A stretch of DNA of 64,000 bases from an uncultured Spirochaetales bacterium (GTDB taxonomy: Bacteria > Myxococcota_A > UBA9160 > SMWR01), in contig CAZZFT010000008.1 in the NCBI GenBank assembly GCA_964653555.1, positions 10,467 to 74,466 of the forward strand, read 5' to 3'. Position 1 is the first letter of the stretch; every line of letters starts with the position of its first letter. Made by a program: the position numbers and the translations under genes. The notes beneath the pieces were generated by a model that searched no databases, was not told the DNA's origin, and saw nothing but the letters and a program-made list of their open reading frames with translations. Shown piece by piece: positions 1 through 64,000 of the stretch.

Positions 1-1152
1 CCGCAGCGCCCGCAGGTCCTCGGGGCGGCGCCGCAGCCGCTCGTAGAGCCCGATGAACTCGCCCGGCTCGCCGGTCTCGAGCACCAGGGCATTCTGCCCG
101 GGGACGGCGTAGTCCTCGCCCGAGCAGCCGGTGCACGCGACGCCGCCGGCGGCCATCGTCTCGAGCCCCACCAGGCCGAAGGGCTCGTGGCTGCTGTTCG
201 CGAGCACGGCGTCCGAGGCGCGTAGCAGCGCGCGCCGCGCGTCCGGAGCCACGTGTGAGCGCAGGTGCACGACGTCGGCCTCCCCCGCATCGCTCAACAC
301 CTCGGCCAGCCCGCCGGGTCCGGGTGCCGCCTGCCGTTCCTCCACCCGCAGAGCCAGGCGGCGCGCGGTGTCGAGGACGAGCTGGCCGTAGCGCTCGTCG
401 CCGCCGCCGCGCGCCACCAGCAGCGGTTGCCAGCCGCGCCGTTTGATCGCCGCCGTGGTCTCGACGGCCGCAAGCCACGACTTGTCCGGATCCCAGCGCG
501 CCATCTTCGTGAGCAGCAGACGGTCGCGGAAGGCGCCGCGCAAAGAGGCGACGGCCTGGGTGTCGACGGCGGCGAAGGCGTCGGCGGCGAGTCCGTTGGG
601 AATGGCGAGCGCCTCCACGCCGATCTCGCGCATGCGGTGCTTCATGTACCGGCTCACCGTGGTGATCCGCGCCGCCCGCGCCAGCGCGGGCCAGTCGATA
701 CCCTCGAAGCCGAAGGTGTTGTTGGCGTTCCACAGGATCGTCACGCGCTCGCGCAGACCGGCGTCGCGCAGCAGGTCATCGAGCTGGAGGACGGCGCGCG
801 CCGTCTGCCACTCCTCGGCCAGCACCACGCCGCGCTCCCCGCGCTCCAGGGCCGGCCGCAGCACCTGGTCGAACAGGCGCCGGGGCAGGGCGCGGGCGTA
901 GTCCTCCTCCTTCGCTCCCTCGCCGGCGTACACGCCCGCGGGGTGGTGGCGGCTGATCCCCTGGCACCAGCGGTGCAGGACCACCTCGTCGCGACGCTCC
1001 ACGTCGGGAGCCTCGGGGTCGCCCACGAACCACAGGTGGACCTCGTGTCCGGCGGCGGCGAGAGCCTGGGTGAGTCCCTCCACGCGCGTCGCCAGTCCGC
1101 CGGCGCGCGCGTAGGGGTCGGGACCCTCGAAGGAGAGGACGTGCAGCTGCAT
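1..1152 (-). CDS. Glycosyltransferase family 4 (GT-B fold); 3' end cut by window edge
   Basis: Reverse-strand ORF absent from the track because it runs off the window. ATG at 1152 gives MQLHVLSFEGPDPYARAGGLATRVEGL... The C-terminal part has the GT4-type ...NSSHEPFGLVGLETMAAG... motif. Confidence 0.85.
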   Translation of the reverse strand, partial: MQLHVLSFEGPDPYARAGGLATRVEGLTQALAAAGHEVHLWFVGDPEAPDVERRDEVVLHRWCQGISRHHPAGVYAGEGAKEEDYARALPRRLFDQVLRPALERGERGVVLAEEWQTARAVLQLDDLLRDAGLRERVTILWNANNTFGFEGIDWPALARAARITTVSRYMKHRMREIGVEALAIPNGLAADAFAAVDTQAVASLRGAFRDRLLLTKMARWDPDKSWLAAVETTAAIKRRGWQPLLVARGGGDERYGQLVLDTARRLALRVEERQAAPGPGGLAEVLSDAGEADVVHLRSHVAPDARRALLRASDAVLANSSHEPFGLVGLETMAAGGVACTGCSGEDYAVPGQNALVLETGEPGEFIGLYERLRRRPEDLRALR

Positions 1153-1167
1153 CCGTCTTCGCTGGGC

Positions 1168-1656
1168 TCAGCTCGCCGTCGCCACCAGCGCCCGCGGGCG
1201 CTCCTGGGAGATCGCCGCGACCGTATCGCCGATCTCCGCCGGCGTCGGTGCGGTGCGCGCCTTGCCGGCGCCCGGGGTGCGCGCGCGTCGCGCCAGGTCG
1301 GCCACGGAGACCAGGCCCAGCAGCTGATTCGCGTCGTCGACCACCGGAAGGCGGTGCACCTGCGCCTGCTTCATGAGCTCTTCGGCGCGGTCCGCGCTGT
1401 CATGGGGACGACAAGCGTGCACTTGCGTCGACATCACGTCGCCGATCCGGATCTGGTCGAGGCGCTGGCCGCGCGTGTAGGAGGCCATGCAGACGTCGCG
1501 ATCGGTCACGATGCCGACCACGCGTTGCTCGGGCCCCGCGGAGACCACGGGCACGACACCGCAGTCGCGCTCCCACATGATCTGGGCCGCCCGGTTCAGA
1601 TTCTCCTCGGGAGCACAGGTCGAGACATCCTTGGTCATGATCTGCTCGATGCGCAT
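1168..1656 (-). CDS. CBS-domain pair protein
   Basis: Inner ATG at 1656 of ORF 1168..1974 (MRIEQIMTKDVSTCAP...VVGIVTDRDV...LLGLVSVADL), preceded by GGAGG. Two CBS repeats. The upstream part of the ORF is Arg/Pro-rich junk. Confidence 0.9.
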   Translation of the reverse strand: MRIEQIMTKDVSTCAPEENLNRAAQIMWERDCGVVPVVSAGPEQRVVGIVTDRDVCMASYTRGQRLDQIRIGDVMSTQVHACRPHDSADRAEELMKQAQVHRLPVVDDANQLLGLVSVADLARRARTPGAGKARTAPTPAEIGDTVAAISQERPRALVATAS

Positions 1657-1700
1657 CACACCCTCCTCGGGTCCCGGAAATGGGACTGAAACGCCTGCCT

Positions 1701-1717
1701 GTGCAACTTGCGTGCCG
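1701..1717 (-). promoter_or_regulatory. Candidate sigma54 (-24/-12) promoter for the CBS / GT4 genes
   Basis: Reverse strand reads CGGCACGCAAGTTGCAC. GGCACG and TTGCA have the canonical 12-nt GG-to-GC spacing, about 45 nt upstream of the ATG at 1656. Confidence 0.4.
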
Positions 1718-1819
1718 TCGGGAGCGCGTGTCGCGGCGCGAGAAGGGCGCGCCACCGTCGGAGTGGGACCGCTCGCCTCGGGGCAGTCCGGATTCCCGCG
1801 CGAGGCCGCGAGCGCGGCG

Positions 1820-2590
1820 CTAGCGCGCGTCGGCGAAGGCGGAGGAGGCGACCCGGAGCAGCCGGCTGCGCAGGGAGACGACCGTCGGGATCTCTCGGGG
1901 TGTCGGGGACGGCGACTCGTCGCAGCGCAGGTAGGGCGAGCTCGCCAGCCATTGCGCCTCGGGGTAGTAGGCAAACACGGCGCTGCCCCCCCGGATCGTG
2001 TCGATCACCTCCCGGCTCACGGCCGGATCGAGGGCCGGACAGCCCCAGCTGCGTCCGAGGCGCCCGTGCTCCGCGGCGAAGCGGGGTGTGGCGTAGTCGG
2101 CTCCGTGCACCACGATGCCTCGCTCGTAGGCCAGGTCGTTGATGCCGGGCTCGAGGCCGACCAGACGCAGGGAGTAGCCGTGGCGTCCCACGTAGGTCTC
2201 GCCGGTGCGGAAGAGGCCGAGGCTCGACTGCCGAGACCCGGGAAGATTGGAGAATGTGCGCGCAAGACGCAGCCCGCTCTCGCGCCCGTGGGCGACCAGC
2301 TCGTGGAAGCGGACCGCTCCCGCGCCAAGGTCGATCACCCACAGGCGCCGCTCCCACGAGGGCCGCGCGTAGTCGATCAAGGTGAGCACGGGCGTCTCGA
2401 GCTCGCCCCGGGCGCGTCCGCAGGCGACGGCGCGCAGCGCGAGGTCGAGCGGCTGGGCGGGGACGCCGGCCGCCACGAGTTGCCGCAAGAGGACGTCCCG
2501 CTCGGGCTCGTCGGTCCCCGCACCCGCCGCCGCGGCGAGCGGGAGCGCCAGGACGACCAGAAGGACGGAGGCGGCGAGAGCGCTGCGCAC
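1820..2590 (-). CDS. L,D-transpeptidase catalytic-domain family protein (YkuD_2-like), exported
   Basis: GTG start with GGGGAG SD. Signal peptide MRSALAASVLLVVLALPLAAAAGAG. Motifs GIVVHGADY...GRSWGCPAL typical of the murein L,D-transpeptidase-like family. Confidence 0.8.
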   Translation of the reverse strand: MRSALAASVLLVVLALPLAAAAGAGTDEPERDVLLRQLVAAGVPAQPLDLALRAVACGRARGELETPVLTLIDYARPSWERRLWVIDLGAGAVRFHELVAHGRESGLRLARTFSNLPGSRQSSLGLFRTGETYVGRHGYSLRLVGLEPGINDLAYERGIVVHGADYATPRFAAEHGRLGRSWGCPALDPAVSREVIDTIRGGSAVFAYYPEAQWLASSPYLRCDESPSPTPREIPTVVSLRSRLLRVASSAFADAR

Positions 2591-2740
2591 GAATCGAACT
2601 CCCCGTCCGGATCTCCGAGCCGCTCCCCGTCGGGCTCGTCCGGTCCTGAAGCTTCATCGGAACGGCGGGTCGCGGACTCGAGCCCGCTCCCGCCGGGCCG
2701 CATCGTCTCACTTCGCCTGCCCCTCCTGCAACTCGTCCTG

Positions 2741-4135
2741 GTGCTGGTCGCCCTGGCGGCTCTCGGCGCTCTCGCCGGCCGCGCGCGGGCCGAGGACGGG
2801 AGTGCGGCGGTAGAGGAGCTGCCGCTCGGCCCGGCCGAGCACGTGCTCGGCCAGCGGCTGCGGGAGCCCGACGACCTGGCCCGCTACTACGGCAGCGGCG
2901 TCCCCCGGCCGCGCTGGCTGCGACCCGACGGCTCGCTCGGGCCGGAGGCCCGCGAGCTGCTCGCGAGCGTGGAGGGCTCGGCCCGCCAGGGCCTCCACCC
3001 CGACGCCTATCACTCCGGCGCGCTGTCGCGCCTGGCGGACGCCGCGCCGATCGAGCCGCAGATCCGGGCGGGCCTGGAGATCCTCCTCTCCGACGCGTTC
3101 CTCCACCTCGCGCGCCACGTGTCGGCGGGAGCCGTCGATCCGTGGCGGCTCCATCCCGGCTTCCGGCGCGCGGGCCCGGCGCCGCCCGATCCCGTGCCGG
3201 CGCTGGTCGCGGCGCGCGAGTCGGGACGCGTCGCCGGGACCCTCGCGGGGATGGCGCCCCCTCATCCCGAGTACGCCGCGCTGTGCGCAGAGCTCGAGCG
3301 GCTGCGCGAGTCCGGCGGCGCCGGCGCTCCGCACGCGGCGCGGCGCAGCGACCGCGTGCGCGCCAGCCTGGAGCGCTGGCGCTGGCTGCCGCGCGATCTC
3401 GGGGCCCGCCATCTGCGGGTGAACATCCCGTCCTTCACCGTCCGGGCCTTCGAGGACGGCGCGCCGGCGCTCGCGATGCGCGTGGTCGTGGGCAGCGCCG
3501 CGTGGCAGACGCCGATCATGGACGGCGTCATCACCGAGCTGATCCTGAACCCGGCGTGGTGGGTGCCGCGCTCGATCGCCACCCGGGAGATGCTGCCCGC
3601 GGTCCGGCGCGACCCCGACTACTTCTCCCGCACCGGGATCGAGGTGCTCGCCGACGAGGGCGGCGTCACGCGCGCGGTGGACCCGCGGCGGGTCGACTGG
3701 TCGTCCGTCACCGCCGAGGGCTTCCCCTTCCGCCTGCGCCAGCCCCCGGGGCCGCGCAATCCGATGGGCCGGATCAAGTTCTCGTTCCCCAACCGCTACG
3801 CGGTGTACCTGCACGGGACGCCGTCGGACGCCGGCTTCGAGCGCCCCCTGCGCACGCTCTCCCACGGCTGCGTGCGCGTGGAGGACGAGGTCGCCCTCGC
3901 GCTGTTCGCGCTCGCCCCCGATCCCGCGTGGACCCGGGCGCGCCTGGAGCAGGCGCTGCGGGGCGCTCCCGAGCGCCCGGTGAGGCTCCCGGTCCCGCTG
4001 TCCGTGTATCTGCTCTACTTCACGGCGACCGTCGACGCCGAGGGTGCCGTGTCGGTCACCGGCGATCCCTACGGCTGGGACGAGCCCCTGCTCGACGCGC
4101 TCGACGCCGGGGTGGAGGGCGATCCGCAGCCGTAG
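2741..4135 (+). CDS. L,D-transpeptidase, YcbB-like (scaffold domain + YkuD catalytic domain)
   Basis: C-terminal part of ORF 1487..4135: ...NIPSFTVRAFEDG...YLHGTPS...LSHGCVRVED (catalytic Cys motif). Start uncertain: first canonical start in the hydrophobic leader is GTG 2741; CTG 2717 is an alternative. Confidence 0.85.
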   Translation: MLVALAALGALAGRARAEDGSAAVEELPLGPAEHVLGQRLREPDDLARYYGSGVPRPRWLRPDGSLGPEARELLASVEGSARQGLHPDAYHSGALSRLADAAPIEPQIRAGLEILLSDAFLHLARHVSAGAVDPWRLHPGFRRAGPAPPDPVPALVAARESGRVAGTLAGMAPPHPEYAALCAELERLRESGGAGAPHAARRSDRVRASLERWRWLPRDLGARHLRVNIPSFTVRAFEDGAPALAMRVVVGSAAWQTPIMDGVITELILNPAWWVPRSIATREMLPAVRRDPDYFSRTGIEVLADEGGVTRAVDPRRVDWSSVTAEGFPFRLRQPPGPRNPMGRIKFSFPNRYAVYLHGTPSDAGFERPLRTLSHGCVRVEDEVALALFALAPDPAWTRARLEQALRGAPERPVRLPVPLSVYLLYFTATVDAEGAVSVTGDPYGWDEPLLDALDAGVEGDPQP

Positions 4136-4240
4136 TCGCGCTGGGGCCATCCGCCTCGGCTGCGCGCCCGATGGGTCGGGCCGGGCCAGCTCCTGGCCAC
4201 TTCGACGATGCGTGCGAGAGCCCGACTCATCGGGGGGGGC

Positions 4241-4257
4241 TTGGCACGAAAGATGCG
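4241..4257 (+). promoter_or_regulatory. Candidate sigma54 (-24/-12) promoter upstream of the Pcm fusion gene
   Basis: TTGGCACGAAAGATGCG: perfect TTGGCACG -24 box, GC at the canonical +12 spacing (ATGC instead of TTGC). Lies 13 nt before GTG 4270 and 43 nt before ATG 4300. Confidence 0.35.
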
Positions 4258-4269
4258 TTGCACGAACCC

Positions 4270-6270
4270 GTGCAGGACACGGTTGCAGAGCGGGATCAGA
4301 TGGTGCGCGACCATCTCGCCGCGCGCGGGATCCGTGAGCCGTCCGTACTGGATGCGTTTCGCGCCGTTCCCCGCGAGGCATTCCTGCCCCCGGAGCTGGG
4401 GGAGTTCGCGTACCAGGACTCGCCCCTGCCGATCGAGAAGGGCCAGACGATCTCCCAGCCCTACATCGTGGCGCTGATGACCGCCGCGCTTCGCGTGCAG
4501 CCCGGGGACGTCGTGCTCGAGATCGGCACCGGCTCGGGCTACGCCGCGGCGATCCTCGGCCGGATCGCCCGCAGCGTCTACACCGTCGAGCGTCACGAGG
4601 AGCTGGCCGACCTCGCCGCGCGTCGCCTCGCCGAGCTGGGCTTCGACAACGTCTCGGTCCGCCACGGCGACGGATCCCTCGGCTGGCCCGAGCACGCGCC
4701 CTACGACGCGATCGCGGTCGCCGCCGGGGGGCCCGGTGTGCCGCGCGCGCTGCTCGACCAGCTGGCGCCGGGCGGCAGGCTGGTGATGCCCGTGGGCGAG
4801 GGGCGCGAGCTCCAGAAGCTGGTGCGCGTCACCCGCCAGCCCGACGGCAGCTTCGCCAGCGAGGACCTGAGCGACGTCCGCTTCGTGCCCCTGATCGGCG
4901 CCCAGGGCTGGGAGGTCGAGGAGCCCTGGGAGGGACGCGCCGCCCGGACGCCGTCCCGACCCGCCACCGTCGCGCATCTGGTCTGCGAGCAGGCACTGCC
5001 CTTCGACGAGATCGAGGGCCACGATCTCGGCTCGCTGCTCGAGCGGATCGGCGATGCGCGCGTGGTGGCGATCGGCGAGGCGAGCCACGGGACCTCCGAG
5101 TTCTACCGGATGCGCGCCGAGATCACGAAGGCCCTGATCCGCTCGCGCGGCTTCGACCTGGTCGCCGTCGAGGCGGACTGGCCCGACGCCGCCGCCGTTG
5201 ACCGCTGGGTGCACGACGCGCCGCCGCTCCCCGACGACACCGGGCGGATGCGCCCGTTCCAGCGCTTCCCCACCTGGATGTGGCGCAACCACGAGACGCT
5301 CGCCTTCGCCGGCTGGCTGCGCGAGCACAACGCAAAGACGCGCGGCGACCGCGCCGGGGTCTCGTTCCACGGCCTCGACCTCTACAGCCTGTTCACCTCG
5401 ATCCAGGCGGTGCTCCAGTTCCTCGACCGCGTCGATCCGGCGGCGGCGCGCGTGGCGCGCCAGCGCTACGGCTGCCTCACACCCTGGGAGAGCGATCCGG
5501 CCGCCTACGGCCACGCGGCCCTCACCGGCCGCTACCGGGTGTGCGAGCGTGAGGCGGTGGCGATGCTGCGCGAACTGATGGAGCGGCGCCTCGACTACGC
5601 CGCCCGCGATGGCGAGGCGGTCTTCGACGCGGTGCAGAACGCGCGGCTCATCGCCGACGCAGAGCGCTACTACCGCGCGATGTACTACGGCTCGAACGAG
5701 TCGTGGAACCTGCGCGACCGACACATGTTCGAGACGCTCCAGGCGCTGCTCGCCTTCCGCGGGCCCCAGGCGAAGGCGGTGCTCTGGGCGCACAACTCGC
5801 ACCTCGGCGACGCCTCGGCCACCGAGATGGGCCTGCGCGGCCAGCTCAACGTCGGACAGCTGTGTCGCGAGACCTTCGGCACCTCCGCCTTCCTGATCGG
5901 CTTCGGCACCGACCGCGGCACTGTCGCCGCGGCCGACGACTGGGACGGGCCGATGCGAGTGATGACCGTGCGACCGTCTCACCCGGAGAGCTACGAGCGC
6001 CTGTGCCACGAGAGCGGGGTGCCGGCCTTCTTCCTGCACCTGCGCGAGCCCGACCGCGAGGCGCTGCGCTACGAGCTCGAGCCGCCGCGTCTCGAGCGCG
6101 CGATCGGCGTCGTCTACCGCCCGCAGACCGAGCTGCAGAGCCACTACTTCCGCGCCAGTCTGCCGCGGCAGTTCGACGAGTACGTGTGGATCGACGAGAC
6201 CAGTGCAGTGCGGCCGGTGACGCCCGCCGACGGTCAGGCCTTGCCGCGGGTCCACCCGTTCGCGGGGTGA
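4270..6270 (+). CDS. Fusion protein: protein-L-isoaspartate O-methyltransferase (Pcm) N-terminal domain + erythromycin esterase/ChaN-like C-terminal domain
   Basis: In-frame part of ORF 3142..6270. Pcm motifs: ...RDQMVRDHLAARGI...VPREAFLP...GQTISQPYIVALM...VLEIGTGSGYAAA. These continue without a stop into ...VVAIGEASHGTSEFYRMRAEITKALI...WAHNSHLGDA (Ere-family motifs). Start is GTG 4270 or ATG 4300. Confidence 0.85.
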   Translation: MQDTVAERDQMVRDHLAARGIREPSVLDAFRAVPREAFLPPELGEFAYQDSPLPIEKGQTISQPYIVALMTAALRVQPGDVVLEIGTGSGYAAAILGRIARSVYTVERHEELADLAARRLAELGFDNVSVRHGDGSLGWPEHAPYDAIAVAAGGPGVPRALLDQLAPGGRLVMPVGEGRELQKLVRVTRQPDGSFASEDLSDVRFVPLIGAQGWEVEEPWEGRAARTPSRPATVAHLVCEQALPFDEIEGHDLGSLLERIGDARVVAIGEASHGTSEFYRMRAEITKALIRSRGFDLVAVEADWPDAAAVDRWVHDAPPLPDDTGRMRPFQRFPTWMWRNHETLAFAGWLREHNAKTRGDRAGVSFHGLDLYSLFTSIQAVLQFLDRVDPAAARVARQRYGCLTPWESDPAAYGHAALTGRYRVCEREAVAMLRELMERRLDYAARDGEAVFDAVQNARLIADAERYYRAMYYGSNESWNLRDRHMFETLQALLAFRGPQAKAVLWAHNSHLGDASATEMGLRGQLNVGQLCRETFGTSAFLIGFGTDRGTVAAADDWDGPMRVMTVRPSHPESYERLCHESGVPAFFLHLREPDREALRYELEPPRLERAIGVVYRPQTELQSHYFRASLPRQFDEYVWIDETSAVRPVTPADGQALPRVHPFAG

Positions 6271-6281
6271 AGGAGGGAGCC

Positions 6282-6776
6282 ATGGCGATCGCACCGGCGC
6301 TTCGGAAGATCCTCGACGGCGAGGACGTCGAGTACGAGGTCGTCCACCACCGTCCGGACACGTGGGCGCTGCGCACCGCCGTGGACACCGACACGCCGCC
6401 GGAGGCGTTCGCGAAGAGCGTCGTGGTCTGCATCGACGGCCGCTTCGCGGTCGCCCTGCTTCCGGCGACGCACTATCTGGCGCCCAGCCGCCTCGCGCGC
6501 GCGACCGGTGCCACGTCGGTGCGCCTGGCCACGGAGTCGGAGATGCGCGAGCGGATGCCGGGCTTCGAGGTGGGCGCCGCGCCGCCCTTCCCGGCGCTGT
6601 GCGGTCTGCCCATCTACGCGAGCCCGCTGCTCGCCCGCGACGAGCGCATCACCTTCAACGCCGGCACCCATCGCGACGCGCTGCGCATGCGCTGGTCCGA
6701 CTACGAGCGGCTCGCGAAGCCCGAGATGGCGCACCTCTCCCACCACGAGGAAGAGGAGACGGGCGCGTCGTCCTAG
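6282..6776 (+). CDS. YbaK/EbsC-like aminoacyl-tRNA editing (deacylase) domain protein
   Basis: ATG 6282 after AGGAGGGA SD: MAIAPALRKILDGEDVEYEVVHH...AKSVVVCIDGRFAVALLPATH...GAAPPFPAL...ITFNAGTH. Domain-level call only. Confidence 0.75.
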   Translation: MAIAPALRKILDGEDVEYEVVHHRPDTWALRTAVDTDTPPEAFAKSVVVCIDGRFAVALLPATHYLAPSRLARATGATSVRLATESEMRERMPGFEVGAAPPFPALCGLPIYASPLLARDERITFNAGTHRDALRMRWSDYERLAKPEMAHLSHHEEEETGASS

Positions 6777-6793
6777 CCGTGCGCCGCGCGCAA

Positions 6794-8494
6794 ATGCCTC
6801 CGGAGACGCGGATCTCGGAGCGGACGGGACCGGAGCGGGAGCAGGCGGAGGCCGCGCGGGGAGTCCTGTTGCGCGCGAACGTCGCGGCGCCCGGCGAGTC
6901 GGCGCTCGCCGCCGTGGCGGAGCGCGTGGGTCGTGCGGTTGCCGAGGCCGAGCTCCCCGCTGAGCGCGCGGACTGGACGGCGCGCTTCGCGGCGGCACTG
7001 GTCGGGGAGCGCTTCTGGCCGAGCGTTCCGATCCTCTCGAACGCGGGTCGCGGCGGCTCGCTCGCGGCGTGCTTCGTGCTCGAGCCCGCGGACTCGCTCG
7101 ACTCGATCTACGAGACGCTGCGGCGCGCTGCGCGCATCCAGCAGGGATCGGGGGGCGTGGGCCTCGACCTGTCGCGGTTGCGGCCGCGCGGAGCGCCCAT
7201 CGCGCGCTCGGGAGGCGTCTCGCCCGGACCGGTTGCCTTCGCCCAGCTCGCCGCGCACTCGGCGCGCATCAACGCCCTGTCCGGACGCCGGGAGGGCGCG
7301 CACCTGGTGATCCTCGCCGACTCCCACCCCGACGTCCTCGCGTTCGTCGAGGCGGCGCGCGAGGGCGAGGCGCTGCGCGGCGCCGGACTCGCCGTGGCGA
7401 CGAGCGACGCCCTGCTCGCCGCGGCGCGCCGAGGCGCCGACCACGTGCTGCGCGATCCGCGCGGTGCGCCGGCCGGATCGATCCCGGCGCGGGAGCTGCT
7501 GTGGGCGATCGCCGCCGCGATCCGCGACACTGGAAACCCTACCCTGCTCTTCCTCGACGCGATCGCCGCCGGCGATCCCACTCCGCAGCTGGGCGTGCCG
7601 CGGGCCACCAATCCCTGCGGCGAGCAGCCGCTGCGCCCCGACGAGAGCTGCGTGCTGGGATCGCTGGCCCTGACGGCCTTCGCCGACGAGCGGGGCCGGG
7701 TCGATCTGGCGGCGCTCGGCGAAGCCGCGCGCCTGGCGGTGCGCTTCCTCGACGACGTGGTGGAGGTGACCGTCCATCCCGATGCCGCGTGCGCCGAGGC
7801 GGGGCGCCGCACGCGCAAGATCGGTCTCGGCGTGATGGGCTTCGCCGACCTGCTGCTCCTGCGCGGCGAGGCCTACGGGAGCGCGGCGTCGCGGCGCACC
7901 GCCGAGCGGGTGATCGCCTGCGTGGAGCGCGAGGCGCGCCGCGCCAGCGAGGAGCTCGCCACGCAGCGCGGGCCGTTTCCCGGCTTCGACGGGCCGGGGC
8001 CGCCGCGGCGCAACGCGAGCCTGCTGGCGATCGCCCCGACCGGCACCCTGCGGCTGCTGGCCGGGTGCAGCGGCGGGATCGAGCCCTGGATCGACCCGGT
8101 CGTGTCGGTTCGCACGCGCGATGGGGCGTCGCAGCGCTGGGTCGATCGCACGCTGCTCTCCTGGCTGGAGCGGCGCTCCGGCGATCCCGCGACGCTGCTC
8201 GACGCGATCGCCGCGAGATGCGCGGCCGAGCAACTGCCGGGGCTCGCCGCCGCCGAGCGGTCGCTGCTGCGGCGCGCTCACGAGATCCCCGCCGAGGAGC
8301 AGCTCGCGCTCCAGAGCCGCTTCCAGGCTCACGTCGACGGCGCCGTGGCGAAGACCGTGCACCTGTCCCAGGAGACCTCGACCGCTCGCATCGAGCAGCT
8401 GATCCACACGGCCCGGAGGCTCGGATGCAAAGGTGTGGCGTTCTGGCGCACTCCGGACGAGATCCCGGCCGCCTGCGTGCGCTGCGCGGCGTGA
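6794..8494 (+). CDS. nrdJ: Adenosylcobalamin-dependent (class II) ribonucleotide reductase
   Basis: Inner ATG 6794 of ORF 6362..8494. Motifs ILSNAGR...LAACFVL, IQQGSGGVGLDLSRLRP, TNPCGEQPL (thiyl-radical Cys loop), ESCVLGS, and a C-terminal Cys pair CVRC. Confidence 0.9.
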   Translation: MPPETRISERTGPEREQAEAARGVLLRANVAAPGESALAAVAERVGRAVAEAELPAERADWTARFAAALVGERFWPSVPILSNAGRGGSLAACFVLEPADSLDSIYETLRRAARIQQGSGGVGLDLSRLRPRGAPIARSGGVSPGPVAFAQLAAHSARINALSGRREGAHLVILADSHPDVLAFVEAAREGEALRGAGLAVATSDALLAAARRGADHVLRDPRGAPAGSIPARELLWAIAAAIRDTGNPTLLFLDAIAAGDPTPQLGVPRATNPCGEQPLRPDESCVLGSLALTAFADERGRVDLAALGEAARLAVRFLDDVVEVTVHPDAACAEAGRRTRKIGLGVMGFADLLLLRGEAYGSAASRRTAERVIACVEREARRASEELATQRGPFPGFDGPGPPRRNASLLAIAPTGTLRLLAGCSGGIEPWIDPVVSVRTRDGASQRWVDRTLLSWLERRSGDPATLLDAIAARCAAEQLPGLAAAERSLLRRAHEIPAEEQLALQSRFQAHVDGAVAKTVHLSQETSTARIEQLIHTARRLGCKGVAFWRTPDEIPAACVRCAA

Positions 8495-8507
8495 CGACCC
8501 CGCCCGC

Positions 8508-8526
8508 TGAGGCACGGAACCTGCAC
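8508..8526 (+). promoter_or_regulatory. Candidate sigma54 (-24/-12) promoter for the 8554-13066 operon (includes rtcB)
   Basis: TGAGGCACGGAACCTGCAC: GGCACG at -24, CTGCA at -12 with exact 12-nt GG-to-GC spacing. About 30 nt upstream of GTG 8554, whose SD is GGGAGGG. Confidence 0.35.
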
Positions 8527-8553
8527 TGTCGTTCCCCGGGAGGGACCCGAGAG

Positions 8554-9762
8554 GTGAGTGCGAGAGATGCGGCGGTGGACGAGGCCTGCCTGCTGATGGA
8601 GGCCTTCGCCGAGCGGACCGGGCTGGGCTCGGAGCGCGCGCCGCACCGCTATCTGTGGACGGACGCCTTCGCCGTCTGCAACGACCTCGCGCTGTGGCGC
8701 GCGACGAGAGCGGCGGGGCATCGGGAGCGGGCCCTCCAGCTGATCGAGCAGGTCCACCGGGTGCTCGGCCGCCATCGCCCGGACGACGCGCGGCGGGGCT
8801 GGATCAGCGGCCTCGGCGAGCGGGAGGGGGCGCTCCACCCCACGCGCGGCGGTCTGCGGATCGGCAAGCCGCTGCCCGAGCGTCCGGACGGCGCCCCCTT
8901 CGACGAGCGTCTCGAGTGGGATCGCGACGGCCAGTACTTCCACTACCTGACGCGCTGGATGCACGCCCTCGACCAGACCGCCCGCGCGACGCGCGACGCG
9001 CGCCTCAACACCTGGGCTCGCGAGCTCGCCGACGCGGCCCACCGCGCCTTCGTCTACGGCCCGCCCGGCCGACGCCAGATGGTGTGGAAGATGAGCATCG
9101 ACCTGTCGCGACCGCTGGTGCCGTCGATGGGACAGCACGACCCGCTGGACGGATGGATCACCTGCCTGCAGCTGCAGGCCACGGCCGATGCCCTGTCCGC
9201 GCCCGCAGAGCCGCGCCTCGACGATGCGTCGGCCGACTTCGCGCGCATGACCGAGGGGCGGAGCCTGGCGACGGCCGACCCGCTCGGCCTCGGCGGGCTG
9301 CTGATCGACGCCGGACTCGTCGCCCAGCTGATGGGGCAGGGCTCCCTGGCCGACGGTCTGCTGCTGGAGGCGCTGCTCGACGCGGCGCACGCGGGGCTCT
9401 CGCACTTCGCCCGGCGCGGCGATCTGCATCAGCCCGCCGCGCGCCGTCTGGCCTTCCGCGAGCTCGGCCTGGTGATCGGGCTCGCCGGTGTCGGTGGGAT
9501 CGCGCGGGCCCTCGAGCCGGCGAAGCTCGAGGAGGCGACCCGCGCTCGTCTCGTCGCCGAGCTCGACGCGCTCGCTCCCTACGCCGCGCTCGGCTCCCCG
9601 ATCGCCTCCTTCTGGCGCGACCCGGCTGCGCGGCGCGCGCCCTCCTGGTCGGCGCACCGCGACATCAACGACGTGATGCTCGCCGCCTGCCTGGTTCCCG
9701 AGGGCGTGCTGGCGCTGCGGCCCGCGCGCGAGGTACTGGCCGGTGCCCTTCGGGGCACGTGA
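8554..9762 (+). CDS. Conserved-looking hypothetical protein (helical repeat character), function unknown
   Basis: GTG 8554 within ORF 7069..9762: ...HRYLWTDAFAVCNDLALW...GWISGLGERE...GGLRIGKPLPERP...DGQYFHYLTRWMHALD... Composition is protein-like, unlike the ORF's upstream part. No family recognised. Confidence 0.7.
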   Translation: MSARDAAVDEACLLMEAFAERTGLGSERAPHRYLWTDAFAVCNDLALWRATRAAGHRERALQLIEQVHRVLGRHRPDDARRGWISGLGEREGALHPTRGGLRIGKPLPERPDGAPFDERLEWDRDGQYFHYLTRWMHALDQTARATRDARLNTWARELADAAHRAFVYGPPGRRQMVWKMSIDLSRPLVPSMGQHDPLDGWITCLQLQATADALSAPAEPRLDDASADFARMTEGRSLATADPLGLGGLLIDAGLVAQLMGQGSLADGLLLEALLDAAHAGLSHFARRGDLHQPAARRLAFRELGLVIGLAGVGGIARALEPAKLEEATRARLVAELDALAPYAALGSPIASFWRDPAARRAPSWSAHRDINDVMLAACLVPEGVLALRPAREVLAGALRGT

Positions 9763-9793
9763 GTTGCGAGACCGATTCGTGAAGGAGGACGCG

Positions 9794-10336
9794 ATGCAGG
9801 TGCAGTGGCATCACCCGGAGACGTTCACCGAGGCCGACCGGCAGACGGTGGAGGAGCGGATCGAGGCGCTGGCGGGAGACCACGGCGACCTGATCGACGT
9901 GAGGATCAGCGCGCGCACGACGGAGCATCACCGCCACGGCGCTCAGGAGGTGCGGGTCGTGTGCGCCGCGCGGGGCAAGGAGATCGTCGCCGCCCGGACC
10001 CGGCCCGATGCGGCGCTGGCGCTCCAGGAGGCGGTCGACGTGTTCGAGCGCGAGGTGTGGCGGATGCGCCACCGGCGCACCCAGCAGCGCCGCGAGCGTC
10101 CGGCGGAGCCGCCCGAGCTCGGCGTGGTGGACGAGATCCGGCGCGAGGAGGGGTGCGGATTCGTGATCACCGACGCGGGAGAGCGCGTCTACTTCCACCG
10201 AAACGCGGTCGGCCAGGGGCTCGCCTTCGACGGGCTCGTGGACGGGCAGCGGGTGGCGCTCAACATCGAGGCCGGCGCGAAGGGCCTCCAGGCGACCTTC
10301 ATCGCCGCCCCGCCGCCCGACGCACCGGGGCCGTGA
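9794..10336 (+). CDS. Fusion: HPF/RaiA (sigma54-modulation / ribosome hibernation) -like N-domain + cold-shock (CspA/S1-like OB) C-domain
   Basis: ATG 9794 after GAAGGAGGA. N-terminus: MQVQWHH...IEALAGDHGDLIDVRISART...EVRVVCAARGKEIVAARTRPDAALALQEAVDVFEREVWRMR (HPF-like beta-alpha-beta3-alpha pattern). C-terminus: GVVDEIRREEGCGFVITDAGERVYFHRNAV...DGQRVALNIEAGAKGLQA (CSD pattern). Confidence 0.8.
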   Translation: MQVQWHHPETFTEADRQTVEERIEALAGDHGDLIDVRISARTTEHHRHGAQEVRVVCAARGKEIVAARTRPDAALALQEAVDVFEREVWRMRHRRTQQRRERPAEPPELGVVDEIRREEGCGFVITDAGERVYFHRNAVGQGLAFDGLVDGQRVALNIEAGAKGLQATFIAAPPPDAPGP

Positions 10337-10365
10337 CCCATGGCGGCATTCGAGGAGGAGCAGGG

Positions 10366-11166
10366 ATGACGAGCCGGGTTCGCGACTGGATGACACCGGA
10401 CCCGGTCGCCGTGGCGGAGGACGCCGCGGCGCTCGAGGCCTTCGATCGCATGGTCGATCGGGGCATCCGCCACCTGCCGGTGATCGACGCGCAGCGGCGG
10501 GTGATCGGGATCCTGAGCATCGACGACCTGCGCGGCGCCTTCCCCTTCGAGGTCAGCGCCGTGCGTCCCCTCGCTCCCGAGGAGCGCGACCAGGCGCTCG
10601 ACTACCGCGTGAGCGACGTCATGACCTGGGCTCCGCGCACCACGACGGCGGATCTCTCCCTCGAGGAGGCCGCGCGCACGCTGGCGGAGCACCGGATCGG
10701 CTGCTTGCCGGTGGTGGACGCGGAGGAGCGCCTGACGGGCATCCTCTCGGAGACCGACGCCCTGCGCGCACTCGACGCGCTGCTGCGGCGCGAGCCGCCG
10801 CCGCCGAAACCGGCGGGTGCCGGGGAGGGGCTGGTCGAGGCGCTGTGGGCCGAACGCGAGCGACTCGTCGAGCAGCTCGCGAAGTGGCAGGACACCGAGC
10901 GCGTTCTCTCCGCCGACATCGGGGACGAGCCCCGCGACCGGGCGGAGCGCGCCACCGACGAGCGCGGCGTCGCCGACCTCGAGCCGCTCACCGCCCGGGC
11001 GGCCCGGCGCCTGCGCGCGATCGAGCGGGCGCTCGAAGCGGCCGAGCACGGACGCCTGGGGATCTGCGAGCGCTGTCAGGGGCGGATCCCCGCGACCCGG
11101 CTGCGCGCGCTGCCCGAGGCGACGCTGTGCGTGCGCTGCGCCCGCACGGCGGCCGAGGCAGGGTGA
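10366..11166 (+). CDS. Fusion: CBS-domain pair + coiled coil + DksA/TraR C4 zinc finger
   Basis: ATG 10366 within ORF 9805..11166. Two CBS repeats (RHLPVIDAQRRVIGILSIDDL; IGCLPVVDAEERLTGILSETDAL). The C-terminus GICERCQGRIPATRLRALPEATLCVRCA is the CxxC-N17-CxxC DksA/TraR finger. Confidence 0.85.
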   Translation: MTSRVRDWMTPDPVAVAEDAAALEAFDRMVDRGIRHLPVIDAQRRVIGILSIDDLRGAFPFEVSAVRPLAPEERDQALDYRVSDVMTWAPRTTTADLSLEEAARTLAEHRIGCLPVVDAEERLTGILSETDALRALDALLRREPPPPKPAGAGEGLVEALWAERERLVEQLAKWQDTERVLSADIGDEPRDRAERATDERGVADLEPLTARAARRLRAIERALEAAEHGRLGICERCQGRIPATRLRALPEATLCVRCARTAAEAG

Positions 11167-12629
11167 CAGGCTTGGCGATTCCCGCCGGGCTGCGCGCGAT
11201 CGCGCCGGATCTGTGGGAGATCGGTCCGGGCTTCCGGCCCGGAATGCGCGTGCCGGTGCACATCTTCGCCAGCGAGAAGCTTCTCGGCGAGATGGACGAC
11301 ACGGTGTTCGCCCAGGCCGCGAACGTGGCGACGCTGCCGGGGATCGTGGGTGCGAGCCTGTGCATGCCCGACGCCCACTGGGGCTACGGGTTCCCGATCG
11401 GCGGCGTTGCGGCGATGGATCCCGACACCGGCGTGATCTCGCCCGGCGGCATCGGCTTCGACATCAACTGTGGCATGCGGCTGGTTCGCACGAACCTCGG
11501 CTGGCACGAGGTGCGTCCGCGGATCGCCGAGCTCGTCGACGCTCTGGCCGAGCGCGTCCCCGCCGGCGTGGGGTCGGAGGGCTTCGTGCGACTCGACGCC
11601 GCGTCGCTGGCGCGGGTGATGCTAGGCGGCGCACGCTGGGCCGTGGAGCACGGCTTCGGGGACGAGCGCGACCTCGAGCGCACCGAGTCCGGCGGCTGCT
11701 TTCCCGGCGCCGATCCCGCCCAGGTGAGCGAGCGCGCCCTGCGCCGCGGCGAGAGTCAGCTCGGCACACTCGGATCGGGCAACCACTATCTCGAGGTGCA
11801 GATCCTCCCGCCTGACGGGATCCTCGACGAACCCCTCGCGCGGGCCTTCGGCCTCGACCGCCCGGGCCAGGTGGCGGTGATGTTCCACTGCGGCAGCCGC
11901 GGCTTCGGTCACCAGGTGGCCACCGACTACCTCGAGACGTTCCTGGACGCGATGCCGAGCCGCTACGGTCTCCCGGTGATCGACCGGGAGCTGGCGTGCG
12001 CGCCGTTCCGATCGCCCGACGGCCAGTCCTACTTCGCGGCGATGGGCTGCGCGGCCAACATGGCCTTCGCCAACCGCCAGGTGATCCTGCACCGGATCCG
12101 CGGGGTTTTCGCCGACGTGTTCGGCCAGAGTCCGGGAGCGCTCGGCCTCGAGACCGTCTACGACGTCGCCCACAACACGGCGAAGCTCGAGCGTCACCGC
12201 GTGGACGGTCGGGAGCGCGAGCTGCTGGTGCACCGCAAGGGCGCCACCCGCGCCTTTCCGCCCGGCCACCCGGAGCTGCCCGCGTGCTACCGCGAAACCG
12301 GCCAGCCGGTGATCGTCGGCGGGAGCATGGAGACCGGCTCCTATGTGCTCGCGGGCGTTGCGCAGGGCGCCGCGAGCTTCTTCAGCAGCGCCCACGGAAG
12401 CGGGCGGACGATGAGCAGGACGCGGGCTCGCAAGCTCGTGCGCGGGGAGGTGCTGCGGCAGCGGATGGCCGAGCGCGGGATCGAGGTGCGCGCGGCCTCC
12501 CTGCGCGGCCTCGCCGAGGAGGCGGGCTTCGCCTACAAGAGTGTGGACGAGGTGGCGCAGGCGACGGAAGTGGCCGGGATCTCCCGCCGCGTCGCGCGGC
12601 TGCTTCCCGTCGGCAACGTGAAGGGATGA
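11163..12629 (+). CDS. rtcB: RNA-splicing ligase RtcB (3'-phosphate/5'-OH RNA ligase)
   Basis: GTG 11163 overlaps the upstream stop (GTGA). Motifs MPDAHWGYGFPIGG, GGIGFDINCG, GSGNHYLEVQ, HCGSRGFGHQ, HRKGATRA, SAHGSGR. Confidence 0.95.
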   Translation: MTGLAIPAGLRAIAPDLWEIGPGFRPGMRVPVHIFASEKLLGEMDDTVFAQAANVATLPGIVGASLCMPDAHWGYGFPIGGVAAMDPDTGVISPGGIGFDINCGMRLVRTNLGWHEVRPRIAELVDALAERVPAGVGSEGFVRLDAASLARVMLGGARWAVEHGFGDERDLERTESGGCFPGADPAQVSERALRRGESQLGTLGSGNHYLEVQILPPDGILDEPLARAFGLDRPGQVAVMFHCGSRGFGHQVATDYLETFLDAMPSRYGLPVIDRELACAPFRSPDGQSYFAAMGCAANMAFANRQVILHRIRGVFADVFGQSPGALGLETVYDVAHNTAKLERHRVDGRERELLVHRKGATRAFPPGHPELPACYRETGQPVIVGGSMETGSYVLAGVAQGAASFFSSAHGSGRTMSRTRARKLVRGEVLRQRMAERGIEVRAASLRGLAEEAGFAYKSVDEVAQATEVAGISRRVARLLPVGNVKG

Positions 12630-13066
12630 AGGCCAGCGCGGTCGAGTACGAGTTCCGCGACGCGGTGACGAGCGACCTCGCCGTCGAGCTCCGGGCTCCG
12701 ACGTTGGAGGGCGTGTTCACCGCACTCGCCGACGCTCTGGTGGCGGCGACTCTCGAGCATCCCGAGGCGCTGCGCACGGCACGGAGACGAAGCGTCGAGC
12801 TGGACGCCCCCGATCTCGAGCGGCTGCTCCTGCGCTTCGCCAACGAGCTGATCTTCCTGCGCGACGCCGAGCGCCTCGTGCTGCGCGCCGAGCGCGTCGC
12901 GGTGCACGCGGACGGCGTCGCTCGCCTGTCCGCCGAGCTCGTCGGGGAGCCGATCGACCGGGACCGCCACGGTGTCGGGGCCGACGTCAAGGCTGCGACG
13001 GCACACGGCCTCGCCCTCGGCCGGGTCGGTGAGGGCTGGCGAGCCCGCATGACCTTCGACGTGTGA
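12626..13066 (+). CDS. Archease (RtcB activator)
   Basis: ATG 12626 overlaps the rtcB stop (ATGA). MKASAVEYEFRDAVTSDLAVELRAPTLEGVF...VKAATAHGLAL...WRARMTFDV matches the archease N- and C-terminal conserved blocks. Confidence 0.88.
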   Translation: MKASAVEYEFRDAVTSDLAVELRAPTLEGVFTALADALVAATLEHPEALRTARRRSVELDAPDLERLLLRFANELIFLRDAERLVLRAERVAVHADGVARLSAELVGEPIDRDRHGVGADVKAATAHGLALGRVGEGWRARMTFDV

Positions 13067-13156
13067 GCGCTGAGCTCCGCTCTGGGTCGCACGTCCTCAT
13101 CGCTGGGGCTGTCGGCCCCGCGCGAGTCACGGAGCCGCGGTCCGCGGGGGTGCGGA

Positions 13157-13173
13157 CTGGCACGCGGGATGCA
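13157..13173 (+). promoter_or_regulatory. Candidate sigma54 (-24/-12) promoter upstream of hsp20
   Basis: CTGGCACGCGGGATGCA: perfect CTGGCACG, GC at the exact 12-nt spacing (ATGCA vs TTGCA). About 57 nt upstream of ATG 13230, in a 163-nt intergenic gap. Confidence 0.45.
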
Positions 13174-13229
13174 GCCTGTCGGGCAGGGCGACGGGGTTGC
13201 CGGCGCCGGAGACGAGGGGGGAGCGGGCG

Positions 13230-13724
13230 ATGTCGGCACGAAATCTCCTGCCCTGGAACTGGGGGACGAAGAGGGTCCCGGTGCGCGGCGAGGAGCTGCC
13301 GCTCCGCTCGCTGCACCGGGAGATGAACCGCTTCTTCGGCGACTTCTCGCGTGACTTCGGCCTGTCGGTCTGGGGCGGCGAGAGCGGGGCGTTCGCGCCC
13401 GACATCGATGTGGAGGAGGACGACGACGCGATCCGCGTCGACGTCGAGCTTCCCGGTGTGGACGAGAAGGACGTGGACGTCTCGCTGCGCGACGACCAGC
13501 TGGTCGTGCGCGGCGAGAAGCGCGAGGAGCGCACGGAGAAGAGGCGGGGCGAGCGCTGGACGGAGCGGCGCTTCGGCGCCTTCGTCCGCGCGATCCCGCT
13601 GCCCTGCGAGGTGGACCGCGAGCGGGTGGAGGCGTCCTTCCGCCGGGGCGTGCTGCACGTGGACCTGCCGAAGACCGCCGAGGCGCGCCGCGAGGGTCGG
13701 CGGATCGAGGTCCGGGCGGGCTAG
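13230..13724 (+). CDS. Hsp20/alpha-crystallin family small heat-shock protein
   Basis: Inner ATG 13230 (MSARNLLPWNW...). Alpha-crystallin core: PDIDVEEDDDAIRVDVELPGVDEKDVDVSL...LVVRGEK...FGAFVRAIPLP...ASFRRGVLHVDLPK. Confidence 0.92.
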   Translation: MSARNLLPWNWGTKRVPVRGEELPLRSLHREMNRFFGDFSRDFGLSVWGGESGAFAPDIDVEEDDDAIRVDVELPGVDEKDVDVSLRDDQLVVRGEKREERTEKRRGERWTERRFGAFVRAIPLPCEVDRERVEASFRRGVLHVDLPKTAEARREGRRIEVRAG

Positions 13725-13743
13725 CGAGAGGGAGGAGGACACG

Positions 13744-13992
13744 ATGATTCCGGAACCCGAGGACGAGCGCGATCGGGGCGACGTGTGCAGCGTGTGCGGG
13801 GCGCGCGTGGCGGCGGACACGGACCGGGGCTTTGCCTTCGGGACCGAGAACGTGCTGTGCTTCGGTTGCGCCGAGCTGCGCGGGGGACGTTTCGACGCCC
13901 GGCGCGACGTATGGGATCCGCCGCCCGACCTCTCGGACGTTCCGGACGAGGCCTACGGCGCGGCCCCCCACGAGATTCGACGGGGTCGCTGA
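13744..13992 (+). CDS. Small Zn-ribbon-like hypothetical protein (82 aa)
   Basis: ATG 13744 after GGGAGGAGGA SD, 19 nt after the hsp20 stop. MIPEPEDERDRGDVCSVCGARV...NVLCFGCAELRGG gives a CxxC...CxxC arrangement. Confidence 0.6.
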   Translation: MIPEPEDERDRGDVCSVCGARVAADTDRGFAFGTENVLCFGCAELRGGRFDARRDVWDPPPDLSDVPDEAYGAAPHEIRRGR

Positions 13993-14010
13993 CCTCGCGG
14001 GAGCAGGATA

Positions 14011-14337
14011 TTGCGGGTGAACAGAGACGAGGCGGTCCGCCGCCAGCTGGAGAGTCGACTCGCGCAGCTGCTGGCGCGGGCCGGGAAGATCGAGGCGGAC
14101 CTGCGCAAGCCCGGGGACCGGGACTGGCAGGAGCGCGCGACCGAGCGCGCCAACGACGAGGTGCTGGAGCGGCTCGACGCCGCGGAACGCGGCGAGGTGC
14201 AGGAGATCCGCGCCGCCCTCGCGCGTCTCGAGGACGGGCGCTATGGGGTGTGCGAGCGCTGCCGCGGCGCGATCTCAGCCGAGCGGCTCTCGGCGCTCCC
14301 CGCGACCCAGACCTGCGTTGCCTGCGCGCCGGCCTAG
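14011..14337 (+). CDS. TraR/DksA family C4 zinc-finger protein
   Basis: TTG 14011 (GTG 14017 alternative). Coiled-coil N-terminus, then GVCERCRGAISAERLSALPATQTCVACA finger. Confidence 0.85.
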   Translation: MRVNRDEAVRRQLESRLAQLLARAGKIEADLRKPGDRDWQERATERANDEVLERLDAAERGEVQEIRAALARLEDGRYGVCERCRGAISAERLSALPATQTCVACAPA

Positions 14338-14349
14338 CCCGGGCGGGAG

Positions 14350-14406
14350 CCCGCCCTCGCTCGCCTGCGGGTCGCTGCGCGTCGGCCGACTCTCGAGTCG
14401 GCCTGC
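14350..14406. repeat. REP-like intergenic palindromic element, copy A
   Basis: cccgccCtcgctcgcctgcggGtcgcTgcgcgtcggccgactctcgagtcggcctGc. About 93% identical to copy C (38510..38566). Core hairpin ggccgactc-tc/ga-gagtcggcc at 14384..14403. Sits between convergent stops at 14337 and 14406. Confidence 0.6.
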
Positions 14407-15656
14407 TAGCCCCCGCCACCCGGCCAGAAGGTCAACAGCCCGGTCCCCAGCGCCAAGGCCGTTCCGAACAGCGCCACCACCCAGCGGCGCAGCTCGGCGT
14501 GCCCGAGCGCGCAGGCGGCGACGCCCTTGAAGGCCAGGTTCGCCATCACGCCGGTCAGCACCAGGCGCCAGCCGATCGCGGGCTCCACGCGACCGAGCTC
14601 GAGCATCCGTGCGATCGACAGCGTGATGGCGTCCACGTCGGTCAGGCCGGAGAGCGTCGCCACCGCGTACAGGCCGCGCTCGCCCAGCCATTGGCGGGCC
14701 GCGGCGACGCCCAGCAGCACGGCCGCGTAGAGGAGCCCGAAGCCGACCGCCGCACGCAGGTCCGAGGGCGCGTGGTCGAGCCGCGCCATCGGCAGCCGAT
14801 CGCGCGTGAGGACGTATACGATCGCGCACAGCCCCGCCATGAAGGCGAACATCGCGATCAGCGGGCGAGCCAGCACGCCGAACACGTCCGGGGCCACCAG
14901 CGCCGCGAGCAGCAGCATGCGCGGGAGTACCACGGTCGAGGAAAGGGCGAGCACGAGCGCCGTGGCCGGCACGCGGCGGGGCGCGTCGCGCGTGCGCCGC
15001 GCATAGCTCACGGTGGTGGCGGTGCTCGAGATCAGCCCTCCGAGCACGCCCGCGGCGATCGTGCCGAGGTTCGGTCCGACCAGCCTGTGGGCGAGATAGG
15101 CGCCCAGGCTGATGCTCACGATCAGCACCACCATCGACCAGATCTGGAACGGATTCAGCACCTGGAAGGGGCCGAAGCTGCGGTTCGGCAGTGCGGGCAG
15201 GATGACGAGTCCGATCAGCACGAGCTGCATGACCGAGCGCACCTCGTCCTCGCCGATGCGCCGCACGAACTCGTGGAGGGGGCGCTTCCAGTGCAGCAGC
15301 ACCGCGACGGCGCCGGACACGGCAACCGCGCTGACGGCCTGACCCCGGGCGACCACGGCGCCGACGACGAACATCACCAGCAGCGCCACCTCGGTCGTGA
15401 TGCCCGTCTCGGGATTCTCGCCGGAGTGGCTCTCCCGGCTTCCGCTCCACACGATCGCCGCCAGGGCGAGGATCCCCGCGGCCAGGAGCCAGCCCCCGAA
15501 GGCCGTGGTGAGCTGGGCGGTCAGCGTGCCCAGCAGCGTGACGAGCGGGAAGGTGCGGATCCCCGCCAGCCGCTTCGCCGCCCATTCGCGCTGGAAGCCC
15601 ACCAGGAGACCGAGGCCCAGCGACAGGGCCAGGTGATAGGTTTGGTTCCAATCCAC
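14406..15656 (-). CDS. MgtC/SapB-family + DUF4010-type integral membrane protein
   Basis: GTG 15656. MDWNQTYHLALSLGLGLLVGFQREW...GIRTFPLV (MgtC N-terminal signature), followed by about 10 further hydrophobic segments. Confidence 0.88.
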   Translation of the reverse strand: MDWNQTYHLALSLGLGLLVGFQREWAAKRLAGIRTFPLVTLLGTLTAQLTTAFGGWLLAAGILALAAIVWSGSRESHSGENPETGITTEVALLVMFVVGAVVARGQAVSAVAVSGAVAVLLHWKRPLHEFVRRIGEDEVRSVMQLVLIGLVILPALPNRSFGPFQVLNPFQIWSMVVLIVSISLGAYLAHRLVGPNLGTIAAGVLGGLISSTATTVSYARRTRDAPRRVPATALVLALSSTVVLPRMLLLAALVAPDVFGVLARPLIAMFAFMAGLCAIVYVLTRDRLPMARLDHAPSDLRAAVGFGLLYAAVLLGVAAARQWLGERGLYAVATLSGLTDVDAITLSIARMLELGRVEPAIGWRLVLTGVMANLAFKGVAACALGHAELRRWVVALFGTALALGTGLLTFWPGGGG

Positions 15657-15693
15657 GGCAGGGGGAAGCTACACCCTCGTCACGAGCTGGCGA

Positions 15694-16200
15694 TCAGTCG
15701 CGCACCCAGCGCACGCGCACCAGATTCTCGCGCTCGGCCGAGGTGGGCGGCTGCTCGAGCCGTCCCGAGTAGGCCTTGTGGAGCGCGCGGCCCAGCGCCT
15801 GGACGAGCTTGGCGTCGGTCGTCTCGGCGACGAAGCCCTGGGCGGTCTCCTCGATCGCGATCAGGCGCTTGAGCGGGTGGCTCGCGCGCTCGCGCTCCTC
15901 CACGTGGCGCATCAGTCGGATCAGCTCATCCCGGTGCGTCAGCGCGAAGGTCCCCTCCGCGCGCAGCTCGCCGGCCGGATAGCGGTCGGTGATCCGCTGG
16001 CAGGCCGGACATACCTTCCGGTAGGCGTCGGCCGGCGCGGGCTCCCAGGTCCAGCGCCCCTGTCGATAGCTCGCGCCGCAATCGGGACAGGCGGCGAGCT
16101 CCGGATGCTTCTCGACGTCTCCGCCCGCCGGCTCGGGCGTCCGCCGAAGCGGGCGGGGCGCGGCGGACGAGGAGTGCGTGGGGGAGCGCTTGCGACGCAT
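15694..16200 (-). CDS. Zn-ribbon (CxxC x2) NMD3-like / BCAM0308-like hypothetical protein
   Basis: ATG 16200 with GGAGG SD. ...CPDCGASYRQGRWTW...VCPACQRITDRYPAGEL...HPLKRLIAIEE... Family name is from memory and tentative. Confidence 0.72.
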   Translation of the reverse strand: MRRKRSPTHSSSAAPRPLRRTPEPAGGDVEKHPELAACPDCGASYRQGRWTWEPAPADAYRKVCPACQRITDRYPAGELRAEGTFALTHRDELIRLMRHVEERERASHPLKRLIAIEETAQGFVAETTDAKLVQALGRALHKAYSGRLEQPPTSAERENLVRVRWVRD

Positions 16201-16300
16201 AGTGCGAAACCTCCTTCGCAGCGAACGAGGCGTCCCGCCTCGATGTGTCGCGAGTTGGGACGCGATGGGACACCGCCCACTCGCCCGGCGGGCCGCGCCA

Positions 16301-16349
16301 GGAGCCGACTCGGAGAGTCGGCCGACGCGCGGCGAGCGACGGCGAGCTC
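16301..16349. repeat. REP-like intergenic palindromic element, copy B (inverted orientation)
   Basis: The reverse complement gagctcgccgtcgctcgccgcgcgtcggccgactctccgagtcggctcc aligns with copies A and C (shared ctcgccgcgcgtcggccgactct(c)cgagtcggc). Lies just 3' of the minus-strand gene ending at 16358. Confidence 0.5.
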
Positions 16350-16357
16350 CTGCCGGA

Positions 16358-16735
16358 CTAGGCGGCCTTCTTCTTGCGCCGCACCTTCGGCGGCGGCTGG
16401 ATCGCCTTCTCGAGCTGACGCAGCAGCTGGACCGTGGCGCGCCGAGCGCGCAGACTCTGCCGCCGCCACTCGCGCTCGCCCTGGGCCTCGAACTGGCCGA
16501 GGCGGTGGCTGGCCTCGCGCAGCACGCGCGCAGCCCGACGGCGCGCGTCGCGCCCGTCCTTCTCGATCCGCTTCTCGAGCTGAACGAGGCCGCGGCGCAT
16601 GCGGCGCGAGAAGTCGCGCAGCGTCGGCGGAAGCTCCGCCTCGAGCTGGCTCAGCGCCGGAGCGCGTTTGCCCGAGCGCTGGGTCTTCTTCTTGCGGCGG
16701 ACGGCTTTCTTCGAAGATCGGGATGCGGCTGCCAC
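16358..16735 (-). CDS. Highly basic Lys/Arg-rich coiled-coil protein (125 aa), function unknown
   Basis: GTG 16735 preceded by AGGAGGAA at optimal spacing. KKAVRRKKKTQRSGKR at the N-terminus, KVRRKKKAA at the C-terminus, heptad-like central region. Confidence 0.65.
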   Translation of the reverse strand: MAAASRSSKKAVRRKKKTQRSGKRAPALSQLEAELPPTLRDFSRRMRRGLVQLEKRIEKDGRDARRRAARVLREASHRLGQFEAQGEREWRRQSLRARRATVQLLRQLEKAIQPPPKVRRKKKAA

Positions 16736-16760
16736 AGTGGGTTCCTCCTGCTCGGGAGTT

Positions 16761-16777
16761 CTGCAAACCGCATGCCG
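16761..16777 (-). promoter_or_regulatory. Candidate sigma54-like (-24/-12) element upstream of the basic protein gene
   Basis: Reverse strand CGGCATGCGGTTTGCAG: GGCAT (one mismatch) and TTGCA at correct spacing, in the 43-nt gap between the ftsH stop and GTG 16735. Confidence 0.3.
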
Positions 16778-16778
16778 T

Positions 16779-18713
16779 TCAGGCCGACTCCCCCATCCGG
16801 TCGAACCACTTGTGCAGATCCGCCTCGCCCAGGGTCTCGTGCTCGAGCAGGTCGCGGGCGCTCTCCTCGAGGACGGCCCGGTGATCCGCCAGGATGGCGC
16901 GCGCCCGCTGGAAGGCGCCGTTCACGATCTCGCGCAGGGCGCAGTCGATCTCGCGCGCCGTCGCCTCGCTGTAGCGGCGCGGTCGCGGCCAGACGGCGTC
17001 GGCACCGCCCCCCGACCCGACGGGCTCGTCGTAGCTCACGGGTCCGAGCTCGGGGACCATGCCGAAGCGGCTCACCATGTTTCGCGCGATCTCGGTGGCG
17101 CGCGCCAGGTCGTCGGCGGCTCCGGTCGAGAGCTCGCCGAACACCAGGTCCTCGGCGGCGCGGCCCCCGAGCAGCACCGCGAGCTTGCCCTCGAGCTCGG
17201 CGCGGGTCATCAGATAGCGGTCGTCGGTCGGACGTTGGATCGTGTAGCCGAGGGCTCCGATCCCGCGCGCGACGATCGAGACCTTGTGCACGACGTCGCT
17301 GCCGGGCAGCGCCGCGGCGACGAGGGCGTGGCCCATCTCGTGGTGCGCGACGAACTCGCGCTCGCGCGGGTTCAGGATCCGGTTCTTCCGCTCCAGGCCC
17401 GCCACGATCCGCTCGACGGCGGCGGTGAAGTCGGCCATCGACACGGCTTCGGCGCTGCGACGCGTGGCGACCAGAGCCGCCTCGTTGACCAGGTTCGCGA
17501 GGTCGGCCCCGGTGAAGCCCGGAGTGAGCGCCGCGATCGTCTCCGCGTCGACGTCCGGGCTGCTGCGGATCTTCGGCAGGTGGACGCCGAGGATCGCGGC
17601 GCGGCCGGCGCGATCGGGCCGGTCGAGCAGGACGTGGCGGTCGAAGCGACCCGCGCGCAGCAGCGCCGGGTCGAGGATCTCCGGCCGGTTGGTGGCGGCG
17701 AGCAGCACGATCCCCGAGGTCGGGTCGAAGCCGTCGAGCTCGACCAGCAGCTGGTTCAGCGTCTGCTCCTTCTCGTCGTGGCCCCCGAATCCGCCCGCCG
17801 CGCCGCGCGCGCGGCCCAGCGCGTCGAGCTCGTCGACGAAGATGATGCAGGGCGCGTGGGTGCGCGCCTGCTCGAACAGGTCGCGCACGCGCGCCGCACC
17901 GACGCCGACGAAGAGCTCGACGAACTCGGAGCCGCTGATCGAGAAGAAGGGCACGCCGGCTTCGCCGGCCACGGCGCGGGCCATCAGCGTCTTGCCGGTG
18001 CCCGGCGGACCGACCAGCAGGATGCCCTTCGGGATGTGAGCGCCGAGCCGACCGTAGGCGGTGGGGTCGCGCAGGAAGGCGACCACCTCGCGCAGCTCGA
18101 TCTTCGCCTCGTCGACGCCCGCCACGTCGTCGAAGCAGACCTTCGTGTCCGACTCGACGTAGACCTTCGCCTTGCTGCGGCCGATCGCGAGCATCCCGCC
18201 CCCGGCGCCGAGGTTGCCGGCCATGCGCCGCAGCAGGAACATCCAGACGGCGAAGAACAGGGCGATCGGAACGATCCAGGAGAGCAGGGTCGGCAGCAGG
18301 TTGCTCTGGGGCGAGCTCGCGAACTCGACGTCGTGCTTGGCGAGCTCGGCCGCCAGCTCGGGGTCGACGCGCTGGGTCGCGAAGTGCGACTTTCCGTCGC
18401 GGGGCTCCTTGAAGCGACCCTCCAGCGTGTTGCCGCTCACCGTCACCTCGGCGATCTGGCCTTCGCCGAGCAGGGTCTGGAACTCGCTGTAGGGGATCCG
18501 GTCCACGTTCTGGGAGGAGACCCAGAGATCGCGCAGCATGAACACGCCGAGCAGGGCGAAGAGCACGTAGAAGATCTGGAAGTGGGGGCGCTCTCCCAGG
18601 GGCTTCTTCGCGCCGCGTGGCGCGGTGCGGCGAGCGGGATCCGACGGCTCGGTATCGGGACCGGGCCGGGCGCTCGGCTCCGTCGCCGGGCTGCGCGGAC
18701 GGCGCCACTTCAT
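16779..18713 (-). CDS. ftsH: ATP-dependent zinc metalloprotease FtsH
   Basis: Inner ATG 18713 (MKWRRP...). TM segments, Walker A GPPGTGKT, Walker [31 protein letters not shown], Zn motif HEMGHA. Confidence 0.96.
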
Positions 18714-19651
18714 CGCGCGGCCCCGAAGAGGGAGCCCGGCCCGACCGGTGCGGGCTCGGCCCCGGTCCCGGTGTCGGCCGCGGCGAGCCTCCCGCACTCG
18801 TTCTCGCGTCCGCGCACGACGCGTCGCCCGGTGAGCGGGCCGTGCGACTCGGTCACCACCGTACACTGACCCGCGTCGCCGTTCCGCTCGTAGAACAGCA
18901 CCACCCAGTCGTCGGTGCGACCGAGCTGGTGGGCGCGCGCGGTGTTGGAGAAGAGCGCGGTGAAGTGCCAGCCGTCGCGCTCGGTGTGCAGGATCGGGAG
19001 CCACGCGCTGCCCTGGGGGTTGAAGCGGCGCGGCGCGATCCGACGCAGGCGTCCTGCGGCCGCCCGCTCGCGGTAGTCGGCGTCGACGGCCAGCAGGGTG
19101 GCGACACCGGGGCGCGGCGCCGCGGCGCCCTCGCGGACGAGCTCACCGCGCAGGGCGCGCCGCCGCGCCGAGCGCGCGAGCACCGACGCGAGCTGCTCGC
19201 GCACGGCGCGCACACGCCGCGGCCCGAACCCGCGCACCGACGCGAGGCGACCGTCGTGGGCGGCGGCCTCGAGATCCTCCAGCGTCTCGATGCCGAGCTC
19301 CTGGTGCAGGCGTCCGGCCAGCTCGGGCCCGATTCCCGCCACCGTCGCGAGCAGCCGCTCCGGCGACACCTCGCCCTCCAGCCGATCGAGCAGGGTGAGG
19401 GTCCCGCGGTGCGCGAGCTCCGCCACGTGGGAGGCGATCGTCGGCCCGATCGTGGGCAGGGCGTCCAGCGCCTCGACGCCACCCTCGCGCAGCACGTCGA
19501 CCAACGCACGGGGATGGCCGCGAATGGTTCCCGCGGCGCGCCGGTAGGCGTTCACGCGGTAGCGGTTCGCGTCCTGCGCCTCGAGCAGATCGGCCACCCG
19601 CTCGAGGACGTCGGCGATCTCCTGGTTCGTGACCAGACGCAGCGGAGTCAT
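18710..19651 (-). CDS. PolX-like N-terminal helix-hairpin-helix DNA-binding protein (no polymerase or PHP catalytic domain recognised)
   Basis: ATG 19651: MTPLRLVTNQEIADVLERVADLLEAQDANRYRVNAYRRAAGTI...LPTIGPTIASHV...VAGIGPELAGRL...VRGFGPRRV (Pol beta/X 8-kDa + HhH pattern). The stop overlaps the ftsH ATG (ATGA). Confidence 0.78.
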   Translation of the reverse strand: MTPLRLVTNQEIADVLERVADLLEAQDANRYRVNAYRRAAGTIRGHPRALVDVLREGGVEALDALPTIGPTIASHVAELAHRGTLTLLDRLEGEVSPERLLATVAGIGPELAGRLHQELGIETLEDLEAAAHDGRLASVRGFGPRRVRAVREQLASVLARSARRRALRGELVREGAAAPRPGVATLLAVDADYRERAAAGRLRRIAPRRFNPQGSAWLPILHTERDGWHFTALFSNTARAHQLGRTDDWVVLFYERNGDAGQCTVVTESHGPLTGRRVVRGRENECGRLAAADTGTGAEPAPVGPGSLFGAAR

Positions 19652-19716
19652 CACGGTGCCTGAGACGGATATAGCGCACCGGACGCTCCCGGCGATCCGC
19701 GCACCCACCGGCTGCG

Positions 19717-20247
19717 TCAGGGCTCCGCGACGGGTCGCGAGGCGCCGGCCGCAGACGGCTCGGCGGTCTTCGCCGCGTCCGGGGCAGAGCCCTTCGCCTC
19801 GGTGTAGGCCGACGCCGCGCCGTAGCGATAGACGAGCTGGCCCCCGAGATGCCCCGCCGCGACCGCGGCCGCGAGCACGATCGCCATCGCCGCCGTCGCG
19901 CTGATCCGCCCCGCGCGCCCGAGCCCACCGGCGAACAGGCCGGTCGCCGTCAGCAGCGCGGTCGCGGCGGCCAGACCGAGGAAGCGCTCGGCGGCCTCCT
20001 CGTGCTCCTCGATGTGCCGCTCCGCGACGACGCGCTCCACGCGCTCCTCCTCGTGGTGGCCCGTCTCCAACGCGGCCCACGCCGACAAGGCGAGCGCGAA
20101 CTGGAACACGACGACCGCCGCCCACGACCGCGCGGGCAGCAGGCCGCGCTGGATCGCGATCAGGAACCCGATCCCGATCAGGGGCATCAGGACGGCGAGC
20201 GCCACGGGCAGATGTACGACGGCCGGGTGGAGCGGATCGGGAAGCAT
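19717..20247 (-). CDS. DUF2231-like membrane protein
   Basis: ATG 20247 after AAGGAGG. MLPDPLHPAVVHLPVALAVLMPLIG... with 4 hydrophobic helices and a His/Glu-rich loop. Confidence 0.72.
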   Translation of the reverse strand: MLPDPLHPAVVHLPVALAVLMPLIGIGFLIAIQRGLLPARSWAAVVVFQFALALSAWAALETGHHEEERVERVVAERHIEEHEEAAERFLGLAAATALLTATGLFAGGLGRAGRISATAAMAIVLAAAVAAGHLGGQLVYRYGAASAYTEAKGSAPDAAKTAEPSAAGASRPVAEP

Positions 20248-20275
20248 GGTGGATGGCACCTCCTTTGCCGGAAGT

Positions 20276-20293
20276 CTTGCACGGCGCGTGCCG
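20276..20293 (-). promoter_or_regulatory. Candidate sigma54-like (-24/-12) element upstream of the DUF2231-like gene
   Basis: Reverse strand CGGCACGCGCCGTGCAAG: GGCACG plus GTGCA at correct spacing, about 30 nt upstream of ATG 20247. Confidence 0.25.
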
Positions 20294-20401
20294 GATTCGC
20301 GCCGCTGGCCGAGCGCGGCCGAGCGGCGGGAGGCCACTTCGCGCTGGGCCGACCCGCCCCGAGGCGTCGGGGCCCTGGGGTGCCGAGCCCCAGGCCGGTC
20401 C

Positions 20402-21021
20402 CTAGGCGAGCTCGACGCTCTCGCGGTACTCGGGCGCGTGGGCGGGGAAGCCGAGCTCATCCTGCACCAGGCGGCGCAGCGTGTCGGCGGGGACGGCCTC
20501 GCCGTGGGTCACGAACACGCGGCGCGGCGGGCTCTCGCAGGCGCGCAGCCAGGCGAGGATCCCCGCCTGGTCGGCATGGGCCGAGAAGATGTCGAGCTGG
20601 ATCACCTCGGCCTCGATCGGCACCTGCGCGCCGTGGATCTTCACCTGCTTCGCGCCGTGCACGATCGCATCGCCGCGCGTGCCCGGAGCCCGGCGTAGCC
20701 GGCGTCCTCCTCCTGGAGATAGGCGGCGTCGGGCAGCAGGATCTCGCACAGCGCGCGGGTCGGCTCCGAGCAGAGCACCGGGCCGGCGAAGCCGTCGCGC
20801 ACCAGCGCCGGCAGGTAGCCGCTGTGGTCGATGTGGGCGTGGGTCAGGAGCACCGCGTCGAGGGAGGCGGGGTCGACGGGCAGCTCGGCCCAGTTGCGCA
20901 GGCGCAGCGCCTTCACTCCCTGGTAGAGGCCGCAGTCGACCAGCACCCGGGTGTGGTTGGCCTCGAGCAGGTACTTGGATCCGGTGACGGTGCCGGCGGC
21001 CCCGAGGAAGGTGAGCTTCAC
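20402..21021 (-). pseudogene. Decayed beta-CASP MBL-fold metallo-hydrolase (RNA-metabolising type): internal deletion plus frame change
   Basis: The N-terminal ~111 aa (VKLTFLGAAGTVTGSKYLL...LLTHAHIDHSGYLP...LLPDAAYLQEEDAGYAG) run into a stop at 20641. The C-terminal ~95 aa (APGTRGDAIVHGAKQVKIHG...FSAHADQAGILAWL...VFVTHGE) are in another frame. Total ~207 codons vs ~450 expected for the family. Confidence 0.7.
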
Positions 21022-21914
21022 GCGTGCTCCTGGCCGTTGGGGTCCGGCGGCGGCGGATCGAAGATGGAGCGACCCCGTTCGGTGTACCAGTCCCGGATCC
21101 TGTGCCAGGTCTCCTCGGCGCTCTCGGCGGTGCAGAACAGCTCGCGGTCGCGGGCCTCGACCACGCTGCGCTCGACGAGGAAGTCGAAGTCGATCGCGCG
21201 CTGCCAGAACTCGCGGCCGACGAGCACCACCGGAAGCGGCGCGCGTTTGCCGGTCTGGATCAGGCACAGCGTTTCGAACACCTCGTCGAGGGTCCCGTAT
21301 CCCCCCGGCAGCGCGACGAGGGCCCGGGCGCGCTGCATGAAATGGAGCTTGCGCAGGGCGAAGTAGCGGAACTGGAAGTGCAGGCCGGGGGTGAGATAGG
21401 GGTTGGGCTCCTGCTCGCGGGGCAGCGTGATGTTGAGCCCCACCGACGCCGCCCCGACGTCGTGGGCGCCGCGGTTGGCCGCCTCCATGGCGCCCGGTCC
21501 GCCGCCAGTGACGATCAGCAGCCGGTGGTCCTCGGGCCCCTCGCCGCAGCGTCCGACCAGTTGACCGAGCTCGCGCGCGATCGCGTAGTAGCGGCTCTGC
21601 TCGACCGCGACGCGCGCCCGGTGCACCGCCCGCGCCGCCAGGGCGTCGTCCGGCCGCCCGGCCGCCCCGCGCTCCACCTCGGCGAGGCGCTCGCGGGCGG
21701 TCTCGGGCTCCAAGAGCCGGGTGCTGCCGAAGACCACGACCGTGTGCAGCACGCCGTGATCCGTGAGGGCCAGCTCCGGCTTCAGGTACTCGAGCAGCAG
21801 GCGGACCGGTCGCAGCTCGGGGCGGGCGAGCAGGGCGAGGTCGCGATCGGCCCTTCGGTGGGAGGGGCTCGCCATCAGGAGGGCGAGTGCGGCGTCCTCT
21901 TCGTCTTGGGTCAC
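21018..21914 (-). CDS. LOG family protein (TIGR00730-type Rossmann fold; nucleotide 5'-monophosphate nucleosidase-like)
   Basis: Motifs VVVFGSTR, IVTGGGPGAMEAANRGA, ALPGGYGTLDEVFE (PGGxGTxxE). Start set at GTG 21914; GTG 22001 is possible. The stop overlaps the GTG of the downstream pseudogene (GTGA). Confidence 0.85.
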   Translation of the reverse strand: MTQDEEDAALALLMASPSHRRADRDLALLARPELRPVRLLLEYLKPELALTDHGVLHTVVVFGSTRLLEPETARERLAEVERGAAGRPDDALAARAVHRARVAVEQSRYYAIARELGQLVGRCGEGPEDHRLLIVTGGGPGAMEAANRGAHDVGAASVGLNITLPREQEPNPYLTPGLHFQFRYFALRKLHFMQRARALVALPGGYGTLDEVFETLCLIQTGKRAPLPVVLVGREFWQRAIDFDFLVERSVVEARDRELFCTAESAEETWHRIRDWYTERGRSIFDPPPPDPNGQEHA

Positions 21915-22010
21915 ATTGGTCCTGAAAGGGGCGGCTCGCCCCAGGCGATCGGGCCGCGGCACGGCGTCCTCCCTTCCCGAGCGACGCCGCGTGCGGTCCA
22001 CCGCTTGCAG

Positions 22011-22026
22011 AGCAAGCTGGGTGCCC
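22011..22026 (-). promoter_or_regulatory. Candidate sigma54 (-24/-12) promoter reading toward the LOG gene
   Basis: Reverse strand GGGCACCCAGCTTGCT: GGCAC and TTGCT with exact spacing, in the divergent 128-nt region. Confidence 0.3.
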
Positions 22027-22041
22027 ACGGGAGGTGGCAGG

Positions 22042-23301
22042 GTGTCCGCGAAGCCGAACGTGACGGTCCTGGGAGGCGGGTTCGCGGGGCTCGAGACCGC
22101 GTTCACCCTGCGTCACAACCTGGGGGAGCGGGTCGCGCTGCGCTTGATCTCGGACCGCGACGAGTTCCTGTTCAAGCCCGACACGGTCTACATCCCCTTC
22201 GGCCGGGATCCGCTGCGCTGTCGGATCCCGCTCGCCGAGCCCCTGCGGCGCAAGCAGATCGACTGGGTGCACGGGCGGGCGCGCGCGATCGACCCGGAGC
22301 GCAAGACGGTCGAAGTGGGGAGGCAGAGCCTCGCCTACGACTATCTCGTGGTCGCGACGGGAGCGGAGATGCGACCGGGGGAGATCCCCGGCCTCGCCGA
22401 GCACGCCCACATCGTCTGGACGCCGGAGAACCTGATGGAGCTCGGTGCGGCCCTGGAGCGGGTCGTGCAGCAGGCGCGCGCGCGGCGCCAGCAGCAGATC
22501 CTGTTCGCCGTCCCTCCCAACAACCGCTGCGCCGGTCCGCTCTACGAGCTGGCCCTGATGATCGACACCTGGCTCCGCCGCGGCGGGGACCGCGATCCCG
22601 TGGACCTCGTCTGGACCACCTACGAGGACAGCTTCCTCCAGGCCTTCGGTCCGCGGCTGCACACCGTGGTGCGCGAGGAGTTCGAGCAGCGGGACATCGA
22701 GGGCATCCACAACACGCGCATCGAGGCGGTCGAGCCCGGCGTCGCCCACTACGACGGCGGCGTCGAGCGCTCCTTCGACCTGCTGATCACCTTCCCGCCC
22801 AGCGTGGCCGGAACCGCGTTCCCGGGACTTCCCGCAGACGACCGCGGCTTCCTCCGCGTCGAGCCCGCCGGCCGTCGGGTGAAGGGATCGGAGGACCTGT
22901 TCGCCGTCGGAGACGCGTCCAATTTCCCGATCAAGCAGGCGTTCCTCGCGCTGCTCCAGGCCGACGCGGCCGCGGAGCATCTCTCGGCCGAGCTCGAGAG
23001 CCGCGAGCCCGAGTTCGACTTCGAGCCGCTCACCCTGTGCGTGATCGACGAGCTGAACAAGGCGACCTTCGCCCAGGTGCCGCTGCGTTACACGGGCGAG
23101 CCGGACCATCCGATCGACGTCGACACGCGGGACGACGAGCACTACAAGGTCGGCGTGTCGCCGCTCTGGCGGGTGGCGAAGACGGCGCTCGGACTCTACC
23201 TGCCCTGGCGCTTCGGGCGCGGCGAGCCTTTCTACCAAGGGATGGCCTGGGAGGCGATGGACCTCGGCCTGAAGGTCATGGCGAAGGCGCTCGCCCGCTA
23301 G
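22042..23301 (+). CDS. NAD(P)/FAD-dependent oxidoreductase (sulfide:quinone oxidoreductase / NDH-2-like)
   Basis: GTG 22042 after GGGAGGTGG. VTVLGGGFAGLETA dinucleotide fold, LVVATGAE, second fold FAVPPNNRCAGPLYE, and FAVGDAS near the C-terminus. Confidence 0.85.
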   Translation: MSAKPNVTVLGGGFAGLETAFTLRHNLGERVALRLISDRDEFLFKPDTVYIPFGRDPLRCRIPLAEPLRRKQIDWVHGRARAIDPERKTVEVGRQSLAYDYLVVATGAEMRPGEIPGLAEHAHIVWTPENLMELGAALERVVQQARARRQQQILFAVPPNNRCAGPLYELALMIDTWLRRGGDRDPVDLVWTTYEDSFLQAFGPRLHTVVREEFEQRDIEGIHNTRIEAVEPGVAHYDGGVERSFDLLITFPPSVAGTAFPGLPADDRGFLRVEPAGRRVKGSEDLFAVGDASNFPIKQAFLALLQADAAAEHLSAELESREPEFDFEPLTLCVIDELNKATFAQVPLRYTGEPDHPIDVDTRDDEHYKVGVSPLWRVAKTALGLYLPWRFGRGEPFYQGMAWEAMDLGLKVMAKALAR

Positions 23302-23305
23302 GCCG

Positions 23306-26300
23306 ATGGACGCGCCGGAAACGAAGGGTCCGCCCGATCCGGCGCCCGCCGAGCGGCAACCGATCCTCGCCCGGGTGGTGGACGTGTTCCTGCGCGGACA
23401 CCTGCCCGTGTGGCTCCTGGGCGCGTCCCTCGTCGCGGGCGCCTTCGCGCTCGCGGCGACACCGCGCGAGGAGGAGCCCCAGATCGTCGTACCGATGGCC
23501 GACGTGTACGTCAGCGCGCCGGGTCTCGCCGTGGAGGAGGTCGAGCGGCAGATCGCGACGCGCCTGGAGAAGCTCTTCCTCCAGATCGACGGGGTCGAGC
23601 ACGTGTACTCGGCGTCGTATCCGGGGCGCGCGGTGGTCACGGTGCGCTTCTTCGTCGGAGAGGATCGGGAGAAGAGCCTGCTCCGGCTCCACGACAAGCT
23701 GCAATCGAACACCGATCGGATTCCCCCTGGCGTTCAGTCGTGGGTCGTGAAGCCGATCGAGATCGACGACGTGCCGATCCTGGTCGCGACCCTCTGGAGC
23801 GAACGCCCCGACACGGTCGACGACCACGCGCTGCGTCGGATCGCCGAGGAGCTCGAGATCAAGCTCCAGGCGGTTCCGGGGACGAACCGGACCGAGGTGG
23901 TCGGCGGGCGACCCCGCGCAGTGCGCGTCGAGCTGGACCCCGACGCGCTCGCCGGGCGCCGGACCTCGGCGCTAGACGTGGCCTGGGCGCTCGGGGTCTC
24001 CAACGTCCGTCGGCCCGCGGGAGACTTCGATCGCCTCGACGTCCACACTCCCGTCGAAGGAGGCGATTTCGCCACGGACGCGGACGCGCTCCGGCGGCTC
24101 GTCGTGAACGTGGTGGACGGCCTGCCGGTGCGCCTGGGCGAGGTGGCCCAGGTCGTCGACGGCCCCGCCGAGCGCGAGAGCTACACCTGGATCGGCTTCG
24201 GCCCCGCCGAGATCGAGGAGTCCGCGCGGGTGACCGACGGCGCCTTCTTCCCGGCGGTGCACGTGGCGGTCGCGAAGCAGCGCGGCACCAACGCCGTCGT
24301 CGTGGCGCGCCGGGTCGAGGCGCGCATCCGCGAGCTCGCCCCCGTGCTGCTGCCGGCCGGCGTCCAGGTGCGCATCACCCGCAACCAGGGAGAGACCGCG
24401 GACGCCAAGGTGAACGAGCTGCTCGAGGGGCTGCTCGTGGCGATCGTGATCGTGATCGGGCTCATCGCCTACAGCCTGGGCTGGCGCGAGGGGCTGGTGG
24501 TGGCCGTCGCCGTGCCGGTCACCTTCGCGCTGACGCTGCTGCTGAACCTCGCCGCCGGATACACGATCAATCGGGTCACCCTGTTCGCGCTGATCCTCTC
24601 TCTCGGGCTCGTGGTCGACGACCCGATCGTCGACGTGGAGAACATCCACCGCCACCTGCGCATGGGACGGGAGCCGCCCCTCGAGGCGGTGCGCCGGGCG
24701 GTGAACGAGGTCCGCCCTCCGATCCTGCTCGCCACCCTCGCGGTGATCGTGTCCTTCCTGCCGATGACCTTCATCACCGGGATGATGGGCCCCTACATGC
24801 GTCCGATGGCCCTCAACGTCCCGGTGGCGATGGCGATGTCGATGGTCGTCGCGTTCACGATCACCCCCTGGCTCGCCTATCACGCCCTGCGCCGCAGCGT
24901 GCGGGCCCGGCCGGAGGAAGAGACCGGAAGCGACGACGCGGCGCCCCTCTACCGCCTCTACGAGCGGGTGCTCGGTCCATTCCTCGACTCTGCGCGCGCG
25001 GCGCGCGCGCTGTTCGTCGCCACCGCGCTGCTGTTCGCGGCCGCCGCGGGGCTCGTCGCCCTGCGCGCGGTGCCGCTCAAGATGCTCCCCTTCGACAACA
25101 AGAACGAGATCCAGGTGCTGCTCGACGCTCCCGAGGGCACCACGCTCGAGCGCACCGACGCGACGGTGCGCAGCCTCGCAGAGGTACTGCGCCGGGCGCC
25201 CGAGGTGCGCGACTTCACGGTCTACACCGGCGTGGGATCGCCGATGGACTTCAACGGGCTGGTCCGCCACTACTATCTGCGGCGCGCCCCCGAGCTCGCC
25301 GACATCCGGGTGAACCTGGTGCCGAAGCGGCGACGCGCGATGCAGTCCCACGAGCTGGCGCTGCGCCTGCGCCGCGAGCTGGAGGCGGTGGCCGACGCCG
25401 CGGGCTCGCGCATTGCGATCGTGGAGGTGCCGCCCGGACCGCCGGTGCTGGCCACGCTCACGGGCGAGATCAGCGCGGACCCGGGGGTGCCCTACCCGGA
25501 GATCCGCCGCGCGGCTCGCGCCCTGGAGCGCCGTCTCCGCGAGGAGCCCGGAGTCGGCGACGTCGATTCGACGGTCGGGGATCCCTCCCAGCGGCTCGTG
25601 TTCGTCACCGATCAGGAGAAGGCGGCGCTCTCTGGCGTGGCCGTGGCGGACGTCGCTGCCACGCTCGAGGTCGCGCTCGCCGGCAGCGATGCCACCCAGC
25701 TCCACGTCCCGGGCGAGGTGAATCCGCTGCCCGTCCGCCTGCGGCTGCCGCGCGCGGCGCGCTCCGGTGTCGAGCCGCTGCTCGCGATCGCGGTGATGGG
25801 TCGGCCCGGCGTGGTCAAGGAGGTCGACGACGGGGGCGGCGTGCGCGACGCGCCGACGCCGATCGTGCGGCTCGGCGAGCTGGGCCGCTTCGAGGTCCGG
25901 CCCGTCGAGCGGCCGATCCTGCACAAGGACCTGCGCCGCGTGGCCTGGGTCTACGCCGAGCCCGTGGGACGCGCGCCCGCCGAGGTGGCCGCGGATCTGG
26001 CGGCCGACCTGTTCGATGGCGCGCCGCCCGTGTCGGCGGGGCCGCGCACCCCGCGGCCGCTCGCCTTTCGCACCTACCTGGCGAGCGGCGGCGGGCTCCC
26101 GTGGTCGCTGCCGCAGGGGACCCATCTCTCCTGGACGAGCGAGGGGGAGCTCGACATCACGCGCGACGTGTTCCGAGACCTGGGCATCGCCTTCGCCGTG
26201 GCCCTGGTCGGAATCTACGGGATCCTCATCTACCAGACGGCGAGCTACGCGATGCCCCTGATCCTGATGATCTCGATTCCACTGACGCTGATCGGCATCA

Positions 26301-26728
26301 TGCCCGGCTTCTGGGCGCTCAAGGCATTCTCGGGCGGCGACGTGGGCGGCTTCGCGGATCCCACCTTCTTCACCGCGACGGCCATGATCGGCATGATCGC
26401 CCTCGCGGGCATCGCCGTGCGCAACGCCATCCTGCTGATCGAGTTCCTGCACGTGGGGCTGCGGCGGGGCGACGACCTGCGGGATGCGACGCTGCGCGCA
26501 GGGGCGGTGCGCACCCGTCCCATCCTGCTGACCGCCGGCACCGCGATGCTCGCCGCCGTTCCGATCACGCTCGACCCGATCTTCTCGGGCCTCGCGTGGG
26601 CGCTGATCTTCGGCCTGCTCGTCTCGACGGCCTTCACGCTGCTCGTCGTGCCGGCCGTCTACTACCGCGTCTACCGCGACCGCCCGGGGCACGGGCTGGG
26701 GTCCCCGGGCGCAGGGGAGGGCGCATGA
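23306..26728 (+). CDS. RND family efflux transporter permease (AcrB/AcrD/AcrF-like)
   Basis: 1140 aa, 12-TM pattern with two large periplasmic loops. LVVDDPIVDVENIHRH and AGIAVRNAILLIEF conserved blocks. Confidence 0.95.
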   Translation: MDAPETKGPPDPAPAERQPILARVVDVFLRGHLPVWLLGASLVAGAFALAATPREEEPQIVVPMADVYVSAPGLAVEEVERQIATRLEKLFLQIDGVEHVYSASYPGRAVVTVRFFVGEDREKSLLRLHDKLQSNTDRIPPGVQSWVVKPIEIDDVPILVATLWSERPDTVDDHALRRIAEELEIKLQAVPGTNRTEVVGGRPRAVRVELDPDALAGRRTSALDVAWALGVSNVRRPAGDFDRLDVHTPVEGGDFATDADALRRLVVNVVDGLPVRLGEVAQVVDGPAERESYTWIGFGPAEIEESARVTDGAFFPAVHVAVAKQRGTNAVVVARRVEARIRELAPVLLPAGVQVRITRNQGETADAKVNELLEGLLVAIVIVIGLIAYSLGWREGLVVAVAVPVTFALTLLLNLAAGYTINRVTLFALILSLGLVVDDPIVDVENIHRHLRMGREPPLEAVRRAVNEVRPPILLATLAVIVSFLPMTFITGMMGPYMRPMALNVPVAMAMSMVVAFTITPWLAYHALRRSVRARPEEETGSDDAAPLYRLYERVLGPFLDSARAARALFVATALLFAAAAGLVALRAVPLKMLPFDNKNEIQVLLDAPEGTTLERTDATVRSLAEVLRRAPEVRDFTVYTGVGSPMDFNGLVRHYYLRRAPELADIRVNLVPKRRRAMQSHELALRLRRELEAVADAAGSRIAIVEVPPGPPVLATLTGEISADPGVPYPEIRRAARALERRLREEPGVGDVDSTVGDPSQRLVFVTDQEKAALSGVAVADVAATLEVALAGSDATQLHVPGEVNPLPVRLRLPRAARSGVEPLLAIAVMGRPGVVKEVDDGGGVRDAPTPIVRLGELGRFEVRPVERPILHKDLRRVAWVYAEPVGRAPAEVAADLAADLFDGAPPVSAGPRTPRPLAFRTYLASGGGLPWSLPQGTHLSWTSEGELDITRDVFRDLGIAFAVALVGIYGILIYQTASYAMPLILMISIPLTLIGIMPGFWALKAFSGGDVGGFADPTFFTATAMIGMIALAGIAVRNAILLIEFLHVGLRRGDDLRDATLRAGAVRTRPILLTAGTAMLAAVPITLDPIFSGLAWALIFGLLVSTAFTLLVVPAVYYRVYRDRPGHGLGSPGAGEGA

Positions 26729-27831
26729 GTCCCGTCGCACGTCGCGTCGTGGAGGTGGGGATCGGCCTCGCCGTGCTGATCGCCGCCGTCAGCGCGCTCT
26801 CCGGCGGGTGCGGGGAGCGCGTGGAGCCGGGCGTGGTGGCGGTGCAGGGGATCGCGGCCGCGGGGCAGCCGGTCGCGGTGGAGGACGAGACGGAGACCGC
26901 GGTCGAGTGGGCGAGCGGTCAGGTGGCGTCCGCTCGCCAGACCGCGGTGGCCTCCCGGGTACTGGCGCGGATCGAGGACGTGCGGGTGCGCGCCGGATCG
27001 CCCGTGGCCGAGGGCGATGTGCTGGTCGTGCTCGACGCGCGCGACCTGGGGGCGCGGCTGGGGGAGACCGAGGAGGCGCTGCGCGCGGCTCAGGCCCGCC
27101 TCGAGCTCGCGCAAAGCGACTACGCCCGGGTCCAGGAGCTCTTCGGCAGTGGCGTCGTCCCCCAGCAGCGACTCGATCAGGCGAGCTCCGCGCTGCGCGC
27201 CGCGACGGCCGAGGTCGCGGCGCGGGCGGAGGCACGCGAGCAGGCCCGTGCCGGCCGCTCCTTCGCGGAGATCCGCTCGCCCGTCACCGGCCGCGTCGTC
27301 GATCGGCTCGCCGAGCCGGGCGACACCGCCGTGCCGGGCCAGCCCCTGATGCGCATCTACGATCCCAGCCTGCTGCGCGTGGAGGTGCCCGTACGCGAGT
27401 CGCTGGCGGTCGCGCTCGCCGTGGGCGACGTGCTGCGCGTGGAGGTGCCGGCGCTCGACGAGACGCTCGAAGGGCCGATCGACGAGCTGGTGCCCTTCGC
27501 CGAGCCCGGCGCGCGAACGCTGCTGGTGAAGGTGCGGCTGCCTCGCACCGACGGGCGCCTGTTCGCGGGCATGTTCGCCCGCGTGGCGATTCCGGCCGGC
27601 GTCCGTCGGCGGATCGTCGTCCCCGAGCGGGCGGTCCAACGGGTGGGCCAGCTCGAGTCGGTCCTCGTGGTTTCGGAGAGCGGCGAGGTGGAGCGCCGGA
27701 TGGTGACGACGGGGCAGCGGGCCGGAGCCGCCCGGGTGGAGGTTCTGAGCGGCCTGACGCCGGGTGAGCGCGTGCTCGTCGCGGACGCGGAGCCGCCCGC
27801 GGAGGGCGGCGGGGAAGGGAGCCGACCATGA
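26725..27831 (+). CDS. Efflux RND periplasmic adaptor (membrane fusion protein, HlyD family)
   Basis: ATG 26725 overlaps the RND stop (ATGA). Lipoprotein-like LSGGCG, coiled-coil hairpin, IRSPVTGRVV lipoyl-like motif, beta-barrel C-terminus. Confidence 0.9.
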   Translation: MSPVARRVVEVGIGLAVLIAAVSALSGGCGERVEPGVVAVQGIAAAGQPVAVEDETETAVEWASGQVASARQTAVASRVLARIEDVRVRAGSPVAEGDVLVVLDARDLGARLGETEEALRAAQARLELAQSDYARVQELFGSGVVPQQRLDQASSALRAATAEVAARAEAREQARAGRSFAEIRSPVTGRVVDRLAEPGDTAVPGQPLMRIYDPSLLRVEVPVRESLAVALAVGDVLRVEVPALDETLEGPIDELVPFAEPGARTLLVKVRLPRTDGRLFAGMFARVAIPAGVRRRIVVPERAVQRVGQLESVLVVSESGEVERRMVTTGQRAGAARVEVLSGLTPGERVLVADAEPPAEGGGEGSRP

Positions 27832-28256
27832 TCCGCACTTGTCCCGGCTGCGGCCGCAAGAACCGGGTTCCCCCCGAAAAGCTCGCGAGCGAGGGGCGCT
27901 GCGGAGCGTGTCACGCGCCGCTCCCGCCGCTCGCCGAGCCCCTCGACGTGGGGCCCGCCGAGCTGGAGGCGATCGCGCAGGCCGCGCCGGTGCCGATCCT
28001 CATCGACTTCTGGGCCGAGTGGTGCGGACCGTGTCGCGCGGCGGCGCCCGAGGTGCGTCGCGCGGCCGCGGAGATGAGCGGGAGGGCGCTGGTGCTGAAG
28101 GTCGACACCGAGTCCCACCCCGCGCTCGCCCAGCGCTTCGGGGTGCGCGGCATCCCCCACTTCGTCGTGATGCGCAGCGGCGAGACCGTCGATCAGCAGT
28201 CGGGCCTGGTGGACCACCGGGAGCTGCGCAGACGCCTGGAACAGGCCGGGGCCTGA
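27828..28256 (+). CDS. trxC: Thioredoxin 2 (N-terminal zinc finger + thioredoxin fold)
   Basis: ATG overlaps the MFP stop (ATGA). CPGCGRKNRV...CGACH zinc finger, then FWAEWCGPCR active site. Confidence 0.9.
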   Translation: MIRTCPGCGRKNRVPPEKLASEGRCGACHAPLPPLAEPLDVGPAELEAIAQAAPVPILIDFWAEWCGPCRAAAPEVRRAAAEMSGRALVLKVDTESHPALAQRFGVRGIPHFVVMRSGETVDQQSGLVDHRELRRRLEQAGA

Positions 28257-28268
28257 GGGCCCTCGCGC

Positions 28269-29777
28269 TCAGCGACGCTCGATCGCCGCGGTGTTCACGA
28301 CCAGGTCGCCCGATTCCCGCAGCGCCGCCTCGCGTGCGTCGAGCCAGGACTGGGTGCGCAGGTTGCGCTTCGCCTCGAGCAGCTCTTCGCGCTTGGCTTC
28401 CACGCGCTCGTCGATCTGCTCCTCGGTCGGCTCGCTGCGCTCGACCACCTGGACGAGCGCGAACCGGTCTCCCACTTCGAAGACCTCGGGCGAGCTCTCG
28501 CCCGGCTCGAGCGCGAAGGCCGCCGCCAGCAGCTCGGGAGCGGCGCCGAGCCCCGGCACGAAGCCATTGGGCGAGCGCCGAACGCCGAAGTCGGACGACA
28601 CCTCGAGACCCTGGGCCGCCCCCGCCTCCTTCAGCGACTGGCCGCCACGGATCGCCGCGGCGAGCCGATCCGCCTCGGCGCGCGCGCGGTCGCGCAGCGC
28701 TTCCTCGCGCAGCAGGTCTGCCGCGATCTGCTCGCGCACCTCCTCGAGCGGGCGCGACACCGCCTCCTCCCGCTCCTCGACCCGGATCAGGTGGAAGCCG
28801 AAGTCGGTGCGCACGGGCTCGCTGATCTCGCCGGGCTGGAGCGCGAAGGCCGCCCGCTCGAAGTCGGGCACCATCTGGCCGCGCGCGAAGAACCCCAGAT
28901 CACCGCCGTTCGCCTGGGAGCCCGGGTCCTGGGAGACCTCCCGGGCCACGTCCTCGAAGGCCTCCCCGGCGGCGATGCGCGCGGCCGCGGCCTCGATGTC
29001 CGCCTTCGCCTGGGCCACCTCCTCCGGGGACGCGTCGCGCGACACCGAGCGCAGGATGTGCCGTGCGCGCACCCGCTCGGGCCGGTTGAACTCCGCGTTT
29101 CGCTCGTGGTAGCGCTGGGCGACCTGGTCCGGACGCGTGGTGAGGACCTCCTGGATCGCCTCCTCTCCGATCTCCGGCGCCTCTCCGTCGCTGTCGATGC
29201 CGACCTCGACGGTGGCGATCCGCACCTCCTCCAGCTCGCGCCGCACCACCTCGCGCGCCTCACCGGGAGAGACCTCGGGCTGGCTGGAGAGCAGGGACAC
29301 CATCTTCGCCGCCAGCAGGGCCAGGCGGCGATCTTCCATGAAGGCGCGCTGGCTGCCGTAGTTGTACTCGGCGAAGGCCTCGAAGCGCTCGCGGTCGAAG
29401 CGGCCCCCCTCGTCCCGGAAGCCCGGCTCCGAGAGCACGAGCTGCTCGATCTCGCGCTTGGTCACCTGGAGGCCCATCTCCTCGGCGGCCGAAGCCAGGA
29501 GCCCCTCCTGCACCAGCTCTCGCGTGGCGACGTCGTCGAGAGCGTCGCGGAGCGCGCGGGCGTCGAACTGGTCCCCCAGCTGATCCTGGAGCATCGCCTC
29601 GCGCCGGGCCCGCACGCGCTCGAACTCCTGGGTCCCGAACTGGTAGGGACCCACGCGCACCACGTCTCGCGAGGTGGAGAAGCTCATCGGGCCCTGGAGA
29701 CCCAGGAACACCACGAATACCCCGCCCACCCCGATCACGATCAGCGCTGTGAGCCAGCGACGACCTCCGCGCAGCAT
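28269..29777 (-). CDS. PpiD-like periplasmic chaperone / parvulin-type peptidyl-prolyl isomerase
   Basis: Inner ATG 29777 (MLRGGRRWLTALIVIGVGGVFVVFLG, TM anchor). Parvulin core RARHIL...GGDLGFFARGQMVPDFE...FGFHLIRV. Confidence 0.85.
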   Translation of the reverse strand: MLRGGRRWLTALIVIGVGGVFVVFLGLQGPMSFSTSRDVVRVGPYQFGTQEFERVRARREAMLQDQLGDQFDARALRDALDDVATRELVQEGLLASAAEEMGLQVTKREIEQLVLSEPGFRDEGGRFDRERFEAFAEYNYGSQRAFMEDRRLALLAAKMVSLLSSQPEVSPGEAREVVRRELEEVRIATVEVGIDSDGEAPEIGEEAIQEVLTTRPDQVAQRYHERNAEFNRPERVRARHILRSVSRDASPEEVAQAKADIEAAAARIAAGEAFEDVAREVSQDPGSQANGGDLGFFARGQMVPDFERAAFALQPGEISEPVRTDFGFHLIRVEEREEAVSRPLEEVREQIAADLLREEALRDRARAEADRLAAAIRGGQSLKEAGAAQGLEVSSDFGVRRSPNGFVPGLGAAPELLAAAFALEPGESSPEVFEVGDRFALVQVVERSEPTEEQIDERVEAKREELLEAKRNLRTQSWLDAREAALRESGDLVVNTAAIERR

Positions 29778-29909
29778 TCGCAGCAAATCGGTCCCTCCCG
29801 GCTCATCTCCGGGCGCGCTTCGGTCGAAGAAGTGCCCGGAGGGAAGGCGGGAGACTACGAAGAGGCGGTCGCCCGAGCAACCGGACGCCGGTCTTCGCGC
29901 GCGCATCGC

Positions 29910-31110
<1,201 letters not shown>

Positions 31111-31131
31111 CGCCGGTCCGGCGCAGGTGTC

Positions 31132-32034
31132 ATGACCGAGATCCGAAGTCGGGTGTTGCTCGCCGGCCTTACGGCCGTGTTGATCGGGATCGCCCTGATC
31201 AACATGGTCGTCGATCGCCGGGCGCTCCAGGAGGGCGGCCGCGAGCTGTCCTGGTGGAGCGGGCTGGTGCTCGACGTGGCCGTTCCACTCCAGAAGGCGA
31301 TCGCCATGCCCCTGACGATGGCGCGCGACGGCTGGGGCGAGTACGTGGCCCTGGTCGGGGTGCGCCGCGAGAACGGGGATCTGCGCGACGAGCTGGCGGT
31401 CGCCAGGGACGAGAACCTCCAGCTGCGCGAGGCGCTCGTGGCCAGCGGTCGGCTCGAGCGGATCGCCGCGATGCGCGAGGGCTTCGACATTCCGATGCTG
31501 CCGGCCGAGCTGGTCGGGCTCGACGCCTCGAGCTGGTTCCGCTCGGTGCTGCTCGATCGCGGCCGCCACCACGGCGTGCACGCGGGCATGCCGCTCGTCT
31601 GCGAAGACGGCCTCGTGGGCCTGGTGACCGCGACCTCGCGCAAGGCCGCTCGCGGCATGCTGCTGCTCGACCGGCAGAGCGCAGTGGGCGCGATGGTGCA
31701 GCGCAGCCGTACGCGCGGCATCGTCCGCGGGACCGGGGACGGGCTCGTGTTCGAGTTCGAAGGCCGCGAGACCGACGTCGCCCCCGGCGACCTCCTGATC
31801 ACCTCGGGCCTGGGCGGCGTCTTTCCGAAGGGACTGCGGATCGGGGCGATCACGACCGTCCAGGAGGGGGGCACGCCGCTGATGCGCGAGGCCCGGGTGG
31901 AGCCCGCCGTGGACTTCGGTCGCCTCGAGCAGGTGTTCGTGATGCTGCGGCGCGGCGCCACCATGGATCTGCTCTACGCCACCGAGGGCGGAGACCTGAA
32001 CGAGGAGGACCTCGCGCCCGGGGACGACTCGTGA
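31132..32034 (+). CDS. mreC: Rod shape-determining protein MreC
   Basis: TM anchor, coiled coil (ENGDLRDELAVARDENLQLRE), beta-barrel domain ...GLVGLVT...ITSGLGGVFPKGLRIG. Confidence 0.9.
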   Translation: MTEIRSRVLLAGLTAVLIGIALINMVVDRRALQEGGRELSWWSGLVLDVAVPLQKAIAMPLTMARDGWGEYVALVGVRRENGDLRDELAVARDENLQLREALVASGRLERIAAMREGFDIPMLPAELVGLDASSWFRSVLLDRGRHHGVHAGMPLVCEDGLVGLVTATSRKAARGMLLLDRQSAVGAMVQRSRTRGIVRGTGDGLVFEFEGRETDVAPGDLLITSGLGGVFPKGLRIGAITTVQEGGTPLMREARVEPAVDFGRLEQVFVMLRRGATMDLLYATEGGDLNEEDLAPGDDS

Positions 32035-32570
32035 AACGCATCGTCGGGGTCGTGAGCCTGGTGCTGCTCGCGCCGATCCTGCAGGGTGCCCTCGCGCCCT
32101 ACCTGCCGACGGCCTTCCGGCCCGACCTCACCCTGCTGGTCGTGCTGGGGATCGCGCTCTACTGGCGCAACACGGGCACGGGCCTGGTGTTCGCGACGCT
32201 GTGCGGCTTCGTGGTGGATCTGCTGTCGGGCGGGCTGCTCGGCCAGCACGCGCTGCTCTCGGTGCTGGTGTTCGCCGGCTCGCGGGCCCTCTCGGTCCAG
32301 GTCAACCTGGTCGGCGCCTTCCCCCGGATGCTGTTCGTCGTCGCCCTCACCGCGGTGCACGCGTTCGTCGTCGCCGGTCTCACCGCCTTCTTCACGCCCG
32401 ACGCCGGCTTCGGCGTGCCGCCCCTGCACACCCTGGGGCCGCTCCTGTTCGCCAATGCGGTCGTCTCGCCCGCGGTGATCGCGGCAGTGGCGGTGTGCGT
32501 CGCCTGGATCGGCGGGGACGAGACCCCCCGCCGCCTGCTTCGCCTCCAGACGCGGAGCTGGGTCTCTTGA
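32031..32570 (+). CDS. mreD: Rod shape-determining protein MreD
   Basis: GTG overlaps the mreC stop (GTGA). Polytopic hydrophobic ~179 aa protein at the canonical position. Confidence 0.8.
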   Translation: MKRIVGVVSLVLLAPILQGALAPYLPTAFRPDLTLLVVLGIALYWRNTGTGLVFATLCGFVVDLLSGGLLGQHALLSVLVFAGSRALSVQVNLVGAFPRMLFVVALTAVHAFVVAGLTAFFTPDAGFGVPPLHTLGPLLFANAVVSPAVIAAVAVCVAWIGGDETPRRLLRLQTRSWVS

Positions 32571-34477
32571 TCGGCCCCGACCAGCGGCTCGGGGGCGGGG
32601 AGTCGCTCATCCACGGCCGGATCCCCTGGATCGCGGCCTTCATCCTGCTGGTCTTCGCGGTCTTCTTCGCGCGCCTGTTCCAGCTCCAGGTGATCCAGAC
32701 CGACGACCTGCGCTTGCGCTCGGTGCGCAATTCGGTGCGGACGTTGCCGATCGAGGCGCCGCGCGGCGACATCCTCGACCGCGACGGTCGGATCCTCGCC
32801 ACGACGCGCCCCGCTTTCGGCGTCCAGCTGATCCCCAATGACGTGCGCCATCCCGAGACGGTGCTGCCGGTGCTGGCGCAGCTCCTCGACCGCGATCCGG
32901 ACCAGCTGCGGGAGGAGATCGGCACCCCGCACGGCCGGTTGCGCTTCCAGCCGATCCGGCTCGCCGGCGATCTCTCCTTCGACAGCCTGACCCGGGTCGA
33001 GTCGCACCTCTACGCCCTCTCCGGGGTGGTCACCGATGTGCGTCCCCGGCGTCACTACGTCGGCGGCGAGCTGGCCTCCCACGTGCTCGGCTTCATCGGG
33101 GAGGTCTCCGGCTCCCAGCTGTCCTCGTCCCGCTACGCCGACTACCGGCAGGGCGACGTGATCGGACAGGCCGGGGTGGAGCAGCTCGAGGAGGAGGCGC
33201 TGCGCGGCCTGGCCGGCGGGCGCAACCAGATCGTCGACGTCGCCGGTCGGGTCGTCGGGGTGATCGACGAGATCGCGCCGGTGCGGGGCGGCAGCGTGCA
33301 GCTGACCCTGGACCTCGACCTCCAGCAGGCCGCCGAGGACGCGTTCCTGCCCGACGTGCTCGGCGAGCGGACCCGGATCGGGGCGGCGGTGGCGCTCGAC
33401 GTCCACACGGGCGACGTCCTGGCGCTGGTGTCGAAGCCGTCCTTCGATCCCAACTCCTTCGCGGGCGGAATCGACGCCGAGACCTGGAAGCAGCTCACCA
33501 CGGACCGCTGGAAGCCGATCCAGAACCGTGCGATCTCGGGTCAGTACCCGCCCGGCTCGACCTACAAGGCGCTGGTCGCGGCGGCGGGACTCGCGGACGG
33601 CGTGATCGATCCGGAGCGCCGCATCTTCTGTCCCGGCTACACGCGCGTAAACGGCCGCACCTATCGCTGCTGGAAGCGGGGCGGTCACGGCTCGGTGGAC
33701 TTGCACAAGGCCCTGGTCGAGTCGTGCGACGTGTACTTCTACGAGGTGGGAAAGGAGCTCGGCGTCGACCGGCTGGCGTTCTTCGCCAACGGGTTCAACC
33801 TCGGGCGGCTCACCGGGATCCGGCTGCCCCAGGAGATGCCCGGGCTGGTGCCGACGCGCGCCTGGAAGGAGCGCCGCTTCCACGAGCCCTGGGTGCCCGG
33901 CGAGACGATCTCCGCCTCGATCGGCCAGGGCTTCAACCTGACCACGCCGCTGCAGCTGGCCGTCGCCTACGGGGCGATCGCCAACGGGGGGACGCTGATG
34001 CGCCCGCGGCTGCTTCTGCGCGTGGCCGACTCCGAGGGCCGTCTCGTCGACGGCCCGCCGCCCGAGGTGCTGGGGACCGTGCCCGTGTCGCGCGAGCACC
34101 TGGCTCTGGTGCGCTCTGCTCTCGAAGGGGTCGTGAACGAACTGCACGGCACCGGCGCGCGCGCACGGGTGCCGGGGGTCCGCGTCGCGGGGAAGACCGG
34201 CACCGCCCAGGTGGTGGGCCTGAAGCACACCGAGGGGCTCGACGAGGACGAGATCGCCTTCGAGCACCGCGACCACGCCTGGTTCGTCGGCTTCGCGCCC
34301 GCGAACGCGCCCGAGATCGTGGTGGCCGCGGTCGTCGAGCACGGGGGCCACGGCGGCTCGGCCGCGGGGCCGATCGTGCAGAAGGTGCTGGCCCGCTACT
34401 TCGAGAAGCGCGCCGTGCAGCAGGTACCCTCCCAGGTGGCCATGCGCGACTTCGAGGTCGATCTTGCTGCGCATTGA
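32567..34477 (+). CDS. mrdA: Penicillin-binding protein 2 (elongasome transpeptidase)
   Basis: TTG 32567 overlaps the mreD stop (TTGA). RGDILDRDG, PPGSTYK (SxxK), KTGTAQV (KTG). Confidence 0.92.
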   Translation: MIGPDQRLGGGESLIHGRIPWIAAFILLVFAVFFARLFQLQVIQTDDLRLRSVRNSVRTLPIEAPRGDILDRDGRILATTRPAFGVQLIPNDVRHPETVLPVLAQLLDRDPDQLREEIGTPHGRLRFQPIRLAGDLSFDSLTRVESHLYALSGVVTDVRPRRHYVGGELASHVLGFIGEVSGSQLSSSRYADYRQGDVIGQAGVEQLEEEALRGLAGGRNQIVDVAGRVVGVIDEIAPVRGGSVQLTLDLDLQQAAEDAFLPDVLGERTRIGAAVALDVHTGDVLALVSKPSFDPNSFAGGIDAETWKQLTTDRWKPIQNRAISGQYPPGSTYKALVAAAGLADGVIDPERRIFCPGYTRVNGRTYRCWKRGGHGSVDLHKALVESCDVYFYEVGKELGVDRLAFFANGFNLGRLTGIRLPQEMPGLVPTRAWKERRFHEPWVPGETISASIGQGFNLTTPLQLAVAYGAIANGGTLMRPRLLLRVADSEGRLVDGPPPEVLGTVPVSREHLALVRSALEGVVNELHGTGARARVPGVRVAGKTGTAQVVGLKHTEGLDEDEIAFEHRDHAWFVGFAPANAPEIVVAAVVEHGGHGGSAAGPIVQKVLARYFEKRAVQQVPSQVAMRDFEVDLAAH

Positions 34478-35561
34478 CCGGCGCTCGATCCAGAACTTCG
34501 ACTGGACGCTGCTCGCGCTGATCACGGCGCTGCTCGCCGCGGGTCTCGTGAATCTCTACTCCGCCACCGGATCCAACGACGGATTCTCGGGCGAGATGCG
34601 CCGGCAGCTGATGTCGCTCGCCCTCGGCGGCGCCCTGGCGTTCTTCTTCGCGGTCGTCGACTACCGCCACTTCGAGCGCTTCGCGCTGCCCGCCTTCTGC
34701 GTCGCCCTGAGTCTGATCGCGATCACCCTGATCGTCGCGCCGCTCACCCGTGGCTCCCAGAGCTGGCTCTTCGGCGGGCGGGTGCAGCCCGCGGAGCTGG
34801 CCAAGGTGGCGCTCGTCCTCACGCTCGCCCGCTACTTCCAACGCCACCCGCCCGGGGAGACGACCCGCCTGCGCGATCTGCTGTGGCCCGGAGCGATCGT
34901 GGCGCTCCCGGTCGGCCTGATCGTGGCCCAGCGGGACATGGGCGTGGCGCTGCTCACCCTGCTGATCGGCGCCACCTATCTCTTCCTGGTGCGCATCCCG
35001 TTCCGGGCCTGGCTCGGGGTGGCGGTGCTCGCCGTCGCCGCGCTGGCGGCGCTGTGGACCTTCGCGCTCGCTCCCTACCAGAAGGAGCGCATCCTCGCCG
35101 TCGTCGACCCGGGGCGCGACCCGCTCGCCTCGGGCTACCAGGTCACCCAGTCGCGCATCGCGATCGGCTCGGGCGGCCTGCTGGGCACCGGCTATCGGGA
35201 CGGCACCCAGAACCAGCTGCGCTTCCTTCCCACCCGCCACACCGACTTCGCGTTCTCGGTGCTGGCCGAGGAGTGGGGCTTCGTGGGCAGCTGTGTGACG
35301 CTGGGCCTGTACGCGACGCTCCTGGTCTGGGGGCTGGTCGTGGCGCGCAGCTCGAAGGACGAGTTCGGGGCCCTGCTGGCGATCGGCGTGGTGGGGTGCC
35401 TGTTCTGGCCTGCGGTCCTGAACGTGGCGATGGTGCTCGGCCTCGCCCCGGTGATCGGGGTCCCGCTGCCGATGTTCTCCTACGGCGGCTCGGCCCTGGT
35501 CGTGACGATGGCTCTGCTCGGCCTGCTGATGAACGTCTCGATGCGGCGCTACGTCTTCTAG
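34464..35561 (+). CDS. rodA: Peptidoglycan glycosyltransferase RodA (SEDS family)
   Basis: TTG 34464, 14-nt overlap with mrdA. NFDWTLL..., QPAELAK, TDFAFSVLAEEWGF, PLPMFSYGGSA. Confidence 0.93.
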   Translation: MLRIDRRSIQNFDWTLLALITALLAAGLVNLYSATGSNDGFSGEMRRQLMSLALGGALAFFFAVVDYRHFERFALPAFCVALSLIAITLIVAPLTRGSQSWLFGGRVQPAELAKVALVLTLARYFQRHPPGETTRLRDLLWPGAIVALPVGLIVAQRDMGVALLTLLIGATYLFLVRIPFRAWLGVAVLAVAALAALWTFALAPYQKERILAVVDPGRDPLASGYQVTQSRIAIGSGGLLGTGYRDGTQNQLRFLPTRHTDFAFSVLAEEWGFVGSCVTLGLYATLLVWGLVVARSSKDEFGALLAIGVVGCLFWPAVLNVAMVLGLAPVIGVPLPMFSYGGSALVVTMALLGLLMNVSMRRYVF

Positions 35562-36801
35562 GACGCCCAGCGACGCGCTGCGTGACGGCGACGCGCTTCG
35601 ATGTCGGCGCTTCGCTCGGCTGGAGTGACGCGCGGCGTGTCTTCGGGCAGGCGATCGCGGAGCTCGGAGACCTTCACGAGCGTCGCGGTGGGAACCGGGT
35701 TCTTCTCCGCGGCGAGCTTATAGCGGTAGATGATCACCCCCTCCGGATGCCCGGCCGGGTCGAGCCAGTTCGGGACGCCGGGATCTGCCAGTGCGATCAC
35801 CAGGCGGTAGGTCCATCGCTGCTGCGGACGGCCTGATGCCCGTTGAGGCTCGACGTGTGGTTCACGTAGTCGAGCGACTCCCACCAGAAGTTCCCGAGCT
35901 CGAAGCTCCACAAGTGGGCGTCGGGCTCGTCGAGCTCGATCAACAGCGCCTCGTCCCGGGCGAGCTGGAACCAGCCGCTGCCGTAGGCGTTCTCCTGGAT
36001 CCCCTCGCCCGGCGCGACGGCCGGCGGTCCCAGCCGATTCACCAGTTGTTCGCGGACCTGCTGGGACGGGGCGAACCAGCGCGGCACGTACGCCGCGAAC
36101 CCCTCGGCGATCTCCGCGAGACGAGCGTCCATCTCGGCCGGGGTCGGAGGCGCGGCGGGGCCCGGGTCGTCCAGGCGTTCGATCGCGAGCTCCGAGGGCC
36201 GCTCCGCATCCCAGCCGTAGAAGTTCTCGCGGACGATCAGCTCGCGGGCCCGCGGGTCGAGACGCAGCCAGGCGCCCTCCCACTCTTCGGGGCGCTCGCG
36301 GCTCACCACCACCTCGAACGCCCCGCCCTCCGTCCCGCGCATCGCGTCCAGGCTCAGCGAGTCGTAGGCCGCGAACGCGGGGCGGCTCGAGATGAGCTGG
36401 ATCGCGATGTGATGGGCGGTCCCGAGCGTCCCGAACAGGCGGTAGCTCCCGTCGCTGCGCAGCCGAGCGACCGTGTACTTGGCGTCGGCGCTGTCCATCC
36501 CGAACTTGCGCAGCTTGTGCGAGTACAGGGTGATGAGGGGTGGCGCGCTGGCTGCATCGAGCACCTCGTCGATCGTCACTGCGAGCCGCTGGAGCAGGTA
36601 GCGGTAGCCTTCCGCGCGGTCGACGGGCGAGTTGGGGAGGTCCGCGCGGAGCACCTCCTTCCCCACCTCCCCCAGGCGCTCGCAGAATGCCTCCCGCGAC
36701 GCCCCGGTCATCAGGCGCTCCTCGGCGGTCTCCGCGTGGGACGCGCTGGTGGGCGACACTCCCGCTAGCGCGGCGAGCACGGCGATCCGGCTTCGAATCA
36801 T
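35558..36801 (-). pseudogene. Exported hypothetical protein gene interrupted by an apparent 1-nt frameshift near 35800-35815
   Basis: ATG 36801 (GGAGG SD, signal peptide MIRSRIAVLAALAGVSPTSASHA). The frame ends ...SLNGHQAVRSSDGPTAW* at 35797. A second frame continues with ...WTYRLVIALADPGVPNWLDPAGHPEGVIIYRYK... to 35558. Joining gives SSDG-TYRLVI. Confidence 0.6.
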
Positions 36802-36904
36802 GACGGGCCTCCTTGGCGCGGCGTCGACGAGACGGGGCGACTCGCTTGACGCACCGCAGAGCCTGTCGTAGCACCCTCGCCGGATCTCCGTCGGAGGGTC
36901 GAAG

Positions 36905-37729
36905 ATGAAGGATCTGTCGGGCCGGGTCGCCGTCGTCACCGGGGCGAGCACGGGCATCGGCCGTGCGATCGCCGCCGCCTTCGCCCGGCAGGGCATGCGC
37001 GTCGTGCTCGCGAGCCAGAATCCGCGGCGCCTGGAGGACGCGGCCGAGGCGATCCGCGCTCTCGGCGGGGAGGTGCTCGCCGTGCCGACCGACGTCGGGG
37101 ACCGCGCTGCGGTCGAGCGCCTGGCCGGAGCCACCCTCGAGGCCTTCGGCGCCGTCCACGTGCTGGTGAACAACGCCGGCGTCTTCGCCCCGGGCTACGC
37201 CTGGGAGATATCGGGCGAGGACTGGAAGTGGGTGGTCGACGTGAACCTGTGGGGCACCGTCTATGGCCTCCAGGCCTTCGTGCCGCACCTGCTCGCCCAG
37301 CCCGAGGGCCACGTGGTGAACGTCTCCTCGGCGGGCGGCCTGATGACGACCCCCGCCCACGGTCCCTACACGGCCACCAAGCACGCGATCGTCGGACTGT
37401 CGAAGGGCCTGCGCGCCGAGCTCGCCATGAAGGGAGGAAGCGTGGGTGTCACGCTCGTGTGTCCGGGAATGGTGGACACGCCGATCCTCTCCCAACCCGA
37501 GAAGACGGGTCCCGGCGGCAGGCCGCGCGGCCGGCTCGCCCTGGCGCCGGAGGTGCAGGGCGTCTGGGACGCGATCGCCGCGGCCATGGAGACGGGCATC
37601 CCGGCCGACGACGTGGGCGCCATGGTGGTCGACGCGATCCGCGACGGGCGCTTCTGGCTGCTGCCCAATGCCGAGCAGTTCTTCGGCGTCTTCGAGCAGG
37701 AGCTCGCGGAGCTCGAACGGGGCGCGTGA
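36905..37729 (+). CDS. Short-chain dehydrogenase/reductase (SDR) family oxidoreductase
   Basis: VVTGASTGIGRA, NNAG, S...YTATK catalytic tetrad pattern. Confidence 0.92.
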   Translation: MKDLSGRVAVVTGASTGIGRAIAAAFARQGMRVVLASQNPRRLEDAAEAIRALGGEVLAVPTDVGDRAAVERLAGATLEAFGAVHVLVNNAGVFAPGYAWEISGEDWKWVVDVNLWGTVYGLQAFVPHLLAQPEGHVVNVSSAGGLMTTPAHGPYTATKHAIVGLSKGLRAELAMKGGSVGVTLVCPGMVDTPILSQPEKTGPGGRPRGRLALAPEVQGVWDAIAAAMETGIPADDVGAMVVDAIRDGRFWLLPNAEQFFGVFEQELAELERGA

Positions 37730-37754
37730 GCGCGTCGTCGAGGGCGCCGACGCG

Positions 37755-38498
37755 ATGGGAGCGCCGAGCGTCTTCGTCTACGATCTCGACGTGTCGGACT
37801 CCCTCGTCACCCGCACGCGCTCCCGACCGCGCATCGGCGCATTCTTCGACATGGACAAGACGCTGATCGCCCAGAACTCGGGAACGCTGCTGATGAAGCA
37901 CCGCTACCAGCGGGGCGAGATCGGGAACATGGAGGTGCTCCGGGGGGCGGCCACTTATCTCCAGTACAAGCTCGGCGTGCTCGACATCCGCCGCTTCACC
38001 GTGAGTGCGCTCGCCGAGTTCCGCGGGCGCAACGAGGACGAGTTGGCGAATCAGGCGCGGGAGTGGTTCGACGAGCTGGTGGAGCCGACGCTCTATCCCG
38101 AGGCGGAGCGGCTGGTGCGCGAGCACGAGGCGGCCGGCCACGTGGTGGCGATCGTCTCCGGGGCCACCAAGTTCGTGGTGCGCCCGCTCGCCGAACGCCT
38201 CGGGATCCGCCACATGCTCTACACGAGGCTGGAGGTGGAGGAGGGCTGCTTCACGGGGCGGGTGATCGAGCCGATCTGCTTCGAGGAGGGGAAGATCTAC
38301 TGGCTCCAGCAGCTGATCGAAGAGGAGGGCATCGATCTGGCGAAGAGCTGGTTCTACACCGACTCGATCACCGATCGCCCGCTGCTCGACCTGGTCGCCC
38401 ACCCGGTCGCGGTCAACCCCGACCCGATGCTCTACCGGCAGGCCGTGCGCCGCGGCTGGCCCGTCCGCTTCTTCACGCCGCCCGAAGCCGGGCGGTAG
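37755..38498 (+). CDS. HAD-IB family hydrolase (SerB/phosphoserine-phosphatase-like)
   Basis: ATG 37755. FFDMDKTLI (DxDxT), IVSGATKF, FYTDSITDRPLL. Confidence 0.85.
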   Translation: MGAPSVFVYDLDVSDSLVTRTRSRPRIGAFFDMDKTLIAQNSGTLLMKHRYQRGEIGNMEVLRGAATYLQYKLGVLDIRRFTVSALAEFRGRNEDELANQAREWFDELVEPTLYPEAERLVREHEAAGHVVAIVSGATKFVVRPLAERLGIRHMLYTRLEVEEGCFTGRVIEPICFEEGKIYWLQQLIEEEGIDLAKSWFYTDSITDRPLLDLVAHPVAVNPDPMLYRQAVRRGWPVRFFTPPEAGR

Positions 38499-38509
38499 TC
38501 CAGCAGGGG

Positions 38510-38566
38510 CCCGCCTTCGCTCGCCTGCGGCTCGCCGCGCGTCGGCCGACTCTCGAGTCGGCCTCC
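38510..38566. repeat. REP-like intergenic palindromic element, copy C
   Basis: cccgccTtcgctcgcctgcggCtcgcCgcgcgtcggccgactctcgagtcggcctCc. Sits between convergent stops at 38498 and 38574. Core hairpin 38544..38563. Confidence 0.6.
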
Positions 38567-38573
38567 TTGCGGC

Positions 38574-38900
38574 TCAGGACAGCAGTCCGTCCAGCATCTT
38601 CTGGAAGTCGGCCTTCGGCCGCGCTCCCTGGATCTGCTGCACCACTTGGCCGTCCTTGAAGGCGAGGATGGTCGGAATCGCGCGGATGCCGTACTGGCCC
38701 GGCGTGGCCGGGTGCTTGTCGATGTCCATCTTCACGATCTTGACCCGATCGCCGTACTCGGCGGCGAGCTCGGAGATGATCGGGGCGATCTGCCGGCAGG
38801 GCGCGCACCACTCGGCCCAGAAGTCGATGATGATCGGCTTGTCCGACTGGAGGACCTCGCTCTCGAAGTTCTGATCGGTGATCTCGGGTACGCTCGCCAT
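38574..38900 (-). CDS. trxA: Thioredoxin
   Basis: ATG 38900: MASVPEITDQNFESEVLQSDKPIIIDFWAEWCAPCRQIAP...GIRAIPTILAFKDG. Confidence 0.96.
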   Translation of the reverse strand: MASVPEITDQNFESEVLQSDKPIIIDFWAEWCAPCRQIAPIISELAAEYGDRVKIVKMDIDKHPATPGQYGIRAIPTILAFKDGQVVQQIQGARPKADFQKMLDGLLS

Positions 38901-39096
38901 GCCGCTCGTCGCTCCTTCCCGTTCTTCTCGTTGGAATGACTTCTCGTTGCACAGACCCGGTCTGCGGAGGATCCGACGTAGTCCGAGGATTCCGGGGCCG
39001 GGGGTCGGATGCCGGGGCCGGGGCCGCGTTACGCCGACGCCCGAAGCTAGCGCGATGCCCGGGCGTGTGGAACGGTCTCCCGGGCGGGGAGGGACG

Positions 39097-39708
39097 ATGG
39101 ACCAGCGAGCTCTACGGGAAGAGCGCCTCGCGCGGGTCCGGGCGGCCTTCGAGGACGGCATCGAGACCCAGCGGGCGACTCTCGAGGCCAGCGCCACCGC
39201 CATCGCGGACGCCGCCGGGTGCATCGTCGAATGCTTCCGTGGGGGCGGAAAGCTCCTCGCCTTCGGCAACGGCGGCTCCGCCTCGGACGCCCAGCACCTG
39301 TGCGCCGAGCTGGCCGGGCGCTATGAGCGAGAGCGTCCGGGCCTGCCCGCCCTGGCCCTGACCGCGAACACCTCGGACCTGACCGCGATCGGCAACGACT
39401 ACGGCTACGAGCGGGTGTTCGCGCGCCTGATCGAATCCCACGGCCGCCCGGGCGACGTGGCGGTGGCGATCTCCACCTCCGGGCGCTCGCCCAACGTGCT
39501 GCGGGCGGTGGAGTCGGCGCGCGAGCGCGGCCTGGTGACGATCGGGCTGACGGGCAAGGGCGGCGGCGAGCTGGCCGGTCTGGTGGACGTGTCGATCGTC
39601 GCGGCCGCGGACCGCACGGCGCGTGTCCAGGAGACGCACATCGCGATCGTCCACGTGCTGTGCGAGCTGATCGACGACGCGCTGTTCCCCGAGCCGGAGC
39701 GGCCTTGA
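39097..39708 (+). CDS. gmhA: D-sedoheptulose-7-phosphate isomerase (SIS domain)
   Basis: ATG 39097 after [58 protein letters not shown]. Confidence 0.88.
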
Positions 39709-40247
39709 GCGGCCGCATCACGCTCGTGGAGGGCGACCTCACCGAGCAGGCGGTGGACGCGATCGTGAATGCCGCCAACAGCGATCTGCGGCTCGGTGCC
39801 GGGGTGGCCGGGGCGATCCGGGAGAAGGGCGGGCCGTCGATCCAGGCCGAGTGCGACGCCCACGGTCCGATCCGGGTCGGCGAGGCGGCGGTGACGGGAG
39901 CGGGAGACCTCCCGGCGCGCTATGTCATCCACGCCGCCGGCATGTCGCCCGGAGGCCGCGCCGACGAAGACTCGGTGCGCAGCGCGGCCCGGCACAGCTT
40001 CGCGCTCGCCAGCGAGCGCGGCTGCACCGTGATCGCCGTCCCCGCGATCGGGGCCGGGATCGGCGGACTCCCGCCCCAGCGCTGCGCCGAGGTGCTGCTC
40101 GAGGAGGCGCGCGCCCACTTGAACGGGGACACCGGCCTGAAGGAGATCCGCTTCGTGCTCTTCGGCGAGCCGATGTACCGGGTATTCGAGAGCGTGAAGG
40201 ACGCGATCGCGGTCCGCGAGCAGATGGACCGCATGCGGAGACGCTGA
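39705..40247 (+). CDS. Macro-domain protein (O-acetyl-ADP-ribose deacetylase / ADP-ribose binding)
   Basis: TTG 39705 overlaps the gmhA stop (TTGA). [34 protein letters not shown]...YVIHAAG...[12 protein letters not shown]. Confidence 0.88.
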
Positions 40248-41041
40248 TGGTCGCCGGACTGCTGTACCTGACTGCGGCGCTCTACCTGCTCGCCGGCGTC
40301 CTGGCGGGCGTCGGGTTCACGTTGCACCGCCGCGCACCGACCCGCGCCGCCGTGGGCGTGCTCGCCGCCGGCGCGATCGCCCACGGCGTGAGCTTCTCGC
40401 TGCTGCACACCCTGAGCCCCGCCCCTCCGCTCACGCACCTTCCCAGCGCCCTCTCCTTCATGGCCTGGGTGGGCACGGTGGCGTTCCTGATCCTGGCCTG
40501 GCGCGCGCGTCTATCGGGTCTGGTGGCGCTGGTGGCTCCGATGGCGTTCCTCGGGGTCGCGGCGGCGGCGCTCGGCGGACCGGCGAGCGGCGGCGACGAC
40601 GTGTTCGGCGACGGCTCGCTGCCCCATGCCCACGTGCTGCTGGCGAGCGCGGGGCTCGCGCTGCTCGGTCTCGCCGGGCTCGCCGGCCTGCTGTTCCTGG
40701 CCGAGCACCGGCGCCTGAAGCGCAAGCGCCCGCTCTCGGCGGGCGCGTCCTGGCCGTCCCTGGAAGCGCTGGATCGCGCCGGCGCCTTCGCGGTCGCGGC
40801 CGGCTTCCCGCTGCTCACGCTCGGCGTCGTGACGGGCGCGCTCTGGGGGCACTCGGTGGTGGGTTCGTACTTCTCGGGCGACGCCCACGAGATCTTCTGC
40901 CTGATCGCCTGGGCGATCTACGGCGTGCTGGTGTCGCTGCGCTTCGGCGCCCACCAGCCGGCGCGCCGTCTGGCGCTCTCCTCCGTGGCCGGCTTCGCGA
41001 TCCTCGCGATCGCCCTGATCGGCGTGGAGATCGTGGCGTGA
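40247..41041 (+). CDS. Cytochrome c assembly (CcsA/HemX-like) family membrane protein
   Basis: ATG 40247 shares its A with the upstream TGA. 8 hydrophobic segments. W-rich ...GALWGH...EIFCLIAWAIYG pattern. Position upstream of hemA mirrors hemA-hemX linkage in other bacteria. Confidence 0.78.
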   Translation: MVAGLLYLTAALYLLAGVLAGVGFTLHRRAPTRAAVGVLAAGAIAHGVSFSLLHTLSPAPPLTHLPSALSFMAWVGTVAFLILAWRARLSGLVALVAPMAFLGVAAAALGGPASGGDDVFGDGSLPHAHVLLASAGLALLGLAGLAGLLFLAEHRRLKRKRPLSAGASWPSLEALDRAGAFAVAAGFPLLTLGVVTGALWGHSVVGSYFSGDAHEIFCLIAWAIYGVLVSLRFGAHQPARRLALSSVAGFAILAIALIGVEIVA

Positions 41042-42366
41042 AGCTTCTGCTCGTCGGCATGAACCACCGCAGCGCACCGCTCGAGCTGCGCGAGCGGATG
41101 GCGGTAGACGACCCGGTGCCCGTGTTGCACAAGCTCGTCGCCGGCGACGAGGTGGACGAGGCGGTGCTGCTCTCGACCTGCAATCGCGTCGAAGTGGTGG
41201 TGCTCACCCGCGACGCCGAGTCGGCGCGCCTGCGCCTGCGCTCGCTGTTCCGGCGCGATCTCGCACCCGAGGGAGCGGGCGTCGGCGAGGTCGATCTCGA
41301 CGCCTGCCTCTACGAGCACCGCGACGGGGACGCGATGCGCCACGTGCTGCGCGTGGCATCCGCACTCGACTCGATGGTCGTCGGCGAGCCGCAGATCCTC
41401 GGCCAGACGAAGGACGCCTATCGCGCCGCGGCCCAGTGCGGCGCGTCGGGGCCGATCCTCGGGCGTCTGTTCCAGCACGCCTTCTCCACCGCGAAACGGG
41501 TGCGCACGGAGACGCGGATCGCCGAGCGCCCGGTGTCGGTGGCGCGCGTGGCGGTGGGCCTTGCCCGGCAGATCTTCGAGGACTTCGCCGAGAAGCGCGC
41601 GCTGCTGGTCGGCGCCGGGGAGATGATCGAGCTCGCGCTGTCGGCGCTGCGCGAGGCCGGCCTGACGGCGATCCAGGTGGCGAACCGTACCCCGGAGCGC
41701 GCCTCGCGCCTGGCGGCCCGCTTCGGCGCGACCGCCCACGGCCTCGACGAGCTGCCGGAGCTGCTGGCCCACGCGGACGTGGTGCTGACCTCGATCGGGG
41801 GGCGCGAACCCTGGCTCACGCGGGCGGTCGCCGAGCGGGCGCTGGGTGCGCGCCGCGAACGGCCGATCCTGGTGATCGACATCGGCGTGCCGCGAAACGC
41901 GGATCCCGCAATCGATGCCCTCGACGACGTGTACCGCTATGACCTCGACGACCTGGCCGGGATCGCGGACGAGAACGCCGAGGAGCGCCGCCGCGAGCAG
42001 GCGCGCGCCGAGACGATCGTCGAAGCGGAGCAGCAGCGCTTCGACGGCTGGTTCGCCGCTCTGCGCGCGGTGCCCACGATCAAGCACCTGCGCACACGGG
42101 TGGAGGCGATCCGCGTCCGCGAGCTGGAGAAGGCCTTCGCGCGCCTCGCCTGGGACGAGACCACCCGCGACGCCGTCGACGTCCTCACGCGCTCCCTGGT
42201 GAACAAGATCCTGCACGCTCCTCTCACCCGGCTGCGCGCCAGCGCCGAACGCGAGGAGGGCATGGCGCACCTCGAGGCGGCTCGCATGCTCTTCGCCCTC
42301 GACGACGAGGAGGGCGTCGCGCCCCCCGAGCCCGGCTCCGACGGCGAAGGCCCGGAGCAGACGTGA
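41038..42366 (+). CDS. hemA: Glutamyl-tRNA reductase
   Basis: GTG overlaps the upstream stop. GMNHRSAPLELRE, LSTCNRVE (catalytic Cys), GAGEM NADPH fold. Confidence 0.95.
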   Translation: MKLLLVGMNHRSAPLELRERMAVDDPVPVLHKLVAGDEVDEAVLLSTCNRVEVVVLTRDAESARLRLRSLFRRDLAPEGAGVGEVDLDACLYEHRDGDAMRHVLRVASALDSMVVGEPQILGQTKDAYRAAAQCGASGPILGRLFQHAFSTAKRVRTETRIAERPVSVARVAVGLARQIFEDFAEKRALLVGAGEMIELALSALREAGLTAIQVANRTPERASRLAARFGATAHGLDELPELLAHADVVLTSIGGREPWLTRAVAERALGARRERPILVIDIGVPRNADPAIDALDDVYRYDLDDLAGIADENAEERRREQARAETIVEAEQQRFDGWFAALRAVPTIKHLRTRVEAIRVRELEKAFARLAWDETTRDAVDVLTRSLVNKILHAPLTRLRASAEREEGMAHLEAARMLFALDDEEGVAPPEPGSDGEGPEQT

Positions 42367-43292
42367 AGCCCGTGCGCATCGCCACGCGCGGGAGCGACCT
42401 CGCGCTGTGGCAGGCGCGCCACGTCGCCGGTCGGATCGAGGTGGAGCTCGCGCGCCCCGCCCAGATCGTGCCGCTCACGACCCGCGGCGACCGGCTGCGC
42501 GACGTGCCCCTGGCGAAGGTCGGGGGCAAGGGCCTGTTCGTGAAGGAGATCGAGGAGGCGCTGCTCGACGGGCGCGCGGACGTCGCGGTCCACAGCGCCA
42601 AGGACCTCCCGGGCGCCTCGCCCGAGCAGCTCGTCTTCGCTGCCTTTCCCGAGCGCGCCGACCCGCGCGACGCCTGGGTGTCGGAGCGGGCGCCGGAGCC
42701 CGAAGCGCTCGCGCGCGGAGCGCGTGTCGGCACGGGCAGCGTGCGGCGCAGCGCGCAGCTGCTGGCACTGCGCCCCGATCTCGAGATCGTGCCGCTGCGC
42801 GGCAACGTCCCCACCCGTCTGGCGAAGCTCGCGAGCGAGGGGCTCGACGCGCTGGTGCTCGCCTGCGCCGGGCTCGACCGCCTCGGGCTCGCCGCGCGCA
42901 TCGCCCAGCGTCTCGACTGCGAGCGCTTCGTGCCCGCGGTCGCCCAAGGCGCGCTGGCGATCCAGGCCCGGCGCGAGGACGCGCTCGCCGCGGAGCTGTC
43001 GGTGCTCGGGGATCGCGACACCGAAGTGTGTGTGATCGCCGAGCGCGCCTGCCAGGCAGGGCTCGGCGCCGACTGCAACGTGCCGCTGGGGGCTCACGCC
43101 GTGCTCGAGGCCGACGGCCGCCTGGCCCTCCGGGCGCGGCTGCTGGCGCCGGACGGGAGCCAGCGGATCGAGCGCGGCGCGTCGGGCGCGCCGGCGGACG
43201 CGGCGGCCCTCGGCCGCGAAGTGGCCAAGGCGCTGCTCGCGGCCGGAGGCGACGGGCTGCTCGCCCGTCTGTCGACTCGAGGTTCGGCGTGA
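42363..43292 (+). CDS. hemC: Hydroxymethylbilane synthase (porphobilinogen deaminase)
   Basis: GTG overlaps the hemA stop. IATRGSDLALWQA, GGKGLFVKEIE, VHSAKDLP, GNVPTRL. Confidence 0.95.
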   Translation: MKPVRIATRGSDLALWQARHVAGRIEVELARPAQIVPLTTRGDRLRDVPLAKVGGKGLFVKEIEEALLDGRADVAVHSAKDLPGASPEQLVFAAFPERADPRDAWVSERAPEPEALARGARVGTGSVRRSAQLLALRPDLEIVPLRGNVPTRLAKLASEGLDALVLACAGLDRLGLAARIAQRLDCERFVPAVAQGALAIQARREDALAAELSVLGDRDTEVCVIAERACQAGLGADCNVPLGAHAVLEADGRLALRARLLAPDGSQRIERGASGAPADAAALGREVAKALLAAGGDGLLARLSTRGSA

Positions 43293-44848
43293 GCGTCGGG
43301 AAGGTGATCCTCGTCGGCGCCGGGCCGGGTGCGCCCGACCTGATCACGGTGCGCGGCGCCGAGGCGCTGCGCGGCGCCGACGTCGTCGTCTACGACGCGC
43401 TGGCCTCGCGAGACCTGCTCGATCTCGCGCCTCCCGAGGCGCTCCGCATCGACGTCGGCAAGCGCGGTCACGATCCGCCGACGCGCTCCCAGGAGGAGAT
43501 CACGGCGCTGCTGGTGCGGCTCGCCCAGGAGGGCCGCACCGTGGTGCGGCTGAAGGGCGGCGATCCCTATGTGTTCGGGCGTGGGGGGGAGGAGGCGGGC
43601 GCGTGTGCCGCGGCCGGCGTCCCCTTCGAGGTGGTGCCCGGGGTGTCGTCGATCTTCGGCGCGCTCGCCTACGCCGGGATCCCGATCACCGACCGGCGCC
43701 ACGGCGCCTCCTTCGCCGTGGTCACCGGCCACAAGGATCCGACGAAGGTGTCGCGCGAGACGCGCTGGGATCTGCTCGCCCAGGCCGCGGACACGCTGCT
43801 GATCCTGATGGGGATGCGCAATCTCGGCGAGATCACGGCCCGGCTGCTGGCGGCGGGTCGCAGCCCGGCCACACCGTCGGCGGCGGTGATGGCGGGGACG
43901 CTCCCGACCCAGCGCGTGGTGACGGCTCCGCTGGGAGAGCTGGCCGCCACCGTGGAGCGCGAGGGGATCGGCTCGCCCGCCGTCGTGGTGATCGGGGACG
44001 TGGTGACGCTGCGCGAAGCGCTCGCCTGGTACGAGCGCCAGCCCCTCTTCGGCCGGCGCGTGCTCGTCACGCGCACTCCCGAGCAGTCGTCCGACTGGGT
44101 GCGCGCGCTCGAGGAGGCGGGAGCCGAGACGGTGCGGGTGCCGATGATCCGGCTCGCGCCCGCGGCCGACTCCGGGCCCCTCGACGCGGCGCTCGACGCG
44201 CTCGATCGCTACGACGCGATCGTGTTCACCAGCGCCAACGCGGTTCGCTACACCGCGGCCCGCGCCGCCCAGCGCGGGCTCGCCCTCGAGACGGCCGGCG
44301 CCCGCGTCGTGTGCGTAGGGCCCGCGACCGCGCGGGCGGCGCTCGAGGCCGGGCTGTCGGTCCACCGCGTTCCGTCGCAGCGCCACGACGCCGAGGGCGT
44401 GCTCGAGACGCTGCGCGCCGCCGGCGGCCTGCGCGGTCAGCGCATCCTGCTGCCTCGCTCGGACCTCGCGCGCGACCTGCTGCCGGACGGTCTGCGGGCC
44501 GAAGGGGCGCGGGTGGACGACGTGGTGGCCTACGGCAACGAGCCAGCCGAGGTCGACGTCGCGGCCCTGCGCGAGCAGCTGCGAGCCGGGCGCCTCGACG
44601 CGCTGACCTTCGCCAGCCCCTCGGCCGCGCGCCGCTTCGCCGATCTGCTCGACGGTCCCGCGCGCGTCGCGGCGGCGCGCTGTCGGATCGCGGCGATCGG
44701 TCCGGTCACGGCGCGCGCTCTCGCCGAGGTCGGCCTGCCCGCCGACCTCGTCGCACCGGCGGCCACGCCCGCCGCACTGGTGGCCGCGCTGGCGGCCGCC
44801 TGGTCTGCGCCCGGCTCGGCGGGCGAGGAATCCACGGAGAGGGAGTAG
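43289..44848 (+). CDS. Bifunctional uroporphyrinogen-III C-methyltransferase (CobA) / uroporphyrinogen-III synthase (HemD)
   Basis: GTG overlaps the hemC stop. LVGAGPGAPDLITVRG, RLKGGDPYVFGRGGEE (SAM MTase), then the HemD-like half RVLVTRTPEQ...IVFTSANAV...TFASPSAA. Confidence 0.92.
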   Translation: MSVGKVILVGAGPGAPDLITVRGAEALRGADVVVYDALASRDLLDLAPPEALRIDVGKRGHDPPTRSQEEITALLVRLAQEGRTVVRLKGGDPYVFGRGGEEAGACAAAGVPFEVVPGVSSIFGALAYAGIPITDRRHGASFAVVTGHKDPTKVSRETRWDLLAQAADTLLILMGMRNLGEITARLLAAGRSPATPSAAVMAGTLPTQRVVTAPLGELAATVEREGIGSPAVVVIGDVVTLREALAWYERQPLFGRRVLVTRTPEQSSDWVRALEEAGAETVRVPMIRLAPAADSGPLDAALDALDRYDAIVFTSANAVRYTAARAAQRGLALETAGARVVCVGPATARAALEAGLSVHRVPSQRHDAEGVLETLRAAGGLRGQRILLPRSDLARDLLPDGLRAEGARVDDVVAYGNEPAEVDVAALREQLRAGRLDALTFASPSAARRFADLLDGPARVAAARCRIAAIGPVTARALAEVGLPADLVAPAATPAALVAALAAAWSAPGSAGEESTERE

Positions 44849-45034
44849 ATGGCGACGCGCTACAAGGTGGTCGAGACGAGCTCGGTGACCGACGAGGAGC
44901 TCGAACGCATCTTCAACGAGTGGACGGCCCGCGGCTGGCAGCTCGAGGGGGTCCGCTTCGCGATGAGCGACGCGTCGCGCCGACCCGCGATGGCCTTCGT
45001 CACCTTCACGCGCGACGGAGCGGCCGAGGAATAG
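44849..45034 (+). CDS. DUF4177-like small protein (61 aa)
   Basis: ATG immediately follows the upstream TAG, with GAGAGGGAG upstream. MATRYKVVETSSV...EWTARGWQLEGV... Confidence 0.65.
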   Translation: MATRYKVVETSSVTDEELERIFNEWTARGWQLEGVRFAMSDASRRPAMAFVTFTRDGAAEE

Positions 45035-45037
45035 CGG

Positions 45038-45472
45038 TCATCCCTCGTCGAGCTTGATGCGCAGGGTGGGTTGGCCCTCCGCGTCGCGCTCGCCCAGCCG
45101 GATGCGAGCGGAGACCTCGAGGGTCCGGCCCTCGAGCAGCTTGGCCAGCACCTCGGCCCAGTCGATCCCCTCGATGGCGCGGCCCATCTCGAAGCTCAGC
45201 CGCTCGATGAACTCGCTGCGGGCGCGGGCGCTCTGCTCCGAAGCGAAATCCGCCCATTCGCGGGGCAGGGTGTCGCCCAGGGCCTCGCGCAGGGCCTCGC
45301 CGGTGAGGAAGAAGCCGGAGAACCCGGCGGCCAGCGCCCGGCGCACGAACTCGGGGATCCCGCTCGGCGGCGGCGCTTCGCCCGAGCCGCCGCGCGCCGA
45401 CCGCGTCCGAGGGCGTACACCGCTTTCTTTCCTGTGATCCGATGCCATGGAGTAGAATCCGATCTCGGTCAC
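45038..45472 (-). CDS. Hypothetical protein
   Basis: Protein-like C-terminal two thirds (GIPEFVRRALAAGFSGFFLTGEALREALGDTLPREWADFASEQ...). Start is GTG 45472 or ATG 45448. No family recognised. Confidence 0.55.
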   Translation of the reverse strand: MTEIGFYSMASDHRKESGVRPRTRSARGGSGEAPPPSGIPEFVRRALAAGFSGFFLTGEALREALGDTLPREWADFASEQSARARSEFIERLSFEMGRAIEGIDWAEVLAKLLEGRTLEVSARIRLGERDAEGQPTLRIKLDEG

Positions 45473-45496
45473 GAAGCGTCACGGAGTCGAGAGAAC

Positions 45497-45922
45497 ATGG
45501 GCGCAGGCGGCGGAACGCGCGTTCGCGACATCATGTCCGAACAGATCGTGACGATCAGCGCCGACGACTCCCTGTCGACGGTCGAAGATATCATGACGCT
45601 CGGCCGGGTGCGGCACATGCCGGTGGTGCGCGGCGGGCAGCTGGTCGGCGTCGTGTCCGAGCGCGATCTCTTGCGCGCGTCGCTGTCCACCTTGAGCGAG
45701 TTCGGGAACGAGCAGCGCCGCGCCTTCCTCCAGGTGGTCGAGATCAAGCGCGTGATGTCGACGCCGCCGGTGGTGATCCAGCCGGGCGCGAGTGTGGAGG
45801 ACGCGGCGTTGGTGATGGCCGAGCGCAAGATCGGCTGTCTGCCCGTCGTCGAGGCCGGGCGCCTGGTCGGGATGCTGACCGAGACCGACGTGCTTCGTTA
45901 CTTCGCCGGCGTCGTGGATTGA
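45497..45922 (+). CDS. CBS-domain pair protein
   Basis: ATG 45497. VRDIMSEQIVTISADD...VRHMPVVRGGQLVGVVSERDLL; MSTPPVVIQP...IGCLPVVEAGRLVGMLTETDVL. Confidence 0.88.
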   Translation: MGAGGGTRVRDIMSEQIVTISADDSLSTVEDIMTLGRVRHMPVVRGGQLVGVVSERDLLRASLSTLSEFGNEQRRAFLQVVEIKRVMSTPPVVIQPGASVEDAALVMAERKIGCLPVVEAGRLVGMLTETDVLRYFAGVVD

Positions 45923-45947
45923 TCTGCGGCCCGGAAGCGGGATTGGA

Positions 45948-45977
45948 TTGACATGTCCCGCGGGGATTCCGTAACCT
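45948..45977 (+). promoter_or_regulatory. Candidate sigma70-type promoter for the aldehyde dehydrogenase gene
   Basis: TTGACA-N18-TAACCT, followed by a GC-rich leader of about 125 nt with a 9-bp stem (gggatgcgc / gcgcatccc). Confidence 0.3.
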
Positions 45978-46102
45978 CCCGTGGTCACCTGTGGGGATGC
46001 GCAAAGACCAGGTCGTTCGCGAGCGGGTAGACCGCCCCGTCGGTCGACGGCGCATCCCGGCACACGGCGAACCCGCGCGAGCGGTGTTTGGCGGGAGACG
46101 GC

Positions 46103-47635
46103 ATGGCGGTAGTCGAGGCAGTGACGAGCGCCCCTGGTGAGAAGCGCCGTCTCCGCCTGGCGAACCCCGCCACCCTCGAGCCGCTCGGCGAGCTGGAGAT
46201 CGACGACGCGATCCACGTCCGCGAGGCCGTCGACCGCGCGCGCAAGGCGCAAGCGGAGTGGGCTGCCGCCGACTTCGCCGAGCGGGAGCTCCATCTGCAG
46301 CGCGCGCTCCGGGTGCTGGTGGCGCGCAGCGACGAGTTCGTCGACCGCATCGTCGAGGAGACCGGGAAGCCCCGCGCCGAGGCGCTTGCTACCGAGATCG
46401 CGACGAGCTGCGACGCGCTCCAGTTCTACGCGAAGCGCGCCCGCCACATCCTCGCCGAGCGCCGCGTTCCCCTCCATCTGTTCCGGACCAAGAAGCTGCG
46501 CGTGGTGCACCGGCCGCTGGGCGTCGTGGGCATCATCACGCCCTGGAACTTCCCGTTCCTGCTCGCCTTGAACCCGACCGTCCAGGCGTTGATCGCGGGC
46601 AACGCGGTCGTGCTCAAGCCCTCCGAGGTGGCGCCGGACTCGGGACGCCTGGTCGCGGAGCTGTGGCGCGAGGCGGGACTGCCCCCGGGCGTCTTCGAGC
46701 TCGTGCAGGGCGACGGGGAGACGGGCGCGGCGCTGCTCGAGGCGGGCGTCGACAAGATCTGCTTCACCGGCAGCGTCGCCACCGGGCGCCGCGTGGCCGA
46801 GGTGTGCGGGCGCGCGCTGGTCCCGTGCACGCTGGAGCTCGGCGGCAAGGATCCGATGATCGTCTGCGCCGACGCCGACCTCGACCGCGCCGCCCGCGGC
46901 GCGGTCTACGGCGCCTTCAGCAACGCGGGCCAGATCTGCACCTCGACCGAGCGCGTGTACGTGGTGGACGAGGTCGCCGACGTCTTCACCCGCAAGGTGG
47001 TCGAGCAGACCGGCCTGCTGCGCCAGGGCTCGGGCGGCGAGTTCGACGTGGGGCCGATGATCCGCGCCGAGCAGCTTGCCGTCGTCGAGGAGCACGTGGG
47101 CGACGCGATCGCGAAGGGCGCGCGCGTGCTCGCGGGTGGGCGGCGCAATCCCTCCTGCCCGGGATTCTTCTTCGAGCCCACGGTGCTCGACGACGTGACC
47201 CACGACATGCGGATCATGCGCGAGGAGACCTTCGGTCCGGTGCTCCCGATCATGCGCGTGCGCGACGAGGACGAGGCGATCGCCTGGGCGAACGACTCTC
47301 CCTACGGTCTCAACGCGAACGTGTGGACCCGCAACAAGCGGCGGGGCATCCGCCTGGCGAAGGCGATCGAATCGGGCTGCGCCGTCGTGAACGACTGCAC
47401 GATCGCCTACGGGGTCACCGAGTCGCCCTTCGGCGGCGTGAAGCACAGCGGGATCGGCCGCGTGAACGGAGTGCAGGGTCTGCTGGGCATGTGCCACACG
47501 CAGGCGATCCTGATCGACCGCCTGGGCGCGCGCTCGGAGCCGCTCTGGTTTCCGCACTCGGCGCGCAAGACGGAATGGTTGAGGCGCGCGCTGCGCTGGA
47601 TTTGGGGAACTTCGCTCGGGCGCTGGCTCGCCTAG
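46103..47635 (+). CDS. NAD(P)-dependent aldehyde dehydrogenase family protein
   Basis: ATG 46103 (TTG 46088 alternative). ITPWNFP, FTGSVATGR, LELGGKDP, catalytic NAGQICTSTER, EETFGPV. Confidence 0.92.
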   Translation: MAVVEAVTSAPGEKRRLRLANPATLEPLGELEIDDAIHVREAVDRARKAQAEWAAADFAERELHLQRALRVLVARSDEFVDRIVEETGKPRAEALATEIATSCDALQFYAKRARHILAERRVPLHLFRTKKLRVVHRPLGVVGIITPWNFPFLLALNPTVQALIAGNAVVLKPSEVAPDSGRLVAELWREAGLPPGVFELVQGDGETGAALLEAGVDKICFTGSVATGRRVAEVCGRALVPCTLELGGKDPMIVCADADLDRAARGAVYGAFSNAGQICTSTERVYVVDEVADVFTRKVVEQTGLLRQGSGGEFDVGPMIRAEQLAVVEEHVGDAIAKGARVLAGGRRNPSCPGFFFEPTVLDDVTHDMRIMREETFGPVLPIMRVRDEDEAIAWANDSPYGLNANVWTRNKRRGIRLAKAIESGCAVVNDCTIAYGVTESPFGGVKHSGIGRVNGVQGLLGMCHTQAILIDRLGARSEPLWFPHSARKTEWLRRALRWIWGTSLGRWLA

Positions 47636-47654
47636 GGCACACGCGGAGAACGGG

Positions 47655-48479
47655 ATGATCTCGACGATCCTGGTGGCGACGGACGGTTCCGAAGCGGCGG
47701 GCAACGCCGAGCGCTACGCGGTGGCGCTGGCGGCGCGCATGAAGGCGCGCCTGCTGGGTCTCTCGGTGGTGGAGGACCGCTTCGCGCGCGGCTTCGGCGA
47801 GGACGGTCTCGGCATCGCCCCGCCGGCGCCGGGGCCGGTGGCGGACTACCTGCGCCGGCGCGCCGAGGCCGCCGTCGCGCGGTTGGGTCAGCGCGCCTCC
47901 ACCGAGAACGTCCCCTACAGCGGCGAAGTGGTGAGCGGCGTCGCGGACGACGCGATCGTCGAGCACGGCCAGCAGGCCGACCTCACGGTCCTCGGACGCG
48001 ACGGCCAGTCGGCCGGCCACCGCAGCACGGCGCTGATCGGCTCGACGGCGAGCGGCGTGATCCGCAAGACCGCGAAGACCACGATCGTGGTGCCCTCGGC
48101 CGCCCAGCTCGGCGGTCCGATCGTGCTCGCCTTCGACGGCTCGCCCGGCTCCCGCGTCGGCGCGAACCTCGCGGTGCAGATCGCCACCCGCCTCGGCGAG
48201 CCGATCCACGTCTTCGTCGACTCCAAGGACAAGGGACGCGCCGCGGCGCGCTTCGACGAGGTGCGCGGCATCGTCGGCGCGCTGCCGGTTCCGGTGCGCG
48301 AGATCTCCTCCACCCTGGGGCGGCCGGACGTCAAGATCGTGGATTCGGCGCGCGAGGTGAAGGCGGGTCTGATCGTCATGGGGGCCTACGGGCGCAATCG
48401 CATCACCGAGTACTTCCTGGGCAGCAATGCGGCTGCGGTCGCGCGCACCTCGCCGATCGCGGTCCTGCTCGCTCGCTGA
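47655..48479 (+). CDS. Universal stress protein, tandem UspA domains
   Basis: [11 protein letters not shown]..., second domain [11 protein letters not shown]..., C-terminal [19 protein letters not shown]-binding motif. Confidence 0.88.
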
Positions 48480-48480
48480 C

Positions 48481-49515
48481 GTGACCTCCGCGGGATGGCG
48501 GCTGGGCGACCTGTCGAGGCGGCTCGGCCTCGAGCTCGAGGGGGACCCCGATCTGGAGGTGAGCGGAGTGGCCTCCCTCGAGGACGCCACCGCCGACCAG
48601 CTGGTCTTCGCGCGCGGGCCCGCCTTCCGGGCGCGACTGCTCGCCTGCGCGGCCCGGGCCGTGGTCGCGCCCCCCGATCTCGACGTCGGGACGCGCAGCG
48701 CCCTGCGCTCGGCGGATCCCAGCCGCGACTTCTTTCGGGCGGCGCGCCTGCTGGTGCCGGAGCCCGAAGTGGAGGCGGGGGTGCATCCCTCGGCCGTCGT
48801 GGCCGACGACGCGCGCGTCGCCCCGAGCGCATCGGTCGCCGCGGGCTGCGTCCTCGGCCGCGGGGTCGCGGTCGGTCCGCGCACGGTGCTGCACCCGGGT
48901 GTCGTCCTCTACGACGGCGTCACAATCGGCGCCGACTGCGTGATCCACGCCCGCTGCGTCGTCGCCGCCGCCTCGGTGCTGGGCGACCGCGTCGTGCTCC
49001 AGCCGGGCGTGGTGATCGGTGGCGACGGCTTCGGCTACGTCGGCGCCGAGGACGGCGGGCTGAGTCGCACCCACAACGTCGGACGGGTGTGGATCGGAGA
49101 CGACGTCGAGATCGGCGCGAACTCCACCGTCGATCGCGGAACCCTCGGCGACACGCGGATCGGTCGCGGGACGAAGATCGACAACCTGGTGCAGGTCGCG
49201 CACAACTGCACGGTCGGCGAGCACTGCGTGATCGTGGCCCAGGCGGGCATCGCCGGCTCCACCGTGCTCGAGGAGGGCGTGGTGCTGCTCGCCCAGGCGG
49301 GAGTCGCCGGCCATCGCCGGATCGGCGCCCGCGCCCTGGTCGGACCCCAGGCGGGCGTGCACAAGGACGTGCCGCCGGGCACGCGCATCCTCGGCTCGCC
49401 CCAGCGCGCCGAGCGCGTGTTCCACCGCGAGATGGCGGCGCTGTCGCGGCTGCCCGAGCTGCTGCGGCGCGTTCGCGGTCTGGAGCGGGCGCGCGGCGAC
49501 GGCGACGCGCCGTGA
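48481..49515 (+). CDS. lpxD: UDP-3-O-acylglucosamine N-acyltransferase
   Basis: GTG 48481. Left-handed beta-helix hexapeptide repeats, [21 protein letters not shown]. Confidence 0.9.
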
Positions 49516-50318
49516 AGGGCGCCGACGGCTGGGATCCGCGCCGACGTCCGCTCGGCGAGCTGCGCGCGCAGCTCGACGCGCCGCTGTCGCCCAGCGTCGA
49601 GGGGCGCTGGCTGCGCCTGTTGCGCGAGGACGCGCGCCGCGGTGCACGCGATCTCGTCGCCCAGCTCGAGCGACGCCGCGCCGACCGACGCGCCGAGGCG
49701 CGGCGCCTGGCGCGGCTGTTCGCCCATCGCCGGGCACTGTTCGCCTCGGGGATCCGTCACGTCGCGGGTGTCGACGAGGTCGGCGTGGGTCCGATGGCCG
49801 GCCCGCTGGTGGCCGCCGCCGTGATGCTGCCAGCCCGCGTCCGGCTGCCGGGACTGAACGACTCGAAGCGTCTGCGCGCCGAGCAGCGCGAGGTGCTCGA
49901 CGCGGCGATCCGCGCCCAGGCGGTGGCGCTGTGCATCGCGGAGCTGGAGCCCGCCGAGGTCGACCGTCTCAACGTGTTCCGCGCGGGTCTGGAGGCGATG
50001 CGCCGCGCCGTGGCCGGACTCGGCACGCCTCCCGATCACGTGATGGTCGACGCCCGGACGATCCCCGCGATCGACGTGCCCCAGACCTCGCTGGTCGGCG
50101 GGGACGCCCGCGACGGCTCGATCGCCGCCGCCTCGATCGTCGCCAAGGTCTACCGCGACGCTCGCATGCGCGAGCTCGATGCGCGCCACCCGGGCTACGG
50201 CTTCGCCCGCCACAAGGGCTACTGCACCCGCGAGCACCTGCGGGCCCTGGAGCGGCTCGGCCCGAGTCCCGTGCACCGGGCGAGCTTCTCGCCGGTGGCG
50301 CAGCTGTCGCTCCTGTGA
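49512..50318 (+). CDS. rnhB: Ribonuclease HII
   Basis: GTG overlaps the lpxD stop (GTGA). [37 protein letters not shown]. Has an N-terminal extension of about 75 aa. Confidence 0.9.
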
Positions 50319-51328
50319 TCCGACTGCGCGCCACGCCCGAGGACTTCCGCGTCGACGAGGTGGCGCTCTACCCGCCGGTTGGCGAGGGGGGCCACACCTT
50401 CCTCCGCGTCGAGAAGCGGCTGCGCACGACCGAGGAGGTGGCGCGCGACCTCGCGCGGGCTGCGGGGGTGCGCTCCGGCGACGTCGGCTACGCGGGACGC
50501 AAGGATCGCGCCGCCGTGACCACCCAGTGGTTCTCGGTTCCGGCGCTCGACCCCGAGGCGGCTCTCGACCTGCGCCTGTCCGGCGCCCGCGTGCTCGAGG
50601 CCGCACGCCATCCGCACAAGCTCCGCACCGGTCACCTGCGCGCCAACCGCTTCGAGCTGCGCGTGCGCGGCGCCGGGCCCGAGGCGGTCGAGCGCGCGCG
50701 ACGCCGCCTCGACGAGGCGGTCGCGAGGGGCGTCCCGAACCGTTTCGGGGCCCAGCGCTTCGGTCGCCACGGCGACAACGCCGAGCGCGCGCGCCAGCTC
50801 GGCGCCGGCACGCTGCGCCCGCGCGACCGGCGCGAGGCGCGCTTCCTCGTCTCGGCCTGGCAGGCGGAGGTGTTCAACGCGGCGCTGGCCGCGCGTCCCC
50901 TGCCGCTCGACGTGCTCGAGGCGGGCGACCTCGCGATGCGTCACGACTCGGGCGCGGTCTTCGCGGTGGAGGATCCCGAGCGGGAACGGGAGCGCGCGGA
51001 GCGCTTCGAGATCAGCCCCACCGGACCGGTGTTCGGACCGCGCATGACCTGGCCCGGAGGCGAGGTGGCCAAGCGCGAGCGGGAGGCGATGGTGGTGCAC
51101 GGTCTCGACCCGGACGCCCTGCGCCTGCCCGGCGTGCGGGCACGCGGTGCGCGCCGGTCGTTGCGGATGCGACCCGAGGCGCCGGAGCTCGCAGGCGAGG
51201 GAGCCGACGCGCTGCTGCGCTTCGCGCTGTCGGCGGGCAGCTTCGCCTCGGTTCTCGTCGAGGAGCTGTTCGGCGCCTTCGAGGAGGGGCCCGCCGATGA
51301 CACGCCGCACGGTCAAGGGGTATGCTGA
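50315..51328 (+). CDS. truD: tRNA pseudouridine(13) synthase TruD
   Basis: GTG 50315 overlaps the rnhB stop. FRVDEV..., [17 protein letters not shown] (catalytic Asp motif), [11 protein letters not shown]. Confidence 0.9.
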
Positions 51329-51362
51329 CGCGCGGTGGGCGTCCCGAGCGCAGGAGGATCCG

Positions 51363-52325
<963 letters not shown>

Positions 52326-52343
52326 CCCGCGAGCGATGCCGCG

Positions 52344-52868
52344 GTGATGCGATCCTACCGGGGCGTCTCGCCGCGAATCGATCCGACGGCCTGGATCGCT
52401 CCCGGCGCGATCGTGGTCGGCGACGTGGAGATCGGGTCCGATTCGTCGATCTGGTACGGGACACTCCTGCGCGGCGACGTGAACGCGATCCGCATCGGGC
52501 GCCGCACCAACGTTCAGGACCACTGCGTCCTGCACGTCACCGCCGAGCGCTTCGCGTGCTCGCTGGGGGACGAGGTGACGGTGGGACACCGGGCGGTCGT
52601 CCACGGCTGCACGATCGGCGACGGCGCGCTGATCGGAATCGGGGCGATCGTGCTCGACGGCGCGCGCGTGGAAGAAGAGGCGTGGATCGCCGCGGGAGCG
52701 TTGGTGACTCCCGGGGCCGTGGTGCCCCGGGGCACGCTGGCGGTGGGCGTGCCCGCGCGCGTGAAGCGTACGCTCGGCGCGAGCGAACGGGAGGAGCAGC
52801 GCCAGCGCACGCTTCGCTACGTGGAGACCGCCCGCCACCACGCGGACGCGGCGAGAGCGCACTCGTGA
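52344..52868 (+). CDS. Gamma-carbonic anhydrase-like / hexapeptide-repeat (YrdA/PaaY) protein
   Basis: IWYGTLLRGDVNAIRIGRRTNVQDHCVLH...VGHRAVVHGCTIGD: classic gamma-CA LbH pattern. Confidence 0.9.
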   Translation: MMRSYRGVSPRIDPTAWIAPGAIVVGDVEIGSDSSIWYGTLLRGDVNAIRIGRRTNVQDHCVLHVTAERFACSLGDEVTVGHRAVVHGCTIGDGALIGIGAIVLDGARVEEEAWIAAGALVTPGAVVPRGTLAVGVPARVKRTLGASEREEQRQRTLRYVETARHHADAARAHS

Positions 52869-53530
52869 CGCGCGTCGCCGATGTCGGCGCCGCCGAGCGG
52901 CGGGAGGCACGCAAGGCGCTTTCGCGCGGTCGCATCCTCGACGCCGCGCGCGAGATCTTCTTCCGCGACGGCTTCATGGAGGCGAACCTCGACGACGTGG
53001 CGAAGGGTGCCGGTGTCGCCAAGGGAACGCTCTACCGGTATTTCGAGAACAAGGCCGAGCTCTACGTCGCGGTGCTCGCGACCAACGGCGAGCTCTTCGA
53101 GCGCAAGCTGCGGGAGGCCGGCAGCGACGCCGCGCTCCCGGCGCCCGAACGCATCCGGCGCATCGCGCGCTTCTACCTGGAGCACTGGACCCAGAACCGC
53201 GACTACTTCCAGATCTTCTGGGCGATCGAGAACCAGCCCGTGATCGGCGCGTTGCCCGAGGGCGTGCTCGAGGAGGTCACGCGACTGTGGCAGAGCTGTC
53301 TCCAGATCCTCGCCGAGATCGTCGAGAGTGGAATCGAGGAGGGGAGCCTCGTGCGCTGCGAGCCGTGGGAGGCCGCGACCGTGCTGTGGACGTTGGCGAA
53401 CGGCCTGATCCAGAGTGAGTCGAGTCCGCCCCATCGGCGGATCCGCGGCCGTCCTCTACCCGAGACGTTCGTGCGCGCGATCGATCTCGTGCTCGCCGGA
53501 CTCGAGAGCCCGACCACCCGCCGGCGTTGA
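52865..53530 (+). CDS. TetR/AcrR family transcriptional regulator
   Basis: GTG overlaps the upstream stop (GTGA). ILDAAREIFFRDGFMEANLDDVAKGAGVAKGTLYRYFENK HTH. Confidence 0.9.
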   Translation: MTRVADVGAAERREARKALSRGRILDAAREIFFRDGFMEANLDDVAKGAGVAKGTLYRYFENKAELYVAVLATNGELFERKLREAGSDAALPAPERIRRIARFYLEHWTQNRDYFQIFWAIENQPVIGALPEGVLEEVTRLWQSCLQILAEIVESGIEEGSLVRCEPWEAATVLWTLANGLIQSESSPPHRRIRGRPLPETFVRAIDLVLAGLESPTTRRR

Positions 53531-53680
53531 CACCGCCCTCGCCGTGGGGAATGCTCGCGCGGCCGCTGATGACTCCGGGTCACTCGACACCGGCGGACGT
53601 TTCGAGCGTGTCGATCGCGCCGATGCGGACAGGCGTCTCTCAGGCAGTGTCGCGGGCAAAGAGGTCAATGGGGGTTTGCG

Positions 53681-53923
53681 ATGGGTGACGGCATCGAGAT
53701 GCAGGTTCGCACGATCCTGGCGGAGCAGCTGGGTCTGGAGCTTTCGGAGATTCGCCCGGAGGCCAACATCCTCGACGACCTGGGCGCCGACTCGCTCGAC
53801 GTCGTCGAGATGGTGATGTCCCTCGAGGAGGCCTTCGACATCGAGGTGCCCGACGAGGAGGTCGAGGCGATGCGCACGATCTCCGACGTCGAGCGCTACG
53901 TCGTCGCCGCCGTCTCCGCTTGA
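53681..53923 (+). CDS. Acyl carrier protein
   Basis: ILAEQLGLELSEIRPEANILDDLGADSLDVVEMVMSLEEAF: DSL phosphopantetheine attachment site. ATG 53699 is an alternative start. Confidence 0.88.
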   Translation: MGDGIEMQVRTILAEQLGLELSEIRPEANILDDLGADSLDVVEMVMSLEEAFDIEVPDEEVEAMRTISDVERYVVAAVSA

Positions 53924-53982
53924 ACCCGGCGGCGTTCGCGCCGCCCCCGGTCCCGCGGCCGCTCATCGGGTAGCCTTGCGCC

Positions 53983-56658
53983 GTGCCGCCCGACCGCCCG
54001 CGCGTCGTCCTCGTCGACGGCACCAACGCCCTCTACCGCGCCTTCTTCGCGCCGATGGCGGACCTGCGCGCTCCCGATGGCACGCCGACGAAGGCACTGC
54101 TCGTGTTCACGAACATGCTGCTGAAGACGCTGCGCGAGGAGGATCCCGCCTACTGCGTCGTCGTCTTCGATGCGCGCGGCAAGACCTTCCGCCACGAGGT
54201 CTACGGGGACTACAAGGCCGGCCGCGACGCGCAGCCCGAGGACCTGTCCGCCCAGATTCCGCTCGCGCGGGAGATCGTCGCGGCCCTCGACCTTCCGATG
54301 GTCGAGATCCCGCGCTTCGAGGCCGACGACGTGATCGCGACGCTCGTCCGCTGTGCGCCCCCCGAGGCGGAGATCTCGATCGTCTCCACCGACCGCGATC
54401 TGATGCAGCTCGTCGACGACCGCGTCGAGCTGCTCGACGGGATCCGCGACCGCCGCTATGGACCTGCCGAGGTCGAGGCGCGCTTCGGGGTGCCGCCCGC
54501 TCAGGTGCTCGATCTGCGCGCCCTGGTCGGCGACAAGAGCGACAACATCCCCGGCGTTCGGGGCATCGGCGACAAGGGCGCCGCCCAGCTGATCCGCGAG
54601 TGGGGCGATCTCGAGACGCTGCTCGCCCACGCCGACGAGATCCCGGCGAAGGGCCGGCGTGAGGCGCTCCAGAGCCAGGCCGAGACGGCGCGACTCTCGA
54701 AGCGGCTCGCGACGCTGCGCGACGACGTGCCTCTGGAGGGCGACTTCGACGACTACCGGCGTCGCGCGCCCGACCGCGAACGGCTGCGCGAGATCTACCG
54801 GCGCCTGGGCTTCGTGCGACTGCTGGAGGCTCTCGACGCCGAGGGCGGGCCGGCCGCGGCCGCCGTGGCGCCGCGCGCGGAGGTCGAGCTGGAGATCGCG
54901 AGCGGCGCGAGCGCTCTCGCGGCGGTCGCGAAGCGGATCGCGGCGCTGCCGAGCGTCGCGCTGGTGTGTGTGGACGGCGGTGGCAACGCGGTCGCGGCGC
55001 GCCCGCTCGGCGTCGCGGTCGCGGTGTCGGACGTCCGGGCGGCGTGGATTCCGCTCGGCCCGCAGGGCGTCTCCTTCGAGGCGCTCGCGGGAGCCCTGGG
55101 GCCGGCGCTCGCCGGCGACGTGGCGTGGATCGGCTCCGACACCAAGCGCGCGCAGGCGCTGTTCGCCGAGCAGGGCTTCGCGCTGCCCGTGCCCTGGTTC
55201 GACGCCGGCCTCGCCGGGGCGCTGCTCGACGCCACGGGTTCCCAGGGCGTCAGCGCCCTGGTGGCCCAGTACCTGGGGTGGTCGCTGCGCACCTGGGAGG
55301 ATCTCGCGGGGCGCGGCGCCAAGGCGATCGCGCCCGACCAGGTGCCGCCGGCGGACCTGGCGCGCTGGGCCGCAGAGCAGGCGCTCGGGGTGGCGGCGTT
55401 GTGCGCACCGCTGCGCGAGCGACTCGACTCCCTCGGCCTGCTCCATCTCTACGAGCAGGTCGAAACTCCGCTCACGCGCGTGCTCGCGAACATGGAGCGG
55501 ACCGGCGTCCGCATCGACGAGCTCCTGCTCGCGCGCCTCGCCTCCGAGTACAAGGATCAGCTCGCGACGATCGAGAAGCAGATCTACGCCTCGGCAGGCG
55601 AGGAGTTCCTGATCTCCTCGCCGAAGCAGCTCCAGCACATCCTGTTCGAGAAGCTGAAGCTTCCCGTCGTGAAGAAGACCAAGACCGGCTACTCCACCGA
55701 CGAAGGCGTGCTGGAGCAGCTGGCCGCGAAGCATGAGCTTCCCGAACGGATCCTGGCCCATCGACGGCTCGCGAAGCTGGTGAACACCTACGTCGACGCC
55801 CTGCCGCCGCTGGTGGACGCCCACACCGGTCGCATCCACCCCACCTATCACCAGATCGGCGCCGCGACCGGACGGATGTCGGCGACGAACCCGAACGTGC
55901 AGAACATCCCGATCCGCACCGCCGAGGGGGTTCGCATCCGCGAGGCCTTCGTGCCGGCCGAGGGCTACGTGCTCGCCTCCGCCGACTACTCGCAGGTGGA
56001 GCTGCGGATCCTCGCGCACTTCTCGGGGGACGAAGGACTGCGCGAGGCCTTCCGCCGCGGTGACGACATCCACCGCGAGACGGCTGCCGAGGTCTGGGAG
56101 GTGGATCCCGGGAACGTCAGCGCCGATCAGCGGGCGCGCGCCAAGGCGGTGAACTTCGGGATCATCTACGGGCTGTCGGCGTTCGGGCTCGCCAACCAGC
56201 TCGGGATCGCCACCGCCGAGGCCCAGACGACGATCGACACCTACTTCGAGCGCTACCCCGGCGTGCGCCGCTTCATCGACGAGACGATCGCGCGCGCCAA
56301 GGAGGAGGGGGCGGTGCGCACGCTGCTTGGCCGCCGGCGCGCGCTGCCCGACCTGCTGTCGCGCAACCGCGCGCTGCGCCAGGCCGCCGAGCGCATGGCG
56401 GTGAACACGGTGATCCAGGGCACGGCCGCCGACCTGATCAAGCGCGCCATGCTGGCGGTGGACGAGGCCCTTCGCGCCGCGCGCTCGAGAGCGCGGATGA
56501 TCCTCCAGGTTCACGACGAGCTGGTGCTGGAGGTGCCCCAGCGCGAGGTGGAGGGCACCGTGGCCCGCGTGCGCGAGGTGATGGAGGCCGTGCTGCCCCT
56601 GAGTGTGCCGCTGCGGGTCGAGGTCGGCGTGGGACGCAACTGGCGCGAAGCGCATTGA
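53983..56658 (+). CDS. polA: DNA polymerase I
   Basis: GTG 53983. 5'-nuclease LVDGTNALYRAFFA, GVRGIGDKGA. Pol motifs DYSQVELRILAH, KAVNFGIIYG, QVHDELV. Confidence 0.96.
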   Translation: MPPDRPRVVLVDGTNALYRAFFAPMADLRAPDGTPTKALLVFTNMLLKTLREEDPAYCVVVFDARGKTFRHEVYGDYKAGRDAQPEDLSAQIPLAREIVAALDLPMVEIPRFEADDVIATLVRCAPPEAEISIVSTDRDLMQLVDDRVELLDGIRDRRYGPAEVEARFGVPPAQVLDLRALVGDKSDNIPGVRGIGDKGAAQLIREWGDLETLLAHADEIPAKGRREALQSQAETARLSKRLATLRDDVPLEGDFDDYRRRAPDRERLREIYRRLGFVRLLEALDAEGGPAAAAVAPRAEVELEIASGASALAAVAKRIAALPSVALVCVDGGGNAVAARPLGVAVAVSDVRAAWIPLGPQGVSFEALAGALGPALAGDVAWIGSDTKRAQALFAEQGFALPVPWFDAGLAGALLDATGSQGVSALVAQYLGWSLRTWEDLAGRGAKAIAPDQVPPADLARWAAEQALGVAALCAPLRERLDSLGLLHLYEQVETPLTRVLANMERTGVRIDELLLARLASEYKDQLATIEKQIYASAGEEFLISSPKQLQHILFEKLKLPVVKKTKTGYSTDEGVLEQLAAKHELPERILAHRRLAKLVNTYVDALPPLVDAHTGRIHPTYHQIGAATGRMSATNPNVQNIPIRTAEGVRIREAFVPAEGYVLASADYSQVELRILAHFSGDEGLREAFRRGDDIHRETAAEVWEVDPGNVSADQRARAKAVNFGIIYGLSAFGLANQLGIATAEAQTTIDTYFERYPGVRRFIDETIARAKEEGAVRTLLGRRRALPDLLSRNRALRQAAERMAVNTVIQGTAADLIKRAMLAVDEALRAARSRARMILQVHDELVLEVPQREVEGTVARVREVMEAVLPLSVPLRVEVGVGRNWREAH

Positions 56659-56740
56659 CGTAGGCGCAATCCAACGCTCGCGGGTCGAATCCGAGCCGTC
56701 CCGTCCGCCCGCCACGAGGATCGGCACGCCGGAGGCGTCA

Positions 56741-57442
56741 TTGGCGCAGCGTACTCCCGCCCCCTCGCGCGATCGCCCACTTCGGTCGGGCTCACCTCCC
56801 GAGGACGGGGGACCGCCGGACGCCGAAGCCGTCGCGCGCGCGCGCCGGGGCGACCGCGAGGCCTTCCGCGTCCTGGTCGAGCGCTACCAGGGGCGGGCCT
56901 ACGCCCTCGCCGTGCGCGTGCTGCGCGATCCCGATCGGGCCCGCGACGCCGTGCAGGAGGCGTTCCTGAAGGCCTACGCCGCTCTGGACCGCTTCGAGGG
57001 GAGGTCCGGCTTCTACACCTGGCTGTACCGGCTCGTCTACAACCTGTGCATCGACCTGCTGCGACGCGACCGCACCGGTAGACAGGTGGAGTGGGACGAG
57101 GAGGTCGCGCGGGGGGTCGCGGCCGGCGCCGACCTGGGGGCGGTCGGGGCCGGCTCGGAGCTGGCCGACCCGGCTCGGGCCTGCCACCGGGCCGAGCTGC
57201 GCGAGGCCCTGGCCCGGGCGATCGAATCCCTGCCCGAGGCCGCGCGTCGGACGCTCCTGCTGCGAGAGGTCGATGGATCGTCCTACGAGGAGATCGCCCG
57301 GGTCCTGGGCGTTCCGAAGGGAACCGTGATGAGCCGTCTGTTCTATGCGCGCCGCAGGGTGCGCGAGGAGCTGATCCGGAGCGGCGCCGTGGAGGGTGGC
57401 CCCGACGAGCCGGGCGACCCGGAGCAGGGGGGCCCGCGGTGA
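56741..57442 (+). CDS. ECF-type RNA polymerase sigma-70 family factor
   Basis: TTG 56741, 5 nt after GGAGG. Region 2 DAVQEAFLKAY...FYTWLYRLVYNLCIDLLRR. Region 4 SYEEIARVLGVPKGTVMSRLFYARRRV. Confidence 0.9.
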   Translation: MAQRTPAPSRDRPLRSGSPPEDGGPPDAEAVARARRGDREAFRVLVERYQGRAYALAVRVLRDPDRARDAVQEAFLKAYAALDRFEGRSGFYTWLYRLVYNLCIDLLRRDRTGRQVEWDEEVARGVAAGADLGAVGAGSELADPARACHRAELREALARAIESLPEAARRTLLLREVDGSSYEEIARVLGVPKGTVMSRLFYARRRVREELIRSGAVEGGPDEPGDPEQGGPR

Positions 57443-57963
57443 GCCCGCCGCCCCGTCCGACTCCGCGGCGGATCGACGGCGTGCCCGAGCCGCTGGTGCA
57501 CGCCTATCGCGACGGCGAGCTGTCCCGGCTGGCGCGCTGGCGCTTCGAGCGGCGCCTGCGGCGCTCTCCCGCGCTGCGCCGCGCGCTGGCGGAGATCGAG
57601 CGGACCGGTGCATGGGTGCGGGCGGGGAGGACGGAGGTGCCGGGTCCCGATCTTTGGGAGGCGGTCGCCCGGCGGCTGCCGGCCTCCGACCCTGAGCGCG
57701 GGCAGAGCCGGCTCTCTTCCGGGTTGGGCCGGCTGGCCTGGCCCGCTGCCGTCGTCGCGGCCGCGGGGGCTGCCGCGGCGATCGTCCTGGGCTGGCCCGC
57801 CCGCTGGGAGTCCGCGCCCGGGGGCGTGGTGCGCTGGATCGACAGCGGCGGACGGGACGTGATCGTGCTGGAGTCGGACCCCGACACGACGATCATCTGG
57901 GTGCTGGGAAGCCCGGGCCCGGAGGCGGCCCGGGGAGGAGCAGGGGCAGGTGAGCAGGGGTAG
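57439..57963 (+). CDS. Putative anti-sigma factor (single TM, non-zinc type)
   Basis: GTG overlaps the sigma stop (GTGA). N-terminal HAYRDGELS...RRLRRSPALRRALAEIE pattern, then the TM segment LAWPAAVVAAAGAAAAIVLGW. Confidence 0.62.
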   Translation: MSPPPRPTPRRIDGVPEPLVHAYRDGELSRLARWRFERRLRRSPALRRALAEIERTGAWVRAGRTEVPGPDLWEAVARRLPASDPERGQSRLSSGLGRLAWPAAVVAAAGAAAAIVLGWPARWESAPGGVVRWIDSGGRDVIVLESDPDTTIIWVLGSPGPEAARGGAGAGEQG

Positions 57964-58414
57964 AGGCCTACGCGCGCGGCTCGGGGCGACCCTCGCCGTC
58001 CTCGCGATGCCGATCGCGTCGGCCGGCGTCGACCCCAGCCCGGCGGCGGACCGGGTGCCGCTGAACGTGATCGTCGTGCACACCTCCGACGCACCGGGCG
58101 GCGTGGACCCCCGGGCGCAGGAGCTCGACGCCCAGCTCAAGAAGCAGCTCCGCTACGAGAGCATGCGCGTCGTGAGCCAGGAGCGCATCGAGCTGGCGAT
58201 CGACGAGCTGGGGACGATCGCGCTCCCGGACGGTCGCACCGTCCGCTTCCGCCCGATTCACCGGGACGAGACCGGGGTGTTGATCGCCGTCGACGTCGAG
58301 GGGGCGGTGAAGCTGGACGCGCGCACCGCGAACCACCACAAACTGGTGATCGGCGCCGGGGCGTATCAGGACGGTCACCTGGCCGTCTCCCTGGAGCCGG
58401 ACTACGCGGACTGA
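57950..58414 (+). CDS. Exported hypothetical protein downstream of the ECF/anti-sigma pair
   Basis: GTG 57950, 14-nt overlap. Signal peptide MSRGRGLRARLGATLAVLAMPIASAG. Beta-rich mature part. Confidence 0.58.
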   Translation: MSRGRGLRARLGATLAVLAMPIASAGVDPSPAADRVPLNVIVVHTSDAPGGVDPRAQELDAQLKKQLRYESMRVVSQERIELAIDELGTIALPDGRTVRFRPIHRDETGVLIAVDVEGAVKLDARTANHHKLVIGAGAYQDGHLAVSLEPDYAD

Positions 58415-58428
58415 CCCCCGCTGGCGAC

Positions 58429-58443
58429 CGCCCCTCGGGGGCG
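58429..58443 (+). terminator. Possible terminator hairpin
   Basis: cgcccc-tcg-ggggcg (6-bp GC stem, 3-nt loop), 15 nt after the stop at 58414. No U-tract. Confidence 0.3.
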
Positions 58444-58544
58444 AGTCTAGGCCCCGATCCCGCCGCGGCGAAAAACTTCGGAGAATTTCTGCCACGCATC
58501 CCGCACGGGAGCCACATCCCTGGCAGACAGCAAAATATCCCCTT

Positions 58545-58592
58545 CCCAGGGAGGCCCGGGGTTCCGAACTCCGGGCCGTTCCCTTTCTGGGG
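58545..58592. other. Extended imperfect hairpin in a lower-GC non-coding spacer (candidate small RNA / structured element)
   Basis: cccaggga-ggcccgggg-TTCCGAA-ctccgggcc-gttccctttctgggg: 9-bp inner stem with a 7-nt loop plus outer pairing. A flanking 7-bp stem tctgcca/tggcaga lies at about 58485-58528. Confidence 0.25.
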
Positions 58593-58640
58593 CCCGCTGT
58601 GGCGGGGCCCGCTTCCGGTCGGGCCCGCGCGGGAGCCCGA

Positions 58641-59636
58641 TCAGGCGGGCGCGAGCAGCGACAGACTGAAGCGGCCTTCTCCGTCGAGCCACCGCTCCTC
58701 GACGCGCAGCGATGCCCGCCCGGCCAGCTCCGCGATCTCGGCCTCGGAGTACTTCGTCGAGTCCTCGACGTGGATGAACTCGCCGCGGGCGAACCGGTAG
58801 CGGGAGTCGAGCGCATCGATTCGCACCTCGTGCGTCCGCTGGCAGATCAGCCCGATCTCGACGCGCCCTCCGCCGTCGACCACGCGCGCCCGGTGGCGCC
58901 AGTCGGCGAGGTCGAAGTGGCCGTCCAGCTCCCGATTGATGCGCTCGAGCAGGTTCCGCGTGAAGCGGGCCGTGACACCCGAGGCGTCGTCGTAGGCGGC
59001 GGCAAGCACGCGCGCGTCCTTGCGCAGATCGACGCCGAGCAGCAGGCGATCCTCCGCGCCCATCGTGTCGCGGATGCCCGCCACGAAATCCGTCGCCTCC
59101 TCGCGGGTGAAGTTTCCGATGTTCGATCCCAGCCAGGCGATCAGCTTCGGCAGCCGCGTCTCCTTGCCGAGCTGGCGCAGGCCGTCGCGGTACTCGCTGG
59201 CGATCGCCAGGATCTCGAGCTGGCGGTAGTCGCCGAGCAGGGACTGGGCCGCCTCGTCGAGCATGCTGCGCGAGATGTCGACGGGCACGTAGCGCAAGCG
59301 CTCTTGTCGGCGCAGGAACGCCTCGATCAAGAGGCGAGTCTTGGTCGAGCTGCCGCTGCCGAGCTCGGCGAGCGCCGCCGGCGTCGCGCAGTGCGCGACG
59401 ATCGCGTCGGCGTGGTGCTCGAGGATCTCGTGCTCGGCGCGCGTGAGGTAGTACTCGGGCAGCTCGCAGATCGCCTCGAAGAGCTCCGAGCCGGTGGCGT
59501 CGTAGAGGAAACGGCAGGGCAGGGAGCGCGGCTCGCTCCCGAGACCGCTCTCGACGGCTTCCGCGAAGGAGTCGAGGTGATCGGCCCTGTTCTCTTCGAT
59601 CCACGCGTAGCGCGGGGATCGCTGCGCGCGAGGCAT
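58641..59636 (-). CDS. EgtD-like SAM-dependent L-histidine N-alpha-methyltransferase family protein
   Basis: Inner ATG 59636. LPCRFLYDATGSELFEAICELPEYYLTRAEHEIL, ELGSGSSTKTRLL, YVPVDIS, AWLGSNIGNF. Confidence 0.87.
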   Translation of the reverse strand: MPRAQRSPRYAWIEENRADHLDSFAEAVESGLGSEPRSLPCRFLYDATGSELFEAICELPEYYLTRAEHEILEHHADAIVAHCATPAALAELGSGSSTKTRLLIEAFLRRQERLRYVPVDISRSMLDEAAQSLLGDYRQLEILAIASEYRDGLRQLGKETRLPKLIAWLGSNIGNFTREEATDFVAGIRDTMGAEDRLLLGVDLRKDARVLAAAYDDASGVTARFTRNLLERINRELDGHFDLADWRHRARVVDGGGRVEIGLICQRTHEVRIDALDSRYRFARGEFIHVEDSTKYSEAEIAELAGRASLRVEERWLDGEGRFSLSLLAPA

Positions 59637-59720
59637 CGACCCTCCGAAGCGCGGGAGCATGCACCGGGCGATCCAGGCGTGCAAGATCCGGCGCGAGTGC
59701 GCCGGCGCTACCGTCCGCCC

Positions 59721-61682
<1,962 letters not shown>

Positions 61683-61810
61683 GCGCGACCCCCGACGCCG
61701 ATCGCCGGTGCCGAGGCATCGCCGAGGGCGGTCGCCTCCGGCGGACCCGGATCGGCGAAGTCCTCTCCGATCGAGGGTGGGGAACCCGCTCCTGCGGGAG
61801 GGGTTGGTGA

Positions 61811-61975
61811 GCCAGGAGCGCCGGCATCGGCGCGAGCCGGCAGTGCCAGGGCCTGCAGGCGCTGGACGGCAAGTCGGGAGACGGTGCGCGGCCGGTCTTC
61901 AAACGGGTCTTCCACGAGGCGGGGCTTCCCCTCGCGATTCCGACCGACAACGGCCCGCCCTTCGTGACCCCGCGC
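61811..61975 (+). mobile_element. Remnant of an IS481/IS3-type DDE integrase (rve) core domain
   Basis: Frame translation ...RQCQGLQALDGKSGDGARPVFKRVFHEAGLPLAIPTDNGPPFVTPRA matches the conserved ...F...GLP..IRTDNG.PF block of rve transposases. No start, a stop lies immediately upstream, no downstream catalytic Glu region, and no terminal repeats were seen. Confidence 0.5.
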
Positions 61976-62176
61976 GCCCCCCTTCCTCTCCAAAGCCCCC
62001 TGTTCCGAGGTCCCCGATCGCCCGACGGTCGTTCCGGTGCGTCGGCGGGGGTGCGCCGGACTGGCGGCCGTGGCAGGCGGCTGGGCACGGGCGGCACCGC
62101 GTCGCCCCACGTCCGGCCGGGCGGACTATCCTGCCGACTCGAGACGCAACCCGGAACCGGCAGCGAGGAGATCGCC

Positions 62177-62953
62177 ATGCCCGAGTACTGCCAGGTCGAG
62201 CGCGACGGCCATCTCTACGTCGTCACGATGAACCGTCCGGAAGTGATGAACTCCCTGCATCCCCCGGCCAACTTCGAGCTGGAGTCCGTGTTCGACGAGT
62301 TCGTCGCCGATCCGGATCTCTGGGTCGCGATCATCACGGGAGCGGGAGATCGCGCCTTCAGCGCCGGCAACGACCTCAAGTACACCGCACAGCACGGCGG
62401 CAGGCTCGAGATCAATCCAAAGGGCTTCGCCGGTCTCACCGCGCGCTACGACAACCCCAAGCCCGTGATCGCCGCCGTGAACGGCGTGGCGATGGGCGGC
62501 GGCTTCGAGATCGCCCTGGCCTGCGACCTGATCGTCGCGTCGGAGAAGGCCGTGTTCGCCCTCCCCGAGCCGCGGGTCGGCCTCGCGGCACTGGCGGGCG
62601 GCATGCAACGGCTGCCGCGGGCGATCCCGCTCAAGCACGCGATGGGCATGCTGCTGACCGGACGCCGCGTGAGCGCTGACGAGGGCTACCGGCTCGGCTT
62701 CGTGAACGAGGTGGTGCCCGAGGGCGAGGCGCTCGCCGGGGCGAAGCGCTGGGCGGAGCAGATCCTGGCCTGTGCGCCGCTCTCGGTGCGCGCCTCGAAG
62801 CAGTGCGCCTACCAGAGTCTCGACAAGGGGTCGCTCGAGGAGGCGTGCTCCGCTTCCTACGACCAGATCACCGCGATGGTGAAGGGCGAGGACTTCCTGG
62901 AGGGGCCGCGCGCCTTCGCCGAGAAGCGCGATCCCGTATGGAAGGGGCGCTGA
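62177..62953 (+). CDS. Enoyl-CoA hydratase/isomerase (crotonase) family protein
   Basis: ATG 62177 after GAGGAG. ITGAGDRAFSAGNDLK, AAVNGVAMGGGFEIALACDL, EGPRAFAEKRDPVWKG. Confidence 0.92.
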   Translation: MPEYCQVERDGHLYVVTMNRPEVMNSLHPPANFELESVFDEFVADPDLWVAIITGAGDRAFSAGNDLKYTAQHGGRLEINPKGFAGLTARYDNPKPVIAAVNGVAMGGGFEIALACDLIVASEKAVFALPEPRVGLAALAGGMQRLPRAIPLKHAMGMLLTGRRVSADEGYRLGFVNEVVPEGEALAGAKRWAEQILACAPLSVRASKQCAYQSLDKGSLEEACSASYDQITAMVKGEDFLEGPRAFAEKRDPVWKGR

Positions 62954-63005
62954 GGGTCGTCCGCGCCACCGTCCGGATCGCGCGCGCGCGCCGTGCCACC
63001 CGCCC

Positions 63006-63749
63006 GTGACCCGGCCCTGGCAGATCCTCGACCGCGTCGAATCGGCCGGCGGCGATCTCGCGCTGCGACGTCGGGGCGAGGACGACTTCCTGATCACCCT
63101 GGACGGCCGCGTGCTCATGACCAGCCGCGCCCACCGCTCCGAGACCGGGCTCGCGGCGTGGGTGTGCGAGGGCCTCGCGGCGAGCCGGCCCCGGGTGCTG
63201 ATCGGCGGCCTCGGCATGGGGTACACGCTGCGCGCCGCCCTCGACGTCCTGCCCCGGGAGGCAGCGGTGATCGTGGCGGAGCTCGAGCCGGCCGTGGTGG
63301 CCTGGTGCCGCGGTCCCCTGGCGCCGCTCACCGCCCGCGCGCTGGAGGACCGGCGTGTCGCCGTCGCGGTGGGAGACGTGATGGGTCCCGTGCGCGCCGC
63401 CGCGGGCGGGGCCGCCGCGCCCTACGACGCGATCGCCCTGGACCTCTTCGAGGGCCCGCGCGGCATCCGGTCCGAGGAGCGCCATCCCCTGTACGGTCTG
63501 GCAGCCCTCGGCGCCCTGCGCGACGCCCTGGTCCCCGGCGGTGCCCTGGGGATCTGGTCCGAGGAGCCGGCGCCGGGCTTCGTTCGCCGGCTGGCCCGGG
63601 TGGGGCTGCTCGCCGAGACCTGGCGCGCGGGTCGCGGCGGACGCCGCCACACGCTCTACCGCGCGCGGCGGACGCTTCAAGCCGCCGGCGAGGACGGCCG
63701 AAGCGACGGGGGTGACGGCGCCCTCGATCCTGCTCGTAGACGACGGTGA
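63006..63749 (+). CDS. Spermidine-synthase-like SAM-dependent methyltransferase-fold protein
   Basis: GTG 63006. VLIGGLGMGYTLRAAL, VAELEPAVV, YDAIALDLF: spermine/spermidine synthase-like pattern. Confidence 0.72.
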   Translation: MTRPWQILDRVESAGGDLALRRRGEDDFLITLDGRVLMTSRAHRSETGLAAWVCEGLAASRPRVLIGGLGMGYTLRAALDVLPREAAVIVAELEPAVVAWCRGPLAPLTARALEDRRVAVAVGDVMGPVRAAAGGAAAPYDAIALDLFEGPRGIRSEERHPLYGLAALGALRDALVPGGALGIWSEEPAPGFVRRLARVGLLAETWRAGRGGRRHTLYRARRTLQAAGEDGRSDGGDGALDPARRRR

Positions 63750-64000
63750 GCTCGATCGCGTGCAGTCGCTGCTCGAGCGTCTGCGCGTGGACTGGGTCCG
63801 CTGCGTCGAGCCCGAGAGCGGCTTCCCCCTCGAGCGACCGCGCGACGTGCTGGTCACCTCGGGTCCGCGCGCGATGCGGATGCCCCCGCTGGCGGGCGAC
63901 GGCGAGCCGCTCTGGGTATGCATCTACGACCAGAACTTCCTGCCCCTGCACGAGCGCCTGCGCGACCTCGGTATACACTATCTGGTGTCGGGCGAGCTCG
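63712..64000 (+). CDS. Hypothetical protein, 3' end beyond window
   Basis: GTG 63712: VTAPSILLVDDGELDRVQSLLERLRVDWVRCVEP...LWVCIYDQNFLPLHERLRDLGIHYLVSGEL. Balanced composition, open to the window end. Confidence 0.45.
   Translation, partial: MTAPSILLVDDGELDRVQSLLERLRVDWVRCVEPESGFPLERPRDVLVTSGPRAMRMPPLAGDGEPLWVCIYDQNFLPLHERLRDLGIHYLVSGEL

Follow-up and report, generated by a model that had tools for sequence, protein, structure and literature searches.

A conserved ribosome-hibernation and RNA-repair module in a probable sigma-54-controlled stress island of an uncultured Myxococcota bacterium

The DNA analyzed here (hereinafter the window; 64,000 nucleotides of contig CAZZFT010000008.1) belongs to an uncultured soil myxobacterium-like organism of the Myxococcota. 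Eight co-oriented genes were found on the plus strand between positions 8508 and 14337, as described in an earlier reading made from the letters without database searches (the sequence-only reading), and these 5.8 kb are the core of a larger island extending to both sides (Table 1). Each of the component genes is of a known kind. The two domain fusions proposed in that reading proved real in Pfam, NCBIfam, and PDB searches, with HPF, cold-shock (CSD), and DksA domains all detected by Pfam in the fusion proteins. The tight or overlapping junctions were likewise confirmed: 31 nt between the 402-aa gene and HPF::CSD (9762 to 9794), 29 nt between HPF::CSD and CBS::DksA (10336 to 10366), a GTGA overlap of CBS::DksA and RtcB at 11163, an ATGA overlap of RtcB and archease at 12626, 19 nt between the Hsp20 and zinc-ribbon genes (13724 to 13744), and 18 nt between the latter and the DksA-like gene (13992 to 14011). 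Neither RtcA nor RtcR, nor any other sigma-54 activator, was encoded within the window, in agreement with the same reading.

Table 1. Coordinates of genes and sequence elements in the island, with the supporting matches (bit scores from Pfam unless stated).
Feature	Position	Strand	Evidence
CBS-pair protein	1168..1659	-	CBS x2, E 1.7e-26 (Pfam)
Sigma-54-type element CGGCACGCAAGTTGC	1703..1717	-	9/10; 44 nt upstream of CBS-pair gene
Sigma-54-type element TGGCACGAAAGATGC	4242..4256	+	9/10; heads PCMT::esterase, YbaK-like, RNR, 402-aa array
PCMT (protein-L-isoaspartate O-methyltransferase)::erythromycin-esterase-like fusion	4258..6270	+	PCMT 213 bits, Erythro_esteras 457 bits
YbaK-like aminoacyl-tRNA editing domain protein	6282..6776	+	tRNA_edit 70.7 bits
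Class II-type ribonucleotide reductase (RNR)	6794..8494	+	Ribonuc_red_lgC 291 bits
Weak sigma-54-like match AGGCACGGAACCTGC	8510..8524	+	8/10
402-aa conserved protein, no assigned function	8554..9762	+	Predicted (alpha/alpha)6 toroid fold
Sigma-54 promoter GGGCACGTGAGTTGC	9753..9767	+	9/10; overlaps TGA stop of 402-aa gene; 27 nt before HPFcold ATG
HPF::CSD (HPFcold)	9794..10336	+	PF02482 26.1 bits, PF00313 29.3 bits, both above cutoff
CBS-pair::DksA fusion	10366..11166	+	CBS x2 106 bits, zf-dksA_traR 33 bits
RtcB 3'-phosphate/5'-hydroxyl RNA ligase, archaeal/eukaryal long type	11163..12629	+	RtcB 543 bits, full length
Archease, RtcB activator	12626..13066	+	Archease 100 bits
Sigma-54 promoter TGGCACGCGGGATGC	13158..13172	+	9/10; conserved
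Hsp20/alpha-crystallin small heat-shock protein	13230..13724	+	HSP20 78 bits
82-aa four-cysteine zinc-ribbon protein, no assigned function	13744..13992	+	Four Cys; family of 169 representative clusters
Stand-alone DksA-like protein, 106-108 aa	14011..14337	+	DksA-like_N 64 bits, zf-dksA_traR 30 bits
9-bp GC-rich inverted repeat	14381..14403		Between convergent DksA-like and MgtC genes; read from sequence
MgtC/DUF4010 membrane protein	14406..15656	-	Pfam; last gene of convergent minus-strand array
BCAM0308-family (NMD3-like zinc-ribbon) protein	15694..16200	-	NCBIfam NF040826, 152 bits (cutoff 100)
Small basic protein, FtsH, PolX-like HHH protein, DUF2231, beta-CASP remnant, LOG-like protein	16358..21914	-	Pfam
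Sigma-54-type element GGGCACCCAGCTTGC	22012..22026	-	98 nt before LOG-like gene, head of minus-strand array

Protein families of the locus

The HPF::CSD protein is a member of the recently described HPFcold class (PMC13392368; bioRxiv 2025.11.04.686544) and hence not an undescribed fusion. The family profile matched C. burnetii HPFcold 9t0z_9 across both domains (E 3.2e-12), and 335 homologues of about 180 aa were collected. The structure of the Coxiella protein CBU_0020 (PDB 9T0Z) has been solved on the ribosome, where the CSD holds the 16S anti-Shine-Dalgarno end (PMC13392368). In the window protein, one conserved CSD position, the first RNP1-like aromatic (Tyr/Phe), is occupied by Cys.

The CBS::DksA fusion is a putative nucleotide-sensing factor of the RNA-polymerase secondary channel. 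The search gave 397 homologues; the family, which amounts to about 400 clusters from MAGs of Myxococcota, was not found described in the literature. The C-terminal half aligned with residues 70-142 of E. coli DksA and combined a coiled coil like that of DksA with a DxxDxA tip (consensus EPRDxADRA) and a C4 finger, three of whose Cys were invariant among 24 members and the fourth present in at least 90%. The AF2 model (pLDDT 88.5) predicted a CBS pair, two 36-residue antiparallel helices with the coiled-coil tip at residues 188-191, and a zinc finger; the closest folds were AMP/ADP-bound CBS pairs. At the second acidic tip residue, a conserved position, the window protein has Glu in place of Asp.

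RtcB matched P. horikoshii RtcB end to end (E 2e-162), with the metal, GTP, and nucleophile residues all conserved (D65, H67, D95, C98, N202, H203, E206, H234, H329, N330, and H404 in P. horikoshii numbering); the start at 11163 is supported because homology to the P. horikoshii enzyme begins at residue 10. Archease matched P. horikoshii archease 4n2p (E 1.3e-13), and in 59 of 80 metagenome loci an archease gene was present on the RtcB contig, mostly directly downstream.

The 402-aa protein had no sequence match in Pfam, NCBIfam, or PDB, and at least 8000 homologues with 57-71% identity were found across phyla. Its AF2 model (pLDDT 81, pTM 0.84) gave weak Foldseek matches to GH76, cellobiose 2-epimerase, and GH105. 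The partners of this gene in other genomes were PCMT and RNR, and the PCMT::esterase fusion lay directly upstream of it in L074 and L075 also. Genes for YbaK-like proteins occurred near HPFcold in four other loci, and class II RNR genes near HPFcold/RtcB in six.

For Hsp20, ATG 13230 is a more probable start than TTG 13197. The zinc-ribbon protein had no Pfam match; its family members were mostly 65-85 aa, with invariant C15, C18, C39, C42, G47-G48, and W57, and were encoded near HPFcold, CBS::DksA, or RtcB in seven loci. The stand-alone DksA-like protein matched NCBIfam DksA models below their cutoffs. The inverted repeat behind its gene may be a bidirectional terminator, for which the evidence is weak: a terminator scan found nothing, and no T-run follows the repeat. 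On the minus strand, the MgtC/DUF4010 gene recurred in three loci. The BCAM0308-family gene was found directly upstream of RtcB in two loci, after CBS::DksA in one, and 2-3 kb from RtcB in four distant taxa.

Sigma-54 promoters and transcription units

Sigma-54 control, as previously proposed, was supported. Seven sites with at most one mismatch were present in the window (1.86 expected), all within its first 22 kb, and for five of these a gene in the same orientation started 2-98 nt downstream. Among related loci amounting to 772 kb, 41 of 104 strong sites were followed within 300 nt by a gene whose family the island also contains, including HPFcold (14), CBS pair (8, each in a related locus), Hsp20 (4), CBS::DksA (3), PCMT (3), and others; one of the 41 cases bears an invalid EBP label. 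GroEL-like paralogues followed strong sites in five loci, outside the 41.

Two sigma-54-type elements, at 8508 and 13157, had been assigned to the two halves of the cluster. The second (13158-13172) is real, and its footprint is conserved: in the close relative L068 the GACTGGCACGC-GGATGCAG block was kept before the zinc-ribbon gene, and Hsp20 genes in three other loci likewise followed sites of at least 9/10. The first (8510-8524) is probably not functional. Matches at 8/10 stringency occurred in the window at chance level (35 observed, 41 expected from shuffles), and the position was not conserved: the RNR and 402-aa genes were 20 nt apart in L004, and the 402-aa gene overlapped the stop of the PCMT fusion in L074 and L075. 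A conserved promoter missed by the sequence-only reading was found instead at 9753, directly ahead of HPFcold, with a 14-nt core identical in L068 between diverged flanks. Of 44 loci, 24 had a site of at least 8/10 in the 260 nt preceding HPFcold, compared with about 4.5 expected (P about 5e-13, although binomial P values overstate independence because the loci are phylogenetically related). PCMT-family genes were downstream of strong sites in two other loci, and an equivalent site preceded the LOG-like gene in L068.

Three transcription units are predicted from gene spacing and promoter motifs. The first, comprising PCMT::esterase, the YbaK-like deacylase, class II RNR, and lastly the 402-aa gene, would be a macromolecule-maintenance operon; the 402-aa gene, previously counted with RtcB, belongs here, its conserved partner elsewhere being PCMT and not RtcB. 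The second would run from the promoter at 9753-9767 through the close-packed or overlapping HPFcold, CBS::DksA, RtcB, and archease genes, and the third from 13158-13172 through Hsp20, the zinc-ribbon gene, and the DksA-like gene. Translational coupling of the four genes of the second unit is consistent with the junctions. A single eight-gene unit starting at 8508 was not supported.

No activator or upstream activator sequence for the window promoters was identified, and a k-mer search gave nothing convincing. In one related locus an NtrC-type activator was encoded directly upstream of HPFcold, and another locus encoded an activator 55% identical to it.

Linkage across genomes and proposed function

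A neighborhood search showed that the genes for the two fusions are associated with rtcB-archease in other genomes too. Of 43 HPFcold-bearing loci, 14 had RtcB and about 10 had CBS::DksA no farther than 10 kb away, and nine had no partner gene. HPFcold, CBS::DksA, RtcB, and archease occurred in many co-oriented permutations: HPFcold-RtcB-archease (four loci), RtcB-archease-HPFcold (one), RtcB-archease-CBS::DksA-HPFcold (one), RtcB-archease-CBS::DksA (one), and CBS::DksA-HPFcold (two). Seen from RtcB, HPFcold was present in only 4 of about 20 loci of close orthologues, many on short contigs. L068 kept the HPF, CBS::DksA, zinc-ribbon, and DksA-like genes (the last again after the zinc-ribbon gene) with the same two promoters and the same order in the 16358..21914 array; its HPF has lost the CSD, and RtcB, archease, and Hsp20 are absent from the homologous site. 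The linkage is therefore loose, modular and not obligatory.

A real and conserved hibernation-plus-repair module is directly supported by domain identities, conserved catalytic and tip residues, conserved promoters, and conserved gene linkage. We consider it probable that the 5.8 kb are the center of a chromosomal stress/dormancy island of about 22 kb with several sigma-54 promoters and three transcription units. A stress signal, which by analogy of gene content may be a shortage of oxygen or energy or the onset of a non-growing state, would switch on a response-regulator activator of the NtrC type whose gene lies outside the window, and sigma-54 RNA polymerase would co-transcribe the units. 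HPFcold would park 70S ribosomes, with its N-domain in the decoding center and its cold-shock domain clamping the 16S anti-Shine-Dalgarno 3' end. Archease-activated RtcB, for which action on 16S rRNA has precedents (PMC5416887, PMC9223846, PMC13166195), might then reseal rRNA and tRNA at the 3'-phosphate (or 2',3'-cyclic phosphate)/5'-OH breaks that would build up in an idle translation apparatus, possibly in physical cooperation with HPFcold. The CBS::DksA coiled-coil tip would enter the RNA-polymerase secondary channel and tune transcription according to a CBS-bound ligand, presumably an adenine nucleotide, while Hsp20 would hold unfolded proteins.

The genes may instead share only their regulation, as independent members of one sigma-54 stress regulon in which HPFcold, CBS::DksA, and RtcB-archease have no common substrate. 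The fluid order and orientation, the many unrelated repair and stress neighbors (PCMT, GroEL-like, PolX, FtsH, USP, RNR), the persistence of the L068 operon without RtcB-archease, and the minority position of HPFcold around RtcB fit this tentative account. However, at least five co-oriented, directly adjacent permutations of four genes exceed what one regulon requires, and the activities of HPFcold and RtcB are both documented at the 16S rRNA 3' region or decoding center (PMC13392368, PMC5416887, PMC13166195), which makes it the less likely explanation. One coupled eight-gene supercluster, as first proposed, is unlikely: despite the shared orientation, short gaps, and a GG-N10-GC match at 8510, that match is absent at homologous junctions, a conserved promoter separates the 402-aa gene from HPFcold, and the 402-aa family accompanies PCMT and RNR, away from HPFcold/RtcB or on the other strand.

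In vitro, DNA 3'-phosphate ends can be substrates of bacterial RtcB enzymes, and RtcB might seal or cap such ends during dormancy together with PolX-type enzymes of the island. Eleven of 43 HPFcold loci had a PolX or PolX-like gene no farther than 10 kb away, which in five of them immediately followed HPFcold, and the window has a PolX-like gene at 18710-19654. The window protein, however, had HHH domains only, with no polymerase or PHP match in Pfam, and RtcB shares its operon with archease and a ribosome factor rather than with PolX; with the documented cellular substrates of RtcB being RNAs (PMC5416887, PMC7790460), DNA-end repair appears very improbable. A conflict system mending ribotoxin or phage-nuclease damage is hardly credible, although RtcB2-PrfH, an A-site-binding factor plus RtcB, repairs colicin-E3-cut 16S rRNA (PMC9223846, PMC13166195) and HPFcold binds the A site as well, since a weak generic CSD match was all that PADLOC returned, the neighborhood had no genes for toxins, nucleases, or mobile elements, base composition was uniform, and the neighbors are housekeeping-stress genes.

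Parallels with dormancy loci

The conserved linkage that the hibernation-plus-repair module represents, between a factor that parks ribosomes, a putative nucleotide-sensing regulator of RNA polymerase, and an enzyme that seals RNA, was not found described in the searchable literature. In gene content, the island parallels the dormancy sets of Burkholderia (lxa) and mycobacteria (DosR). For the lxa locus of B. cenocepacia, a paper that compares it with the DosR regulon lists Hsp20, class II RNR, a 'lysine decarboxylase', USPs, and a cation ATPase (PMC3721108). The island contains Hsp20, class II RNR, a LOG-like ('lysine decarboxylase') gene, and CBS proteins, while USPs, a P-type ATPase, and a BON-domain gene are further components of related loci, and the NCBIfam model matched by its BCAM0308-family gene bears the short name lxa_BCAM0308.

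Gene content and fusion proteins of the cluster

Eight co-oriented genes on the + strand were found at 8508-14337 of the window, which has a G+C content of 73% and uniform composition. The domain assignments of the sequence-only reading (HPF/CSD, CBS/DksA, RtcB, archease, Hsp20, and DksA) were borne out by profile searches, and its description of the junctions matched the sequence: HPF::CSD and CBS::DksA are preceded by gaps of 31 and 29 nt, respectively, in which GGAGG-type ribosome-binding sites occur, and there are overlaps at 11163 (GTGA; CBS::DksA/RtcB) and 12626 (ATGA; RtcB/archease). The Hsp20, Zn-ribbon, and DksA-like genes of the second half are separated by 19 and 18 nt. Neither intrinsic terminators nor sigma-70 promoters were detected in 8300-14600, as expected at this G+C content. 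An Rfam scan of the whole window at the gathering threshold identified no family, with no Y-RNA or other RNA near rtcB. PADLOC returned a single weak generic CSD match, and the cluster was therefore not regarded as part of a defence system.

Positions of the features in the window, with domain matches, downstream genes, or remarks
Feature	Position	Strand	Match or remark
Sigma-54 site	1703	-	Downstream: CBS-pair gene
Sigma-54 site	4242	+	Downstream: PCMT::esterase
PCMT::esterase	4258-6270	+
YbaK-like	6282-6776
RNR	6794-8494
Two-mismatch element	8510-8524
402-aa gene	8554-9762	+	Pfam: none
Sigma-54 site	9753	+	Downstream: HPF::CSD
HPF::CSD	9794-10336	+	PF02482 (HPF/S30AE) 26.1 bits; PF00313 (CSD) 29.3 bits; both over cutoff
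CBS::DksA	10366-11166	+	PF00571 (CBS) x2, 106 bits; PF01258 (DksA/TraR zinc finger), 33 bits
RtcB	11163-12629	+	PF01139 (RtcB), full length, 543 bits
Archease	12626-13066	+	Archease
Sigma-54 site	13158	+	Downstream: Hsp20
Hsp20	13197/13230-13724	+	Hsp20
82-aa Zn-ribbon gene	13744-13992	+	Pfam: none
Stand-alone DksA-like gene	14011-14337	+	DksA-like_N and zinc finger
BCAM0308-family gene	15694-16200	-	NMD3-like zinc ribbon
Perfect sigma-54 consensus and following region	20254-20402	+
Beta-CASP/metallo-beta-lactamase RNase remnant	20402-21021	-
Sigma-54 site	22012	-	Downstream: LOG-like gene
Coding ORF	28269-29738	-	Strongly coding
ARAGORN tRNA-Pro(CGG)	29429-29522	-	94 nt

In the HPF::CSD protein, PF02482 covered residues 3-95 (cutoff 23.7 bits) and PF00313 residues 110-170 (cutoff 27 bits); TIGR00741 (yfiA) scored 23.6 bits, under its cutoff. 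A profile of the family matched HPF and RaiA chains in PDB as well as CspA/CspB structures (1e-8 to 1e-11), and it matched chain 9 of PDB 9T0Z over both domains (E 3.2e-12; profile positions 19-172, chain residues 23-180). This chain is Coxiella burnetii CBU_0020, named HPFcold (PMC13392368; PDB 9T0Z/9TZE; Nat Commun 2026), whose N-terminal domain is located in the 30S decoding centre and whose CSD binds the 3' (anti-Shine-Dalgarno) end of 16S rRNA and shields it (PMC13392368). HPF/CSD chimeras, with variable genomic location, were also covered in a preprint on how hibernation factors evolved (Chan et al., bioRxiv 2025.11.04.686544). The match over both domains and these publications therefore place the fusion in a known class, so that the novelty previously suggested for the arrangement does not extend to this part of it (PMC13392368); RtcB is mentioned in neither paper.

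Judged by sequence, the Myxococcota HPF::CSD clade is a new branch of this class in a new genomic context. Its 335 matches, about 180 aa long, came almost exclusively from MAGs of uncultured Myxococcota or 'Deltaproteobacteria'. PF02482, a short linker, PF00313, and the length of about 180 aa are shared with HPFcold of Coxiella, whereas members of the clade are about 60-76% identical to one another and only distantly similar to the Coxiella protein. They also have a conserved sigma-54 promoter and are often operonic with RtcB-archease and CBS::DksA, neither of which features in the two papers cited above. RNP-like FGF and YFH motifs of the CSD are conserved within the family. The CSD consensus was YGF...VYFH, with G122, F123, Y133, F134, and H135 invariant; the first aromatic residue, Y/F in the other 18 aligned members, is replaced by C121 in the window copy. 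By analogy with CBU_0020, the protein is predicted to bind the 30S decoding centre and the anti-Shine-Dalgarno sequence.

The CBS::DksA family comprised 397 matches, which fell into two length groups of about 266 and about 371 aa. Like those of HPF::CSD, they came from Myxococcota-type MAGs, and their names were generic or wrong, e.g., 'AcuB'. Its tandem CBS motifs correspond to a Bateman module (PF00571 x2), with putative ligand sensing, and the C-terminal half aligned to residues 70-142 of E. coli DksA (PDB chain 1tjl). An AF2 model (pLDDT 88.5) consisted of the Bateman module, two antiparallel helices of 36 residues (152-187 and 192-227, tip residues 188-191, pLDDT mostly above 80), and the finger. 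In an alignment of 24 members, C234, C237, and C258 of the finger were invariant, and C255 was kept in at least 90%. Features in common with the DksA/TraR family (E. coli DksA, 1TJL) are the C4 zinc finger, the antiparallel coiled coil, and, at the level of the family consensus (EPRDxADRA), the DxxDxA tip motif, but the N-terminal region of E. coli DksA is replaced by the CBS pair. The tip of the window copy reads D-R-A-E-R-A (DxxExA), with Glu at the second acidic position, that of E. coli D74. The best Foldseek matches were AMP/ADP-bound AcuB and CBSX2 (E 1e-11 to 1e-12), the nearest folds thus being AMP/ADP-bound CBS pairs. Rv2626c, a CBS protein of the DosR regulon, which also contains the HPF-like gene Rv0079, was among the PDB matches of the CBS search. 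The combination of CBS and DksA was absent from the papers searched, and we regard CBS::DksA as an undescribed family of about 400 sequence clusters with a putative role as an RNA-polymerase factor. A further DksA-like gene, without a fusion partner, is located 2.8 kb downstream.

RtcB aligned end to end with Pyrococcus horikoshii RtcB (1uc2; E 2e-162), with identity at the metal, GTP, and nucleophile residues D65, H67, D95, C98, N202, H203, E206, H234, H329, N330, and H404; homology from residue 10 supports the GTG start at 11163. The archease (PF01951, 100.5 bits) matched P. horikoshii 4n2p (E 1.3e-13). In a related locus (L004, 8608-10503), RtcB and archease were called as one 631-aa product with both Pfam domains, which points to a fusion of the genes or, alternatively, to an overlooked stop codon. 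No match was obtained in the window by tblastn with the RtcA of a related metagenome contig (L069), and the RTC Pfam domain was absent from the cluster genes and the scanned flanking genes. In L069, the gene for RtcA (RNA 3'-phosphate cyclase; 15324-16361) is located 5 kb from the CBS::DksA gene; RtcA therefore exists in the lineage, though it is absent from the window.

Sigma-54 promoters and transcription units

The window was scanned for the sigma-54 consensus TGGCAC-N5-TTGC, tolerating up to two mismatches or up to one. With the former threshold, 35 sites were found against 41 expected. With the latter, there were seven against 1.86 expected, all within the first 22 kb, and five of these are followed after 2-98 nt by the start of a co-oriented gene. 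The site at 9753-9767 (9/10), which the sequence-only reading had not reported, heads the rtcB-containing operon; the TGA that ends the 402-aa gene falls within it, and the HPF::CSD start codon follows 27 nt further on. Among 44 loci with HPF::CSD orthologues, a site of at least 8/10 was present within 260 nt upstream in 24, against about 4.5 expected (P about 5e-13, which is optimistic given that the loci are related to one another), and a site of at least 9/10 in 14. At loci lacking a site, HPF::CSD was mostly located directly 3' of another cluster gene.

In L068, the closest relative available, the core of the first promoter, GGCACGTGAGTTGC, was identical while its flanks had diverged, and the block of the second promoter (13158), GACTGGCACGC-GGATGCAG, was also kept. 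The combination of GG at -24, GC at -12, canonical spacing, and conservation at orthologous positions was found for 9753 and 13158, and not for 8510. The two elements proposed earlier, at 8508 and 13157, therefore fared differently: the latter, with one mismatch, was confirmed, whereas the former has two mismatches, belongs to the class occurring at chance level, and thus carries no weight by itself; it was also missing at homologous junctions.

The cluster had been proposed to form one unit starting with the 402-aa gene. The neighbours of this gene elsewhere are RNR and PCMT, not RtcB. In L004 it follows RNR as in the window, but lies 5 kb from HPF::CSD and RtcB on the opposite strand; in two loci (L074 and L075) it is preceded by a PCMT::erythromycin-esterase fusion gene whose stop it overlaps, and in L076 it precedes PCMT. 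In the window, it ends an array of PCMT::esterase, YbaK-like, RNR, and 402-aa genes (gaps of 11, 17, and 59 nt) headed by the 4242 site. This placement, together with the 9753 promoter, argues for three parts in place of a single unit. From spacing and promoter motifs, these would be the tail of the upstream operon, a unit in which P(9753) drives HPF::CSD, CBS::DksA, RtcB, and archease, and a unit in which P(13158) drives the Hsp20, Zn-ribbon, and DksA-like genes. Correspondingly, the two matching promoters of L068 precede HPF and CBS::DksA (75% identical to the window copy) and the Zn-ribbon and DksA-like genes, respectively. RtcB-archease and Hsp20 are missing there at the homologous site, and both therefore behave as cassettes. 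The L068 orthologue of HPFcold (9616-9954), behind its matching sigma-54 promoter, has naturally lost the CSD and is reduced to an HPF domain of 112 aa.

The 402-aa family had at least 8000 matches (57-71% identity) in Myxococcota, Acidobacteria, and Gammaproteobacteria and has no Pfam model. Its AF2 model (pLDDT 81) was an all-helical (alpha/alpha)6 toroid, for which Foldseek gave only weak matches to GH76, epimerase, and GH105 barrels. Protein-L-isoaspartate methyltransferase was a recurrent neighbour (in the window, L074 4034-7227, and L076 6001-8289), and the protein may be a protein-repair or small-molecule enzyme that has yet to be characterised. The window PCMT (protein-L-isoaspartate O-methyltransferase) is itself unusual in being fused to an erythromycin-esterase-like domain, an arrangement kept in L074 and L075.

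Across 772 kb of related loci, 104 strong sigma-54 sites were identified. Of these, 41 were followed within 300 nt by a member of one of the families of the island, i.e., the surrounding ~22 kb (one of the 41 with an invalid EBP label); the families included HPFcold (14), CBS pair (8), Hsp20 (4), CBS::DksA (3), and PCMT (3), plus others. Outside these 41, GroEL-like paralogues were found downstream of strong sites in five loci. When the 210 nt preceding each of the 104 sites were examined for enriched 8-mers, no convincing shared activator motif emerged after multiple testing (best 8-mer, P 1.6e-6, in 6 sequences). A gene for an NtrC-type REC-AAA-HTH activator is located directly upstream of HPFcold in L029, and L013 encodes an activator 55% identical to it, 4.5 kb from HPFcold. 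In the window, a six-frame search found no GAFTGA/ESELFG signature and tblastn with two NtrC-type activators gave no match, so that no sigma-54 activator is encoded there; with the RtcA search, this agreed with the earlier remark that the window lacks RtcA and RtcR.

A perfect consensus, TGGCACctcctTTGC, was also present in the 154 nt that separate the start of the DUF2231 gene from the stop of a beta-CASP remnant. There is no + strand coding ORF downstream; the next ~125 nt contained three hairpins (-82 kcal/mol, fold z-score -2.1), and similar sequence was absent from related loci. The site may direct a sigma-54-dependent small or antisense RNA.

The surrounding island and conservation of the linkage

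Facing the Hsp20 unit is a convergent array on the minus strand. Read from its distal end, this array consists of the 22012 site followed by LOG-like, beta-CASP remnant, DUF2231, PolX-like, FtsH, small basic, BCAM0308-family, and MgtC/DUF4010 genes, and the order is identical in L068. Additional genes in related loci encode USPs, a P-type ATPase, a BON-domain protein, and RtcA. The beta-CASP remnant consists of a 126-aa N-terminal and an ~86-aa C-terminal piece in different frames, with about 240 aa missing, whereas the syntenic gene of L068 (17419-18774) is intact (451 aa); the remnant is either a pseudogene or an assembly error. The tRNA-Pro(CGG) called by ARAGORN lies inside a strongly coding ORF and is probably a false positive. 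A mobile-element origin of the island was rejected on the basis of the uniform composition and the chromosomal housekeeping neighbours (mreB and rodA region, polA).

The BCAM0308-family gene is located directly upstream of RtcB in two loci (L026 and L085) and 2-3 kb from RtcB in distant taxa (L108, L118, L119, and L122) of lower G+C content (58-60%). The family was also found in L071. In L119, RtcB-archease is accompanied by PCMT as well as S1-domain and BON-domain proteins. The BCAM0308-family protein may be a ribosome- or RNA-binding partner.

The neighbourhood comparison proposed in the sequence-only reading did reveal co-occurrence of the fusion genes with rtcB. Within 10 kb of HPFcold in 43 species-representative genome loci, RtcB was present in 14, PolX or PolX-like in 11, CBS::DksA in about 10, CBS pair in 10, and Zn-ribbon, Hsp20, RNR, and YbaK-like in 4 each; at least one island family was present in 34. 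The four operon genes were co-oriented and directly adjacent in several orders: HPFcold, RtcB, archease (L004, L027, L083, and L091); RtcB, archease, HPFcold (L009); RtcB, archease, CBS::DksA, HPFcold (L031); RtcB, archease, CBS::DksA (L072); and CBS::DksA, HPFcold (L028 and L034). Among 80 metagenome loci centred on RtcB, archease was found on the same contig in 59, mostly directly downstream. HPFcold was present in only 4 of about 20 loci with close RtcB orthologues, many of these contigs being short.

Beside HPFcold, five loci (L004 4726-6342, L013, L015, L024, and L033) also encode a GroEL/Cpn60-like paralogue of about 540 aa after a sigma-54 site of 9-10/10. Genes for archaeal-type SAM synthetase and CarS-like proteins were found in HPFcold neighbourhoods of L004 and L035.

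Predicted function and comparison with known systems

The cluster and island most likely represent a sigma-54-switched programme for non-growing cells, as suggested by gene content and by analogy with characterised homologues. HPFcold would park ribosomes and shield the 16S 3' end, RtcB and archease would reseal rRNA and tRNA breaks, and CBS::DksA, perhaps with the stand-alone DksA-like protein, would retune RNA polymerase in response to a nucleotide signal. Hsp20, FtsH, PCMT, RNR, and PolX-type proteins would tend proteins and DNA.

A direct connection between HPFcold and RtcB is plausible because of two precedents: E. coli RtcB re-ligates the 16S 3' terminus removed by MazF (PMC5416887), and RtcB2 acts with the A-site binder PrfH on 16S rRNA cut by colicin E3 (PMC9223846, PMC13166195). 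The main rival, to which we give about half the weight of the non-growth programme, is that these genes are co-regulated and do not cooperate. A stronger version, in which HPFcold, RtcB/archease, and CBS::DksA jointly form a dedicated module to park, mend, and throttle, appears unlikely with all its parts. In that version, docked HPFcold would present or retain cleaved 16S 3' ends, and possibly A-site-proximal breaks, for resealing by RtcB, much as PrfH serves RtcB2. CBS::DksA would be a new class of secondary-channel factor, gated by adenylate or alarmone binding to its Bateman domain, and would lower rRNA transcription while ribosomes are parked; an NtrC-type two-component system would switch the whole module on through sigma-54.

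Under the favoured reading as a programme for non-growing cells, the operon offers a concrete, testable link between ribosome protection, repair, and reduced synthesis during dormancy. Ribosome hibernation and RNA repair have so far been studied as separate stress responses, and the conserved operon joins a factor that clamps the 16S 3' end, a ligase known to re-join that end, and a putative nucleotide-sensing DksA. New elements are a putatively sigma-54-dependent RtcB operon without RtcR or RtcA and the CBS::DksA family. In addition, several proteins of unknown function are conserved alongside dormancy-type genes in different phyla, namely the PCMT-linked 402-aa toroid, the 82-aa zinc ribbon, and the RtcB-linked BCAM0308/NMD3-like protein.

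The island BCAM0308-family gene matched an NCBIfam model with the short name lxa_BCAM0308. The lxa locus, which has been compared with the M. tuberculosis DosR regulon, lists alpha-crystallin/Hsp20, class II RNR, 'lysine decarboxylase', USPs, and a cation-transporting ATPase (PMC3721108). Hsp20, class II RNR, and LOG-type 'lysine decarboxylase' are shared with the island, and USPs and a P-type ATPase with related loci only. The island differs in its predicted control by sigma-54, not by FNR- or DosR-type regulators, and in RtcB-archease, HPFcold, and CBS::DksA, which were not reported for lxa; BCAM0308 and CBS proteins are unmentioned in the text of that paper (PMC3721108). The resemblance is thus one of gene content only, the BCAM0308 link being the name of the NCBIfam model.

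The RtcB2-PrfH system follows a shared logic, an RtcB ligase co-encoded with a binder of the ribosomal A site/decoding centre (PMC9223846, PMC13166195). PrfH, however, is a release-factor homologue acting on toxin-cut translating ribosomes, whereas HPFcold is a hibernation factor, and there is no toxin context at the window cluster. Adjacent, overlapping rtcB and archease genes are known from archaea and bacteria (Desai et al., 2014, PMC3973293), but the window pair is a cassette, missing in L068, within an operon of hibernation and transcription factors. An RtcB ligase gene behind a sigma-54 promoter, stress-inducible by design, is shared with the RtcR-dependent rtcBA system of E. coli/Salmonella (PMC7790460). 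In contrast to that system, the window has neither RtcA nor the CARF-domain RtcR, and the candidate activator in its relatives is an NtrC-type REC-AAA-HTH protein. Further, the window RtcB is of the long archaeal/eukaryal type and paired with archease, and the hibernation factor and the DksA fusion are additional members of its operon.
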